DNA of 64,000 nucleotides from Hyaloraphidium curvatum SAG 235-1 (taxonomy: Eukaryota; Fungi; Monoblepharomycota). The stretch's first letter is position 1, and each line of letters opens with the position of its first letter. Shown here one piece after another: positions 1 to 64,000 of the stretch. The notes beneath the pieces were generated by a model, which did not search any database, was not told where the DNA came from, and saw only the letters and a list, made by a program, of their open reading frames with translations. The stretch spans positions 618,030-682,029 of the forward strand of contig JAIVFI010000024.1 in NCBI GenBank assembly GCA_025558095.1. Reading direction: 5' to 3'. Made by a program: the position numbers and the translations under genes.

Positions 1-3000
1 GAAGGCGGCGTCGCAACAGCACGCGCCGGCTTGTACGAGTCCACAATCTGAACCAGTGTCTGCGAGGTCGGTCCTTTGGCTTCCGCCGCCTTGTCGTGCA
101 CAACGTCGTATCCCAGGATGTCGACCAACTGCGGGATCACAGACTGCGCCGCCTTCCGAACGTCCAAGTTCTTGTCCTGAGTGCACATGAGGGCAGGAAG
201 GACGAGGCTGGGGAGCGACGGGACAGCTTCGGCCTTGGCCTTTAGCTCGGGCAGCTTGCCCGCGATCCAAGTAAGCAGGTCCTTCCTCAGCGAAGGGTTG
301 TCGATAGCCAGCCCGCCCTCGCAGGCGGACGTGAGGACCTCGAACGAGGTGGCATTGCAGATCTTGTCCAACGCCGCCGTCGCGCTGGCGCGCACCTGCG
401 GCTTGTTGTCCGTCAAGCACGAACACATCGGCGGAGCCAGGATCTTCGCAGTGCGATCGAATGGTTTCCCCGTTGCAAGAGCAAGATTTCCAACGAGGTC
501 CAGCGTCTGGATGACGAGGTTCTTGTTGCTGTCCGAGAAGCGCTCCTTCAAGGCCGGGACGAGGTCACCTGCAGGAGAGGGTCAGATTGGCAGGAAAAGT
601 CGTCGGCAAGGACAAAACCCACCAAGATTTGGCTTGATCCGGTTGTTGGCGGTCTGGAGCATGCCCGCGACCTTGTCCAAAGCCTCCTTCCGGACCTTCC
701 AGTTGACATCGCCGAGCTCGGCCAACAATTCCTCGGTCACCAAGGTCGAAAGATCCACTCTGGGGAAGAGATCGTCCAGCGCACTGGATCCGGCATCGTC
801 GACCGCTGCAGGGCCCTCCGCGGCACCCTTCTTCGCAAGAAGCTGCGACGAATACACACGTAAGGCGACTGCGAAGGAGGCACAACCGCGTGACGAACCT
901 TTTGGGTTTTGGACGGTTTCGGCGCCGACCTCCCCGAGACCCTGGTCAGCTCCACGTCGATCGAAGATAACAGCGCCGCGCTCATGTCCTGGAACGAGCC
1001 GCGAACATCTGGAGGACTCGTTAGACCGCAGTCTCGAGCATCTCGGCCAGGCGGGTCCTCACCTTGCCCCATGAACGTCGCCAGGGTCCCGATGATGGCC
1101 ACCGCAGCCGTCCGCACCAGCTGGTTGCTGTTGCCGAGTCCGAGCTTGACGCACTCGATCAGGTCGCGGACAACCAGGCCCTCGATTCCAAAGTCGAGCA
1201 GAGCCGAGTTGATCCACATGAGCGCCTCCTGGTACGCCTTTGGCAACTTGATCGCCTTGATTGGCTCGTAGACTGCGCAGAAGGGACACATCAGACTGCC
1301 AATGGCATTCGAGACGAAGTACGGGAACCCACTTTGCGAAAGCACAAACTGCAGCGACGTTCCCTCTGCCACGGCGGTCATGCAGTCGCTCGCCACCTTC
1401 TTCTGCTTCGCGTCGTTGAGCTTTTCTACCAGGCCTGGGAGCACCAGCGACGCTGTCCCCTTGCCGAATCCGGGCGCCCGCGCGAGATGCTGCAGGGCAT
1501 TGATCATGACCGTCAAGACCTGGAAGTTGTTCTCCTTCCAGCTCGGTTTGCGGAGCAAAAGGCGGGCGAGCATCTCCGTGTCGAGCTCGGCGGGGTCCTT
1601 GGCCTTGATCTTCTCGAACCCCGCATTGAGGGCTGCAAAGCCGTCAGGCACCGATTGCCGTCCAACCCGAGGCAGGACGAACCTTCCAGCCGAACCTTCC
1701 AGTTGGTATCCGCGAGGTTCGTGATCGTAGCTGCTTCGAGCAGCTCCGCCGCAGCTTCTTCCGCCGCCTCGTCCGACCACTTGAAGCTGATGGGTGCCTC
1801 CTCCACGACCGCCGCCTTCGGCGCAGTCTTCGGTTTCGCGGGCGCCGCAGCTGCCGATGACGTCGATGCGGTCGCTGGTTTCGCAGGCGCTGGCTTCTTG
1901 ACCTGACGTGCGAGATAAGCCTCGAACCTTTTCCAGGCAGCGACCACGGTCCTCACCGCGGAAGGCTTGAGAACGACGTTCCGGCTCGCCGATCCGTAAG
2001 ATGTCGCTTCCCTAGACGGCGCTCCTCGCGACGGTGCCGCCTTCGAACAACGGCTTTAGCGTGGGTCTCGAAGCAGTAGAGACCACTCACCCCTCCGGAA
2101 CTCGAAGCCTGGGGCGCCGGCGCCGCCCCCGCAGCCTTCACCTCCGCCCGCTCCGCAAACTCCCTGACCTTGGCGTCCCGGATCTTGTCCTCCTTCAGGC
2201 GGTCCATGAAGGCCATCATCGCCCGCTCCCCGACCAGCCTCAGCATGGTGCCCAGCGCCTCTGCCGACACCTCGCGGACCTCGTTGGCGGGGTCCTCGAT
2301 CGTGCGCATGAGCATCTCGCCGAGCGCCTTGATCTCGGCCTTGCCGGGCGGCTTGCGCGCCGTCCGGAGGCACCGCACGAGCCACTTGATCGACTCGCAG
2401 CGGACCTGCGGGGTCTTGTGCGCCGAGGCCGACGCGAGGTCCTCGACGATCTCGGCAAAGGTGACCGAGGCGAAGACGGCGTCCAGGGCCGCGGCGAGGG
2501 CCTCGACGACCGTGGGCTTCTTCTCCTTGAGCTTCTCTAGCATCGGGCCGACCACCGCCGATTTGTAATGCCCAAAAGCGGTGCGCAGGCCCCGCGCCAG
2601 GCGCTCGATGGCGTTGGCCGCCAGCGTGACGACAAACAGGTTCACGTCACCGATGTGCTGGGGTCCGCAAATCAGCAGGCCATGCGAAGAACAACAACGC
2701 CTAAACAGACCTTGCCCAGCCCACCGACGAGCTCGTGGTACCTCCCGTCCGCCATCTTGGGCGCCTTGAGCACCTCCAGCAGGCTCTCCATGGCCTCCTT
2801 CCGCTCCTGCCACTTGGGCGATCCGAGCTTGGAGTAGAAGTCGCCAGGGATCTTGTCAAGCACGGCGACCTCCTCGAGCAGGTCGAGCGGGTCGATGGCG
2901 GGCTCTTCGACGACGGCGGCAGGTGCGTCGGCGGGGCCTGAAAGAAACTCGAGTTCAGCACGGGACATATTCAGCGGAAGAAGCAACCAACCGCCTTCCG

Positions 3001-4040
3001 CGCCGGCGCCCTGGGGAGCCAGAGCCTCCCCCTTTGCCTGCTGGCTCCTCAGCAAACGTGTCGCTGCCGCACGGCCGGGCGGCAGGGCGGCGAACGCGTC
3101 CTGGAGCTCCTTGACCTGCACGGGCTTGAGCGACTCCAGGGAGGGGTTGAGTGCGGTTCCCTGCTCGGCGAGTTAGCGGCTGATTAAGACCCTAGGAGGC
3201 GAAATGCTCACGAGCCATCGGTAAAGCTCGACCGTGAGCTTGAATGCCTGTGGGGTACGATCCGATCTCGCAGTGAGTCCCAGCAAACAGGCAGGCTCCC
3301 AGCGATTCCCCACCTCCTCACGCACGAGTTTGTCGTTGTGCCCGAACAACGCCGGCAGCTGCTTCAGCACCGGCTTGACCTCCACGATCTTGGGCCCGAA
3401 CGCCTTCAGCCCCTCGCAGAGGCAGAGTACCGCGCACGCCGCGGTCTTGGGGTTCTTGTTTTCCGAGCCCTTGAGGAGGTCCTCCTGCGTTTCTGCAGGT
3501 TAAAGGAGACCACAAAAGAGCACGAAACGAAGATACCCACGACCATGCCGTCGACGGCCTCGACTTCCAGGTAGAGCAGCACGAGGTCGATGGCCTTTGT
3601 CCGCGTGCCCGTGCGCGGGGACGCGAAGCACTTGTCAATCAGCACGCCGACCACCTCCTTCCGAGTTCTGCAGGAGGAATTGCCGGCCCGGTGAGCCCGC
3701 CGTCTTGGAAGAAACACGCGGGGGAGGTCCCACTTCCCCGTCACCGCTGGGGGCCCAAACTCGAGGAACGACACCGCGGCTGCCAGCCCGGCCTCCTGCG
3801 CCACTGCATTCGCGTCCGCCACTGCCTTGCGCACCGCGTCCGCATGTTTCCTGTACCCGTTTGCGTCGTCCGCGTCCAGCCGCCTGAACGCGTCCGCCAG
3901 CTGCCCGTAGCCCGTGGACCGCGCTCGCCACACCTGCCGCGGGGTCAGCGCCGCGCGCACCGGGCAGCAAGCCGCGGTACCTTGTGGCCCAGCAGCTCGT
4001 CCAGCGGCAGCTTCGAGAAGTCCTCCTGCTCGTCCGCCAT
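1..4040 (-). CDS. STU2: XMAP215/Dis1 (Stu2/Alp14/ch-TOG) microtubule polymerase, multi-exon, runs off the window start
   Basis: ATG at 4040 gives MADEQEDFSKLPLDELLGHK/VWRARS. TOG tubulin-binding loops recur (SPKWQERKEA, DTNWKVRLE, DVNWKVRKEAL, KENNFQV), indicating at least 4 TOG domains split by short introns. Confidence 0.93.
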
Positions 4041-4338
4041 GTTGTCCCTCTGTTCGCTCCACACACCCGCGGATCCGGCTGCCCGGCGGGCGCACGCGGC
4101 GGAGGCGGTTCTGAACTACCGCCGCGCCATGGCCCGGCCCGCGAGCTGCCGGGAGGCTACGAACGGCGAATTCAAAGAGTGGAAATCCTCTTCCGCACGG
4201 CTCGCGGGCGGTCGAGAAGTCGATCAGCTGTCAGCACGAGCACTCTCTCTAACGCCCCGGCGACGGCTCTGCGCCTATTGGCGAGCGGCAAATGATCTAG
4301 AATCTCTTCTGCATTGCCTGCCCGGGCCCTCCGTCGCC

Positions 4339-5266
4339 ATGTCGCGTCTTTCGAACATCGTCGCCCGCATCCGCGACCCCTCCCTCTCCGCGCTCCTCCT
4401 CTCGATCCTCGGCCTGGCGCTCGCGCTGGCCACCTGGGACGTGTTCTGGAAGTCGTTCGAGAAGGACAACCGCTCCCTGTTCACCTTTGGCGCCGCCCTG
4501 GTTCTGCTCGTGGTCTCCGTGTTCCTCATCGTGCTCTCGAGGCTCGTCTCGGCGCGGAGCGCGCTCGCGGACATTCCAAAGGTGTACATTCCCATCAACC
4601 GCACGGATCTGTCCAAGGTTGGACGCGTCGTGGGCACGGACGGCTCGCGGAGGGCTGACCCGCGGAGCAGAAGCAGTACGAGATGATCTCGGAGGGCCTT
4701 GCGTTCACCGAGAGCGTGCGGGCGCGGATCAAGCCTCTTCCGCAGGACATTCCCGATCGCGGCTGGGGGAGGAAAGGTTCACAGTACTCTTTCCGCGCCG
4801 TGCGGTCTTTCTGACCCTTTCCTGCTTTGGACAGGCACTTCCTTCGAGGGCGTCTTTTTCGAAACCGCCTGCGCTGCGACCCTCGAAACCATCTCGCAGC
4901 ACGCGGCGTCGATTGATCCGGACCTCGCGCTCGGAGACCGGCCGATCTCGGCGAGGGACTACATCGAGGAGCTCGTCGCCGGGTACGTTCTCACTCGACT
5001 CTTTCGAGGAACCTTGAGCTCATGTTGTCGCGACCAAAGGGGCATCCTGGACGAGGAGCCGGCCATGTATTACATCGATCTCTACGAGAAGGCGAGGTGG
5101 AGCGGGGAGGAGGTGCTCGAGAAGGACTACGTCGAGGTGCGCGCGGAGCCGGATTGTGCCACCCCGTGGGACGCGCGTTGACGACTAGCTTTCCGCCGCA
5201 CAGATGCTCAAGGTCGTGGTTTTGCTTTGCTCGGGGAAGAAGGAGGACGGCGAGGACCCGGATTGA
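4339..5266 (+). CDS. DLT1: Dlt1-like (defect at low temperature) two-TM membrane protein, multi-exon
   Basis: Two N-terminal TM helices are followed by SRLVSARSALADIPKVYIPINRTDL, matching the Dlt1 motif. A C-terminal YIDLYEKARWSG follows, and the spliced last exon ends in TGA at 5264-5266. Confidence 0.65.
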
Positions 5267-5419
5267 GCCTGGTCATGGGCGGGGAAACAGTGGACTCGGT
5301 TTGGCTTTGCTTCACGGCTGTGAACGGCTCGAACTGCCGCAAGCTTGGCTGGACAGGATACGGGACTGCCAAAGCAGGTACCAACGGATCTTTGCCACTC
5401 GAAAGAACGCTGACACTTC

Positions 5420-6619
5420 CTATTCGACGTCCTCCTCGTCGGGCACAGTGTTCGTGTTCACCCGCTCGCTGGGCAGCCGCTCGAAGAACTCCTTCCACTC
5501 CGCGCGCTTGGCGATCTCGTTGACGACTGCCAGCTGATCTCGGGGCTGCACAACCGAGGTCCTGGGATTCCCGCCGTTCGCCTTGTTCCAATCCTGTGCC
5601 GCTTTGTAGAGCCGGGGCGCCGACGCCTTGGCCCATTTTAGCGACCGTTTCCTTGAGATCGGTGCGTCGGCGAACAGCGCGTTGAAGTACTTGCGAAGGA
5701 GGAGACGGGGTCCCATTGCTTTCGTGTAGGGCGGCAGCCCCGCACCTTCCCCTCCTTCTTCCTCCGATTCCTCCTCCTCCTCGGATTCCTCCTCCTCGCT
5801 CTCGGACGGCTGTGCTTCGTCGGCAAAGAGCTCGGGCTTCTTCTCGCGCACGAACTTGACGAAGCCGTCGGAGCAACCCGGGCGGATGTAGTCGTCGGTG
5901 TAGTTCCTGAATTGATCGTTAGTCAAATCCCCCGACAAGATCGTCATCGATGCCTACTTCTTGCGGTTGAACTCGCTCGCAAGCTTGCTCATCTCGTCGT
6001 CGATCTCGGGGTCGTTCGCCGGGTCCAGCATCCGCAGCTTCTCGGCCTTGACGGCGGACGAGCTCCACCTGGCGCGGCTGATCGACCGAGCTAGGGCCGA
6101 GACCGCGGAGCTTCGGGGGCTCGGAACGGCGGAAGTGCCACCGTAACGGCGGCGAACCTTAAAGGAACGACACGTCAGTGATCACCCGCCGCGTGATCGA
6201 CGGAGGAACCGACCCGAGGCTCTTCCTCCGACGAGGAGCTATCCGAATCCGAGTTTTCTACCGGCGTGGAAGAATGCTTCTTGCTCGCTGCTTTTTTCGA
6301 CGGAGCTTGGGCCGGCGCATGTCTCTTCGCCGGACCAGTCGGCCCGGTCTTCGCCGGCGCCACCTTCTGAGCGCATTCACCGCCGTCAGCGGCAAGCTCA
6401 GAGCCGCAACGTTGCCATGCGAACCTTGTCCGGTCTTTCCTGTCCACCGTCCGCAGGGGCCTCCCTCTTCCTCCCCTTGTCCCCCTCCCATTCGCTCAGC
6501 CTCAGCACCCCTTCGATGAGCCGGCCCTGGGTCTCGGCGGGCAATTGCAAGAGGTTGCCAGCGCTGAGGTAGTTGACAAAGGAGGCGAGGTCGACGACAG
6601 GAGCCTGCTTTGGAGGCAT
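5420..6619 (-). CDS. Hypothetical protein with acidic tract, multi-exon
   Basis: ATG at 6619 (MPPKQAPVVDL). Three GT-AG introns with CTRAC branch sites join the ORFs to 5420..5947. No recognisable domain. Confidence 0.5.
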
Positions 6620-6877
6620 CGTTGCGGATTGTGCGGCTTGTGTTTGATGCGATTTTCGGATTCGAGGATTCGCGACGGACGGGGAAACTGGCCGGAAAAG
6701 AGAGAAACGTGGAAGCACAAAGTCACAAAGGAAAATGCTCAAGCAGATGCCATACTGGGCACATCTCCTTCATGAACAGCACTGTCTACAGATTCTGGTG
6801 TCGCTAGCTTTCTCTCCGTTGGTTCGACCGTCTCACTTCGAAAGCCACCATTCGCCGTGTCCGCACCGCCCGACCAA

Positions 6878-7906
6878 TCACCGCACGCGACACCCGCCGT
6901 GGTCGATCCGAGCCTTCCGAAGCAGCTGAACGAGCAGCTTCCGACCGATCCGTCTGACTGCCTCGCGCGCGTCCTCGTCGCCTTGGGCGGCCGACTTGTG
7001 ATACCATGCGAGCGCCTCGGTCAGATCCTTCTCGACACCCCTGCCCTTCGCGTAGCAGCGCGCGAGATTGTACTGGCCAGCCGGGCATCCTTTCTCTGCC
7101 GCACAGCGGAACCATCGGGCAGCTTCCGAGTGGTCCACGGAGACGCCCGTGCCGTTTTTGTAGCACCTCCCGAGATTGTTCTCGGCGTCCATCAAACCCT
7201 GATCCGCCGCCTTGCGGTACCAGGCCACCGCCTCCGCACCGCTCTGTTCAACGCCAGCACCATCTTCATAGCACATTCCCAGGATGTTCTGAGCGTAGCT
7301 GAGTCCCTGATCCGCGGCCAAGCGGTACCGCTGAGCAGCTTCTTCAGCATCCGCCGCGACGCCTCGTCCGTTTGCAAAGCAGAGCCCGAGATTGACCTGA
7401 GAGTAGGCATATCCTTGATCAGCACTCAGGCGGTAGAGCCGCACGGCTTCGGATAAATCCTGAGGCACGCCGTGACCGCTTTCGTAGAGTTCGCCTAGAG
7501 CTCGTTGGGCCCTCGGGAAGCCGTCACCTGCCGACTTGCGGTACCACTTGGCGGCTTCCGCGTAGTCCTGAGCGAAACCCCTCTCGCCGTAGCGGAAGCG
7601 CTCTCCCTAGTAGTACTGAGCCTTCAAATAGCCGTCCGCCGCGGCCTCGAGGAAGCATCGATGGGCTTGATCGTAGTTGACGAGGTACTCATATACCCGA
7701 GCTAGCTCGAACTTGGCTTGCGCGACTCCTTGCTTCGCAGCACTCTGAAGCCAGCGCACAGCTTCTTCGCTGCTATCCTCCGCACCGCCGATGGCCCAGT
7801 GGTATCGCCATCCGAGCTCCAGTTGTGCATGCGCCTCCCCGTTCTCCGCACGCGTCAGGACCTCGGAAAAAGGCAATTCAGACCATTCCGGCAGGCCGGG
7901 AGCCAT
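6878..7906 (-). pseudogene. Sel1-repeat protein with one in-frame TAG (7607-7609)
   Basis: ORFs 7607..7906 and 6878..7468 share a frame. The intervening sequence reads AQYY*GERFRYGERGFAQDYAEAAKWYRKSA, an otherwise intact Sel1 repeat. Confidence 0.85.
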
Positions 7907-8079
7907 CGCAGTCCTTTCAAATTCAGCCGCAAGTGGTCGAATGCAGCGGCAGAGAAGGATTTGGGGCGCTGGAACGCGCTGACCGAGGAGGCGTTGGATG
8001 AGTTTCGGCGCGGGGCGCCCACCCGCCGCGACAACACTTCACGCAGCTCCTGCACGGCACATATCCCCACAGTCGCGCT

Positions 8080-9903
8080 ATGCGCTTCGACATAGGACAG
8101 CTCAATGCGCCCTCGGGCTTTTCGCTGGAGCGCGACGGACGATTCCTCACGCTGCGGGCCGGAAACGCGCTCTCCGGCATCGCGACCGGCCGTTTCGCGT
8201 CCCCCGCCGCGTCCGTCGCGATCCGCTTCGACGCGCCCGACGTCGAATATCTCGGATTCGCCTTCACGCAGTTCGCGCTGCCGGTCGTCGCGGGCCCCGC
8301 GCTGGACTTCAACTTCAGGCCCGCGCACAACCTCAGCTCGCCGTCCTGCGTCGGCATTCTTCTCGCACGCGGAGGAGGCAAAACCGTGCTCGTTGCGCCG
8401 GTTACGAGCCCCCACGAGCAGATTGTCGCAGTCGGGAAGGACGGCCTGAGCTGGGGCCTCCACGGCGACCTCGACACCGTTCCGGCCGGCTTCGCCGCGA
8501 CCGTGGGCATCTATGAGGCAAAGGACGCGACGACCGCGCTTGCGGCTTGGGCACAGGATCTGCACCCACTTCCGATCCGGCCCGCGGCGGGGAACCCGAT
8601 CACCTCGCACCTCTCGTACTGGACCGACAACGGCGCCGCGTATTGGTACCGCACCGAGCCGGGCAAGACCATCGGCGGCTCTCTCGCTGATGCCGTCGAA
8701 GCGCTGCGCGCCGCCGGGGTACCCCTGCGCGCCGTGGAGCTCGATTCGTGGGCATACCCGCACGAGGTGCTGCGGCCGATCGCGGAGATTGGCTATCCCG
8801 CCGAAGTGCCGCCGACGGGCATGGCGACGTGGACCCCGCGTGCCGACTCGTACGATGCCGGGGGATTGGAGGCCCTGGTGGACCGCCTGGGGAGGCCGCC
8901 GATCGTCATCCATTCGCGCCACATCTCGCCCAATTCTCCGTACCTCAAGGAAGGCGAGTGGTGGGTCGACGCCCAGGCCGCCCACCCCACGGACCCTGCC
9001 TTTTTCCGCCGCTGGTTTGACGACGCGGTGCGCTGGGGCCTGTGCGCCATCGAGCAGGACTGGATGCTCATGTACTGGTTCGGGGTCCGCGGGCTTCGCG
9101 AGGCACCAGGTCGGGCGGCAGAATGGCAGCGCGGTCTCGACCGCCACGCCGCCGACACCGGCCTCGGCCTCATCTGGTGCATGGCCACGCCGGCGGACTT
9201 CATCTATGCCTGCTCGCTTCAGCAGGTCGTTGCCATCCGCACCTGCGACGACTACCGCTTCGCCGAGGACCCCGCCTTCCTCTGGATGTGGTACCTGACG
9301 GTGAACCGCCTCGCTTCGACTTTGAACCTCCGCGCCTTCAAGGACGTCTTCTTCTCCGGCCCGCCCGGCGACGACCCCATCGACGGCGACCCGCATGCCG
9401 AGCTCGAAGCCCTGCTCTCGGCGCTCTCCTCGGGCCCCGTCGGCATCGGCGACCGCATCGGCCGCACCGACCCTGCCGTCGTCATGCGGACCTGCGACGC
9501 CGACGGGACCATCCGCCACGTCGATAGGCCTGCGGGCCTGATCGACGCGTGCCTGTTTGGCGCGCCGGCGAGGGGCGAAAAGCTCGCGTGGGCCACCGCC
9601 GTGGCGACGGCCGAGGGCGGCGAGTGGACCTACGTCGTCGCGATCAACGTCGGGAACGAGCGCAGGGAGATCGCCGACGCGCTGCCGCTCGCCGATATCG
9701 GCATCCAGGGGCCGAGATCGGTGCTGGATTGGCGAGCGGGGAAGGAGTCGGCGGCCGACAGGCTCCAGGCCAAGCTGGCGGCGAGGGATTGGAGCTATTG
9801 GGTGGTCGCACCGGCGGGCCGGTCTGCGACCGAGGGGGACACGAGCAAGTACGTCACCGTGCCGACGAGCAAATCGGAGTCGTCGCCTCGGAGTCAGTTG
9901 TAG
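8080..9903 (+). CDS. Intronless bacterial-like glycoside hydrolase (GH36/raffinose-synthase-like), 607 aa
   Basis: Motifs SYWTDNGAAYWY, ELDSWAY, IEQDW, WCMA, IRTCDDY and LSSGPVGIGD. No introns and no signal peptide. Confidence 0.7.
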   Translation: MRFDIGQLNAPSGFSLERDGRFLTLRAGNALSGIATGRFASPAASVAIRFDAPDVEYLGFAFTQFALPVVAGPALDFNFRPAHNLSSPSCVGILLARGGGKTVLVAPVTSPHEQIVAVGKDGLSWGLHGDLDTVPAGFAATVGIYEAKDATTALAAWAQDLHPLPIRPAAGNPITSHLSYWTDNGAAYWYRTEPGKTIGGSLADAVEALRAAGVPLRAVELDSWAYPHEVLRPIAEIGYPAEVPPTGMATWTPRADSYDAGGLEALVDRLGRPPIVIHSRHISPNSPYLKEGEWWVDAQAAHPTDPAFFRRWFDDAVRWGLCAIEQDWMLMYWFGVRGLREAPGRAAEWQRGLDRHAADTGLGLIWCMATPADFIYACSLQQVVAIRTCDDYRFAEDPAFLWMWYLTVNRLASTLNLRAFKDVFFSGPPGDDPIDGDPHAELEALLSALSSGPVGIGDRIGRTDPAVVMRTCDADGTIRHVDRPAGLIDACLFGAPARGEKLAWATAVATAEGGEWTYVVAINVGNERREIADALPLADIGIQGPRSVLDWRAGKESAADRLQAKLAARDWSYWVVAPAGRSATEGDTSKYVTVPTSKSESSPRSQL

Positions 9904-10018
9904 AGTACAGTGTTGTATTTCGACAATTATAGGCCGTCAGCTAGTTTGGCTCCAAGATCCGCGCGGCCGCGAAAAAGAGCCGCTCGGCCTCCGACTCCTC
10001 TATCCCCGCACGCAATTG

Positions 10019-10312
10019 CTAAATCCGTCGGCGGCAACCTGGCTCGTCCCGGCCGCTGTAGGACGCCGTTTTGTCGACTGGCACGCCTTTCCCATCCCCG
10101 TAAGCGACGCCAAGCTTGAAACAAGCATCCAGATGGTCCTGCTTAGCGGCGTTGATGAACCATGTCGTCACGGCCTGGCTCTCGTCCTTCGGGATGCCAT
10201 CGCCGTCCATCATTCGCTTCCCGAGCTCGTACTGCGCCGCCGCTTCCCCGGCCTCCGCGCGCGTGCGGAGGTCCTTCAGTCGCAACCCGAACAGCGGGCG
10301 CTCGTAGCTCAT
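10019..10312 (-). pseudogene. Truncated Sel1-repeat gene
   Basis: RAEAGEAAAQYELG...DACFKLGVAYGDGKGVPVDK, after which similarity is lost at about 1.5 repeats. A retroposon is inserted about 175 bp upstream. Confidence 0.65.
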
Positions 10313-10486
10313 GTCCGCAGGCTCGCAGTTTCCGTTTCCACGAATCCGTGTGCTCCGCCGCCGGTCGGCAGCCCGAGCCTTATCACTGCCCCGGCGTTCT
10401 CAAGTCCGACAGTAGAGACGGCCCCGACCGCGCCCCTTTCCCGGCCGCCCGGCACCGCGCTGCGGATTCCGTGCGTCCCCGTGTGG

Positions 10487-10498
10487 CGCCAGAAGAGT
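10487..10498. repeat. Target-site duplication, copy 1 (CGCCAGAAGAGT)
   Basis: Identical to 12808-12819 and abuts the (CA)n tail. Confidence 0.85.
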
Positions 10499-12807
10499 GT
10501 GTGTAATGAGGAGCTAGCAATCCCACCGTACACTTAGAAATCCCCCTACGCCCCAAGAATCAGCTCCTCATCTACATTCAAACCAAAAGCGACCGGCGCG
10601 GGGGCCGGAGCGTTGACAGCGGCGGCTTCGGTGCACAGCTGAAGCCAGTGTTGGAGTTGGGCCGCGACGCCAAGAGCCCAGGCCACCGCGATCCGTTCGC
10701 GGAAGCGCCGCACAAAACGAGAGTAAAGGCCATCGAGGTCCACGGGCTGCCCATCGCGGCCGACGATCCCGGGATACTGGATGCGCCCCATCTCCGAGGA
10801 GAAGCGCGAGAAAGTGGCAGAGACAGCGCTGTACGAATCAAAAGCAAGCACGATCAGAGGGTAGAAGTTGGCGTTGAAGACGAAACGGGAGTAGTCCTTC
10901 CTGGCGGCCTCGACCCGCCGTTCGACTGCGTGGCCCGGGACCGAGAAGACCAGGCCCGTGTGCAAATGGGCCATAGAGGTGAGGGTCTTGATCTCGAGCA
11001 ACCACCGTTTCCGGGTTTCGCGGTGCGTGATGAGAATGTCGCCAAGGCGGCCAGCATCCGCAGGCGTGGGCGGGGTGACAGTCTCGTAGCCATGCGCAAG
11101 GAGGTTTGGCGGCATGGGGTGCACGCGGAGGAGCGGGATGGAGCGAAGCGCCGCGCGGATGGCCGCGCAAATGTCGTCGTGACCAGGACTGAAGAGATCC
11201 CGGCCATAGCAGCCCGAGAACGCGTGCTCCCCCGTCAGCGACATGGCCGATCGCTTGCAGCCCCGCCGGCAGGGCAAGGAAAGACCAGGGTAGTCGGCCT
11301 CGTGCAGGAGCGGGAGGCAAAGCCGGAAGCGTACAAGTAAGCGGAAAAAGTTGTTGCGAATGTGGTTGGCAAGCAGCGCGGGAGAGGCAGTCAGGAAAGC
11401 CGACAGGCCGTCCTGCGCCTGGACGAGCCGCTTGCGGCGCTCCAGACCAGCGGAAGTGTCGGGTTGCAAGGCAATCAGAGCCGCGAGGCGGCGCTGGTCC
11501 TCGAGACGCGTAAGGTCGCTCTGCAGGCCGTGCCAGACCGGCTGAGCGAAGAAACTGGCGTCCGCAGGGAGCGTACGGCGGGCGGGCGCGGCGCCCACCG
11601 GTTGCCCAGCACGCGCAGCCTCGGCGTACGCTGCGGCCGTGTCATCCTCGACACGCTCAAAGGCGGGGCGGAGGGCCTCGATGACGGGAACCAGTTCCCG
11701 CACGTGCTCCACGCCCACACCCCGGGCCGAGGTTCGAAGACCAAGCATGGCGTCCAAGGGGCCCGCCGTGAGGTTGAGTGAAGACAGGTAAGCCGCCGAG
11801 GCCACCTTCTCCGATGACAGAAGCCCCATCCCCGAGTAGTGCAGACCCAAGAATACCTGCTCCCGCACAGTCCGACCCTCCACCGACAGCGGATCCAGAT
11901 CCTCGGCCCGATCTCCCAGCAAGCGCAAGAAGGTGGTGAAAAGCGCGTTGTCAAGACGTCGAGCAAAGGGTTGGGTAACCGAGGGGGGGAGAATGCGGAG
12001 CCAAAACGAGAAGAGCTGGGTCACACAGAGACGGAGGAGGGAGTACAGGCCCTGGAGGGAGGGGATGTCGGCCGGCATGGCGTAGCCGAGCGCGGCGCGC
12101 TCGATTTCATCGAGAAGAGCGGCAATGGAGTCGATCTTGGCCGCGAGGAACGACTCCACATAGGCAGGGGTGCCGACCGGGGCACCTACCACCTTGAGGC
12201 CGCACGAGCGAGCGAAGTCAGGCGAGCCCGGGGCCGACGCCGTGGCATGCACCTCGGGGTCGGCCTCGTGAGGCGGGAAGCCAGCGACGCGGATGTTGTG
12301 GGCCGCACCGGCCGCGCGCACCCGCTCCAGCACGGCCGGGTTCGTCGAGAGCGAAAGCAGGTAGCTCTTGTCCGGGCGGTGGGTCATGCCGAGGGAAGAA
12401 AGGCCGTCACGCACCTCTCCCAGGACGGCCATGACCGAGTCCAGCGGCCCGACCACGGTGAGGTCGTCGAGGTACCCAAGGATGAGGCAGTCGGGGTGCC
12501 CAGAGCGGATGGGCCGCAGCATGCGGCTCATGGCGCAGGAGAAGATGGCAGACGACAGCGGGTCGCCCTGGATGTTGCCCTCGTACATGGTGATCCGGAA
12601 AAGGAGCTCCGCCGAGCGCCGGTCGCGGAAGTAGGCGTGGGAAGGGCGCGAGTAAACGAGGTTGTAGTACGGGATAAGCTGAGGCACCTGGCGGACCACC
12701 TCGCGCGCGAAGAGGCGGCGCAGCGTATTGAAGGCGTTCCTAGAGTCGACCTTCATGACGACGTGGTCGGGGAAGGCCGCCAGCCACGCGTTCACCGCGT
12801 GGGCGGT
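10499..12807 (-). mobile_element. 5'-truncated non-LTR retrotransposon, RT plus restriction-like endonuclease (CRE/Cnl1-like)
   Basis: RT motifs KVDSRNAFNTL, QGDPLS, YLDD and LKVVGAPVG. C-terminal C..C..H..C knuckle, GHDD, and GD...LLEIK. A (CA)n 3' tail, and a direct repeat CGCCAGAAGAGT at 10487-10498 and 12808-12819. Confidence 0.92.
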
Positions 12808-12819
12808 CGCCAGAAGAGT
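12808..12819. repeat. Target-site duplication, copy 2 (CGCCAGAAGAGT)
   Basis: Identical to 10487-10498 and lies where RT similarity begins. Confidence 0.85.
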
Positions 12820-13634
12820 CATACAGCTCTCAACAATCCCCGCGAGCCAAACCACCCGCACCGGATCCGCCCGTGGACCGCAAAGGATGTACCCCAATCG
12901 CCGGATGATACTCGGTCCTATGATGAAGGGCGATCCCGGAGGTGGGCGGTCGGAAGCGGCAGGGTGCGGTCCCGCCCGGACTCGCGCGCCATCGCGGGAT
13001 GCCGAGCCCATCGCGGGCCCAGGATAATGCGGACGTTTCGGAATGAATAATTGGTCCTGGTTTTGCGGCACGTGGGCGCGGGATGGGCCGGGGGACGGAC
13101 GGTGGCCAGCTCAGCCTGGCGGGGTGCGGGCGGAGTCGGGGAACCCCACCAATTCCGACCCACCGCCGCCCCGGGTAGCTTCATTTGAATTAAATCAGTC
13201 GATCGGAAGTGTCCGTGCGGGGCAGGGCAGCCTTGCGGGGACGGGGCAACGCCGGCGTCGGAGCTGTCGGGGTCCTCCCGGTCGGGGTTTGCCGACCTCC
13301 GATCCGGACGCCGGGCGGCCGGCGGGCGACCGATCGGCGGCTCTTGAAGTCGGGTGCGAGCTGGTTGTCCGATCCGGGTCGCTGAGGAGGTGCCCGCGCC
13401 CAACCGGGGCTGGCCTAGGGGCCTTTGGGGCGCGGCACGCGAGAAAGTCTTCCACCCCAGCCCGACACGGGATTCCACCCCGTCTTCCGCAAGCCTCCAC
13501 CACGACGGCGCCGCGCTGACTTGCCCCCTCCCTGCCGCGCATCGCGGCAGCTCCTTGGCATAGCGCGGGAGCCCCGCGGGCGCCGGCGTCCCCCGCCCTC
13601 CGGGGCCGCCGCTCCGACCGCGGACTTTGCCGCC

Positions 13635-16264
13635 ATGGCGCTCGCGCTGCGGACCGCCGCGCGGCTGCGCGCCTCGCTTCTCGCCGGCGGCCGCCCGCCG
13701 GGGCTGCGGAAGGCGGCCTCCGCGCCCGCCTGTGCCCGCGGACTCGCCGCCGCCGCGCGGACCCCGTGCTGCCCGCGCCCGCCGCCGCCGCCGATCGCCC
13801 CGCGCCGGCTCTCCCCCGCCGCGTCGCTCGCCGCATTCCACTCGACGCCCGCCGCGCGCCTCGCCCCGCAGGTGCCCGAGGACCCCGACGCCCGCAACCC
13901 CTCCAAGGCCGCGCTGGTCGCGCAGCTGCTCAAGGAGAGCAAGGCCGCGCTGGCCTCGCCCGCCGCCTCCCCGCCGCTGTCGCCCACAAACTCGGCCGCG
14001 GACCTGCAGGCCGCTGAGGACGCGCGCGACGCGCTGGCCGGCAGCCAGATCGGCGCGCCTGCACCCGCCGCCGCCGAGCCCGCCGCCGCGGGCGGCAAGC
14101 CCGCCAAGCCCCCGCTGTGGCAGCGCATCAAGCACGAGATACAGCACTACTACCACGGCGGCCGGCTGTTCGTCGCCGAGACCCGCATCTCGTTCCGCCT
14201 GCTGCTCAAGATGGCCCGGGGCAGCCACCTCACCCGGCGCGAGCACAGGCAGCTCGTGCGCACCTCGGCCGACATGTTCCGGCTGATCCCCATGATGATC
14301 TTCATCGTGGTGCCGTTCATGGAGTTTGCGCTGCCGTTCGCGCTCAGGATCTGGCCGGACATGCTGCCGAGCACGTTCGAGTCCAAGTACGCCGAGGTGG
14401 GTCGCCAACAGCCCCCTTTACCCGCCGTCCCGCTGATCCGCCTTGCGCGCCCCGTTAGGAGGAGAAGCGCAAGAAGCTCCTCAAGGTCCGCCTCGACATG
14501 GCCAAGTTCCTGCAGGACACCATCTCGGAAATGTCCGTGGGCGGCAAGGCCGCCTCGTCCGAGCAGGAGCGCCAGATCGCCGAATTCGGCGCCTTCTTCA
14601 GGAAGTACCGCGCGACGGGGCAGCTCGCGCCCACGGAGGAGATCGTCCGCGTCGCCCGCAGGTTCGACGACGAGGCCGTGCTGGCCCACCTGTCGAGGCC
14701 GCAGCTGGCGAGCATGTGCAAGTTCGTCGGGGTGTCGACGTTCGGGACGGACGAGCTGCTGCGGTACATGCTGCGGAAGAAGATGCGGGACATCCGGCAG
14801 GACGACAAGGTGGCGTGCCCCCGCCGGGTCCGGGCGCCCCCGCCGCGCCGACCGCTGATCTCCCCCGCCCCACCCAGATGATCGCCGCCGAGGGCATCGA
14901 CTCCCTCGACCTCGTCGAGCTCGCCAGCGCCTGCTCCGCGCGGGGCATCCGCACCCTCGGCGTCTCCCCCGCGCGCATGCGCCAGGAGCTGCAGCAGTGG
15001 GTCGACCTGCACCTCAACCACGGCGTGCCCTCCACGATCCTGCTCCTCTCGCGGGCGTTTGCGATATCGGACCAGGTGCCCGTGGTGAAGCACGTGCCGC
15101 CCGCCGAGGCGCTGCAGGAGGCCCTGCGGAGCCTGCCCGACGGGGCGAGGGAGGAGACCAGGGTGGCGTACAGCGAGGCGGTGGGGGCCAAGGTGGACCC
15201 GAGGGAGAAGCTGGAGATGCTGCGGGAGCAGGAGAAGATGATCGAGGAGGAGCTGCGGCAGGCGCAGGGGACGGCCAAGGGGGCGGTGCTCGGGGCCGCC
15301 AAGGAGGCGGTGAAGGAGGCCAAGAAGGGGGGCGAGGGGCTGGGCGTGGATGCGGCGCTCAAGGTCGCGGAGGCGGCGCGGGAAAAGGCGCCGCACGAGG
15401 CCGAGGCCACCGTCGCGAGGGCAAAGGAGGCCGAGGCGGGGGCGGCCGCGCTGAAGCAGCTCGGGGAGGCGCTGGAGGTGCTTGCCAGCCCGTCGGCGCT
15501 GGCGCCGGAGCGGGACGACCTGAAGGAGATCGTCAAGGACCGGGACGAGTACCGCGAGGACCTCAAGGCCGTCGAGACGCTGGTCGCCGGGGGCGGGGGG
15601 CTGGAGAGCAAGGCGGGGACGATGCTCGGGAAGCGGCTGGACAGCCTGCTGAAGCGGATCGAGGGGGAGATGCAGGAGTACGACCGGCGTACGTCTTTTG
15701 CCGGGGCTCGTTTCGCACTGTCGGCTGATCTTTTGGCGGCAGTCGTCGGGGACAAGCTCAACCTCCTCAAGCCAGACGAGGTCGGGCTGATCCCGATGGA
15801 ACAGGTGGTCCTCGCCCTGCGCAGCATCAAGGCCGCGCCCGGGTCCGAGGTCGAGCACAGGATCGCGCAGATCATCGACAACCTGGACCCGGACGGCGAC
15901 GGGATGGGTGGGTCCTCCCTCGGGGTGCCGCGGTCCGACCGGGCTGACGCTTCCCAAAGTGTTTTTGAGCGACGTCAAGGAGATGTCCCTGAAGCTCCAG
16001 GAGCTCGAGGAGGAACCCCTGCACCGCGCGCAGCGCGCCGCGCTGGCGCTCAAATCCCGCCTGGACTCGGCCACCGCCTCCTCCCCGCCCGCGCCGGCGC
16101 CCCCCGCGCCGCAGCTCGAGACGGCGCCGCCGCGGCCCGCTGCCCTGCCGGCGGAGGAGCCGGAGGACAAGGGCAAGGTGGACGTGGTGTTTCCGCCGCC
16201 ATCGGGGGCGAGACCGGAGATGAGGGCCGACGGGGGGACGGGGGGGGAGGGCAGGCACCTCTGA
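13635..16264 (+). CDS. MDM38: LETM1/Mdm38 mitochondrial inner-membrane protein, multi-exon
   Basis: R/A-rich presequence, then LWQRIKHEIQHYYHG, LTRREHRQL, DMFRLIP...VVPFMEFALP...PDMLPSTF and ACSARGIR. C-terminal EF-hand-like DPDGDG. Confidence 0.95.
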
Positions 16265-16327
16265 GCCCGCCGCGTGCGACATAGCTGCGTCAGCGTCTGC
16301 GCCAATGAGCATTACACTTCTTGCACA

Positions 16328-18003
16328 TCAGCCGGGAGGCGGGGCGGCGTCCGTCTGTGGAGCGTCCGCGGCGGCGTTCGGGGCGCCGTCGGCCGCGGAG
16401 GGGCCGTCCGATTTGGGGGCGTCGGGATCGAAGATCTTGGTCTCGCCGTCGGCGACGCCGTCGGCGGAGCGGTAACCGCCGCCTTGCCAGTTCTGCTGGG
16501 GGTAGCCCGGCTGGTACCCCTGTTGCGGGTAGCCCTGCTGGAAGTTCTGCTGCGGGTAGCCCTGTTGTTGGTAGCCCTGTTGTTGATAGCCTTGTTGCGG
16601 GTAGCCCTGTTGTTGGTAGCCCTGTTGTTGGTAGCCTTGTTGCGGGTAGCCCTGTTGCTGGAAGTTCTGTTGCTGGAAGCCGTTCGGCTGCTGCCCCTGC
16701 CAGTTCTGCTGCCCCTGCCCCTGCCAGCCCTGCTGCTGCTGGAACGGTGGCACGCAGACCACGCAGAAATCGACGTTGCTTCCCGCAAGCATCAGCTCTC
16801 TTCCCTCCCCCTGCCGGCAGACCGACCCACCACGTCCCGCACCGCGCGTGCGCCTCCCCCCGCGAATTATCCCTGCGCTGCCTGCATCTGTCGCAGTCGT
16901 AATACGGTGCTTGCGCGGGGTTGAGCGTCATGATGAACATCGGGTGGCCCTGCATGTCGAAGACCCCCGGGACCGGCTGGCCGGGGTGCCCCTGCGAGGG
17001 ACCCGCAGAAGGGGCGCCGCCGAAAACGCGGTCGAGCTGGCCCTGGAACTCGTTCATGACTTTCCCACCGTCAACCCCCCGCGAGCCGATCCGCGGGGAA
17101 GGGAACCCACTCGTGCTTTCGGTCCTCTGCACCACCTGCGTCACCACCGCCCACGCCTTTGGCTGCACGATGCCCATTACCGCGTCGCGGATCTTCTCGT
17201 AGGCGAGGCCGCCGAAGACCATGGTGGCGGCGGTGAGGAGGGCGTTGCCCTGGTTGAGAACACCTTGGATTATGGCTGCGGGGGATGGCGTGTGAGAAGG
17301 TGGAGGGGTGGGGTGCGGCGGAGGCTTACAGCGTGCGGCCTGGTCGAAGGTCTGGGGGACAACGTTCATGATCGGGCCGATGAGGGCTCCGAGGATCTCG
17401 GGAAGAGTCAGTGAAGCGGCGATGGAACGGGAAGGGCACCGCGCACCTCGACAACCTTGTTCCGCACGCCCTGGATGATCTGCGGCACGATGGCCACGTA
17501 CGGATTCGACAGGATCTTGCCCGCCGCGTTGAGCGCCGCCCCGATCCCCTGCGTCAGCCCCGTCGCGCCAACGGTCTTGGCGAGCACCTTGACGATGTCC
17601 ATGGCCACGTCCACCAGCGTCTCCGGGATCCCGCGGACGATCCCCACGAGCATCGCGCGCAGGTTCCCGGCGAAGCTGCCCACGATCCCCTGCACGTTTC
17701 CCGAGAGTACGGGGCGGAAGGCGGGGTCGACCTCCTCCAGCATCGCGCGCTCGGCGAGCTGCGGGACCTCGGTGGCCGTCTGCTCCTGCATGATGCCGAC
17801 GTTCTTGGACATCAGCTCGTGCGTGGCGGGGCGGAGCTTGGTGTCGACCGTCTGGTCGATGGTGTTGAACATGACGTTGCCGACGACCTGCTGGCCGACC
17901 TGGGTCGCGGCCTGCGAGTCAGGGAGCGCGTCGTGAGGGGGTGCAGGAGATGTGGTGGGTACGATGAGCTCACATTGGCGAGCTGGTCGAAGAAGGACGA
18001 CAT
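16328..18003 (-). CDS. Hypothetical protein: helical N-terminus, Cys/His zinc-finger-like domain, QQGY-rich tail, multi-exon
   Basis: ATG at 18003 ([10 protein letters not shown]). HP...CDRC...C..C..DFCVVC is followed by QQGY(P/Q) repeats. Confidence 0.7.
16490..16740 (-). repeat. 15-nt coding tandem repeat, QQGY(P/Q)
   Basis: Repeated gtagccctgttgttg variants on the plus strand. Confidence 0.9.
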
Positions 18004-18268
18004 GGCGGCAGATTAGGTGAGGGAAAAAGAGGAGGAGTTGGAAGGGAGGCCGGGAAGCTGGCTTGCGACCCGAGGAGAGCCTAGGCCCTCGCCAGGGCCG
18101 GCGGGACGCGCAAAAGAGAATGCGATGCGCAGGGATCCTGGCCGGGGGAGCGGCTCGGAGCCCGGGAGGGCCGTCAAGATGGTCTGCCCGTCCGCGGTTG
18201 CGGTCCCAGGGTCCGAAGGGATTGGACGACTAAACACGCACCGCCGCTGAGGCCGGAGGCAGCTCAGG

Positions 18269-19444
18269 ATGGACATGGCGCGCAGGATTTTAGCGGCTGG
18301 CCGCGCAGGGACACCTACGCTGGACGAGCTCGCCTCGGCGCACGTGCGGTCGGCGATTGCGGGCTCGCCGCTGTCCGACGAGCAGCTCGCGGCGCTGCTG
18401 CTGCGCGACGCCGAGCGGCTCGAGGGGCGCTACGCGGAGCACGGCGTGTCGGGCTATGCCGACCCACTTAAAAGGAAAGCGCGGCCGTCGGCGCGGTTTT
18501 TGGAGAAGGTCGTGCGGCGCACCGAGGAGCACAACAGGAGCCTCCGCGAGCGGCAGGCCGAGGAGGCCGGCGAGCGGCTGAGGGAGCTGGACGGGCGGGC
18601 CCGCGGGCGGGGCGAGAGGAAGTACAGGGGGAGGAGCGAGTCGTCCTCGGGGGAACGGAGCGGGAGCCGGACGCGGGGACGCCAGGGCCGGGACCGGTCG
18701 AGCGAACGCCCCACCAACGGCACGAGGGACAGACCGCGCGATGACTCACGGGAGCACCGTCGTCGTGACCGGGACAGGACGCGGGACCGCAAACGGACGC
18801 GGAGCCGGACCCCCAGCCCCTCCTCTGGGCGGCCACCCCGGCGTCCCTCCTCCCCCCGCCATTCCCGCTCCCCCTCCCCTCCCCCCGCGCCCTCGGAGCC
18901 GTACCGCCCGCTCACCGTCCCCCGCGGCCGCGGCACCGCCGGCCCCGCGCGGCTGGACCGCGCCTTCGACCCGGCCTACGACCCGCGGCTGGATCCGGAC
19001 AACTACGACGACGGCAACGCCGAGTACTTCGTGCGCGCGATCGAGGACAAGGCCGTGGAGATCGAGGCGGAGCGGGCGAAAAGGAAAGAGGAGAAGGAGA
19101 GGAGGAGGAGGAGGAAGGAGGAGCGGCGAAGAAGGAAGGCGGAGAAAGCGGAGAGGAAGGACCGGAAGAAGCGGTCGCGCCGGTCGGACACTGACGATTC
19201 CTCGGACTCGTTTTCGGAGTCAGAACGGCGCCGCCGGAAGCGCCGCTCCGCGACGCCCTCGCGCTCGCTCTCCCCGCGGAGGCGCTCCCCCGCGCGCAGG
19301 CGACGGCGCTCCCGCACCCGCTCGCGGTCGGCGGAGCGTCGCAACGATCGAGGGAAGGAGGCCAAGCGCGCGCGATCCGAGACCCCGGGGCCCAAGCCCG
19401 ACGTGCCGGAGAGGGCGGACCTGCCGGAGGCGTGCCCGTGGTAG
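18269..19444 (+). CDS. RS-rich nuclear protein of the fungal family often annotated pre-mRNA splicing factor 38B-like
   Basis: DEQLAALLLRDA, PSARFLEKVVRRTEEHN and RGRG...LDRAFDPAYDPRLD, with RS/RE tracts. Confidence 0.7.
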   Translation: MDMARRILAAGRAGTPTLDELASAHVRSAIAGSPLSDEQLAALLLRDAERLEGRYAEHGVSGYADPLKRKARPSARFLEKVVRRTEEHNRSLRERQAEEAGERLRELDGRARGRGERKYRGRSESSSGERSGSRTRGRQGRDRSSERPTNGTRDRPRDDSREHRRRDRDRTRDRKRTRSRTPSPSSGRPPRRPSSPRHSRSPSPPPAPSEPYRPLTVPRGRGTAGPARLDRAFDPAYDPRLDPDNYDDGNAEYFVRAIEDKAVEIEAERAKRKEEKERRRRRKEERRRRKAEKAERKDRKKRSRRSDTDDSSDSFSESERRRRKRRSATPSRSLSPRRRSPARRRRRSRTRSRSAERRNDRGKEAKRARSETPGPKPDVPERADLPEACPW

Positions 19445-19636
19445 CGGATGCGCGGATGCGGCGCGGCCGGGAGACCTGGGCGATCGATAATAGCTTCCAG
19501 CGAATGTATTCGTGGATGGCAGCGCGGCCGCGGCTCGGGAATCTCGATCTCGGGGCCGTCGGTGTGAGTCACAAAGGGCACGTGAGGAAGGGGTGTCCCC
19601 GAACTCCGTCATCGCTCTCACACTCCGCGCTCGCCG

Positions 19637-21130
19637 ATGGCAGAAACCGCAGCGGCCGCCGGCGCTGACGCCAAGCCTTCCCCGGATACCGCCGCGAACG
19701 GGGACGGCGACGCCAAGGGCGCCAAGGACTCGTTCAGCACCGACGCTTCCACGGTCGCGGACCTGCCGCGCCTGCGCCGCCGCGCGGACCTCCGCATCCT
19801 CCCCATCGCCTTTGCGCTCTACACCGCGTCGTGGTGGGCCCGCGGCGCCATCGCCTCGGCCGCCGTGGCCAACGCCGAGAAGGGCCACTCGATGCTGCAG
19901 ACGCTGGGCATGAACCTGGACCAGTTCAACTGGGCGTCGTCGGCGTTCTTCTTCGGCGTCGTGGCCTTCGAGATACCCAGCAACCTCCTCCTGAAGCTCA
20001 CCTCGCCGAGCCGCTGGCTTGCCGGCATCGCGGTCGCCTGGGGGATCATCACCGCGTGCACCGCCGCCGTCGCAAACTACGGCGGCCTCGTGGCCTGCAG
20101 CACCCTGCTCGGCTTCGCGCAGGCGGGCCTGGTGCCGGGGGTTGTGTACCACTTCACGTTCTGGTACCCGCGCACCGAGCGCGGCCTGCGGATCGCTGCG
20201 TTCTGGATCGCAGGGCCGTTCGCGAGCGCGCTCGGGGGGCTGCTCAACGCCGGGATCGTGCAGCTCGACGGCGCGGGCGGGCTGTACGGATGGAGGTGGC
20301 TCTTTCTCATCTACGGGCTGCTGTCGATCGTCCTGGGGGTCGCGTGCTGGTTGTTGCTGCCGGACTACCCGCGCACCGCCAAGTGGCTGGGACCAGGAGA
20401 CGCCGCGGCAATCGAGGCGTCGCTCAAGGGCGAGGCGGGCTCCGAGGTGTCGGGCCAGACGTGGGTCAAGGAGGAGGCGGCCGAGTTCTTCCGGAACCCG
20501 CTGTCGTACCTCTTTGCCGTCATGATGGCTGTCGGCGCCGCGGCGCGGTTCGGGCTAGTCATCTACGCCCCCACGATCATCAGCTCGCTTGGCTTTAGCT
20601 CGACGGCGGCCATCGCCATGACCAGCCCGCTCTACTTCTGGGGCCTGCTCTGGATCGTCGCCCTCGGCTACCTCGCCGACCGCACCCGGGACCGCTTCTT
20701 CCTCGTCACCTTCGCCGCCGCGGTCCCCCTGCTCGGCTACGCCCTCCTCTCCGCCCTGCAGACCGCAAGCCCGGGGGCGAAGCTCGCCCTCCTCTTCGTC
20801 GTCGCGACGACGGTCAACGGCGTCGGCAACCTCGTCATCCTCTGGCGCACCGACAGCGCGAGGGGGACGACCTACACCGCGCTGTGCTCGGGATTCACGC
20901 TGGCGGTGGGCAGCATCGGCGGCGCCGTGGCGCCGCAGGTGTTCAGGCCGGGCGATGCACCGGGGTTCAGGGTGGCGTTCGCGGTGCTGGCCGCGTGCGA
21001 GGGGGCGTGCATACTGGGGGCCGCGGGGGTGAGGTGGATCGAGAGGAGGTGGCCCTCGTACTGCGGGCCGGACGGGCCGGTGGCCAGGGCGAGGGTGATC
21101 CCGGAGGCGGAGGTGAAGGGGCAGCCTTAG
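19637..21130 (+). CDS. MFS transporter, anion:cation symporter (Dal5/Tna1-like)
   Basis: About 12 TM segments, with DLRILP, FEIPSNLLL, FWYPRTERGLR and GLYGWRWLFLI. Confidence 0.93.
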   Translation: MAETAAAAGADAKPSPDTAANGDGDAKGAKDSFSTDASTVADLPRLRRRADLRILPIAFALYTASWWARGAIASAAVANAEKGHSMLQTLGMNLDQFNWASSAFFFGVVAFEIPSNLLLKLTSPSRWLAGIAVAWGIITACTAAVANYGGLVACSTLLGFAQAGLVPGVVYHFTFWYPRTERGLRIAAFWIAGPFASALGGLLNAGIVQLDGAGGLYGWRWLFLIYGLLSIVLGVACWLLLPDYPRTAKWLGPGDAAAIEASLKGEAGSEVSGQTWVKEEAAEFFRNPLSYLFAVMMAVGAAARFGLVIYAPTIISSLGFSSTAAIAMTSPLYFWGLLWIVALGYLADRTRDRFFLVTFAAAVPLLGYALLSALQTASPGAKLALLFVVATTVNGVGNLVILWRTDSARGTTYTALCSGFTLAVGSIGGAVAPQVFRPGDAPGFRVAFAVLAACEGACILGAAGVRWIERRWPSYCGPDGPVARARVIPEAEVKGQP

Positions 21131-22041
21131 GCCCGTCCGCTGTATTTCCTTGCCAAGGGAAAGCTCGTCGCATGGATCGCAGCGGGCCGTGGGGAAAGTG
21201 GGCGAGCCAGCACATCGACTGAGTTCCGCGAGAATCTCATTTACCGCGCCGGCGATCGAGCTGGACGACCCATTCCCATCGAGTAGGCAGTCGCACCAGC
21301 AAGTTGCTCTTTTGCATTGTTGGATCGAAAAGTGCCTTGGCAGTCCGAAACTAAGCCGGAAAGGGTCGGTACCTCTGGATGTCAAATCGCGCCGGGCAAG
21401 ACGCAACAGGAAGCAATATCGCGCGTGCAATGCCGTTTTCCGGCTCGCGAATCTCGCTTCGAGGGCACAATGCCGCCGCACCGGAGCTGCGGCGCTGCGC
21501 GGGCGAAGCCGCCCGTCGACTCGCCCCGGTCGGGAAGCCCGAAGGCCGCCTCCGAGGTCGACGGAGGGCCCTCCGCTTGCGCGTGCCGCTTGCTGAGGAT
21601 GCGAAAGGCGGACCGGAAGGCCCTGCACGATCTTCCATGCGCTCCTTGGCGGGATGGAGGGGGTTCCCGGTCCGCGAGCGGCAACCGCACCGGACCGAGA
21701 TCGGAGGTCAAGACCGCGGTTCCCCCCACACTGGGCGGATTTGCTGGGGCAGGAAATGCTGCATCGACACCGCCCTGCGGCGCGGGGGCGGGCGGCGCCG
21801 GCGGGGCGCAAGGACACAGCGCTGTGCCTTCGGGGTTGGGATTATGGGGATTTGCTGGGATGCCGGGGCGGCCGTGCGGCGGGGCAACTCCATCGGGGAA
21901 CGCGAGCTGAATCCCGGGGAATTGCTGCCGATCGGCGTTGTCCGACGACCGCGGGTTTATTGGAAGGGGGACCGCCTAGGTCGTGTGATTTCGGAGCCCG
22001 CCCGGCCGCCACTCCTAGTTGCAACCGCCTCCCGCCGCAAG

Positions 22042-24224
22042 ATGGCGGCCACGCCCAAGTCCGCCGGCGACGAGCTGTCGCCCACCGAGCGGTTTATGAG
22101 GGAACTGTCAGCGCTGTCCGGGTGGGACGCGGCGCAGTACCGGTCGCCGCCGGCGGACGCGTCGCCGCTCGCCGGCGCGGTGGGCGACCCGCCGCACCCG
22201 CCGCCGTCGTTCGCGCTGCCGGGCGGGCCGCCGAGAGCGGACGGCGGGCGCGGCGGCGACCGCAGCCCGGCGGGCGGCGCGCACGCCGACTTCGGGCTGC
22301 CCGGCGACGTGCCGCTCTCGGCGCTGTCGATCTCGAACGCCGCCTTCGACGACCTCTTCGAGCTGCGCACGCCGACCGCATCCCCCTTCCACGTCGACGC
22401 GGCGGAGCTGGCGGCGCTCGCCGGCGGCCGCGGCTCGCTGCCACAAAACGCCCCCCGCATGCCGTCGCCCGCCGCCACCGGCCCCGACGCCCTCGCCGAC
22501 CTGTACCGCTCGGCCGCCAACCTGCCGTCGCCGTCGTCGGCCGCCAGCGGCAACCACTCCTCCGCCGACCCGCTGTCGCCCGCCTCGGCACGCTCGCCCG
22601 GGCTCGCCCTGTCGCCCACGGGCAACCCGCTGTCGCCGGGGCAGGGCCTGGCCCCGTTCCCGTACCAGCTGCCGCAGGGCTACACCGCGGTGCCCGTGCG
22701 CATGTCGGACGGTTGGACCGGGCCGGTGCCGGCGGCGCAGGCGCCCCCGGGGAGCATGGTGATCCCGCCCGACGTGGCGGGCACCTTTGCCGGGATGGGC
22801 ATGGGGGCGGTCCAGTACGCGGCCATGAGCTACGCGGACTATGCCGCGGGACTGAATGGCGGGTTCGCGGGCAACGGGTTCGCCGAGCAGGCCGGGATGG
22901 GGGGCGCCTACAACAACGTCGGCGGCGGGTTCGCCGACGTGTCCAATCTGTTCGGCAGCGGCGAGCTGACTGAGCTTTCGGGCCGCATGGCGGCCGAGCA
23001 CCTGTCGGGCCACATGTCGGGCCACCTTGCCGGTCAGCTCCCAGGCACCGTGCCCCGCCAGCACTCGCGCCGCCCCTCGGGCCAGCACCAGCGGTCGCGT
23101 TCCGGCACCCTCCCTGCCACCGACATCCCGCCCGAAATGGCACAACTGTCGGCCATGCTCGCCCAGGACGGCGGCGCGGGCCTCTCACCCACAGCCCTCG
23201 GCGCCGAAGTTACCCGCCTCATGGCCGCCGCCGCCCGCGCCGAGCCCCAGGCCCCGCTCGAGCAGCTCCTCGAGTCGCTGGTAAACCCCGCCCCCGCGCA
23301 GCACCTCGGCGGGGGCCCGCTCCGCCCGCCTTCGCCCTACAGGTCGAGCACCCTCCCCAGCTTCCCCTACCCCGGCGCCGCCTCCCCGTCCTCCGCGGGC
23401 TCCCCCGAGCCATCAACCTACCCGCGCTCCCGCTCCCGCTCGCGCTCCCCCTCCTCCCTCTCCCTCCCGCGGAACCACTCGGACCCCACCTTCCCCCTCC
23501 CCGGCCCGCACGCCATCACCAGACAAGCGAGCGACTCGCTCGCGGTGCTGATGCCCAACTCCGTCTCCCGCCCTGCAAGCGACTCGTTCCCCCGCCCTTC
23601 CCGTGCCCGCCCCCCGGACGCCTTCAACCCCGCCGGCGCGCCCGCCCCCGAGGCCCCCTTCGTCCTGCACCGCACCATCACGGGCGAGCAGGGCACCCTG
23701 CAGCTGGAGATCTCGCACGTCCCGTCGCCCGGGGAGGACGACGACGACGGCGTGTGGTCGCCCGACGACAGCGGCAGCGACTCGTACCACGGCGGCGACG
23801 GGGGCCGCGCGCGCAGCGTGAGCATGTCCGAGGCGGCGCTCGCGGGGGGGTGGGGGGGGTACGAGGAGCTGCTGGCCATCGACCCCGCGCTGTTCGCGTC
23901 GCCGTTCGGGTCGCAGCAGGCGGCGCAGCCCGGCAAGCCCGGGCGGAGGAATTCCGCGCCGCCGGTGCCGGGCACCGCGCAGGGGCAGGGCGGGCAGCCG
24001 CGCCACGTGTGCGCGGAGTGCGGCAAGGAGTTCACGCGGAGGTACAACCTCAAGGGGCACGAGAGGGCGCACAGGGGGGAGAGGCCGTACGCGTGCGGGG
24101 TGTGCGGTGCGAGCGTGAGTTCTTCGCTGGCGTTTGAGGAATGGAAAAGGCTGACCAAATGGCGGTGCGGCAGTTCACGAGGCAGAACGATCTCAAGAGG
24201 CACGGCAAGACGCACGCGCGGTAG
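22042..24224 (+). CDS. C2H2 zinc-finger transcription factor (Crz1-like finger pair)
   Basis: CAECGKEFTRRYNLKGHERAHRGERPYACGVCGAS, intron 24115-24173, then FTRQNDLKRHGKTH and a stop. Ser/Pro-rich N-terminus. Confidence 0.88.
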
Positions 24225-24879
24225 CGACCGCCCGTACCGGCTTTCTGCCGGCGGGATGGTGCTATTCGGACTGGATTTCACGAGGCAGAACGGTCTCGAG
24301 TCTCGAGCGGGCGCCGAGGCGGTGCAAGACGGCCCGTGCGCGCCCGGCGGCCGGGGATCGTTCGGTGCGCCGTCGGAGCGGGCTGGCTCGGCTCCTGTTT
24401 CGACCGTGGCGGGCGCGCGGGTGCCGGTTGGATGGGGATGGGACGGAGGAAGGAGGGACGAGCGGTCGGCGATGATCGGCAGGAAGGAGGAGGCGAAAGA
24501 CGGATCCGCGGGCGGATGGCGGCGGGCGGCGATGGATTTGGTTCGGTACTTGTAGTCTTGTTCGGATCTTGATCGTTAATTCCGTTGCGCGGATCCGGAT
24601 CGGCCGTCCCCGGATGACGGCGCTCCCAAGCGATCCGCCACCAGCAGGGCCGCCACGCACACCCGCTCCCGCCGTCCTCAATCACGCCATCACCAACGTC
24701 GCATGCGATCACAAGGATGCCGTCCGTTTCACGTGCATGCGTCTGCGGTGCGGCCACTTCGTCCCGGTTGGGCCCGACAACGTTTTGGCTCGCTGGGACG
24801 GCCAGCCACCCGTGCGTCAACTTCGCTCCGCACCTCCGGGAACGAATCGCGGACGAAAAGGCGCGGAAACGGCTACCGG

Positions 24880-26631
24880 ATGAGCGCCGGTGGAGAGAAG
24901 ATCGAGGAGGTAGGGCTGGAGGAGCTCCGCGCGAGGGCGGAGGGGGGGGAGGCGGCGGCGCAGTTCGAGCTCGGACAGCGTTTCGCCGACGGGGAGGGCG
25001 TGACGAAAGACGATGAGACAGCGGTGGAGTGGTTCCGGAGGGCGGCGAGTCAGGGTCTCGCGAACGCACAGAACCGTCTCGGTTGGTGCTACGAGAACGG
25101 AAAGGGTCTGGCTCAGGACTGCGGCGAAGCTGTGCGGTGGTACAGAGAAGCCGCGAATCAGGGGCTTGCGAAGGCTCAGAACAACCTCGGAATGAGCATC
25201 CAGCTTGGGGATGGTGTCGAAAAGGATCCTGCCGAGGCCGCTCGATGGCATCGCAAGGCGGCAGATCAGGGGCATGCCGAAGCACAGTTCCGTCTCGGAC
25301 TCTGCCACTTCAATGGGGAGGGTGTGGCCCAGGACTACAGTGCGGCTTTCCTTTTGTTTAAGAAGGCTGCGGAACAGGGAAGGCCGAAAGCGATGCACAA
25401 TCTCGCTTCTTGCTTCTGGAACGGCCTTGGTGTTACCAAGGATCTCAATGAGGCCGTGGGGTGGTATATCAAAGCGGCAGATCAAGGAATGGCGGAGGCA
25501 CAGACCTTTGTTGGGCATTGCTACATTCGTGGCGATGGCGTGGCCAAGAACTATACCGAAGCATTGCGTTGGATTAGGATGGCAACTGATCAGGGATTTG
25601 CGGGAGCACAAGTTCAACTTGGCTGGTGCTACTTCGACGGAAATGGTGTTCCAAAAGACAAGAAAGAAGCTGTCAAGTGGTTCAAAAGGGCTGCCGATCA
25701 GGGCGATTCGGTCGCCCAATATCTTCTTGGTATTTCCTACGTGGAGGGTGAAGGGGAGGATCTCTTGGAAGCACTACGCTGGTATCAAAAGGCTGCGGAC
25801 AGTGGATACGATCGTGCTCAGGAAGCAGTGCGCGACATTGAAGCAGACGCTGGCACACCTCGGCATGTTCTTGAACGCCACTGGCAGCGGGTGCGGGCTG
25901 CAGAGGAAGAGCGTGCTCTCGAGCGGCGCCTGGAGCTCGAGAAAGAGGCACACGAGCTCCGGATTGCGAAAGAGGAGGCTTCGCACCGCAGGCGCCTGGA
26001 ACTTGAGAGCGAGGCGCAGGCCCGGGCAGGAGGCCTCGCCAGCGAGAAGTCCCGGCTGGAGCAAGAACTTGCGGAGCTTCGGAAATCCGCAGCCGAAGAT
26101 TCGGCCACCCTCAACGAGAAGATCGGCCGCCTCGAAAGAGAAGTCGCGCAAAAGGAGGGAGCTCTCGAGGAGCTCAAGGCGTCTTCTACGGAGAAGGCCG
26201 GGGCGCTCCGCAGCACGATTCGAGAGCTTTAAGCGGACGCCCAGCGCCGGAAAGATGAGCTCCTCGATCTTGATCGCGATTTTCAGGAGCGGCTCACCCT
26301 CCTCATGTCGGCGGTGACCCCGGTGGCCCAGCTGACCAACAAGGTGGAGCCGGCTATCCCTCCGTGCCTCCCTGGAGCATGGCACTCGGATCCGGCTCCG
26401 CTCCCTTCCCCTTCCCCCGTGGCGGACGCGGCTGCCACCATCAAGCCTATAGAGCTCCTGCGGCAGCGGTTCTCGGAGCTCGTCGAAGCTGTCAAGATGA
26501 GGATGGAGACCGAGGATGCCGCCCATCGCGAGGAGGACAGCAAGCTTTCCACCATCCTGATGGAAAAGGACGAGAAGATCTCCAAGTTGGAGGCGGAGCT
26601 GGAACTGATGCGCGAGCGGCTGGCTAGGTGA
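24880..26631 (+). CDS. Sel1-repeat (about 8) plus coiled-coil protein, interrupted by in-frame TAA at 26230-26232
   Basis: Canonical Sel1 repeats. The coiled coil continues in frame after the stop (IREL*ADAQRRKDELL) into ORF 26305..26631. Confidence 0.85.
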
Positions 26632-27011
26632 GATCTGACGGTGGCGAGCGGCAGAAGACTTGAGCTGATCTTTGAGGCCGCAGATCAGACGCTCTGGTGG
26701 AGACTCTCCGCGAGTCGAAGATGCTGAGGCAGAAGGTGGTCCGCATGGAGAACAACGCGCTCTTCGTTGTCGGATCTGCGGGCGACGTTGTTGCGCAGGT
26801 CCCCCCTTAAGAAACAGCGGACTCAAGGGATGTAGCTACTGGCTGTTAGTCAAATTGAAAGCATTTCACCTGTAGATTCCTCTGCTTGCATGCTGCAGTC
26901 TCGTTTCATGAGCCCGTGGAGGTCAAAGCTCGACGGGCAAGCATGAGAGACAAAGAGTATCGTGTTGTTGGCGCCCGCCCAGCGGGAGGAAGAGTAGTAC
27001 ATAGAGCTGCG

Positions 27012-30000
27012 TCAAGGAGCCCCTCCGACCGTCCGAAACACCGTCCGCGTCCGGTAAACTGTCTGAGCCTCGACAACGGTCACGGTCTTTGTCCGAACCG
27101 GGGCAATAAGTCGGTTCGGGGCGGCGGATGGGCAGACGGTGACGGTCGAAGTGATGGGGTTGCACGTCGGAGATGCCGCCTGGGAGGGAGAACGGCGTCA
27201 GCTCGTGGTGCCGAGCTCGGCTGTCCGATCGCACCTTCGTCGTGCTCCTGCCCGTGCCCGTGCTGGATGACTTGGTCGCCGACTTGCTCGTCGGTCCGGG
27301 CGTTTGGGTTCTGGACGAGGTCGCGGACGCCGTTCTGCTCAAAGATGCTGTTCGGGTGACGGAGCGGGTAGCGCTAGTCGACGGCGTGGAGCTCCTGGTC
27401 GCAGTCCTGCTCGCAGACGACGTGGCCAGGCCCCTCGTCCAGGACGAGGTCGACGGGGCGGCCAGGCCAAAGTAGATGCACCATCGAGACAGGGTGCCGA
27501 CGTCCTGGCTCTCCCAGTCCGTAAGGGCAACCCGCCAGGCCCCGCCAGCCTCGAGCCCGCGGAACGTCGAAAGGGAGCCGGCCGGCCGTGCGGTCGCCGC
27601 CGGGACGCACGTGAACGGGCCCGCGGCGGAGTCGTCAAACAGAGTCGAATATGTCCTCGTGGTGTTGCACCCGTCAAGCCTGCCGAACAGGCTGACATTC
27701 CGGCCGTTCGCCATCCTCGTGAGGGATCCGGACACGTCGCTGGGCCAGGTGTGCGTCCAGAAGAGCTGCACGTCGACGTCGGAGATGGCGCCGATCCCGG
27801 AGGGGACAAAGATGTCGCTCGTCGCGGTGCCGAGATCGGGGAGGGGGACGTTCGGGGTTGCGCAGAAGGTTCCAAGGCGGGTGGTCGTCGCCGAGGTCTG
27901 GCGGAGACATCAGTCATCTGGCTGAGTACAACCATCAGGCAAGCTCACCGAAGACGTCGTGCGCGACGTCGTCTTGGTCAGGCTATTCGTTCGCGTGGCC
28001 GTCGCCGTCAGGCTCGTCGATCGGGTCAAACTCTTCGTCTGGGTAAGGCTCCTGGTCTGCGTCGCAGAGGTGCGGGTCGCCGTACGAGAAGCCGTGGCCG
28101 TGGTCGACGATCTCTGCTGCGAAAAGGAGAAGGACAGGCACCATCGCGACAGCGTGCCGCCATCGTTGGCCTCCGTGTCCCGCAAGGTGAGCCTCCAGGT
28201 GCCCGCCGCCTGCTGTCCCGCAAATGCTGACAACGCCGATGCCGGCCGTGCCGTTGCGGGAGGCGAGCAGGTGAACTGCCCCGAAGCCGAGTCGTCAAAC
28301 ACGGTGCCATAGGTCTGCGGCGTGGTGCAGTCCGGGCTGAAACGGTGGAAGAGGTCGATGGACCGGCCGTCGGATGCCCTCTGAAGCACCGCCGACACGT
28401 CGCCCGGCCAGGTGTGCGTCCAGAAGATCTGAACGTCTACGTCCGCGACGACGCCCGTTCCCTGCTGCGGTACAACGACGTCGCTGCTGACCTCGCCCAG
28501 CTCCGGAATCGCCGAGTTCGGGGAGGCACAGAACGTGCCCGGGGAGGAGACAGCGGGGGGCACCGCAGTGCCGTTCTGGGGAGGACACCTGCCTCCCGAC
28601 GGGCACGAGGTGGCGCGGATGCTGATCCAGTAGTTGGTCGACGCGTCCTCGGGCAGCTGCTTGATGTCCGCGTAGTCCCCCAGGGGCAGCTCGAGCCCGT
28701 TTCTGACAAAGAGCTCCGTCGGCGGCGGCTCGGTCCACGGCGACGTCGATCCCAGCGATCCGAGGCTCCCACGCCGGAAAACGACCCGCACGTACAGCAC
28801 CCGGCCGTCAAAGTGGTACGTGTCCCCCAAGCTGCGCCTGACCTCGTCCACGGAGCCCACGGGGCGGAAGGGCTGCGTGCACCGCGTTCCGTTGGGGTCG
28901 CACCAGCCCACGGAGGCCGAGACGGAAAACTGCGTTCCCGGCGGGTACGGGAAGGCCATGGCGAGGGTGGTGTTGGCTGTCATCACGACACCCGCGATGG
29001 CGAGCGTGCTCGGCGTCCCGCCGTCGAACCTTACGAACCAGCCCCCGGAGTCGGGCATCACCGGCCCCGTTATCTTGGAGTTGACCCCGACCAGCAGCCC
29101 GTCCGACTCGGCGCGCCCGAAATGCGTTGCCGTCGCCGCGACCGGGCACGGCTTGTCGCCGTCCCAGTTGCCGTTCATGCACAGGGAGCTCCCGATCCGG
29201 CTCTGCAGCGGCTGGTCGTAGAAAAGGATCACCGAGGCCGTGGTGTCCCCCGGGCCCATGGGGCACGCGAAAAGCCGCTCCCTCGACAGGCCAACGCCGG
29301 CCGACGCGACGTCCACGCAGCGGGGGTTCATGCGCCACCAGCCCCGCGCCCACGTCGAGCCGATCATCACCGGCCTGCCGCGTAGCGAGGGCAGGTACGG
29401 CCCGTAGACGGAGCCGTCGGCGTCGAACCAGCTGGCCAGGCGGCCCGAGACGGTGTTGCCCATGGGATCCGACAGCGAGGTCGAGAACTGCACGAGCTCC
29501 GGGACGAGAACGTTCTGGTACGTGATGTTGCGGGTCGCCTGCATCTGACGGAGAGCGTAAACAGTCAGAGAAGGGTTCCAAAGACGCCGCGTGAGGGTGC
29601 AGCTTACCACTTCGGGCACGAACTCGTCGCTGTGCGTAAGCATGATCCACATCGAGTTGAACCCGCACGAGTTGTACTCGCTCGTGTAGACGCAGGGCCC
29701 GTCCCAATCGGATCGGCAGTTCCGGAAGACCACGTCGGTGATGATGTGCCGCTGGCCGACGTCGTACCTGTCGCGAGGAATCAGTTTTCCGACAAACTGG
29801 CTGGAGACAGGAGAGGAACCCACCACTGCCAACCGTGGAACCTATGCCAGAATACGTAGTCCCTCGCATGGCACAAACCCCACTGCACTCCCGGATTCGG
29901 CGACCCCACCCGCGGGCATCCGGCGAACCAGGTCGGCTTGTTCCCCGTCCTGCAGGTGTGCAGCACGTCCCGCACGCCGACCTCGCCAAACACGTTGGCG

Positions 30001-31967
30001 GCGAGGTTGATGTCCGCCAGCTCGAACCGCACGATGTCGGACCGGTCGCCCCAGTGCTGCATGCCGCGGTTGGACAGGAACACCTTGGTGTCCTCGAACC
30101 GCAGCCAGAGCTGCTGCTCGGGCCCGCAATATGCGTATCCGGGGATGGTCCCGACGGTCTTGTCGGAGCACGTGGAGCGCGCGTCAGAGCGGCCGGGGGT
30201 GTACGTCAGGAGCGAGGAGCCCCAGGCGCCCTTGTACGACAGCTGCCCGCCGACGTAGATGCCGCCGGCCGAGTTGAACCAGAAGCCCGAGGAGTGCGCC
30301 GAGTTGCCCCTGAAAAGGATGAAGGGCCTCGACCGCGGGCTCATGTCCGACACCAGCGCGAACGCGCGCACGGGGCGGGCCAGGCTCGGGAAGCCGAAGC
30401 CGGCCCAGCCACCCGAGGCGGCGTTGCCGAGCCACGAGTTGTGCAGGTTCGCGGCGTAGAAGACCGACGCCGAGACGTCGCTGGGCAGGATCAGGTTCGA
30501 CGGGTCCTCGTCGACCCAGGCGGAGAACTGCTGGTAGAAGGTGTCGAGGAAGGGGATGACGGCGGGTCCGATGGTGTGCACGTGCGCGCCAAAGTTGTAG
30601 TGCAGCTCATTGTTTTCCTCGACGCCGTCCTCGAGGAAGAAACAGTGGCCCGTGGCGTCGTAGGCCGTGTTTTCGTGCAGCCGGGCAAAGTCGGTGCCGT
30701 GCACGGCGAAGCAGCGGAAGAAGGAGCGGTGCACGGAGCAGTCCGTGGCCACGGCGCCGACGGCACGGCCTTCCTGCGAGCCCATGAGGTGGAAGTGCAG
30801 CGGATAGCGCCCCAGGACGTTGGTCTGTCCCATGCGGAAGAACTCGACGCCCGACACGTTGGCGCTGGATCGCGACCCCGAGACCATGACGTGCCCGCCA
30901 AAGCCGTTGCGGAACTTGTCCTCGCACGGGTAGCTGGAGCCGGAGCTGTCGGTGCATGCGAGCGGGGTCGTGTCGGTGGGCTCGGACGACACCTCGTCGC
31001 CCTGGATGAGGATGTCGCGCGAGAGGAGGGCGACCTCGGCCTGGTACTCCGGCCCGCCATAGTGCGTGAATGCCAGGGGAGCCGTGACGCGCACGGCGCC
31101 GACATTGTCTCCCAAGGAAGTCCGGAAGACGGCGGCGATGGTGAGCACTTCGTTCCGATGGAAGTCGCGGGCGTCCTTCAGGTCCGTGGTGGTGACGACG
31201 ATGCGTTGGCCGGGCCGCCAGTTGGGCACGTCCTGGATGAGGAGGACCGTGTCGCCGGCGCGCGCGGTGGCGGCCAGACGCGTCCACGTGGGCGTATAGA
31301 GCGTGCCGTGCACGGAGATGGAGCCGTTGTCCACATGTATGCCCTTGACGGAGGGGTCGGGAACGGGGAAGAGGGGCTGCGCGTTGCGCGATCCGTGGAG
31401 CGTAATGGAGACCCTGCTCCGCAGCCGGCACCGCGGGCCGCCTGCGCGGAGGGCACCCAGGACGCGGAAGCCGCGGGCGCGGATCGAGATGGCCGCGTCC
31501 CCGAAAATGAGCTCGCTCGACGCCGGCACGGTGATTGTGCCGAACACGGTGTTTGACCCGTTGGCGGCGGTGGCCGCGATGCTGCAGCTGGAGACGAGCA
31601 CGCGGGCATTCTGCGGCAGCACGACGTCGCCCGAGCGCGGCACGGCCCCGCCCCACGTCGTCGGGCTGTGCCAGTCCAGCAGGTTCTGCGCCAGGTGCGG
31701 GCAGCCCGCGGCGTCCCACGGCGGGATCGCGGCGCGGCGCGGCGGGCGCGCCAGGACGGCGACCTCGCTCCAATGATTCTGCGTGATCGGTCGGCCCGTA
31801 GTCCCCGCGCCCGCGGGGACGTCGCCCGCGGGGAGCGCCGCCGCCGGGAACGCCGCGCCGCCCGGCCCCGTGGGGAACGAATCCCGCGTGCACTGCCCGG
31901 ACGCGCCGGTCGCGGCCGCAACGAGCAGGATCGCGGCCGCCGCCGCGGCACGGAGGTGCGCCCGCAT
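27012..31967 (-). CDS. Secreted G8-domain / beta-helix protein (ComF/TMEM2-like) with two proprotein-convertase P-domain-like modules and S/T linkers, multi-exon
   Basis: Signal peptide and G8 region (WGGAVP...ELIFGD...LRAG). TWTRL, MGQTNVLGRYPLHFH and GHCFFLEDGVEENN follow. Two copies of HTWPxD...LSxFxG..AxGxWR..D...D.GTLSRW. Confidence 0.85.
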
Positions 31968-32221
31968 CGCGCGCCGTCCCCGGAGCAAGCACGGTGCAAG
32001 GGCACAGCACAGGCTGACGACCGGTGCCTGACTGTTTTTTTCTGCGGCATCCCTCCGCCGATGCCCAGACCTATCGGACCGAAACCAACGCGGAAGACGC
32101 GTCCTGTCTAATGAAGCTGTCTATTTTTGGGGTAGGTCTTCGACAGAGAGCTTTGCGAGCTGCTATTGTATGTGCTCGTTCACCGGAATGTGAAGGGCAG
32201 GCAGGATGCCCCAAAGGCACC

Positions 32222-33765
32222 TCACCGCGCCACGATCGCCGCGAGAGCCGCCGCCGATGCCGACTGGCACGACGTGGAGCAGATCCCGGAGCCGCCCGTC
32301 TGCGTCGCCGACGGCGCCAGCGTTCCGAACGCCCAGATCTCCACCTGCACGCCCCACACGCCGGTCCAGTCCCACCTCCCCGCCGTGCGCGGGTCCTCCT
32401 CGACCGTAAACCGCGCATAGGGGGTTGGCACGTAGAACTTGGCCGCGTCGGCGTCGGTGAGCGACCCGGGGGTCAGCACGCGCCAGTTGTCCGTGGGCTG
32501 GAGCGAAACGGCGAACGCGTATGGCGTCGCGAGGAACTTCTTCAGGAACCGCTTGCCCGAAGCCTGGTCCGTCATGGTGTTCCAGTACTCGCCCGAGTAC
32601 TGCGAAACCGCGGGGTCGTCGAGGTCCGTGAGGTCGAGCGCTGCTTTGCCGGTCGCGGAGAGGTTTCCGACGAATCCCGGGTCCATGGAGATCCAGCTCG
32701 CGTTGCAGATGCACTGCGAGGTCTGGTAGACCGTGTCCAGGCCCTGCAGCGCGCCGTTGACTGCGTTGGCAAAGTCGCTCGCGGGCGACGAAGGGTCCGG
32801 CATCCCCGACGCAGCGGGGCACGGCAGCGAGTGCGCGTACTCGAACGCGGAGCAGCTCTGGAAGAGCAGGTCGCTCTGGAAGAGCAGGTCGCTCTGGAAG
32901 AGCAGGTCGCTCTGGAAGAGCAGGTCGCTCTGGAAGAGCAGGTCCAGCGCGCGCATCTTGCGGTCCATGAGGTTCATCGACAGGTCGAACACGGCCCGCC
33001 CCGTGGTCGCGAGCGAGCCGTCCATCTTGTGCACAATCTCCCCGACCAGCGCCTGGATGCTGGCCAGCTGCGCCTGCGCGGACTGCAGCTTGACGCCCGA
33101 CTGCACGAGCTTGGTCTGCGCGCTCAGGAGCTGCACCTGCAGGTTCGTCATGTCCAGGCCGGCGTTGCCGACGGCAGCGAGTGCGGCGGCATAGTCGGCG
33201 GCGCCGTCGATGCCCTGGTTGATGGCCGGACCGAGGAAGATGATGGCCTGGTCGTGGAGGTCCTGGTAGTTGAGGGCCTGGATCGAAAGCGACGCGAGGC
33301 TCGAGGTGTTGGTGATGCCGGCGATGGTGGCGGCGCTGACGTCGATGCCCGGGGCGCTGGGCAGGTTCATGATCTGGTTGACCAGCGGGATGATTTGCTG
33401 CGAAGGAAAAGGCGATCAGGCAAAGTAGCGCACGGCATGCAGCTTCCACCAACCCCGACGAGGTTGGCAGCATTCTGGATCATCTGCGAGATGGTGGTGA
33501 GCAGCTGCGCGCACTCCTTGACGTCGGCGATGACGCTGTCGATCTTCTGGATGTCGCCCCCCGAGCGAGGCAAAGATGCTACCGGCCCCTGCGCCCTCGG
33601 TCGCGACCGCAGACGCGACGTCGACGAGGAAGGAGATGACGATCTCGGCGATCTGGCTCGCGATGGCTTTCTGCACGCCCGCCTGGAACTTCGTCTGCGC
33701 CGTCCCCATGGCTGCGTACTTGTCCTGGTACGTGGCGAGCGGATACTGCGAGAGGTCATCGCGCC
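32222..33765 (-). pseudogene. Toxin-like protein fragment (long helical region plus Tc-toxin-C-terminus-like beta domain), frameshifted
   Basis: A hydrophobic hairpin (EIVISFLVDVASAVATEGAGAGSIF) is followed by a coiled coil, AFEY, and PTPYARFTV...DWTGV. A +1 frameshift sits in the C6 run at 33557-33562. The 5' end is unclear. Confidence 0.5.
32855..32944. repeat. 18-nt tandem repeat, about 5 copies, encoding (DLLFQS)n
   Basis: gctctggaagagcaggtc is repeated perfectly. Confidence 0.95.
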
Positions 33766-34411
33766 TAGCAGATTGAAGGAACAGACTCTTTTGCGCGGCC
33801 GCATGCGAGGCAGAGGGCGCACAATCAGGGGTTGTGCGGGAGGGTTACGCTCGGTGGGCCGGATTACGGACCCCGACAGCGATTTTTGGGCGGGCCGGAC
33901 GGGAACTTGGGGCGGCAGCAAGCAGGCAACGATCGGTATGGCCGGTTCTTTTGACTGTACTCGATTGACCCTGATCAGCCGATTGACGCAAGGGCAGCCA
34001 AGGCACCCATGACCAATGACGCAACCGCCGGTTGCAGGCGCCGCCGCCTCCCCCCCCTCCCCCCCGATCCCGAGATGTGTGGCTGTCCTTCAGTTGCCGC
34101 CGCGGTTGCGAAAGTTCCGACGCCTTTGTACACAGCCTCCGGGCGACGCTGTCTTTTGCCAAGGAGAGGGTAGTGACGCTGGTTTCGGGTGCCGCGACAA
34201 GGCAAACCAAAGCTAAACCGGTGCGCCCAAGCAAAAGGCTGTTGCAACTGATGCGGGCGGCATCGGTGAGTAAATGCTGCAGTGATTGTCGAGAAAGTGG
34301 AATGGGCTGTGCGGTACGGACGGAAACGGACGAACTTCGTAGGGTCTTCCTCGGCCCACCAACCGCATCCCGACACCCCGCCCGCCCCCCACCACCCAAC
34401 ATCGCGTCGCC

Positions 34412-36878
34412 ATGCCGGCCGGCTCGTACAGTCGGGCGGCCGCCGGGCCGCCCTCGCCACTCTCCGAGCTGCCCCCCGCGCGCCGCGACGCATATGCGCC
34501 GTTGGACTTTGACTTCGGCGGCGCCGCGGAGGCGCCTGAAGCGGCCACCGCGCTCTTCCCGGCCGCCTTCCCCGACGACGGCGAGCTCGGCGTGACGTTC
34601 GAAATGACCGCGCCGTCGCCCGACGGCCTCGCGTACCCCGACTTCGACCTGTACGGCCTGGGCCCGCCCGCCCTGGTGGCGCCGGGCCTGGCCGCGTCGG
34701 CCGCCCCGGACGGCCCGTTCCTCGCCTTCGACGGCCGCACGCTCGGCGTGGCGGGGCCCTTCGTCCGCACGCCGTCGTCGTCCACGATGGGGAGCGACCG
34801 CCCGGTGCGCAAGCGGGTCGCCAACGCCTGCGACCAGTGCTTCCAGCGCAAGGCGGCCTGCGACGGGCAGGCCCCCTGCGCCAGGTGCATCAAGCTCGAG
34901 CTCGACTGCGCGAGGACCCGGATCCGCAAGAAGCCCGGGCCGGCCGTGGGCTCGGTCTCGGCGAGGAAGCGCAAGACCAAGGCCAGCCCCGAGAGCGGCT
35001 CAGGCACGGAGTTTGAGCGTAGCCCCAGTTTCGTGCTCGACTCCCAGTTTTCTCTGGGCAGGCAGCCGTCCGATGTCTCCATCGGGCTGTCGCCCTACGG
35101 CATGAGCTCGGCGCTCATGTTGCCCTCGGACGAGGCGGCGGGGGACATGATCAAGTCCTTCTTCCGGAAAACGTACTACATGTCCTTCCCCTGTGAGTTG
35201 CTATCCCATTCGGCTGCTCATGCCGGCGTCCAAGAGCGTCATCTCAATCGGTTCCCTCCCCCTTTCGCACCAGTCCTCCACAAACCGACCTTCCTCAGTA
35301 CCTTTCGGCAGCAGCCTCCCTACCTCCAGTTTGCCATCTTTGCCAACGCCGCCCGGTTCGCCTCCCAGCGCGACATCTCGGACCGGCCCCGCACCGCCGC
35401 CCTGCACTTCTACGAGCACGCCAAGGCCACCCTCGAGCCCACCATGCTCCGGCTCCCCTCCCTCCTCCCCCAGGAGACCGTGGCGGTCGTCCAGACGCTC
35501 CTCCTGCTCATGAATTACTGCGGCTGGGTCGGATCCAAGACGCTGGGGCAGCGGTTCATCAACCTGGCGGTCATGGTGGCGCGGCAGTCGGGCATGAACC
35601 GCGAGGTCCGGGACCTCCTAAAAGACGCGCGGAGGCAGGCCAGCAAGCGGCAGGCCGGCCAGGCGCCCTTTGCTCCCGGGGGATCGGAGGGGTTCGGGGA
35701 CCTCCGCTTGGCGGTGGACGGGGCGGGGACGGACGAAGCCGAAGAGCTCGAAAGGCTGCACGAGCCGCGGGATCAGGTGGCCGCGCTGTCCTCCATGACG
35801 CCTCTGGACGAAGAGATCAGGAGGAGGACGTGGTTCGTCACCTTTTACTGCGCTTGGTGGGTTCGAAGGCCGGCTTCATAGAAACAACATCCTTACGGCA
35901 TTCACCGGCAGTGCGTGGTCGCTCTCGACCAAGGACCCTCCCCTTGTCGCCGTCTCCGAATCCCAGGTCAACTTGCCCCTCACCGAACGCGATTTCAACC
36001 TTTTGAATCAGCAATCGGTCGCCATCGCCGCCCGCAGTGGCGACGGGTTGGCCTTGGACTCGCCCGGACCCGAGGAGCAGAGTTGCCTGACGCTCCCTTC
36101 CCGGATCAGCATGGGCTGGCCCGATTTCGAGCCCGGTGCCCGCGTGCTCGTTCTCCAATCCACCGTTGCGACCACCGAGGCCCTCGCCGCTCAGGGCAAC
36201 TTTGGTCTCATGGCGCACGCGTTCGGGATCGCGGCGCGGGTGCTGGCGGTCAAGCAGAAGCTGCAGCAGCACGAGACGGCGGGGCCCTTCTGCCCGTACT
36301 TCCCGCCCAGCTTGGCGGCGGAGTGGCTCGCCGCCGAGCGGGCCGCGGACGAGTTCTGGGCGGCGCTGCCGCCCGAGCTGGTCTCGGGTGCCGCGTGGGA
36401 TTCGCTGGCGTCGGACGACACCGAGTACTCGGAGGTCGTCCCGGGCGTCCTCCTCGTCTTCCTCATGTCGCGGATGTCCCTCAACTCCCCCGATCGGCTC
36501 CCGATGAACGGTGCGCCCATGGAACCGCGGGACGAGGAGACGCGGCGGCGCTGGGTCGCCTCGGCGCAGTTCCTGCGGTGCGTCGAGGACGCGCGGACCA
36601 TGGCCCAGATCCTCAAAAAGCTCTACATCCGCAACCCCGAGGCGATCGACTACATGAAGGGTCTCGTCCTGATCGGCGTCTACGGCTCCGGACTGACCCT
36701 GCTGGAGCTCGTCCGGAACCTCAGTCAGGGCGAGGTACCGGGCGTGGAGGAGCTGGTTGCGGGGGCTCGGGAGGATGTCGGGTACCACGTGCGGTCGCTG
36801 CGGGGGGTGCAGCACACGATTCCGCTTGCCGGGAAGCTGGCCGATCACCTGGACGGCGAGCTTGCAGCGTGCGGATGA
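34412..36878 (+). CDS. Zn2Cys6 transcription factor with fungal middle homology region, multi-exon
   Basis: ACDQCFQRKAACDGQAPCARCIKLELDC, LHKPTF and EEIRRRTWF. Confidence 0.93.
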
Positions 36879-36947
36879 ATGGGTTTCGTTTACTTTGTCA
36901 TCATTCCAGCACGAAACACGATTGCAATTCTGCCAAACTGCGGCCAC

Positions 36948-39041
36948 TCAATCGCCTTCCGCGCGACCGATGAGCGCCTGCCATCCTTCGAGCACCTCCG
37001 CCAGCTTCGCCCTGCTGATCGGCTTGCTCAGGTACCCGTCCATCCCGGCCCTGATGCACGTCTCCTCGTACCCGCCCACCGCGTTGGCCGTGCACGCGAC
37101 GATCGGCACCCTCCCCCTCCTCCCCTCCATCGCCCGAATCCTCGCCGCGGCCTCGAACCCATCCACATTGGGCATCTGGACGTCCATCAGCACGCCATCA
37201 TAGACGAAGGCGGCCGCCATCCGCGCGGCTTCTTCGCCGTCGCAGGCGACGTCGGCGCGGTGCCCGAGCCGGCGCAGCAGGCCGACGGCGACCTGCTGGT
37301 TGATCGCGTTGTCCTCGGCCACCAGAATGCGCAGCGCGCGGAGCGGAGGGGGCGGCGCGGGGCCGGTGGGCGAGATGGGGGAGATGGGGGTGGCGTCGGG
37401 TTCGGGCGCCTGGGGGAGCTGTAAGGGGGTGGGGGTACGGTCGCGGGCCACGATCGGGAGGCGGACCGAGAACCAGAAGGTGCTCCCGCGGCCGGGTTCG
37501 GAAGCGAACCCGATCTCCCCGCGCATCTGTTCCACCAGACGCCGGCAGATGGCCAGGCCCAGCCCGGATCCGCCGTACCGCCGTGCGATGGTGGCGTCGG
37601 CCTGGGTGAAGGTCGAAAAGAGCCGGGGCTGCGCGTCGGCGGGGATCCCGATCCCGGTGTCCGTCACCGAGAACCGCAGGAGGGCGCGATCGCCGTCCTT
37701 TTCCTCGGCCCGCGCTTCCAACCTGACAGATCCGCGCTCGGTGAACTTGATGGCGTTGCCCGCGAGGTTCAGCAGCACCTGTCTGAGCCGGCCCGAGTCG
37801 CCGATGTACGTGCCTTTGGCCGAGTCGGCGATGCTATGCCCGAAATCGAGCTGCTTCTCCGCGCTCCTGGGCTCCAGGATGTCCGTCACGCCATCCAGCA
37901 GGACCGCAAGCTCGAAGGGGCTCTCTTCCATCTGCAGCCGGCCAGTTTCCAGCTTGGAAATGTCCAAAATGTCGTTGACAACGGTCAGCAGGCTTTCCGC
38001 CGAGACGCGGATGGCGTTGGCGTAGCGCAGCTGGTCCGGCAGCAGCGGCGTATCCAAAAGCAGGCCCGTCATGCCCAGAATGCCCGCCATTGGGGTCCTT
38101 ATTTCGTGCGAGGTGGTCGTGAGGAACTCTGTCTTGGCGTGGTTCGCGGCCTCGGCGCGTTCGAGCGCGACCTGGAGCTCCCGGCGCGAGGCCTCGAGCT
38201 CCTTTGTCCGGGTTTCCAGCTCCCGCGTGCGTTCCCTCACGGCCTGGTCCAGGCGCTCGTTCTCAGAGGCAAAGAACTGCGCGTGGACGGCCTGCAAGAT
38301 ACTAGCAAAGGTGATGATGCCGATGATGACGCCGTCGCCATCGTGGACGCCCAAATGCCGGATCCCGCGTTCCAGCAAAATCCTCCGCGCCTCGTGGAGC
38401 GTGGTGTCGGCGGCCGTGCAGATCAGAGGCCGCGTGGCGAGGTCCCCGACCCGTTCGTTGCCGCGCCGTTCTGTGATGAAACGTAGGATATCGCGTTCGG
38501 TGATGATGCCGTAGCGGCCGTCCGCGCCCCTGGATATCGCCGAGTCGCAGCGCTCGTTGCGCATCCGCGCGGTGGTCTCCGCCAGAGAGGCCTCGGCGGG
38601 CAGCAGCAAGGGGCGGGCGGTTATGGCGGACCGAACGTCCCGCGACTTGAGCAGCCCCTCGATTCCGGCGGCCTGGACGAGGTCCGTCTGTCCGACAATG
38701 CCCACCCGTGTGCCGTTCGCGTCAACCACGAGGAAGTGCCGCACGCCGGCGGCCAGGAAGCGGGCGGCGAGCTCGGCCGTGGTGACGTCGGGGGGGATGG
38801 CGAGCACGGGCGCCGACATGAGCCGCTCGATGGGCGCCGCGAAGCTCTCGGGAGCAGAGAAGTCCGCCTTCAGGGCGTCTCGTTCGGTCCAGATGCCGAC
38901 GACCTCGCCGCCGCGCTCGACGAGCACCGAAGACACGCCGCGCTCGCGCATTAACCGCGCGGCCTCGGACATCGGCGTGTCGTGCGGGCACGCGAGGAAG
39001 TCGGTCTTCATGACCGCAGACACGAAAACGCTCGCCGCCAT
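36948..39041 (-). CDS. Intronless hybrid histidine kinase: 4 CBS domains, HisKA, HATPase and receiver
   Basis: CBS motifs ([21 protein letters not shown]). H-box [23 protein letters not shown] and GGSGLGL. Receiver AEDN, LMDVQMP and SKP. Confidence 0.93.
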
Positions 39042-39990
39042 GGCGGGCGGGGCGTCTCGGCGGCGCCGGTGCGGTCGCGGTTGAAGTTTGGGCTGGGGAT
39101 GACGCCGTCGGGCGGGGTCGGAGATGACCTCCGCCTCGCCGAAGGTTCGACACGTCAACACCCGAACTCGTTACGTGGACGGTGAGACTTGATCGACATT
39201 ATCTGTACGCCAATTTGCCTCGCACTGCCCTTGGATTCGGATTGTCCGAGTGAGCCGCCCGGTGACCGGTCGGCGGCGGGGGCCGCGGCGCCTGTCCCCG
39301 CCCCCGCCCGACCGAAAGTGACCGCACTGGCAATGTACGTCTGCCAAATAAAGTGAGTAGTTTTATTCGGCCGCGGGCTCGCTTGCTGGGCAGACGTTCC
39401 CAACGGCTTCCCCATTCGGGATGCCAGCCCGAGGCTGTTATCCCTTGGATCGTAAACGGCACTGGTGGCACCCCAGCTGCATGACACACTCGGACCTACT
39501 GGTGGTGCATGGCGCAAGGGGGGTCACATTGGGACCAAATCCGAAGACCGAGTTCCTCAGCAGATCGGCCGATCGAGGAAACAGTATCACCTATGGCCCA
39601 GCGCAAACTCTCTCGAGTTCAGGAAACCTTCTGTGGCGAAGCAACAGTCTCCTGGGGCCGCGGCACAATGGATTTAGTCCCCGACGCGGCGGGATCTCCA
39701 CGGCGGGATCTCCGCCAAGTGGGGATCCGGCGGAATGGCACGTTCCGAGCGCCGCGCGCACCCTGGACCGGGCGGTTTTAGGTCATGAAGCACATCCGAG
39801 CATGCATTGACCCCCATTGCGTCGCCTCATGCGCCACGGCATGTTTCGGAGGCAATTGTTTGAGTCACGCTGTGGGACACTTGCCACCCGATCCGACTGT
39901 GGCCGGTTGCGCCCTCGAACTCACTCACCCTCAAAACACACTCATCGTACAAGAATCCGCGCGGGAATTGAAGCGCGCAAACGCCCAGCA

Positions 39991-40727
39991 ATGAAGTCCC
40001 ACCACATCTTCCTCGCCGTCTTGGCGGTCGTCGCCGCCCTGGGCGCTCGGTCGGTGCCGCACGGGCACGGTTCCTTCGGGGCATCGTCTGACTCGACCTG
40101 CCCCGGACAGCGCGGCGGCGAGCCCCACGCCTTCTGTGCTCTTTGCCCGCAGCTGCGACGGTTGCCCTCAGACGTCTTTTTGGTGAGGAGGGGCTGGAGC
40201 TCGAGGTGACTTCGACAGCTGACGCGTGCAACATCCCCCCTGCTTCCTCGCCCTCTTCCTCCTTCCTCTTCTCTTCATCTTGTCACTTCTCCCCCTTCTC
40301 TGTTCGACCCGACAGCGAGTACGCCCACCCCGGTGCCGCCGAGGGCTCCGTTGCGTGCGTCGCCTATCAGAACGCCGGTGCACTCTACCGCCGCTACGCC
40401 GCCCCGGAGCAAGCCGACTGCCTTCTGCGTACCGGCCTGGTCGGCAAGAAGTACCAGAGCGGAAACCAGTGCGTCACCTTCACCGGCTCCGTCGGAGCGT
40501 TCCACGGCGACTTTGGACAGTGCTCCCCGCCCACGGTGATCTCCACCAGCGACTTCCCCGCCAGCGGCGGCACCCCGGGCGACTGCTTCGCCATGGTGAT
40601 CCCCGGCCAGGGCGGTGGGACCATGTACATCAAGTTCGGGACCAACTGCAACTCCATGGCCATGTATCAGAGCGTCGGATGTGCCGGGGGCGCCCAGCAG
40701 CTCACGTGCCTCAACCCGTTCCCGTGA
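39991..40727 (+). CDS. Small secreted cysteine-rich protein, multi-exon
   Basis: Signal peptide MKSHHIFLAVLAVVAALGA, about 10 Cys, and two predicted introns. Confidence 0.7.
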
Positions 40728-41387
40728 AGGAGGCGGGAGGCGCATGGACGGGTTGCAGAAGTAGAGGGCGCCGCTTTTCATGCAATAAAACCCGTTGGGA
40801 AATGCATGGGTAGTGAGATCCGGGGGGCTTTTGGGCCGGTGGTGGCGGACCCAGGGTGGAGCGCGCGCCCAACACCCTCCCCAAAACCGAAGGCTCCTGA
40901 CCTCCTCGGCGGCTCCCGGAGGCGGCGGGCACCACCGCGGTGACGGTGCGCGCGTTCCGGTGGCGGCGGCGGCGTGGCGCGGCACCGGGAGAGGGCGTGG
41001 TGGGGACCGCCCGGCGCGCTCCCCCGTCGGACCTCCCTCACGCGTTGCCCCCCCCCCCCTGGCGCCCTCCCGCGCAGGCACGGTCGACTGCGGTGGACTT
41101 GAACATGGCGGACGTGGAGGCGGACGGCGGCGGGAGGGCCGGAGGAGTGGGAGCACGGCGTGCATGCCGGGACCGCGGTACCTTCTCACGCCCGGCGCTC
41201 CCCGCGACAGGGTCGACGTGCAGGAGGCATTTGCAGACAAGGAGCGCGAGGAGGACGGGTACGAGGATCTGCCTCCCCTCGAGTACATCTCGGATGAGGA
41301 CGAGGAGGAGGGGAAGGAGGACGAGGAGGGCGGGGGCCATGGCACCACTCCCGAGCACACGGTTCGCCCCGTGCTCCACAAGGTCAG

Positions 41388-41530
41388 CTCATCGAGCACA
41401 CCGTGCGCACGTTTGGCGTGGACCGTTGCATCTGGGCGTCCAACTTCCCGGTGGACAAGGCCAACGGTGGCTTGGGCGAGATCGTGCGCGCCAATATTAT
41501 CGTGTTCAGGAGGGTGGCGTTGTCATATGA
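41388..41530 (+). pseudogene. Isolated C-terminal fragment of an amidohydrolase_2 (lactonase-like) gene
   Basis: LIEHTVRTFGVDRCIWASNFPVDK matches the FGxDRxxxxSNFPV motif. No upstream amidohydrolase sequence is present. Confidence 0.7.
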
Positions 41531-41531
41531 G

Positions 41532-41591
41532 GCGGGTGCGGCGGCGGAGGCTCGGCGGGATCAGCTCGCGGGCGGCGGCCACGCGATCTGC
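41532..41591. repeat. 60-bp direct copy of 42321-42380 (59/60 identical)
   Basis: Direct sequence comparison. Confidence 0.9.
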
Positions 41592-41630
41592 GATTTCCGA
41601 GCTTCATTTCTATGCACGATAGAGACTTGA

Positions 41631-43247
41631 TCAGCCGAAGCAGACCGCTCTGGCACTGCATGCGGCCAAGTAGCAGCACCCGCTCTCGCACTCGGGTCCG
41701 CTCGCGGAGCACCCGGCGCCCAACGGCTTCCCCGACGCGGGTGCCGGTCCGAAACAGATCTCCCTCGCCGAGCAGGTGGCCCGGTAGCAGCATCCGCTGG
41801 CGCACTCGGGCCCGCTGGCGGAACAGGTGGCACCCTGGGGCTTCCCCACCAGCGAGTCCGTGGCCCCCCCGAAGCACACCGCGTTGGCCGAGCAGGCGGC
41901 CCGGTAGCAGCACCCCGAAGCGCACTCTGGCCCGCTTGCGGAGCACGTTGCGCCGAGCGGCTTTCCGGTTCCCGTCGATGCGGGTCCGAAGCAGATGTCC
42001 CTGGCCGCACACGATGCCCGGTAGCAGCAACCCGACGCGCACTCGGGCCCGCTGGCGGAGCATGTCGCGCCCTGCGGCTTGCCGGTCAGCGAGTCCGTGG
42101 TGTCCCCGAAGCACACCTGGCTCGCGGTGCAAGAGGCCCGGTAGCAGCATCCGGATGCGCACTCCGGGCCACTTGCGGAGCAGGTCGCGCCGAGGGGCTT
42201 GCCGGATTCAACGGTTCCCGACCTCGCTGCGGCGATGACGATCTCGGCGATCCTCACGTGGTCGGATGCGGAGGGGTGCCAGCCGCATCCCGTGAGCTCG
42301 AGGTCCGAAAAGCTGGCCAAGCGGGTGCGGCCGCGGAGGCTCGGCGGGATCAGCTCGCGGGCGGCGGCCACGCGATCTGCATATTCCGGTCCGCTAAGGA
42401 AGATCGCCTGGGCCCGAGGATACCGGTCGAGTAGGGTCGCGGCGAATGATGCGTAAGTTGAGCGAAAGTCCGCCTCCAGTGAGGCCTGGTCAGGCCACCT
42501 TTCCCCCGCGTGGACCGGCGACTGAAAGTCGTTAAGCCCGAGCGAGACGATCACAAAGTCCGGGTCCCATCCGTCCCCGCCCTCGTCCAACCTGCTCCAG
42601 TCATCTGGGATTGAGCGCTGGTATATCTGAGGCATCTGCAGTCCGGGCATCTCGCCGTTCCAGTTCCTGGCGACGCCGATGCCGCTGTAAGCAATCACCC
42701 TCCAGTCCGCGTCCAGAATGTCGGCCGCAAGCTTAGGATATGCGATCGAGGTATCCGTCCTGTCGTGCACCTCCTGCGGCGAGCACTCGCGCACAGGCGA
42801 CCTACTTCCGTAGCCAACGGTGTAGCTGTCACCCACGAACTCCACTTGTCGAGGCCTCCATCCCGGCGGAGACAGCGGGCCGTCGGCAAAAAAGCCTCTG
42901 AAAACACCCCCACCGGCCTGCGTCTCGGTGAGCTTCTGCAGGCGCACGGTGTGCGGGCCAGGGCCGAGGTTTGGAAAGTCGAAACGGCCGGGCGCGGCGG
43001 GACGGCGGAGCACAGCACGTTCCGTCCCATCGATTGTGACTGTGTAGAAGTCGGTTGCAGATTCGACGGCGACGGTGAGAAAGTCGCCGAGGAAGCGGGC
43101 TTCGAAGTAGATGCCCGGCCAACCGAAGGCGAGGCCGCCAGGCACCGGCACCGTGCGGCCGCCGACCTTCACGGGGAGCTGGGCGGCTCCCGCCTTGCCG
43201 ACAAGCAGCATAGCCGCCGCAAGCAGAAGGGGAATGCCGAGCATCAT
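41631..43247 (-). CDS. Secreted SGNH/GDSL CE2-like carbohydrate esterase with five C-terminal 6-Cys repeats
   Basis: Signal peptide, FGWPG, VEFVGDSYTVGYG, AYSGIG, LGLND and GCGWHP. Five copies of GKPxGAxCSASGPECxSGCCYxAxC.....CFG. Intronless. Confidence 0.9.
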   Translation of the reverse strand: MMLGIPLLLAAAMLLVGKAGAAQLPVKVGGRTVPVPGGLAFGWPGIYFEARFLGDFLTVAVESATDFYTVTIDGTERAVLRRPAAPGRFDFPNLGPGPHTVRLQKLTETQAGGGVFRGFFADGPLSPPGWRPRQVEFVGDSYTVGYGSRSPVRECSPQEVHDRTDTSIAYPKLAADILDADWRVIAYSGIGVARNWNGEMPGLQMPQIYQRSIPDDWSRLDEGGDGWDPDFVIVSLGLNDFQSPVHAGERWPDQASLEADFRSTYASFAATLLDRYPRAQAIFLSGPEYADRVAAARELIPPSLRGRTRLASFSDLELTGCGWHPSASDHVRIAEIVIAAARSGTVESGKPLGATCSASGPECASGCCYRASCTASQVCFGDTTDSLTGKPQGATCSASGPECASGCCYRASCAARDICFGPASTGTGKPLGATCSASGPECASGCCYRAACSANAVCFGGATDSLVGKPQGATCSASGPECASGCCYRATCSAREICFGPAPASGKPLGAGCSASGPECESGCCYLAACSARAVCFG

Positions 43248-43587
43248 GGTGAGGATTCGGATTCGGGGCTTGGGGGACCGGCGCGAAGGAACAAATCCTC
43301 GGGTCCCAAGTCCCCAAGTGGCTGTGCTGATTCCGACTGACTCCACTTTCCGTTTGCTGGGGATGGGGTCGAAATGGAAGCAAACGCGCAAGAAAGGCAA
43401 CGGAAACGTCGGCTTGTCGAGCGAATGACGTCTGGAATCGGTGCACCGCAGACCTGCTTTGGCTTGCCGGTCAAGCCTTGTGCCAAGTCAACCTGGCGGC
43501 AGACACCAGCAGAACAAAATGGACAAAAGTACGGATGAATGCTATTAGATCGTGTGCAGATGGCACCAACAAGAGCAAGATCCACTC

Positions 43588-44591
43588 CTACAGCTTCGCC
43601 TTGGCGACGACGTCAGGGTTGAACGTGCGATACTCGCGGACCCAGCGTGCGATTCCGTCCACGAAGGAAGGGCGCCGCTGCCGCCATCCGAGGAGATTGG
43701 CGGCCTTGTGGGCGGGTGCGTACATGGCACGGGTGAGCATGGTCATGTTTGGCGGAGCGGGCGAGAAGGTGACGGCCGATTCTGTTTCGAGGGGCGAGAA
43801 TGAGCTAGTGGTGCACGAAGTGGACCAGCAGAACTACCTGGCAGACCAACGGCGCGAGCAATGGCGGCATAGCACGATCTACGACGCTCCGAGTTGAGGT
43901 TCGAGAGGTTGAAGGCCTGGCCTCGCACCACGTCCCCGTGCTGGGCAGCAAGAACGTAGCACTCGGCCAAATCGTCGACATGCACCGCCGAGACGGGTGC
44001 CTCGGGGTCGCCGTAGCCGGTGATCGTGCCCTTGAGCATCGCTTCGCGGATGAATCCGCCTAGCGGTCCTCCAGAGGCGCCGTAGACATAGCCCGGCCTG
44101 ATGACAATCCCGTTCACCTCGCCGTTAGCGAGGAGCTCCTTTTCGATCTCCCTGCGGCTAAGAATGCCAGGCCAGAGCCCTTGTCCGAGCTCGGACGTCT
44201 CCTCGACCGTGCGCTGAGCCAGTATGGTGTCCGCGTTGCCGAAGACCGCAAGGCCGCACGTGTAAATCAATGTTTTTCTGCCCGTGCCGACCTCCCTGGT
44301 CGTCTCGAGGGTGACGCGAAGGATCGCGTCAAACATGGCGCGGTGTTCCTCGGGCGGCGTCCTCGCGCTCCCGCTGCACATCACGACGCAGGAAGAGAGG
44401 GCTGCCGCGTGCCTCCATTTCGACACGTCCGTAACGGAGCAGATGATCGGGTTCCCCCCGGCCCGAGTGATTTCGTCCGCTTGCGAGTCGCGCCGTGCGA
44501 CGGCAAAGACCTCGTAACCCGCCGACGCAAAGGCCCGGACGACGGCCAGGCCGATGTAGCCCCCGGCTCCCAGGACGACGGCGTGCGGCAT
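43588..44591 (-). CDS. NAD(P)-dependent epimerase/dehydratase-like atypical SDR
   Basis: GAGGYIG, IRPGYVYG and VHVDDLAECY. One intron near 43782-43837, and a last exon KAANLLGWRQRRPSF. Confidence 0.88.
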
Positions 44592-44652
44592 CGTTAGCAC
44601 GGCAAGGAGGGAACGGGGAGACAGTCTCTGAGAGTGGTCTGTTCGCGCGCTT

Positions 44653-47180
44653 ATGAAGCCGTCATTGCAAATGGACCCCCCTGACACAGGGCAGGGGCCC
44701 AATGATGCGGCCGCTCCCGTGGTCCTGCCTGATGGCAAGGTCTCCCCTGCGCTCGCCGCGGCCTCCTCGGAGGCGCTTGCGAATCCCGTCCACTCTTCCC
44801 ACGCTCCCGGCGTCGCTGCCTCTCCTCGCCTCCCTGGCGCGGCAGAGGAGCCCGCGCCGGCCCCCGCTGGTGCTACGGCTCAGCTGAAAGGTTCTAAGGA
44901 GGACGCTGCTGAATCGACCACTGAAATCCGCCCCGCGTCCGCCAACGGCGGCGCCCGGGAGGAGCCGGCTCCGCAGAATCGTCTCCCGAAAGCAACCGCC
45001 CCCGCCACGCGCCTGGGGTCTCGCTCTTTCGCCGCAGCAACGTCGCGCACCTCGCCCGACCGCCCGATTGTTCGTGTCACGGACGGCGCGATGGCGGAGC
45101 ATCTGGCTTCTGCCATGCCTTTCTCGGCGCCCACCAACTACGCCAAGCTCATCGATCGGGTGCAACCGCACGCCAACGGTCGGGGCTACACGCCGGCCTT
45201 CATTGGGCCTGTCCCCCACTGCCTCATCGACCTCAACGGTGTGCCAAAGGACCGACGGCGCGTCGTCGCCGAAGCCGTGGCGAAGGCGACCTTCCCCACC
45301 ACCGTCTTCACGACCGAGACGCGAGGCTACAACCCGCGTTACTCGCGACTGGACCTCTTCTGTGTTGTTGGTGCTGTCGACGGGGCAGACGCTATCAACG
45401 CCTTGGTGGAGCAGGGGGTGCTGGAGGTCAAGTTCCCAAACGGCCCGACGCGTCGGCTGCGCATCCACCCTGTCTTCAAGGACACGCACGCCGAGCTCAA
45501 GATCGGGCCCATGATCGTCCCTGGTTCGGTGCACGAGTGCCCGGACTGGTGGGCCCGCCTCTACGCGACTTTCCAGAACCACTATGGGGCCCCTTGCCAA
45601 GTCATTGAAGCGGCTCCCATCTCGGGCACCGACAGCAACGCCTTCTGGCGGGTCACTTTCGACGTCTCGCAGTGCGGGGTTGATGCCTTCTTTGACCGCG
45701 CAGCACGCATTGGCCCACCCTCGTACTGCTTCCTTGACTCGTGGGGGACACTCCTCCAGCACAAGCTCCTTCGCCCAGCTGTCCGCTATGACAGTAGCAA
45801 CGGACAGTGCGGCCACTGCAAGCGCACGGGCGGCCACGTCGGTGACGATGCCACGTGCACCAACTGTGCTTACTGCCCAGACGGTCTCAACCGCATGAAT
45901 CCCGGCGCCTTTGCCAGCCCGCAAGCACGCCGTGCGCACGAGGCGGACTGCATTCACAACCCGGCCAACGTACGGCTCTCTCCCCCAACGGTGGAGCCCG
46001 CCACGACCCCGCGGCTGCCCCCCCTGAGGGAAGAGGTCGTTCCTCCGCATCTGGCTTCCCCCACCGCCCCTGCGGCCGACGAGTGGCTTACAGCTGGGCC
46101 GTCCGGCAAGCGCGCCGGCTCTGCGCCCCCAGCTCTTGCCCAGCCAGTGGCCAAGGCGTCCCACAACAGGTTTTCGGCACTCGGTGGTGGTGGTGCCGGT
46201 GCTTTGGTCGATTGGGGGGAGTCTGACGCCGCCGAAAAGATGGATTTCCATGGTCTTCCCATTTTGGAGCCGGCTGACAAGGATGGGGACGAGGACATGG
46301 GTGGTGCCGACCAGCTGGCCGCTGAGAACGCCATCAGCAGTGCTGCACAGCAGGTTGCAGCCAATACCGCGCTGGAGGATCTGGAGCTTGCTGCTCCCGC
46401 AATGGAGGGCACGGAATCTGCGATGGAGGAGGATGCCACCGGCTCTGAGGCCTCGGGTGGAAACGACGCCGCCTCCGAAGCCTCTGCTGAGGGCGATGGT
46501 TCGAACTCGGAGGCACCAAGCGAAGACATGCACACGGCCGATGAGGCCGCTGGGGCATCCGCGGTTGGTGATCCTACGATGGCCCCAGGCCCCAAGCACG
46601 CAGGCAAGGGCCGTCCCGTGGAGGATGTGGCAGGGACAAACCCGGACAAGGTTGCCAAGCCGTATCAGCAAATCGACGTCAAATCCGCCAAAGCGGAACG
46701 GAAGGCCAAGGCGGCCGTTCGCAAGCTCGGCTCCCCCCAGGCCAAGGCCGCCTCCACGTCAACCGGATCCCTGCTGCCGGCTCCTGGCTCACCGTCCTTG
46801 AATGCCTAAAACACCACCAAGCAAGTGGCAACGCCGAGTAGTGGGCTGCTCTTCTCGGCGCCGAGCTCGTCCGGATACCTCCCGGGCGCGGTCAGCCCCT
46901 CCATCTTTTGCTGTTTTGCAGTCTTCACCGGTACGCCAACTACCACTATCTACAACGTCTCACCGAGTTCCGAGGCCGTTCGCGGCAGCAGGGGAGACTT
47001 CCGACATTGACCCCGCGTCCCCCGGGGCCCCTCGGCCAAATGCCGTGCCTAGCTTGGCCGAGGGTCACACTCTGCCCACGCCGCCCCGCGGCTCCTCCCG
47101 CTTGCCGGCACCAGCGGGGGGGAAAGGGGCGGCATGCTCGGAAGTATCTCCCTCCTCGTCATCGCAGATCTTGATCGCTG
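44653..47180 (+). mobile_element. LINE-like non-LTR retrotransposon 5' part: ORF1 (44653-46809) and interrupted start of ORF2 (46802-47180)
   Basis: Intronless 718-aa ORF with RSFAAA, a globular core, zinc knuckles (CGHCKRTGGH...C, CAYC...H...C) and an acidic tail. An overlapping ATG at 46802 opens a frame ending ...QILIA at the CACTA junction. Confidence 0.65.
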
Positions 47181-47433
47181 CCCTATGAGAAATTTCCATG
47201 GGAAAGCCCTGGGAAACAAATGGGAAAACCCGTCCCGCATGGGACTTGCATGGGAAAAGTGCTTGGACATGGGAAATCACATGGGCTGGCATGGGAATAT
47301 TCCATGGGGAGCCTAACCCCTAAGTCCGGAGAATGGGATTGGCCATGGGAATAGTATGTACCAGGCCGTCCAGACCCAGGTGGTTAGGGCTTGGAAGCAC
47401 AGGACATGGGCTGGACATGGGACGCCTCATGGG
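47181..47433 (+). repeat. Putative TIR and subterminal repeat array, 11 x CATGGG plus variants
   Basis: Counted directly. All copies are in the same orientation. Confidence 0.85.
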
Positions 47434-47732
47434 ATCCCTGAGCGACAGTGCACGAACTCGAAGAGTATCGCCTTGTTCATGACGTTCACTCACTGGCATT
47501 ACCATCCTAGAGGGGCCGCAGGCTTCAGATGGATGCGCATTCAATCCGTTCGCCATCTCATTGACATCCGTTTTGAACTCGTTTGAAATCTGTTTCATAT
47601 CCTTTTTTAGTCCGTTTTCTATCCGCTCGGGCATCCTCGCCCGTCTGCATGGATCCGCTCGTCCGATCGCAAGGTGGCGATCAGCCGAGGTCCGAACCGT
47701 TTCTCGGGTCCCGGATCTTGCCCACCGTGACC

Positions 47733-48809
47733 ATGTCGGGACGCGCTCTTCGGAGCTGCCCACCGGAGGTTCTGAAGGAAATCGCGCGTTTCCTGGACCC
47801 TAATGCGCGAGTCGCGCTCGCGAGCACGGGCAAGGAGATCCGCGCCGCGGTTTTGGACGTGGCCTTGCGGAGCGTCCGACCCCCAAGCTCGCGCACAGCT
47901 GCCGACTACTTCGATTCGGTGGTGCACGAAGGCACGGAGGAACTTATTCATGTGGTCACGAGGCACTTGACACTGGATCCCCAAGTTCCTTTTGGCAACG
48001 ACCCCGCCGCCCTTCACCCTGAGCTTCAGTTCCTCAAGATAGCCCTGCCGCACCTCCACAGCCTCGCCATCGGCCTTAATCCCTCATTTCGCGCGCGAGA
48101 GCTGCGCCTTCTCCTCACAAGGCACGACCCCGCGGAGCACCTAAGGCAGCTCACCCTCACCAACGTCGACCTCGCCTTCCTTCCGTCCCTCGGGATGTTG
48201 GAAGTGGTTGTCTCCCGCTTGTCGTACCTGGAGATTGGCGTAACCGGGGGCGCTAAAGTCCTGAAAGGGGTTCTGGGATGCGTTGAGAAGGCGCTCTTCC
48301 ACGGTCTCGGGTCGTGGGGTCTCCAAACATCGGAGAGAGAGCTTGCTTGTGAAATGCCCACTGAAGTGGCGCGTCGCTTGACGACGCTGAAGGCCGGGCC
48401 GCGCGTTTTCAAGCAGGTCTGCAACGCTTGTGGCGATTCGGGGACGGAGCTTCGGAGGCTCGCACTTTCGGGGATCTCGGGCTGCCGGAAGCTACTACGG
48501 GTGCAGAAACACGTGTGGTCGCTCGCGTTGCCGACCATGGAGTCTGACAACTACGCGAGGTTTACGCTTCCCAGGAACGTGGAGTACGTGGAGATCCAGA
48601 CAATAATCGTGTCATGCCGCAGTCCCATGCACGAGATTCCGGACAGCCACGTGCTTCCTGGCATTATGTCTTTGCGGAAGCTCAAGCGCGTGGAGGTGTT
48701 AGGGTTCGCGGTCAAGACGCTATCCGACCGAGCTTTGAAGCAGCGTGACCTCGAAACTCAGTGGTGGCAGGTGACTCTTCCGGCGCGTTTGCGGAATCGC
48801 ACTGTTTGA
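47733..48809 (+). CDS. F-box protein with LRR-like C-terminus
   Basis: LRSCPPEVLKEIARFLDPNARVALASTGKEIR, followed by LxxLxL repeats (LHSLAI, LRQLTL, LSYLEI, LRRLAL). Confidence 0.75.
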   Translation: MSGRALRSCPPEVLKEIARFLDPNARVALASTGKEIRAAVLDVALRSVRPPSSRTAADYFDSVVHEGTEELIHVVTRHLTLDPQVPFGNDPAALHPELQFLKIALPHLHSLAIGLNPSFRARELRLLLTRHDPAEHLRQLTLTNVDLAFLPSLGMLEVVVSRLSYLEIGVTGGAKVLKGVLGCVEKALFHGLGSWGLQTSERELACEMPTEVARRLTTLKAGPRVFKQVCNACGDSGTELRRLALSGISGCRKLLRVQKHVWSLALPTMESDNYARFTLPRNVEYVEIQTIIVSCRSPMHEIPDSHVLPGIMSLRKLKRVEVLGFAVKTLSDRALKQRDLETQWWQVTLPARLRNRTV

Positions 48810-49137
48810 AGTTGTCGGCATGTGATTGGGTGCAACGTAGTGTTTTCCAAGCGCAGTTGTGATAGAAAGCGAACATGTGCGGATCGCGAAACAGAATCTT
48901 TCCGGATCGCATACAGACAACAAGGTCGACAACGAACAGAAACCCTCAGGAAGTCATGCAGATCAATAGTGTGACACAAACGATAGCTCGCCATTCGTTC
49001 CGACATCTGGCCGACACATGAAAGAGTGTAATCATGGGCTTCAGTGGACTCACAACTGTGCGGGACGGGTCGGCGCAGTTTTGGAAAAAACACAAACACC
49101 TCCCATGCCCATGCAGAGCCCCAGGGAAACAGCGACC

Positions 49138-50271
49138 ATGGCAAAGACGCTGAACAGTTCAACTGAGCGCTCACGAGTGCTGCGGGCACGGCGGGCCGAG
49201 GAGCGCCGCCAGGTGCTGGAAAAGAAGCGCCTTCAGCAGCGCGCCCGCCGCGTGGTCGCACGGGGCATCTCGCCGCCCGTGGTCTCGGCCGACGGGACTG
49301 CCAGCGACACGGAAAATGGGGCTTCGACGGACACGCAGACGCCGGAGGCCTGGGATGGCCATCGAGCGTCTCCGGCCCACCAATTGCCCCGTTGCGCCCG
49401 CGCTCCTGGTGGCCGGGACCCGCGCGCTGTGCTGCAGGGACCTGCGGACGACCCCCGCCTGGTTGCGTTGCCTGCTGTCAACGAAGCCGGAGGCATCGGA
49501 TTCGGACTTTACGTCGCCTGTCCGTTGTGCCCAATGGCGCACTTCGACAGCTCACCGACGGCCACGTGGCGCACTAGTGCCGCCGAGGCGCAGCTGATCT
49601 TGCAGCGGTCCCTTTGTGGGCGGTCTGCCGCAGGCACCGCGTTCCGCAAGGGCGACGTGCTGGGCACCTACAAAGGAACCACGTGTGCGAAGAGCTCATG
49701 CGGGGACTATGTTCTTTTCATTCAAGCTTTGGGATTTTCGGTTGACGGGGCCAATCGAGGTTCCATCCTGCGCTTCGCCAATTATGCACAGGACCATCAG
49801 AAGCGCAATGCGGTGTTTTTGGGCAAGCCGGTCAAGGTGGAGAACCTTTGGGGGGCCCGAGTGGTCGCCTCGCGCAACATTTCCTACCATGACGAGGTTC
49901 TGCTTAACTATGCGTCGCCCGGTTTCATTGGGAACTCCATGGTCGCGCGGCTGGAACACAAACTTGACGAGAAGCCCACGCCGTGCAGGTTGCCGACACC
50001 GGTGGTGAAGGTACACCGAGTCCGGGACCCTGGTGACGGGTTCGGCCTGGAGCTCAACGTCACGCGTCAGAGCGCGTACGAAGGATGGGCACGCAGTGGA
50101 CGGCGCACCCGCAAACCGAAGCGGATCTGGATCCGCGAGAGCGAGGTTCCGGAGTCCGACGCGGAATCGCGAAGAGTGATCTCCGGCTTTCTGAAGGGGC
50201 ACCGGCCCAAGCAGCCGACTCGCGCAACATCCGCGAGGTTGTTAGGGAAGGCGAAGAAGATCGATGTATAG
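49138..50271 (+). CDS. SET-domain protein with C-terminal chromo-like segment
   Basis: GIGFGLY, FRKGDVLGTYKG, VDGANRGSILRFANY and VVASRNISYHDEVLLNY. These are followed by VVKVHRVR...ELNV...IWIRESEV...VISGF. Confidence 0.8.
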   Translation: MAKTLNSSTERSRVLRARRAEERRQVLEKKRLQQRARRVVARGISPPVVSADGTASDTENGASTDTQTPEAWDGHRASPAHQLPRCARAPGGRDPRAVLQGPADDPRLVALPAVNEAGGIGFGLYVACPLCPMAHFDSSPTATWRTSAAEAQLILQRSLCGRSAAGTAFRKGDVLGTYKGTTCAKSSCGDYVLFIQALGFSVDGANRGSILRFANYAQDHQKRNAVFLGKPVKVENLWGARVVASRNISYHDEVLLNYASPGFIGNSMVARLEHKLDEKPTPCRLPTPVVKVHRVRDPGDGFGLELNVTRQSAYEGWARSGRRTRKPKRIWIRESEVPESDAESRRVISGFLKGHRPKQPTRATSARLLGKAKKIDV

Positions 50272-50477
50272 GTTCTTCTTCCTAAAGTCTGCTTGCCTTC
50301 CGCATGCAGTCCGCTTTCTGTCCGCATCAACTCTGCATCACATCTACTTGGCGTTAGGTCGCCGGCGTCCAAACTAACCACCTCTCTGTGCACGTGCCTT
50401 TGGAGGTGTCTCTTAGAGACCCGTGGAGGTTCCAAAGAACCGATTCGGAAGGCGAGGGCGACGCAAAGTACGAATTG

Positions 50478-52449
50478 TTAAGAAAACATTTCGCCGGTCT
50501 CCGTAATGCCCAGCCAGCACCTAAGGTGCCCCATCCGTGCTTGCTCGTCGTCATATGTACCGCCTGCCACCCACTGGTCGAGGGCTATGTAATGATCAAG
50601 GCCGGCCTCCAAAGGGAACGAGAACACCTCTCTCGCGATGCCGTAGAGCTCCGGGAATCGCTCGCGGTTTTCCTGTGACAAAGGGTGCGTCAATCGGCCT
50701 TCCCAGGCTGCCCTCTGGCGAAACACTACGCGTCCTACCTTCCAATAGCCGGGGATGTCGATCAGTTCCTCGCGGTTGGCACTGACCGACTCGTTGATGT
50801 AGACCACGGCCTCGCTCTTGCCGTGGTTCTGCCGACGAGCCTGTACCGCGAAATCCTCGATATCTTGGAGATGGTTATGCCTAAGTGAAGCGCGCGGCTT
50901 GGTGTACGGACGCGCGGTGGCGACGGGAGCGGCGTCGTTTGTGATCGCGCTTGCTGCTGAAATGAGCATTTCCATGGCGGTCTTCTTGTACGATTCCAGT
51001 TGCGACCGGATGACGGCATGCTTTAAGGCGTCTTGGACGGCGGCAATCTTTCGGGACAGCCACGTGAGCCTCATGTTCGGGTTAAGCACTGCCCAGGACC
51101 GCAAGATCAATAGGAGCCCTCGAATGGACCAGTCGCGACAACGCTGCTGGAAGCTCACCCATACAAAGGAGGACATAACGCTCGTTCGATTCAATTGCAG
51201 ACTTGAGTTCCTTGTCTGCCGTACTTAGGAGCTCGGCAGCTTGCTCCAGCTGCAGTTTTGGGAGGTCTGCAAGGCCGCGACTCTTGGTCCGGTCAATCAG
51301 ATCCACTTGGGCATCATGCAATAGGACTCGTAAGTCAATCAGTGCCGCTGCAATGAGCCCGCGTTGATGTAGGCGTCGACCGTCGTCCCTCGGAGTGTCC
51401 CGCAGATCGTAATCTTGCACAGCTTCCCAAGCGTTGACGAGCGCTTGCCTTGGCGAGCAAGTGGTGAAACGAAAATCGAGTCAGCAAGCATCGACATGCA
51501 CGCATACCGCGCGCCCTCACGCACCGGAGATGAAACATAGTCGCTGGTGGCGGTAGGGAGGAGGTCGGGTAGGGCATGGCCTTTTGCGCTTTACGGACGA
51601 GCTCCCGCACCCGGAAGAGCCACGGCTTGATTCCGTAGCCGAGAAGCTCGAAGCGGTCATGCTCGAGGCGTGGGGTCTGCTGACCACTGAGGAAGCCAGG
51701 GGGGATCGCCATTGTAATTGTTACGATCTGCACGCGGGTCGTTTGTCGGTGACACAATGCGGGAGTTGCCCCAGCAGGGCGCGTGTCCTACTTCGTTCTC
51801 AAGCAGCGCCACGTGCCTGGCCAGGGGCTCGTCCACAATCATGCTCTTGATCATGTCGAACGAAACGCTCCCGTTGCGAGCGATTCGCTCGCCAACGACA
51901 GCCTGAAAAAGCTTCCAATCCTCGGACAAAAACTCGACCACGAGCTTGAGAGACGTTGGGTCTTTGACGTCCATTGCCGTACCGTCATCGGCGACGAACG
52001 AGACCAGGAGATGGCCGGAGCAGGTCTTGAGCAGGCTGGCCACGCGCCGATGAACCTCGCTGACCAGATCCGCCACAGTCGGCAGAGGAACGTCCTGGCA
52101 GACAGCGCGGATGAGGCCACGCACGGCTCCATTGTCCGGCGCGACATCCGACAGCCGGCGCCCCATCGACACGGCCAGCGAGAGCAGCGCCTGTTGCACA
52201 TTGTTGTCAGACTTTCGAATGGAACGGGATGAGAATCGGCCGCACTTTAACGAGATCCTCCTTGGTTCCGGCGGCGCGGGACTGTGCAATACCGCAGGGT
52301 TTCGGGGATGCGACAGCCGTGTCGCCGCTGCTGCCTGTGTGTGCTTCCTCGCCGAATTCGTCGACCTGACTCGTTTGTCGCGTTGGGCCAAGGGGGGGCG
52401 CCGCAGCCGCGCCGCCTTCTTCGCCGGCACCGTCCACCGAAGTAATCAT
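50478..52449 (-). CDS. Multi-exon protein ending in a hAT dimerisation-like domain
   Basis: After splicing it reads GYWK/ENRERFPELYGIAREVFSFP. The usual S...ER.FS motif is absent. The start is uncertain. Confidence 0.55.
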
Positions 52450-52663
52450 TGAACCGTTTTGTTGGGTGGCGAAGAGACCTACACTGCTGGTCGATGGGCT
52501 CCAAGGGAGTGAGGCGATCAGTGAAAACAGGGTTAGGAGTGAAAGCGGACTACATGCAGATCGCAAACAGACACAACTAGGACAAAACGGACTACAGTCA
52601 GACGGATAGCGGAGCAACGTAGCTGCGATATAGATTCCGCCATAGGCGTTCGGCAGCACATCG

Positions 52664-55600
52664 TCACACCGAATCCGGCTTCTTGATCCGCTTTTTGAGT
52701 TCCCTAGTCTTTTGTTTCCTCGCCGCACCCAGAACCTTCTCCCTTGCACGAGCTTCTGGACTCACATAATCCCGGGGATCAATCATCCAGTTGAGGTCGA
52801 GAATGTAATGCCATTCCCTGGCCATCGGGTCCGAACCCCAGTCGGTGGGCTCCAACGCGGTCGAAGCCACGGTCGGGTCACCTACCCAGCGCCTCAAAAG
52901 CCCGACGAGGCGGTCCAGGCAGGTGACAGGCACTAACATATGTTCCATGTGAGAGCCGTCTCTCTGAAACTGGAAGTATTTGATTCCCCACCCCGCCGCC
53001 GCGTCGAAACCGGCCGCCTTGATGACCGACATCCACGCAAAGGCATGCTCCTCGCCCTGCACTTCGTGCACGATGTAGTAATGCACGAAACCAAAACGTT
53101 CGACTCCAGGATGATCCGGATCGTCGAACGCAGCCATGTGGTTGAGGCGCCGTGTCCGGTTGATTGCCTGGACCCGGTGAGACACCAAAGGGAGCCGTCT
53201 CGCGGGCTTCCCCGAAGACATCACCGAGCCAAAAGTCGCCTTGCCCGGTAGTTCAAGCCTGGCAAACTGGCGAAAGGCGCGGGAGATGTCGTCTTTGGCA
53301 AGATACCCCCCCCAGGTGCCACCCTTTCGGTAGTATCGGAGGAGCGCTTTGATCTGAACCTTTTTGAGGCCCTACCGCCGTGTGCGGGGACGTTGTTTGG
53401 ATGCTTAGTGCCCCAGAAAACGGTTATTGCAACCAACCAACCTCTTCTTCCCGGTGTACCCGGTACGGCCATCGCAATTCGAAGCCTGTGCCGGTGTAGA
53501 TCTTTCCGAACTGTTTCCGCTGGAGCTTTCGCTGGTCGACGAAGGCTGTCTCCATTCGAGGGTCCATCTTCACCAGCTCAAGCCGAGTTTGGCCCTGAAC
53601 TTTGCCGGCCATGTCCGCTATGGGCGCCCGGCGGTTGTCGACCAATTGTTGCAAAACGTTGATCTTTCGCTCTGTTTGGAATTGGGACGTTGCCCACGGA
53701 GCCCCGTTACAATCGACCCGCTCCGCAAAATGCAGGAACGTGTGCAGATTGTACGTGCAGACGTCACCCATGACCTCCTCGGATCGATCATAGCACGTCC
53801 TGAGCAGCAGAGCGAGGTGGGGGCGGCGGGTGCGTGTTACTGGTAATACTAAATGCTGAGAATCACGCACCCACCCCTCGCGCCAGAGAACGTATCTTAA
53901 GCAAGCCTCGTGCAAAAGACCGGTATCCACGCGGTGCTTCGCCGTGAGCTGTCCAATTCGAACAAGCCACGCGATGCCCTCAAAGTCCTCGGGGAGCAGG
54001 CGATCATGGAGGAGGGGAACATAGTACAGTTTCAAGAGGGTGAACCACTCCTCCGTCTTGTACCCATTCTCGTGGACCAAGCTGCGGGGAACGCGCCCGA
54101 AACAGCTTGGGAGGAGAAGCGCCGAAGCCACGATATCATGGTCCATCTCCTCGATCTGACGAGGTGTCAGACGGCATCTGGCGGATGGAGTGTCCCTGGA
54201 GTTGACGGCCGTGTTGTACTCCTGCGTCGTCATCCCTTGGCAGTGGTGCGAGGAATCCGTGATGTGGGTGGGTTTGACGTTGATCTTGTGCTTCTTGGCC
54301 ATCTCCTTCGCGAACTTTTTCCATTCTTTCTTCCCCATCTTCGGCTTCAGTGTTCTCTGGTAAAGGCGTTGGACGTTGCCAGCAACCTGGTGCATCCGGT
54401 CGTACGCGAGGCAGTGCGGAAGCCGCATCGCGCCGAACGCAGTGCGCGTGACCGGGAGACCCTGATTCGAGAAGCAAATGTCGAACACGGAGCGACGCAT
54501 GATACCTGCGGTACCAGCAGCAGCAGGAGGCGAGCGCCAAGTCAGGTACGCGAGCTTATCTCGCCGCCGCCGGTGCACGCACCCGTTTCCTTCTGGATCT
54601 TGTCAATTGCCGCTTTGGGAGCCTCAAGTCGGGCGTACGTCGAAGCATACGTCTCGACAGTGTACATCGGAAGGTTCTCCGGGTCGTAGTCGATCCGGCC
54701 TCCACGCTTCCCGTAGGCCTCACTCAGCTTCACGTTTGCCACGTCCGGCAGGTGAAGGCACGGGCACCGCCCGTACCCAACCAATCCACAGAACATACAA
54801 GATACGGTCGCGTTGTGTCCCCGAGACCCTGCCATCTTCTTGATGTGCGGCGCATCTGCTTGCACCATGTACGCGTGGCCGCGCATAGTAAAAGTGACCC
54901 CGTCGGACGCATCCTTGACCCCGGGCACACCTTCTGCCAGCTGCTGCAGCTCCTCCCGCAGCGGGCGGATGACCGACTCGTGATCCCACTTCATCCCACC
55001 GGGGAGGAGCATGCAGAGGTGCTGACCACCATCAACAGTTCGGATGCCGGGCGGGAGGTTGGATATCTTGGCAAGCACGGGTTCGAACGTGTTCTTCGCC
55101 CTGTTATTGTGGTCGGATCAGTCCATCCACACGGATTGGATGGTAGGATGAACTCACTGCTTGAACATTTCGGCGGGATCACCGCTGATCTCGAGCCAGA
55201 CGGTGCGGGGATCGAGATTTCCAGAGTCGTCATTCGCGAATCCTTCGTCGATCAGTCGCTGGAACTCCGTTCCGTCAAATACGTCCCCAACGACACGGCC
55301 TGCTGCTGGGCGCTGCTGTGACGGCTGTGACTGCGGCTGCGGCTGCAGTTTCTGCTTTCCCTTCCCTTGTTTTCCCCCCTGACGCGCATGTTCCTGCTCT
55401 CGCTCGGCAGCAGCCTGCTGCTGTTCGATCTCGTGCTGCAACCGCCCCAACATCTCGGTGAAATAGCCGTACCACCATTTGAGTTCTTTAGCCCGGCCCA
55501 AGTGGCCGAACATGGCTCGCAGGACGGGGATTATGGGGAAGTAGAAAGCGTACTTGTGTGCTGTACCAGTGTCTCCACGGCGGTCGGAAGGATGCCTGAG

Positions 55601-56656
55601 GTATCGGGCAGCTTGGCAGATGGGGCAGGCAACGGCCTTGGCCAAGTCCATGCCACTCCTGCTGTCAATGCCATGGAAAAGTACGCATCCGTTGCGGCAA
55701 ACATGATGTCCTGTGGGTAGCGCAATAAGGAGCCGATCACGCACGGTAGAGAGAGTGGTCTCACTCTCGTAAGCATAACCCCCCGAGAGTGCGGCAAGCC
55801 GCACCCCGGCCATGTAGCGGGACACCGATGCATCACCGAGAAGGTTGGTCATGAAGTCGGTGTAATGGTCTTCTGTCCCTTTGTATTCCACGTGAAGCCG
55901 TTCCGCGGTGAGAAATCGTATTACGTGCTCGTCGGACTTGAAGCTCGGGTGAGCCGTCTGGATGGAACCGCTGCCCTGGAAAGAGAAGAAAAAGTCCTTG
56001 GCATTGTCCGCCGCTGCTTCCTCCTCCCTTTTCCGGTGTTCCATCCGCCGCCGATGCTCCTCTTCGTTTGCCTTCCTCCAGTCCTCCTGGGATTCCTCAA
56101 TTCCTTGAAGAAAGGCCTCATCATCGCTTCCGTAGTCCGATTCTGCGAAATCCGACTCGTGGAAATCGTTCAGTTCCGCGTCGGGTTCCGTGTCTGAGTC
56201 TGATTCCAGTGCAGAGTCGGATTCCGATTCATGTGCAGATCCGAAGGCAGAGTCCGAAGCAGACGTCTCGGATCCACTATCCGCAAAGTCGGAACCAGCC
56301 GTCTCGTTTGTCTGGCCCGCAGGCGTGGTCACGTCCGGAGCCTTTTGCGCCGGATCATGGATGGGAGAAGGGTCGGCGACCTCGCCGGGGGGCGACGGTG
56401 CAAAGTCATCAGCAGATGCACCCCACGTAGAGGCTGTGAGGACTCTTCGCTCGGCGGAATCGTTGGTATAGTGTTTCCGTGAAAACCACGCTTTCGCCGA
56501 GAAGTGCGTCGCCAGGAGATCACCAAGGGCCGGATCCCCGTCCGCGAGGGAGCCCCACTCGTGGCACACGCCTCTCTCGTTCACGTGTTTCTTGATGGTT
56601 CTATTCAGATGGGCATGCGTGCCACGACAGCCTGAACAAGGGCACCGGCTTCTCAT
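52664..56656 (-). CDS. CACTA/EnSpm transposase (Transposase_21 / DUF4218-type), multi-exon
   Basis: CPCSGC, CRNGC..CPICQAARY, YFPIIPVLRAMF, DVFDG, ISGD, NLPPGIR, RPLREELQQL, ADAP..KMAG..GHNA...CMFC, DRMH, GYKTEEW and HTFLH...GAPWATSQFQTER. Confidence 0.93.
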
Positions 56657-56788
56657 CGGTATCAGCGCACAGAAAAGGGGTCGGATTGTGTGCCTCGAGA
56701 AAACTAGCGCCGGCCGACGAGAATGTGAAACCTAGCCTCAAACTGGTAGGTTATGGGATTGGGAAGCAAAGCGGATGGCAAGTAGATA

Positions 56789-57581
56789 GTGAGCAGATCA
56801 AAAGCGGACTCCATGCGGACACAAAACGGTATCGCAGCGGATCGCGTCTTCGCGGGGCTCGCCAAACAGACTCTGGTTCTCTGGAAAACTATGTCATCCG
56901 AAACCTCGTCACCGGCGGCGGTCGGCCCGGCCGAGCGTCGCCGGCTCCGCCGCGAAGCCGCTGGCAAGACCGCGGGCGCGCGTTCCGGCGACGAAGAGGA
57001 CGCGGAACCGCCGTCGAAACGGCGGCTCAGGAAAAAGGAGACGGCTCCCGACGACACGCAGACGGACCTTGAGCTGGCGTAATTTTCCCGACTTGCGCCG
57101 AACGTCTGCTGCGCTTGGTGGCAACGCCCCCAAGGAGGCCGCCCGACCGGCAAGCAACGGCAGCCGCGGCTCGAAAGCGGCAGTTCCAGGACCGGCCGGG
57201 CCGCGGCGCTCTGATCAACGCGGCCGGGCGGTGGCCACGGTGAGCCGATGGCTGGATCTGGCAGCGGTCGACGACGACGCGGGACCCGGCGCGTCCCCGG
57301 GTGATTCGGCCTACGAAGACACCCACGAACTGGACACGTCCTCCCCCGGAGAGGTGGGCTCCCCGTGGCGGAACTCGCCCTCGTTCCACCGCGAGCTGGA
57401 TGCTCGCAGGGCAAAGGAGGAGGCGAAAAGAACGCGGGACGATCAACGGCAGGCGCGTTGGGGGCGCGGAAGCCGCTCCACACGAGGCGCGAGAGCCTTT
57501 GGCACCGGCGCCCCGCCGTACCTCCCCTCTTCCGATGGAATCGATCGGATCTCATCTTCTGCGGCAAGCAGCCTCGATTGA
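56789..57581 (+). CDS. Low-complexity hypothetical protein divergent from the transposase
   Basis: Charged ORFs with an NLS-like PPSKRRLRKK, probably joined by an intron near 57079. Confidence 0.35.
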
Positions 57582-57928
57582 AAGGGAACCCGCTGCGCCG
57601 GGCACGCCAGCCCTCGTTGGGGCGCAGCACCCGCATCGACGGACAGGTTGGCGAGCCACGCACGGTGGCCATCGGCATAGGCAAAGCAAGCTAAGCTACA
57701 TTGTTGGTTATACTCCCTGTACAAATAGGATTACCCAACAAGTTTCGTCGGACGTGTTCTGGGCGCCATCTGCTGTGATTCCACGTCGCGTTGCCCCGCA
57801 TCGGTTCGGTAAACGCTGCCACCAGAAGCCGGACGACCATGGTAGCCAACCGAAAGCATCTCCCGGATTGGGCACACCCTCCTGCGAATCAGCAAGACGA
57901 TTGCAGAGGTGCCAAGGGGGAGCCTACC

Positions 57929-58831
57929 TCAGATGATGTCCAACACTATGTCCTTTACCAAATGGTGCCTGTACTTGGGAACTTCGCTCTGCCTGATCCC
58001 AGCGCCTTTGTACCATGCCTCCAGTCTCTTTTGAACGATTGCTGCATTCCACGGACCCCAAGTGTGGGGCCCTCCTCCTTCCAAGGTGAGCGATGCGAAC
58101 AGCTCGACGTGGGCCATAGCAAACACCATGCATGCAGACCCGTCGAGCTGCTTGGCGTCGCCGACGTCCAAATCAATGTCCAAGTACGATTCCTCCTTCG
58201 CCACCTCGTAGCCCTCGATGCGGAGGATCGAGTGCACCACCTGTTCGACGCCTCTGGCATCCCGAAGTACCCCTGCCCGTGAACCAGACCGCGAGAGGAG
58301 ATCCAAAGCGAACGTGAAGGTGCCCACTCGTCCCGTGCCGGCAGTTGGGTCGAAGAAGTGGGCCATCGACGCGACAAAGATCCAATGGGACCTTTCCTTG
58401 ACAAAGAGCGGCGCGAGGAACATCCAGCAGCGTCGTGAAATGGCGAAGCGCGTTTCGCTGCGCACATGCTTCTCTTCGCGGCCGACGCCGTGCTCGTATC
58501 CCTTCGCGCGCATGTTCTGGCGGACGTATCCCTCGACGCCCACCTTCCGCCACGCTTGGTAAGCGTTGCCGGGGTTCCCCGCGGAGATGTCGACGGCAAA
58601 ACGGGTCAACTGCCCGTCGAGAAACACCACTCCGGGAAAGTACTGGGCCCTGCGCTCGAGCCACCGTTGGTAGGCTTCGTCGCCTAGCCAGGTCTCGGGC
58701 TCGAGGGGCCGCACGAGCTCCGAAACCCCAGGCTCCCGGGTTACCTTCGTGAAAACGAATCCAGTCACTGCGCCCCTTTCGTCGGCACCTAGTCCCCGAT
58801 CCCAGGGTTCGTTCCACCGGAAGTTCGCCAT
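57929..58831 (-). CDS. Ulp1-like (C48) cysteine protease
   Basis: WLGDEA, APLF...SHWIFV, ALDLL and KQLDGSACMVF give the H-D-Q-C order of Ulp1/SENP proteases. Confidence 0.72.
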   Translation of the reverse strand: MANFRWNEPWDRGLGADERGAVTGFVFTKVTREPGVSELVRPLEPETWLGDEAYQRWLERRAQYFPGVVFLDGQLTRFAVDISAGNPGNAYQAWRKVGVEGYVRQNMRAKGYEHGVGREEKHVRSETRFAISRRCWMFLAPLFVKERSHWIFVASMAHFFDPTAGTGRVGTFTFALDLLSRSGSRAGVLRDARGVEQVVHSILRIEGYEVAKEESYLDIDLDVGDAKQLDGSACMVFAMAHVELFASLTLEGGGPHTWGPWNAAIVQKRLEAWYKGAGIRQSEVPKYRHHLVKDIVLDII

Positions 58832-58986
58832 GGCCCCAGATGGTACGTCTCGAGAACCCGACCTTAAGAATTTGATGTGTCGTTCGTTCGCTGCTCATCC
58901 CTTTTCGTTCCCTTTCCATTCTGCTTCTTTCCCGCAACCGGCTTCTTTCCCGCAACCGGCTTCTTCCTCCGCTCGCGCTCGACGCG

Positions 58987-61121
58987 ATGCCCCCCAAGGG
59001 TGCCGCGCCCGCGCCGGAAGCAACGACGCCGCCGCAGCGGCGCCCGAGGCCGCGGGTCCGGGACGTGGTCACCCCGGGTGCCGGGTGCCTTCTCCTGCAG
59101 CGGGTACGCGCGCGAGACTCGCCTCCGGCTGCCACTGCAGTCTTTGAACATGCGTCTATACGGGTGCGCAGACCAACCGGCCCCCACGTCGCCCAGTCGA
59201 AAAGCCAAGTCCAAGCCGCATGCGAACGCGTCGCTCGCGGTCAAGGCGAACGCGGCCCAAGCAGAAGAAGGCCAAGTCCAATCCTCGGGAGGGTAAGCCA
59301 CGGCCAACAACGGCGTTGCGCGCCGTCTAACGCCTTGTCACGACCGGCAGAGGACCCGTCAGGCGGGCCGCGCGAGCCGACGGAGCCGGCCAACGCGGTC
59401 AAGAAGACGAAGGGCAAGGGCAAGCAGAGAGAGGGTTAGCCACGCCCACAGCAACGGCGTCGCGCGCTGTCTAACGCCTTTGTCACGACCGGCAGAGGAG
59501 CCCTCCGGCGGCCAGGACGACCCGAGGATCAGGCCGTCCCGGCGGACGAACCGGCGAACGCGCTCGACCTCTTAAAAGCGACGCTGGCGAGGCAGCTCGC
59601 TAGCAAAGAAGTTGAACCCTGCGACGTTCCCGAAGCGGCCGGCGGCGGCCCGCACCCGGACATCGTTGGCCTGTTCGACTACGTGGGTGTCTCCGAGATT
59701 CCCCAACGAAGCTAGGCCACCACTGATTTCGCTGCTAGCTCGCCGAAATCACTACAGACTTCGACACCAAGGCTTACGCGGCATGGATGAAGACCGAGTT
59801 CAAGCACAAGCGAGTCCGGTTGGGCAGGTCTGGATGAACGGAGGGCGAAAGCCATCTCGCAGGTGGGCTTCAGTAAGCGGTGCCTTCCGGCGGCGGCCAA
59901 TGACCTTCCCTTGCAGCACATCGACAACTACAAGAAGGAGCGCAGCAGCAAAGTCATCGAAGAGCTGGACCTGCTATACAAGGCCGCTGATAGTCGCGAG
60001 ATAGTCAGCAGAAAGTATGGGGGCCAGCGGTATTTCAAGGCGCCCGGTGGTCCGTGCGGGCGGGCCGGTGCGCCCCATCGTTATGGACTTTTTCAAGGAT
60101 GTGGGTGTTCCACGCACGGACCCTTGGACCGGAGCGGGGCCATGATTGACTCCGCTGCCAGCTCCTCGAGCTCACGGACGATGCCGAGATGGCCTCTTGG
60201 CTGCAAGACGTCGTGAGGCAAGTTGGCGTCGGGCGAGACGGTGGTTTCGGGGGTGGACGACGACCAGCAGAAGGCCATCTCGAGGTGGTTTTCTGGGCAG
60301 CGTCCACCGCCACGGGCGGCCACTGACTCCGTTTCCTTGCAGCACATCAAGGTCTACAAGAAGCGGCTGTTGGATGACGACCGGCAGCTCCCCGGCCCCC
60401 CGCCGGAGGAGGACTCCGAGGCGCGCGCCGCGACGCCCCCGGTCGTCGCCCCGCAGCCGCCGCCGGAGGACGACGGGCAGCTCCCCGACCCCCGCCGGAG
60501 GGGGACTCCGAGGACGAGATGAAGAGCTCCGCGGGCCTGCTGTGGCAGAGCCGCGGAAGCGGGGCCGTGGCAAAGGAGGGCGGGGGAGGGGACGGGCCTT
60601 TGAGACTAAAGCCAAGAAGCCGCGTGTCCGGGGTAGGCTTACCTCGAACGGCGCCGAGGACGGACGCATCTAACAGCATTTACCGTCCGGTGGACAGATG
60701 TGTCGTCTGCCGGCAGCGCCCCGAAGCCCCCAAGGCGACGAGCACGCGCACGATCCGGAGCCGGCGTCCAAGAAGGACAAGGCCAAGGGCAAGGACAAGC
60801 GGACGCACGAGCAGTCCGAGGGATGAACACAAGACGACGAGTAACGCGCCCTTTCCGGGGCCGGCATCCAGAAGCACAGGCCAAGGGCAAGAACTTGAGA
60901 TTCCTCGAACTCAACCCGACCGTAAGTCCTCGTCCCTCCGGCACGCTTTGGCAAGACCGCTCATGCAGGAGACGTTCTCCGTTGTAGACGGACCAGCTGC
61001 AAACCCACGTGCAGTCGCTTGATATCCCGTACCGGCTCCTCCTCAAACCGCAGATCAATGCATCGCCGCTCGGGTTCTTCGCCTTGAAGAAGGCGACGCC
61101 CGACAAGCCCGACGCCAAGGA

Positions 61122-61156
<35 letters not shown>

Positions 61157-62243
61157 ACGGGGACGGGGGCAACGGGGACGGGGTCGGGGATGGAGATGGG
61201 GTCGAGGAGCACGTTTGCTTCGTGGTCGGCTGCCAGACGCGGTACAGTGGAACCAGCCAGTTCCACGCCCACCTCCTGTCGGCACACGGGATCAGCTCAC
61301 GGGACATTCTCCGGTCGTGGAGGGTGAACTTCGGCGTTGTCGAGCGCACCGGAAGGGTTGGTTGGGACACTTGCTATCGATCTGGCGTTCTTGACCAGTC
61401 GCGTGGCGCATCAGGAGAGCGAGCTGACCAAGCTGAAAGCAGAAGATGTCCCTGAGTGGTGCTATAAGGGCTGTCACGCCGTCGCAGGCATGTCTCCGTG
61501 GGCCGCGCATCACGACCCGGCCCGCTTGACTGACAACTTGGCGCCCGAAGGCGGAGCTCCTGACGGCGGCGCTCGACATCACCGATCACGTTGCTCTGGA
61601 CGCGAGCAGCAAGGTCGTGTACACCATCGACAAGTTCGACAAGCCCGTGGACCCGCCGTTGCCATCCAAGGTCGTTGTCCGGCTACCGAACATCGAGGAG
61701 ACGGACGGGCGAGTCTTCTTTCGCCTCGTGCTGACGCACCATATGACCATCGAAAAGGTTATGGGTTTCCTGCTTTGCACCGGCGGACCTCCGCATTGAC
61801 GCGAATACTTCCAGATCGTCGAGATCAACGAGACCGAGGTCGCTTTGATTGGGATGGTCACATACCCTGGCGCACTTCTACATCTCGCGAACGAATTCGT
61901 CGCCAAGTACGACACCCCGAGCGCCCGCCCGACGCGACCCCGGTGCAGGTAGAGGTTGGGCTCGACTACGTGTTCAACGATTCATTCGCGACCCACTGCT
62001 TCCGAGTACGTCATAGCGCGTTGGTGCCTCACCCGGCAAGTTTCCTAACCCCTTTCCCAGGTCACAATTACCGCCGAGACAAGCTGGCTATTCCCGGGCT
62101 TCGAAGTCGACCTCGAGGAGCCGGCGTTCCGGGTGGTAAATGCCAAAGGGCTCAGTATTGTTAGCTTTCGCGGGCGACGGAAAGCAACGAGGAATGAGGG
62201 ACGATCGCTTGCGCGTGCGATCAACTTGTACGAGGATGATTAG
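58987..62243 (+). CDS. Large multi-exon hypothetical protein (possibly more than one gene, or frameshifted) with a C2H2 finger
   Basis: MPPKGAAP start, an internal repeat KAIS..FS...LQHI..YKK, a DG repeat, and CFVVGCQTRYSGTSQFHAHLLSAH. Several GT-AG introns. Confidence 0.45.
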
Positions 62244-62538
62244 GTGTCTTTTCGTACCGTGCAATGGCAAGTAGACGGTCTTTCCTTTGTCCGACCGAAA
62301 CAGAACTAATGTGGACTGAAAGCAGATGCAAAGTGGACCAGTGGCAGCTAGCAAACGGACCTGGCCCCCGAATCGTTTATCCAAAGCGAGATGAACGTAG
62401 ACATACTTGATTGGCCGGAAAGGACGCCTTTCACCTCCCGCACTTCCTCTTACGGATCCCGAATTCGGCGAATTGGCGCGCGGCGCTTTGGCGTGAGTCG
62501 CGCAAACCGTCCGCGCGACCACACATCCATATCCCGGA

Positions 62539-64000
62539 ATGACCGCCGCTGGATCACCGTCCTCCGGCGCGCCGTCGGCAGTCAGCGGCGCGCCGGCCCA
62601 TGCGCCGCTGATCCAGCCCTGCTTGGCGCTTCTCAAGGCAATCCGTCTCGGGGGCACCAAACAGGCCGCACACGCCGCTAAGCTTGCAGAGCTCACCCGA
62701 GGCTCGGAGCTCGCGCTCGGTGGTCAAAGCGCATTTGCACTGCCGTTTTGCGAGGTCTTCCGGGCTCTTGATAGCGAGCTCCAGACGGTCCTCGCGGATC
62801 TCGCGGAGTGCTGCGGTGCCCTCGTCCGGGAGGACCCACGGGTGCCGGCAGACCCGCTTGTGGGCAAGATCCAGCTCCTGCAGTCAGCTTTTGATTCAGA
62901 AGACTGGCCTGCGGCCTTCTCTGCCACCGAGGATCTCGTCACAAACAAAGAGCTCTTCGCTTTGGGGCAGCATGCTGCTGCGCTTGCCGCCTTCGACGAG
63001 GTATTCGCTCTGCTGGGCCAGCACGCATCCGAACAAGCGCTCGATATTATGGTCAAGCTTGTGGACGTTTGGGAGTACCGGAATCGCGCCGAGTCCTCAG
63101 AAAGCCTGGGGAAACCCTCCTCTGAGTCGGATTCCGTGGCCGGCTCCCAAGACCCGCTCCCCTTCACCTCACCGCGCTACAGCGGCGCCGCAACCATGTA
63201 TCCGTTCGCTAGACAGGCCGTGGTCACCGCCCAAATGGTGGAGGACGCACCCTCGAGCATGGAGCCGCAGTGTGAGACCCCGCGTGTTTTCGCTGTCACA
63301 ACTGCTGACGTCGCTGTCCCCGTATCAGTCACCGCCGAGGGAATCATCTGGCCCGACTTCTTCACGCTCCGGAAAGCGAGTGCAAAGGAGGACACGGAGA
63401 AGCAGGGGGAAACGCTGGTCATGATCCAAGACATCTTTGCAGCTTTCCATCCGACACCCGACTTGGCCGAGCTGAAGGGCTACATCGCCAAGCCGCGGTA
63501 CAAGACGCGATCTGCGCCCAAAGACGGCAGAGAGAACGGCACTGATACTGGGTATGTGCCGTGCAAGGACCAATGGATTGCAATTGGAGCGTGGATGTTT
63601 TTCGCGTGCCTCGACGAGGACGAGAAGGCAGCATTCGTCTTCAACATCAAGGCTGTGATGGTGCGTTATGCGATGGAGGCTGCTCGGTCTTTGCGCAGTC
63701 TTCTGACTGATGCCACCGCAGCAGGTTTCGCGGGACGAAATCGGAAACCTCTTCAATGACTTGCGGGACGAAGACGGCAATCTTCCACAAATGAAACACA
63801 TGAAGATCAGCGGCGCGGGGCCGAAGGTTGTTCTCTACAAGAACCGCTTCCAGACCTACGTCGGAAACGTACGTGAACCCAGTGCAGGCGGACTTGGCCA
63901 TATGGATGCGGACTGATCATTCGATCGTTCTCGCTGCAGATGATCAAGAGCTTCCCGTATTTGGCATTCTACGAGGACGCCTGGATCCTGGCAGTGATCC
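62539..64000 (+). CDS. Hypothetical transposon accessory protein, continues past the window end
   Basis: A 406-aa ORF plus probable downstream exons (EIGNLFND..., IKSFPYLAFYEDAWIL). Confidence 0.55.

Follow-up and report, generated by a model that had tools for sequence, protein, structure and literature searches.

The window, a 64,000-nucleotide stretch of the Hyaloraphidium curvatum genome, contains in its last 16.8 kb (47181–64000) a terminal repeat followed by an array of CATGGG motifs, an F-box-like ORF, a SET-domain gene, a hAT-like region, a transposase gene, a Ulp1-like ORF and a multi-exon region with a C2H2 finger (Table 1). A preliminary description had proposed here one candidate giant CACTA/EnSpm element devoid of housekeeping genes, and none of the Pfam-scanned ORFs matches a housekeeping family.

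Table 1. Features of the element (window coordinates unless a contig is named)
Feature	Position	Strand	Basis or detail
Left TSD copy, CTG, in LINE target	47178..47180	.	comparison with uninterrupted LINE copies
Left TIR	47181..47192	+	CCCTATGAGAAA, 12 bp, perfect match to C26 right end
Left subterminal array, 11 CATGGG	47197..47433	+	motif count
F-box-like ORF	47733..48809	+	sub-threshold Pfam; N-terminal CPPEVLKEIARFL... motif, leucine-rich rest
SET-domain gene P0001, 377 aa	49138..50271	+	homologues, profile vs PDB, AlphaFold/Foldseek, Atlas
SET motifs	GIGFGLYV 49492-49515; LRFANY 49768-49785; YHDEVLLNY 49885-49911	+
19-nt motif TCYGCATGYAGTCCGCTTT	50299..50317	+	4 matches vs 0.06 expected, all within element
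19-nt motif TCYGCATGYAGTCCGCTTT, 3 more copies	52542-52560; 52584-52602; 56801-56819	-
hAT-transposase-derived gene(s)	50478..52430	-	ORFs 51660-52430, 50481-51224; spliced contig
Antisense spliced transcript piece	50984..51473	+	GTAAGT..AG intron 51330-51395
tnp2/CACTA-type transposase gene	52664..56656	-	Pfam profiles and motifs
Transposase exon 1	56656-55158	-	Cys-rich Transpos_assoc-like N-terminus; first D at 55163-55186
Transposase intron, 57 nt	55101-55157	-	predicted
Transposase exon 2	55100-54583	-	second D at 54845-54862; CMFC at 54788-54799
Transposase second intron	54506-54582	-	predicted
Transposase exon 3	54505-53424	-	HTFLH at 53730-53744; QTERK at 53664-53678
Extra 3' transposase exon or separate ORF	52667-53371	-	either reading
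Ulp1/C48-like ORF P0002, 300 aa	57929..58831	-	Atlas features and residue order
P0002 putative catalytic residues	His 58376-58390; Asp 58343-58357; Gln...Cys 58121-58150	-
Multi-exon gene(s), basic, low-complexity	58900..64000, continuing past window	+	ORF reading
C2H2 finger, single	61216-61294	+	motif C-x4-C-x12-H-x4-H
406-aa ORF in the 58900..64000 gene region	62539-63759	+
Right subterminal array, 15 CCCATG, inverted	C26:~94.7-95.05 kb, beyond window		last 360 bp

Genes of the element

The transposase domain is split by introns, and a single exon matches the Transposase_21/tnp2 profile (PF02992) with an E-value of 9e-6 (25.4 bits, below the cut-off of 28.6); the match to Transpos_assoc (PF13963; E 9e-4) is likewise under the gathering score, and the two matches occur in the expected order. 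The motifs SGDPAEMF, QADAPH, CMFC, HTFLH and QTERK follow one another as D, D, C(2)C, H(3)H and E, the series shared by EnSpm, Mirage, Chapaev and Transib (PMC12730594). One contig from a sequencing run presumed to be RNA covers positions 52955–53097.

The core of the SET domain spans approximately amino acids 110–260. The protein by itself matches the Pfam SET profile (PF00856) with an E-value of 0.047, and 4 of the 15 members of its family match SET; its 14 remote homologues have E-values from 4e-16 to 6e-4. A search of the PDB with the family profile retrieves SET methyltransferases only, among them LegAS4 (2e-6), SET1 (6e-5) and EHMT2 (1e-3). The AlphaFold model (pLDDT 82, pTM 0.77) has 42 Foldseek matches in the PDB at E ≤ 1e-3, every one a SET or PR domain with the probability of 1.00, and its shape matches in the Atlas, where the features score 0.93, are all SET or PR domains as well. 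The GxG, RFxN and catalytic tyrosine positions are kept in this protein and vary little or not at all across its remote family; in RFANY, a tyrosine replaces the canonical histidine after the asparagine, and LegAS4 is without that histidine too (RYINFS). The profile comparisons and the predicted structure confirm a genuine SET domain; the product is a predicted lysine methyltransferase of small size that retains the residues for SAM binding and catalysis. The gene had been described as SET plus chromo-like, but no match to a chromodomain is detected in the tail after SET with either Pfam or the PDB at E 10.

For the Ulp1-like ORF, the language-model features of the Atlas point to Peptidase_C48 in 27 of the 30 nearest clusters (top score 0.96), and the protein displays residues in the order H-D-Q-C (SHW...FFDP...Q-LDGSA-C-MVF). 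A pattern of this catalytic order, written post hoc from the protein itself, is found among 752 ORFs only in this protein and a true host Ulp, and in none of 20,000 shuffles. In contrast, comparison with PF02902 gives nothing even at E 10, the genome-wide search with this profile recovers three host Ulp genes and not this ORF, and neither a PDB sequence search nor BLAST finds anything. The ORF is best treated as a lead to a probable CE-clan/C48-like cysteine protease.

In the F-box/LRR gene of the preliminary description, a 58-aa piece of the ORF matches F-box (PF00646), F-box-like (PF12937) and F-box_4 (PF15966) with E-values of 0.008–0.014, under the cut-offs, but no LRR family is among the Pfam matches of the whole ORF. 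The GC content by codon position is of the coding type (GC1/2/3 = 0.63/0.46/0.71), and the product may be a putative F-box-like protein.

Spliced contigs from the run presumed to be RNA cover the hAT-like region on both strands and reveal in the hAT-like gene a minus-strand GT..AG intron of 66 nt (50673–50738). This intron splits the domain that had been reported as hAT-dimer-like; only the 3' exon matches Dimer_Tnp_hAT, with an E-value of 0.23, and further hAT-like motifs are seen by eye (ADDGT...EDWKL, LNPNMRL, YWK/ENRERFPEL). No recognisable catalytic core is detected in the hAT-like ORFs, and the gene appears to be a catalytically stripped derivative of a hAT transposase. The three minus-strand copies of the 19-nt motif TCYGCATGYAGTCCGCTTT are located 110–170 bp upstream of the start codons of the hAT-like and transposase genes, making it a candidate for a shared cis element. 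The C2H2 gene of the preliminary description is seen as a motif, in the form of a single finger, and the ORFs of the region around it could be placed in no family.

Termini, copies and insertion site

The left terminus at 47181 begins with CCCTATGAGAAATTTCC... and is, as described earlier, a CCC end followed by 11 CATGGG motifs, all within the first 253 bp, compared to ~0.09 expected per 300 bp. The right TIR is absent from the window because the contig, C24, stops at the window end. The predicted inverse terminus (...CCCATTTCCTTTCTCATAGGG), preceded by 15 CCCATG motifs, is found on contig C26, where the element is complete and 19,402 bp long, both ends included (CCCTATGAGAAA...TTTCTCATAGGG); on the other side of this right end is the remainder of the LINE interrupted in the window, with an RT-bearing 1303-aa ORF. 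Beyond the left array, CATGGG occurs just 3 times in 19.4 kb, and one of these occurrences is in the right subterminal region.

The genome holds three left ends, at three different sites with unrelated flanks, and one assembled right end, that on C26; no sequence common to the copies is seen in the flanks outside the TIRs. All three copies are collinear along 16.8–19.3 kb and are bounded by the TIR, with 99.4–99.8% identity, an identical layout and the same sharp boundaries; the SET protein is 100% identical between copies. The copy in the window contains about 20 one-base indels at 59080–61917 that are absent from the other two. The element is very young.

At least 9 uninterrupted LINE copies run through the insertion point and define both the empty site (...GATCTTGATCG CTG ATGCCCC) and the duplication of CTG. 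The junctions are ...GATCGCTG/CCCTATGAG on the left, in the window, and CATAGGG/CTGATGCCCC on C26. The 3-bp TSD would thus be CTG, as judged from the left flank on C24 and the right flank on C26; given that the flanks sit on these two contigs, this reading depends on C26, where the two flanks of the copy mismatch each other, being chimeric or recombinant.

The transposase, SET, Ulp1-like, F-box-like and hAT-like ORFs are each confined to the three copies in a genome search, so that none of them is a single-copy host gene. None of the main ORFs, namely the F-box-like, SET, hAT-like and Ulp1-like ORFs, the transposase exons and the 406-aa ORF, is disrupted in any copy that reaches it, and they show a coding-type GC1/2/3 pattern.

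Nature of the element and alternative explanations

With good probability, the region 47181–64000 belongs to an autonomous transposon of the EnSpm/CACTA (CMC) superfamily that was recently active, is 19.4 kb long and has its left 16.8 kb here; its accessory genes would serve the element. Besides the transposase, it would carry at least five genes without a counterpart elsewhere in the genome, namely the SET, C48-like, F-box-like, hAT-derived and C2H2 genes. The 3-bp TSD and the arrays of short motifs at both ends are EnSpm/CACTA traits, and the tnp2-type motifs and sub-threshold Pfam matches agree with the CACTA transposase of the preliminary description, but the termini are not those of CACTA: with CCC...GGG ends, the canonical CACTA...TAGTG or CA...TG termini are ruled out. 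Comparison by termini and TSD with fungal Plavaka, which have TGT..ACA (PlavakaA) or CATCA..TGATG (PlavakaB) ends and a TSD of 2–3 bp (PMC12730594), shows a compatible TSD and unmatched termini.

It is unlikely that the accessory ORFs are functionless passengers, captured or arisen de novo in a Pack-CACTA-like element and intact merely through the youth of the copies. Such an origin would fit the 14 nonsynonymous and 6 synonymous substitutions between copies, a ratio that is about neutral and therefore gives no evidence for selection maintaining the cargo, as well as the lack of a significant family match for most of the cargo and of any contig on the SET and F-box-like genes in the one run containing the stretch. 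However, the genome has no host paralogues that could be the source of transduplication, the ORFs are long (300–420 aa) with coding-type GC by codon position, the SET protein keeps its GxG, RFxN and catalytic tyrosine positions, and the hAT-like gene is spliced. An assembly of several elements, i.e., a CACTA-type transposon invaded by others such as a 2.3-kb hAT remnant at 50287–52572, is improbable: the hAT-like block does have an imperfect 37-nt inverted repeat (81%) on its flanks and ORFs with hAT-like motifs and the Dimer_Tnp_hAT match, but no 8-bp duplication or other TSD is found beside the repeat arms, the hAT-like protein has no further copy in the genome, and the layout is the same in 3 of 3 copies. 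Moreover, the 19-nt motif has a copy at 56801, upstream of the point where the transposase gene starts, so that it acts like a cis element occurring repeatedly and not like a TIR. The observations support one TIR-bounded element, without signs of nested elements.

Least credible is an explanation without transposition, in which a subtelomeric block was duplicated by recombination between chromosome ends. A telomere repeat caps one copy, the left flank of another consists of a subtelomeric repeat family, and the disagreement between the two flanks on C26 points the same way, but recombination of this kind is at odds with the three unrelated flanks, at each of which the boundary is sharp and the same, with the inverted motif arrays that accompany perfect 12-bp TIRs, with a transposase encoded within the element, and with the precise interruption of a LINE, where comparison to many empty sites reveals a 3-bp duplication.

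Relationship to known transposons and possible role of the cargo

The transposon resembles plant En/Spm (CACTA) elements: these, too, have a tnp2-type transposase whose N-terminal transposase-associated region is Cys-rich, a TSD of 3 bp, and short TIRs next to which arrays of a short motif occupy both subterminal regions, and they likewise contain several genes and measure 10–20 kb. The present element differs in its ends (CCCTATG instead of CACTA) and in its host, an early-diverging fungus. A ULP1 protease domain is found in some plant families, the published CACTA-ULP elements (Benjak et al. 2008, PMC2528002), whereas here the protease-like gene forms an ORF of its own, which the C48 HMM misses and for which there is no host donor, and it is accompanied by SET, F-box-like and hAT-derived genes. 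The giant EnSpm-superfamily Plavaka of red algae (bioRxiv 10.1101/2025.02.11.637652) are similar in size (17–19 kb) and combine a DDE transposase of this superfamily with accessory genes (the PAG1-3 cassette), one of which contains SET; their repeat arrays have been proposed to bind an accessory protein and their cargo to modulate chromatin. In those elements, however, the SET domain forms a fusion with an N6-adenine DNA methylase and there is a ParB-like/2OG-oxygenase protein, neither of which is found by Pfam scans of the ORFs analysed here, where SET stands alone with C48-like, F-box-like and hAT-derived partners.

The fungal EnSpm, Plavaka and KDZ elements with TET/JBP genes (Kojima 2025, PMC12730594) belong to the same supergroup, have the C(2)C and H(3-4)H motifs of their transposase and TSDs of 2–5 bp in common with the present element, and encode an epigenetic enzyme thought to aid escape from silencing. 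Their enzyme is a DNA demethylation-type dioxygenase and their hosts are Dikarya, whereas the enzyme here is of the histone methyltransferase type and the host belongs to Monoblepharomycota; Pfam scans of the element ORFs identify no TET/JBP gene. SET genes are also known in Helitrons, and PMC12730594 describes them in HarbingerS and MuDR. As cited there, the HarbingerS and MuDR elements of Phytophthora (Kojima and Jurka, Repbase Reports 2014) share an accessory SET lysine methyltransferase gene and differ in superfamily and host kingdom. The nearest solved relatives of the SET protein by profile (E 2e-6) and fold are Legionella LegAS4/RomA and viral or minimal SET proteins, i.e., likewise short stand-alone SET proteins of genetic parasites that rewrite host chromatin; sequence identity is ~16%, and ankyrin repeats are absent here.

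Transposons that carry chromatin enzymes are thus already known, with published precedents for SET, TET/JBP and ULP, but the present cargo combination, which the preliminary description had not recognised as described, is a new variant. The element would move in cut-and-paste fashion, with the tnp2-type DDE transposase acting on the 12-bp TIRs and insertion creating 3-bp target duplications. The CATGGG arrays that flank the TIRs are presumed binding sites of an element-encoded DNA-binding protein, with the C2H2 gene on the plus strand as the obvious choice for its source. An anti-silencing role of the accessory genes is proposed by analogy with other chromatin enzymes borne by transposons, for which such a role has been put forward: they would alter host chromatin or protein modification around the element, and could in this way keep its copies transcriptionally competent or disable silencing factors.

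Ends, copies and target site

At window position 47181, a LINE-like repeat gives way to CCCTATGAGAAATTTCCATGGG..., the left end of the element, the first 253 bp of which contain 11 CATGGG repeats versus about 0.09 expected per 300 bp. A search of the 31.9-Mb assembly with the first 280 bp identifies three occurrences, on contigs C24 (the contig of the window, which ends exactly where the contig does), C22 and C26, with a different upstream flank at each. From the left end onward, collinearity is maintained in all three copies, at 99.4-99.8% identity; the similarity between C22 and C26 stops where C22 turns into (TTAGG)n, 66 bp short of the element end. The right end is found on C26 (...CCCATTTCCTTTCTCATAGGG), almost exactly as predicted in the preliminary description: it contains 12 perfect bases inverted-complementary to the left terminus (CCCTATGAGAAA) and is preceded, within 360 bp, by 15 CCCATG repeats. 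The location of this inverted terminus gives an element of 19,402 bp. The exact 17-nt left terminus in inverse orientation has no match in the genome, the inverted part being limited to 12 bp; an alignment of the element copies led to the right end instead. It is the only right terminus in the whole assembly, in which no MITE-like derivatives of the element ends were found.

Beyond the right end, C26 continues into a repeat (CTGATGCCCCGG...) of which the genome has at least 25 copies, about 99-100% identical; a reverse-transcriptase domain is present in the 1303-aa ORF of this LINE-like repeat. In nine copies without an insertion, the sequence is ...GATCTTGATCG-CTG-ATGCCCC..., and both the left flank in the window (...GATCTTGATCGCTG, followed by the element) and the right flank on C26 (the element, followed by CTGATGCCCC) fit this sequence, so that together they make up a single LINE target in which the 3 bp CTG are duplicated. 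On its left side, the C26 copy borders on another family, a subtelomeric repeat, intact copies of which run ...GTCCTC/GGCGGCGGG, and the right end partnering one insertion is absent from the assembly. The simplest reading is that the assembler probably crossed between near-identical 19-kb copies inside C26, leaving C24 truncated and C26 chimeric; the alternative is a genuine recombination between copies. The private differences between C24 and C26 are confined to the first 1.7 kb, the sequences being identical thereafter save for one-base indels in the C24 tail, a pattern that agrees with an assembler switch between copies.

Features of the element, its copies and its target (window positions unless a contig or locus is named)
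Feature	Position	Strand	Remarks
C24 copy	47181-64000		16.8 kb, up to contig end
C22 copy	C22:687045-706339		19.3 kb
C26 copy	G000:C26:94687-114088		full length
Target LINE-like retroelement	44653-47180; L012:1306-5214 (-); L023-L032 (loci compared in the same genome)		718-aa ORF1, 283-aa ORF interrupted by the element, 1303-aa RT ORF
F-box-like ORF	47733-48809		
SET gene (P0001)	49138-50271		377 aa
19-nt motif TCYGCATGYAGTCCGCTTT	50299-50317	+	core of internal inverted repeat
19-nt motif, other matches	52542-52560, 52584-52602, 56801-56819	-	
hAT-derived gene(s)	50478-52430	-	
Spliced transcript	50452-50899	-	
Intron in hAT-like block	50673-50738	-	66 nt, GT..AG
Spliced transcript	50984-51473	+	intron 51330-51395, GTAAGT..AG; second contig of the same run
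Fourth ORF	52667-53371	-	may be 3' exon of the transposase; covered by a contig from a run guessed to be RNA
Transposase ORFs	55157-56731, 54545-55117, 53427-54602	-	consecutive; codon-position GC about 0.62/0.45/0.70, coding type for this genome
Predicted transposase introns	55101-55157, 54506-54582	-	GT..AG, able to join the three ORFs; the first 57 nt with GTGAGT donor
Ulp1/C48-like ORF (P0002)	57929-58831		300 aa
Indel-rich region	59080-61917		
Classical C2H2 finger	61216-61294	+	inside multi-exon, basic, low-complexity gene

Transposase and classification

A Pfam search with the middle transposase ORF identifies Transposase_21 (tnp2) with an E-value of 9e-6 (25.4 bits versus the cut-off of 28.6), and the transposase N-terminus matches Transpos_assoc with an E-value of 9e-4. 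Though both matches are sub-threshold, both CACTA-specific domains are thereby represented, in the correct order. The tnp2 domain is interrupted by both predicted introns; exons were searched singly, not as joined models, and domains split by introns (tnp2 and the hAT dimerisation domain discussed below) obtain lower scores than the mature protein would give. By reading, the motifs LEISGDPAEMF, NLPPGIR, QADAPH...CMFC, YDRMHQ and HTFLH...QTERK can be recognized. Their order, D, D, C(2)C, H(3)H, E, is characteristic of EnSpm, Mirage, Chapaev, Transib and allies (PMC12730594). Judging from the transposase domains and motifs, the 3-bp target site duplication (TSD) and the subterminal arrays, the element is best placed in the EnSpm/CACTA supergroup, at this level and no narrower; the CCC...GGG termini are atypical for EnSpm/CACTA. 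Outside the three copies, the genome contains no further copy and no detectable paralogue of the transposase. A word-based homologue search with a transposase exon, a query short for the length window of the method, likewise gave no other protein.

The SET protein

A word-based homologue search started with the SET protein P0001 finds no relatives, and an exhaustive HMMER search detects 14 remote ones, with E-values from 4e-16 to 6e-4. In the family alignment, the G.G, Y.G, GDYV, DA..GS..R..N, N and H.E...Y positions are invariant or nearly so; the Pfam SET profile is matched weakly by 4 of the 15 family members. The family profile retrieves only SET methyltransferases from the PDB (LegAS4, 2e-6; yeast SET1, 6e-5; EHMT2, 1e-3; then EZH2, NSD, MLL and SETD8). 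The AlphaFold model of P0001 built with the family alignment is confident (pLDDT 82, pTM 0.77), and the one built from the single sequence is unusable (pLDDT 31). Foldseek gives 42 matches at E<=1e-3, every one of them a SET or PR domain, and the same is true of all shape matches in the Atlas, a protein cluster resource; the language-model features concur. The Asn of LRFANY (SAM-binding) and the C-terminal Tyr of LLNY align with their equivalents in LegAS4, the closest solved relative, an enzyme with which a bacterial parasite methylates histone H3; the canonical SET His is a Tyr in P0001 and is missing from LegAS4 as well. Given that the remote relatives, the PDB profile, the fold model and the Atlas features all agree, the assignment of a bona fide SET domain to P0001, already made in the preliminary description, is solid; the chromo-like tail ascribed to the same gene finds no support in Pfam or PDB searches.

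All 14 relatives (P0003-P0016) come from metagenomes and public sequencing-run assemblies. No transposase neighbors were found in the contexts of the five examined, so that this SET subfamily cannot be termed transposon-associated elsewhere. One relative (P0005) adjoins a DVNP (dinoflagellate/viral nucleoprotein)-type gene, and the Atlas cluster closest to P0001 belongs to Nucleocytoviricota; these observations hint that the subfamily circulates among giant viruses or protists.

Other accessory genes and unity of the element

The F-box-like, SET, hAT-like and Ulp1-like ORFs are each present only in the three copies, as indicated by a genome search; they are neither host genes nor parts of another repeat. 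For P0002, 27 of the 30 nearest Atlas clusters carry Peptidase_C48 (top score 0.96), and the protein contains SHW...FFDP...Q-x5-C, the residue order of the Ulp1/C48 family. A catalytic-order pattern, composed after the sequence was seen, matches only P0002 and one true host Ulp among 752 ORFs, and none of 20,000 shuffles. Pfam, PDB, BLAST and word-based homologue searches all miss P0002; a genome-wide PF02902 scan recovers three host Ulp genes and misses it, and BLASTP of P0002 against a host Ulp gives no match. The proposed Ulp1-like identity is thus favored by Atlas features and residue order and disfavored by profile and BLAST searches, and a CE-clan protease fold appears moderately probable. 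Of the suggested F-box/LRR combination, the F-box is retained as putative, the N-terminal 58 residues matching three F-box families below threshold (E about 0.01); the remainder is rich in leucine, and Pfam scans of the entire ORF list no LRR family.

In the hAT-like block, spliced contigs of the single run holding this stretch delineate an intron whose removal joins ...DIPGYWK to ENRERFPELYGIAREVFSFP..., resembling the start of the hAT dimerisation domain; the Pfam match of the downstream exon to this domain has an E-value of only 0.23. By eye, hAT-like ADDGT...EDWKL and LNPNMRL motifs are seen in the upstream ORFs; no catalytic core is evident in the hAT-derived ORFs. The earlier hAT-dimer-like label stays putative. 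The plus-strand spliced transcript is antisense to the hAT-like ORFs and lies beside the minus-strand one; with introns on both strands, the block is transcribed from both. The one classical C2H2 finger is present as a motif, as described before, and the protein containing it would be the natural candidate binder of the subterminal arrays, by analogy with TnpA of En/Spm. The indel-rich region includes about 20 single-base indels that have no counterpart in the other two copies and disrupt plus-strand ORFs. They probably reflect errors in the consensus close to the contig end, not decay, and the ORFs of this region are better read from C22 or C26.

The layout is the same in all copies, no internal segment has extra copies and there is no TSD at the internal repeat; on present evidence, this is a single element, as first proposed, and not a composite. 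The only internal inverted repeat surrounds the hAT-like block and is without flanking duplication; a nested hAT element was considered and rejected, there being no TSD at the arms. The 19-nt motif at the core of this repeat has 4 matches (0.06 expected), all within the element. The three minus-strand matches are located 110-170 bp upstream of the hAT-like and transposase starts, and the plus-strand match is upstream of the region with the plus-strand spliced transcript. The motif looks like a candidate shared cis element, a promoter or binding site.

Age, activity and chromosome ends

The copies diverge by about 0.2-0.6%, and no copy that extends far enough has a disrupted main ORF. Given these two features and the nearly 100%-identical LINE family that served as the target, transposition was very recent. 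The LINE family itself, considering the number and near-identity of its copies, is very recently or currently active. The 20 coding differences among the copies (14 nonsynonymous, 6 synonymous) are few and about neutral, so that the comparison of copies cannot demonstrate selection on the cargo. RIP-like mutation was considered and rejected: the private substitutions of C22 mix transitions and transversions.

The C22 copy forms an extreme chromosome end, where the final 66 bp, including the right terminal inverted repeat (TIR), are replaced by (TTAGG)n (locus L009, G000:C22:702001-706474, last 135 bases), as would result from telomerase repair of a break within the element. Long (TTAGG)n arrays are present at four contig ends, C5 (L016), C33 (L017), C27 (L022) and C22 (L009), so that the telomere repeat of this fungus appears to be the pentamer TTAGG; the usual fungal repeat is the hexamer TTAGGG. 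At G000:C17:726013-730386 (L018/L019), two copies of the subtelomeric repeat stand in inverted orientation, together with about 29 TTAGG and 14 CCTAA units; the arrangement would reflect an old fusion of chromosome ends, with telomeres joined head to head at an interstitial site, or else an artefact of assembly.

Parallels and possible role of the accessory genes

The established features are the TIRs bounding the element, a tnp2-type transposase, a 3-bp TSD, arrays at both ends, element-private genes including SET, and some spliced transcription. In the mechanism that we propose, the transposase would cut at the CCC termini, with an accessory DNA-binding protein bridging the CATGGG arrays; the SET enzyme would methylate a chromatin protein, and the protease-like and F-box-like proteins would act on ubiquitin-like modification of host proteins. 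It is reasonable to hypothesize that the accessory genes serve to exclude the element from heterochromatin; published parallels are VANC/KIU of VANDAL (PMC13317346), TET/JBP as cargo (PMC12730594) and the PAG genes of Plavaka (bioRxiv 10.1101/2025.02.11.637652). A far stronger version, a layered counter-silencing kit directed against the host heterochromatin machinery, in which SET, C48-like, F-box and C2H2/hAT-derived proteins function together, is improbable. Under this version, the SET enzyme would place a histone mark, activating or protective, on the element's own copies, the C48-like protease would remove SUMO or another ubiquitin-like modifier from silencing factors, the F-box adaptor would route a host silencing factor to the proteasome, and the C2H2 and hAT-derived DNA-binding proteins would direct all three to the CATGGG arrays. 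If this holds, the element would provide the first example of a eukaryotic DNA transposon with an anti-silencing system of several enzymes.

Several components have precedents: giant EnSpm-superfamily (Plavaka) elements with a SET-containing accessory cassette in red algae (bioRxiv 10.1101/2025.02.11.637652), SET genes in HarbingerS and MuDR and TET/JBP in fungal EnSpm/Plavaka (PMC12730594), SET genes in Helitrons, and ULP domains in plant CACTA (PMC2528002) and MULE elements. In the literature searched, we did not find such elements in this host lineage or with termini of the CCC type; nor did we find a SET standing alone and belonging to a small, divergent subfamily, or an element that unites such a SET with C48-like, F-box-like and hAT-derived genes. 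The element is a good experimental system, not a new category of element.

To our knowledge, few transposons encode chromatin enzymes of their own, and hardly any of these have been put to the test. The present system is tractable, with three near-identical copies in a 32-Mb fungal genome, main ORFs intact where reached, exactly defined element ends and empty target site, and a stand-alone SET enzyme with a confident predicted fold that is directly assayable. The element extends the accessory-gene-bearing EnSpm-superfamily elements to early-diverging fungi and makes it possible to test in a concrete case whether histone methyltransferases carried by transposons, and perhaps also SUMO/ubiquitin-pathway proteins, shield an element from silencing.
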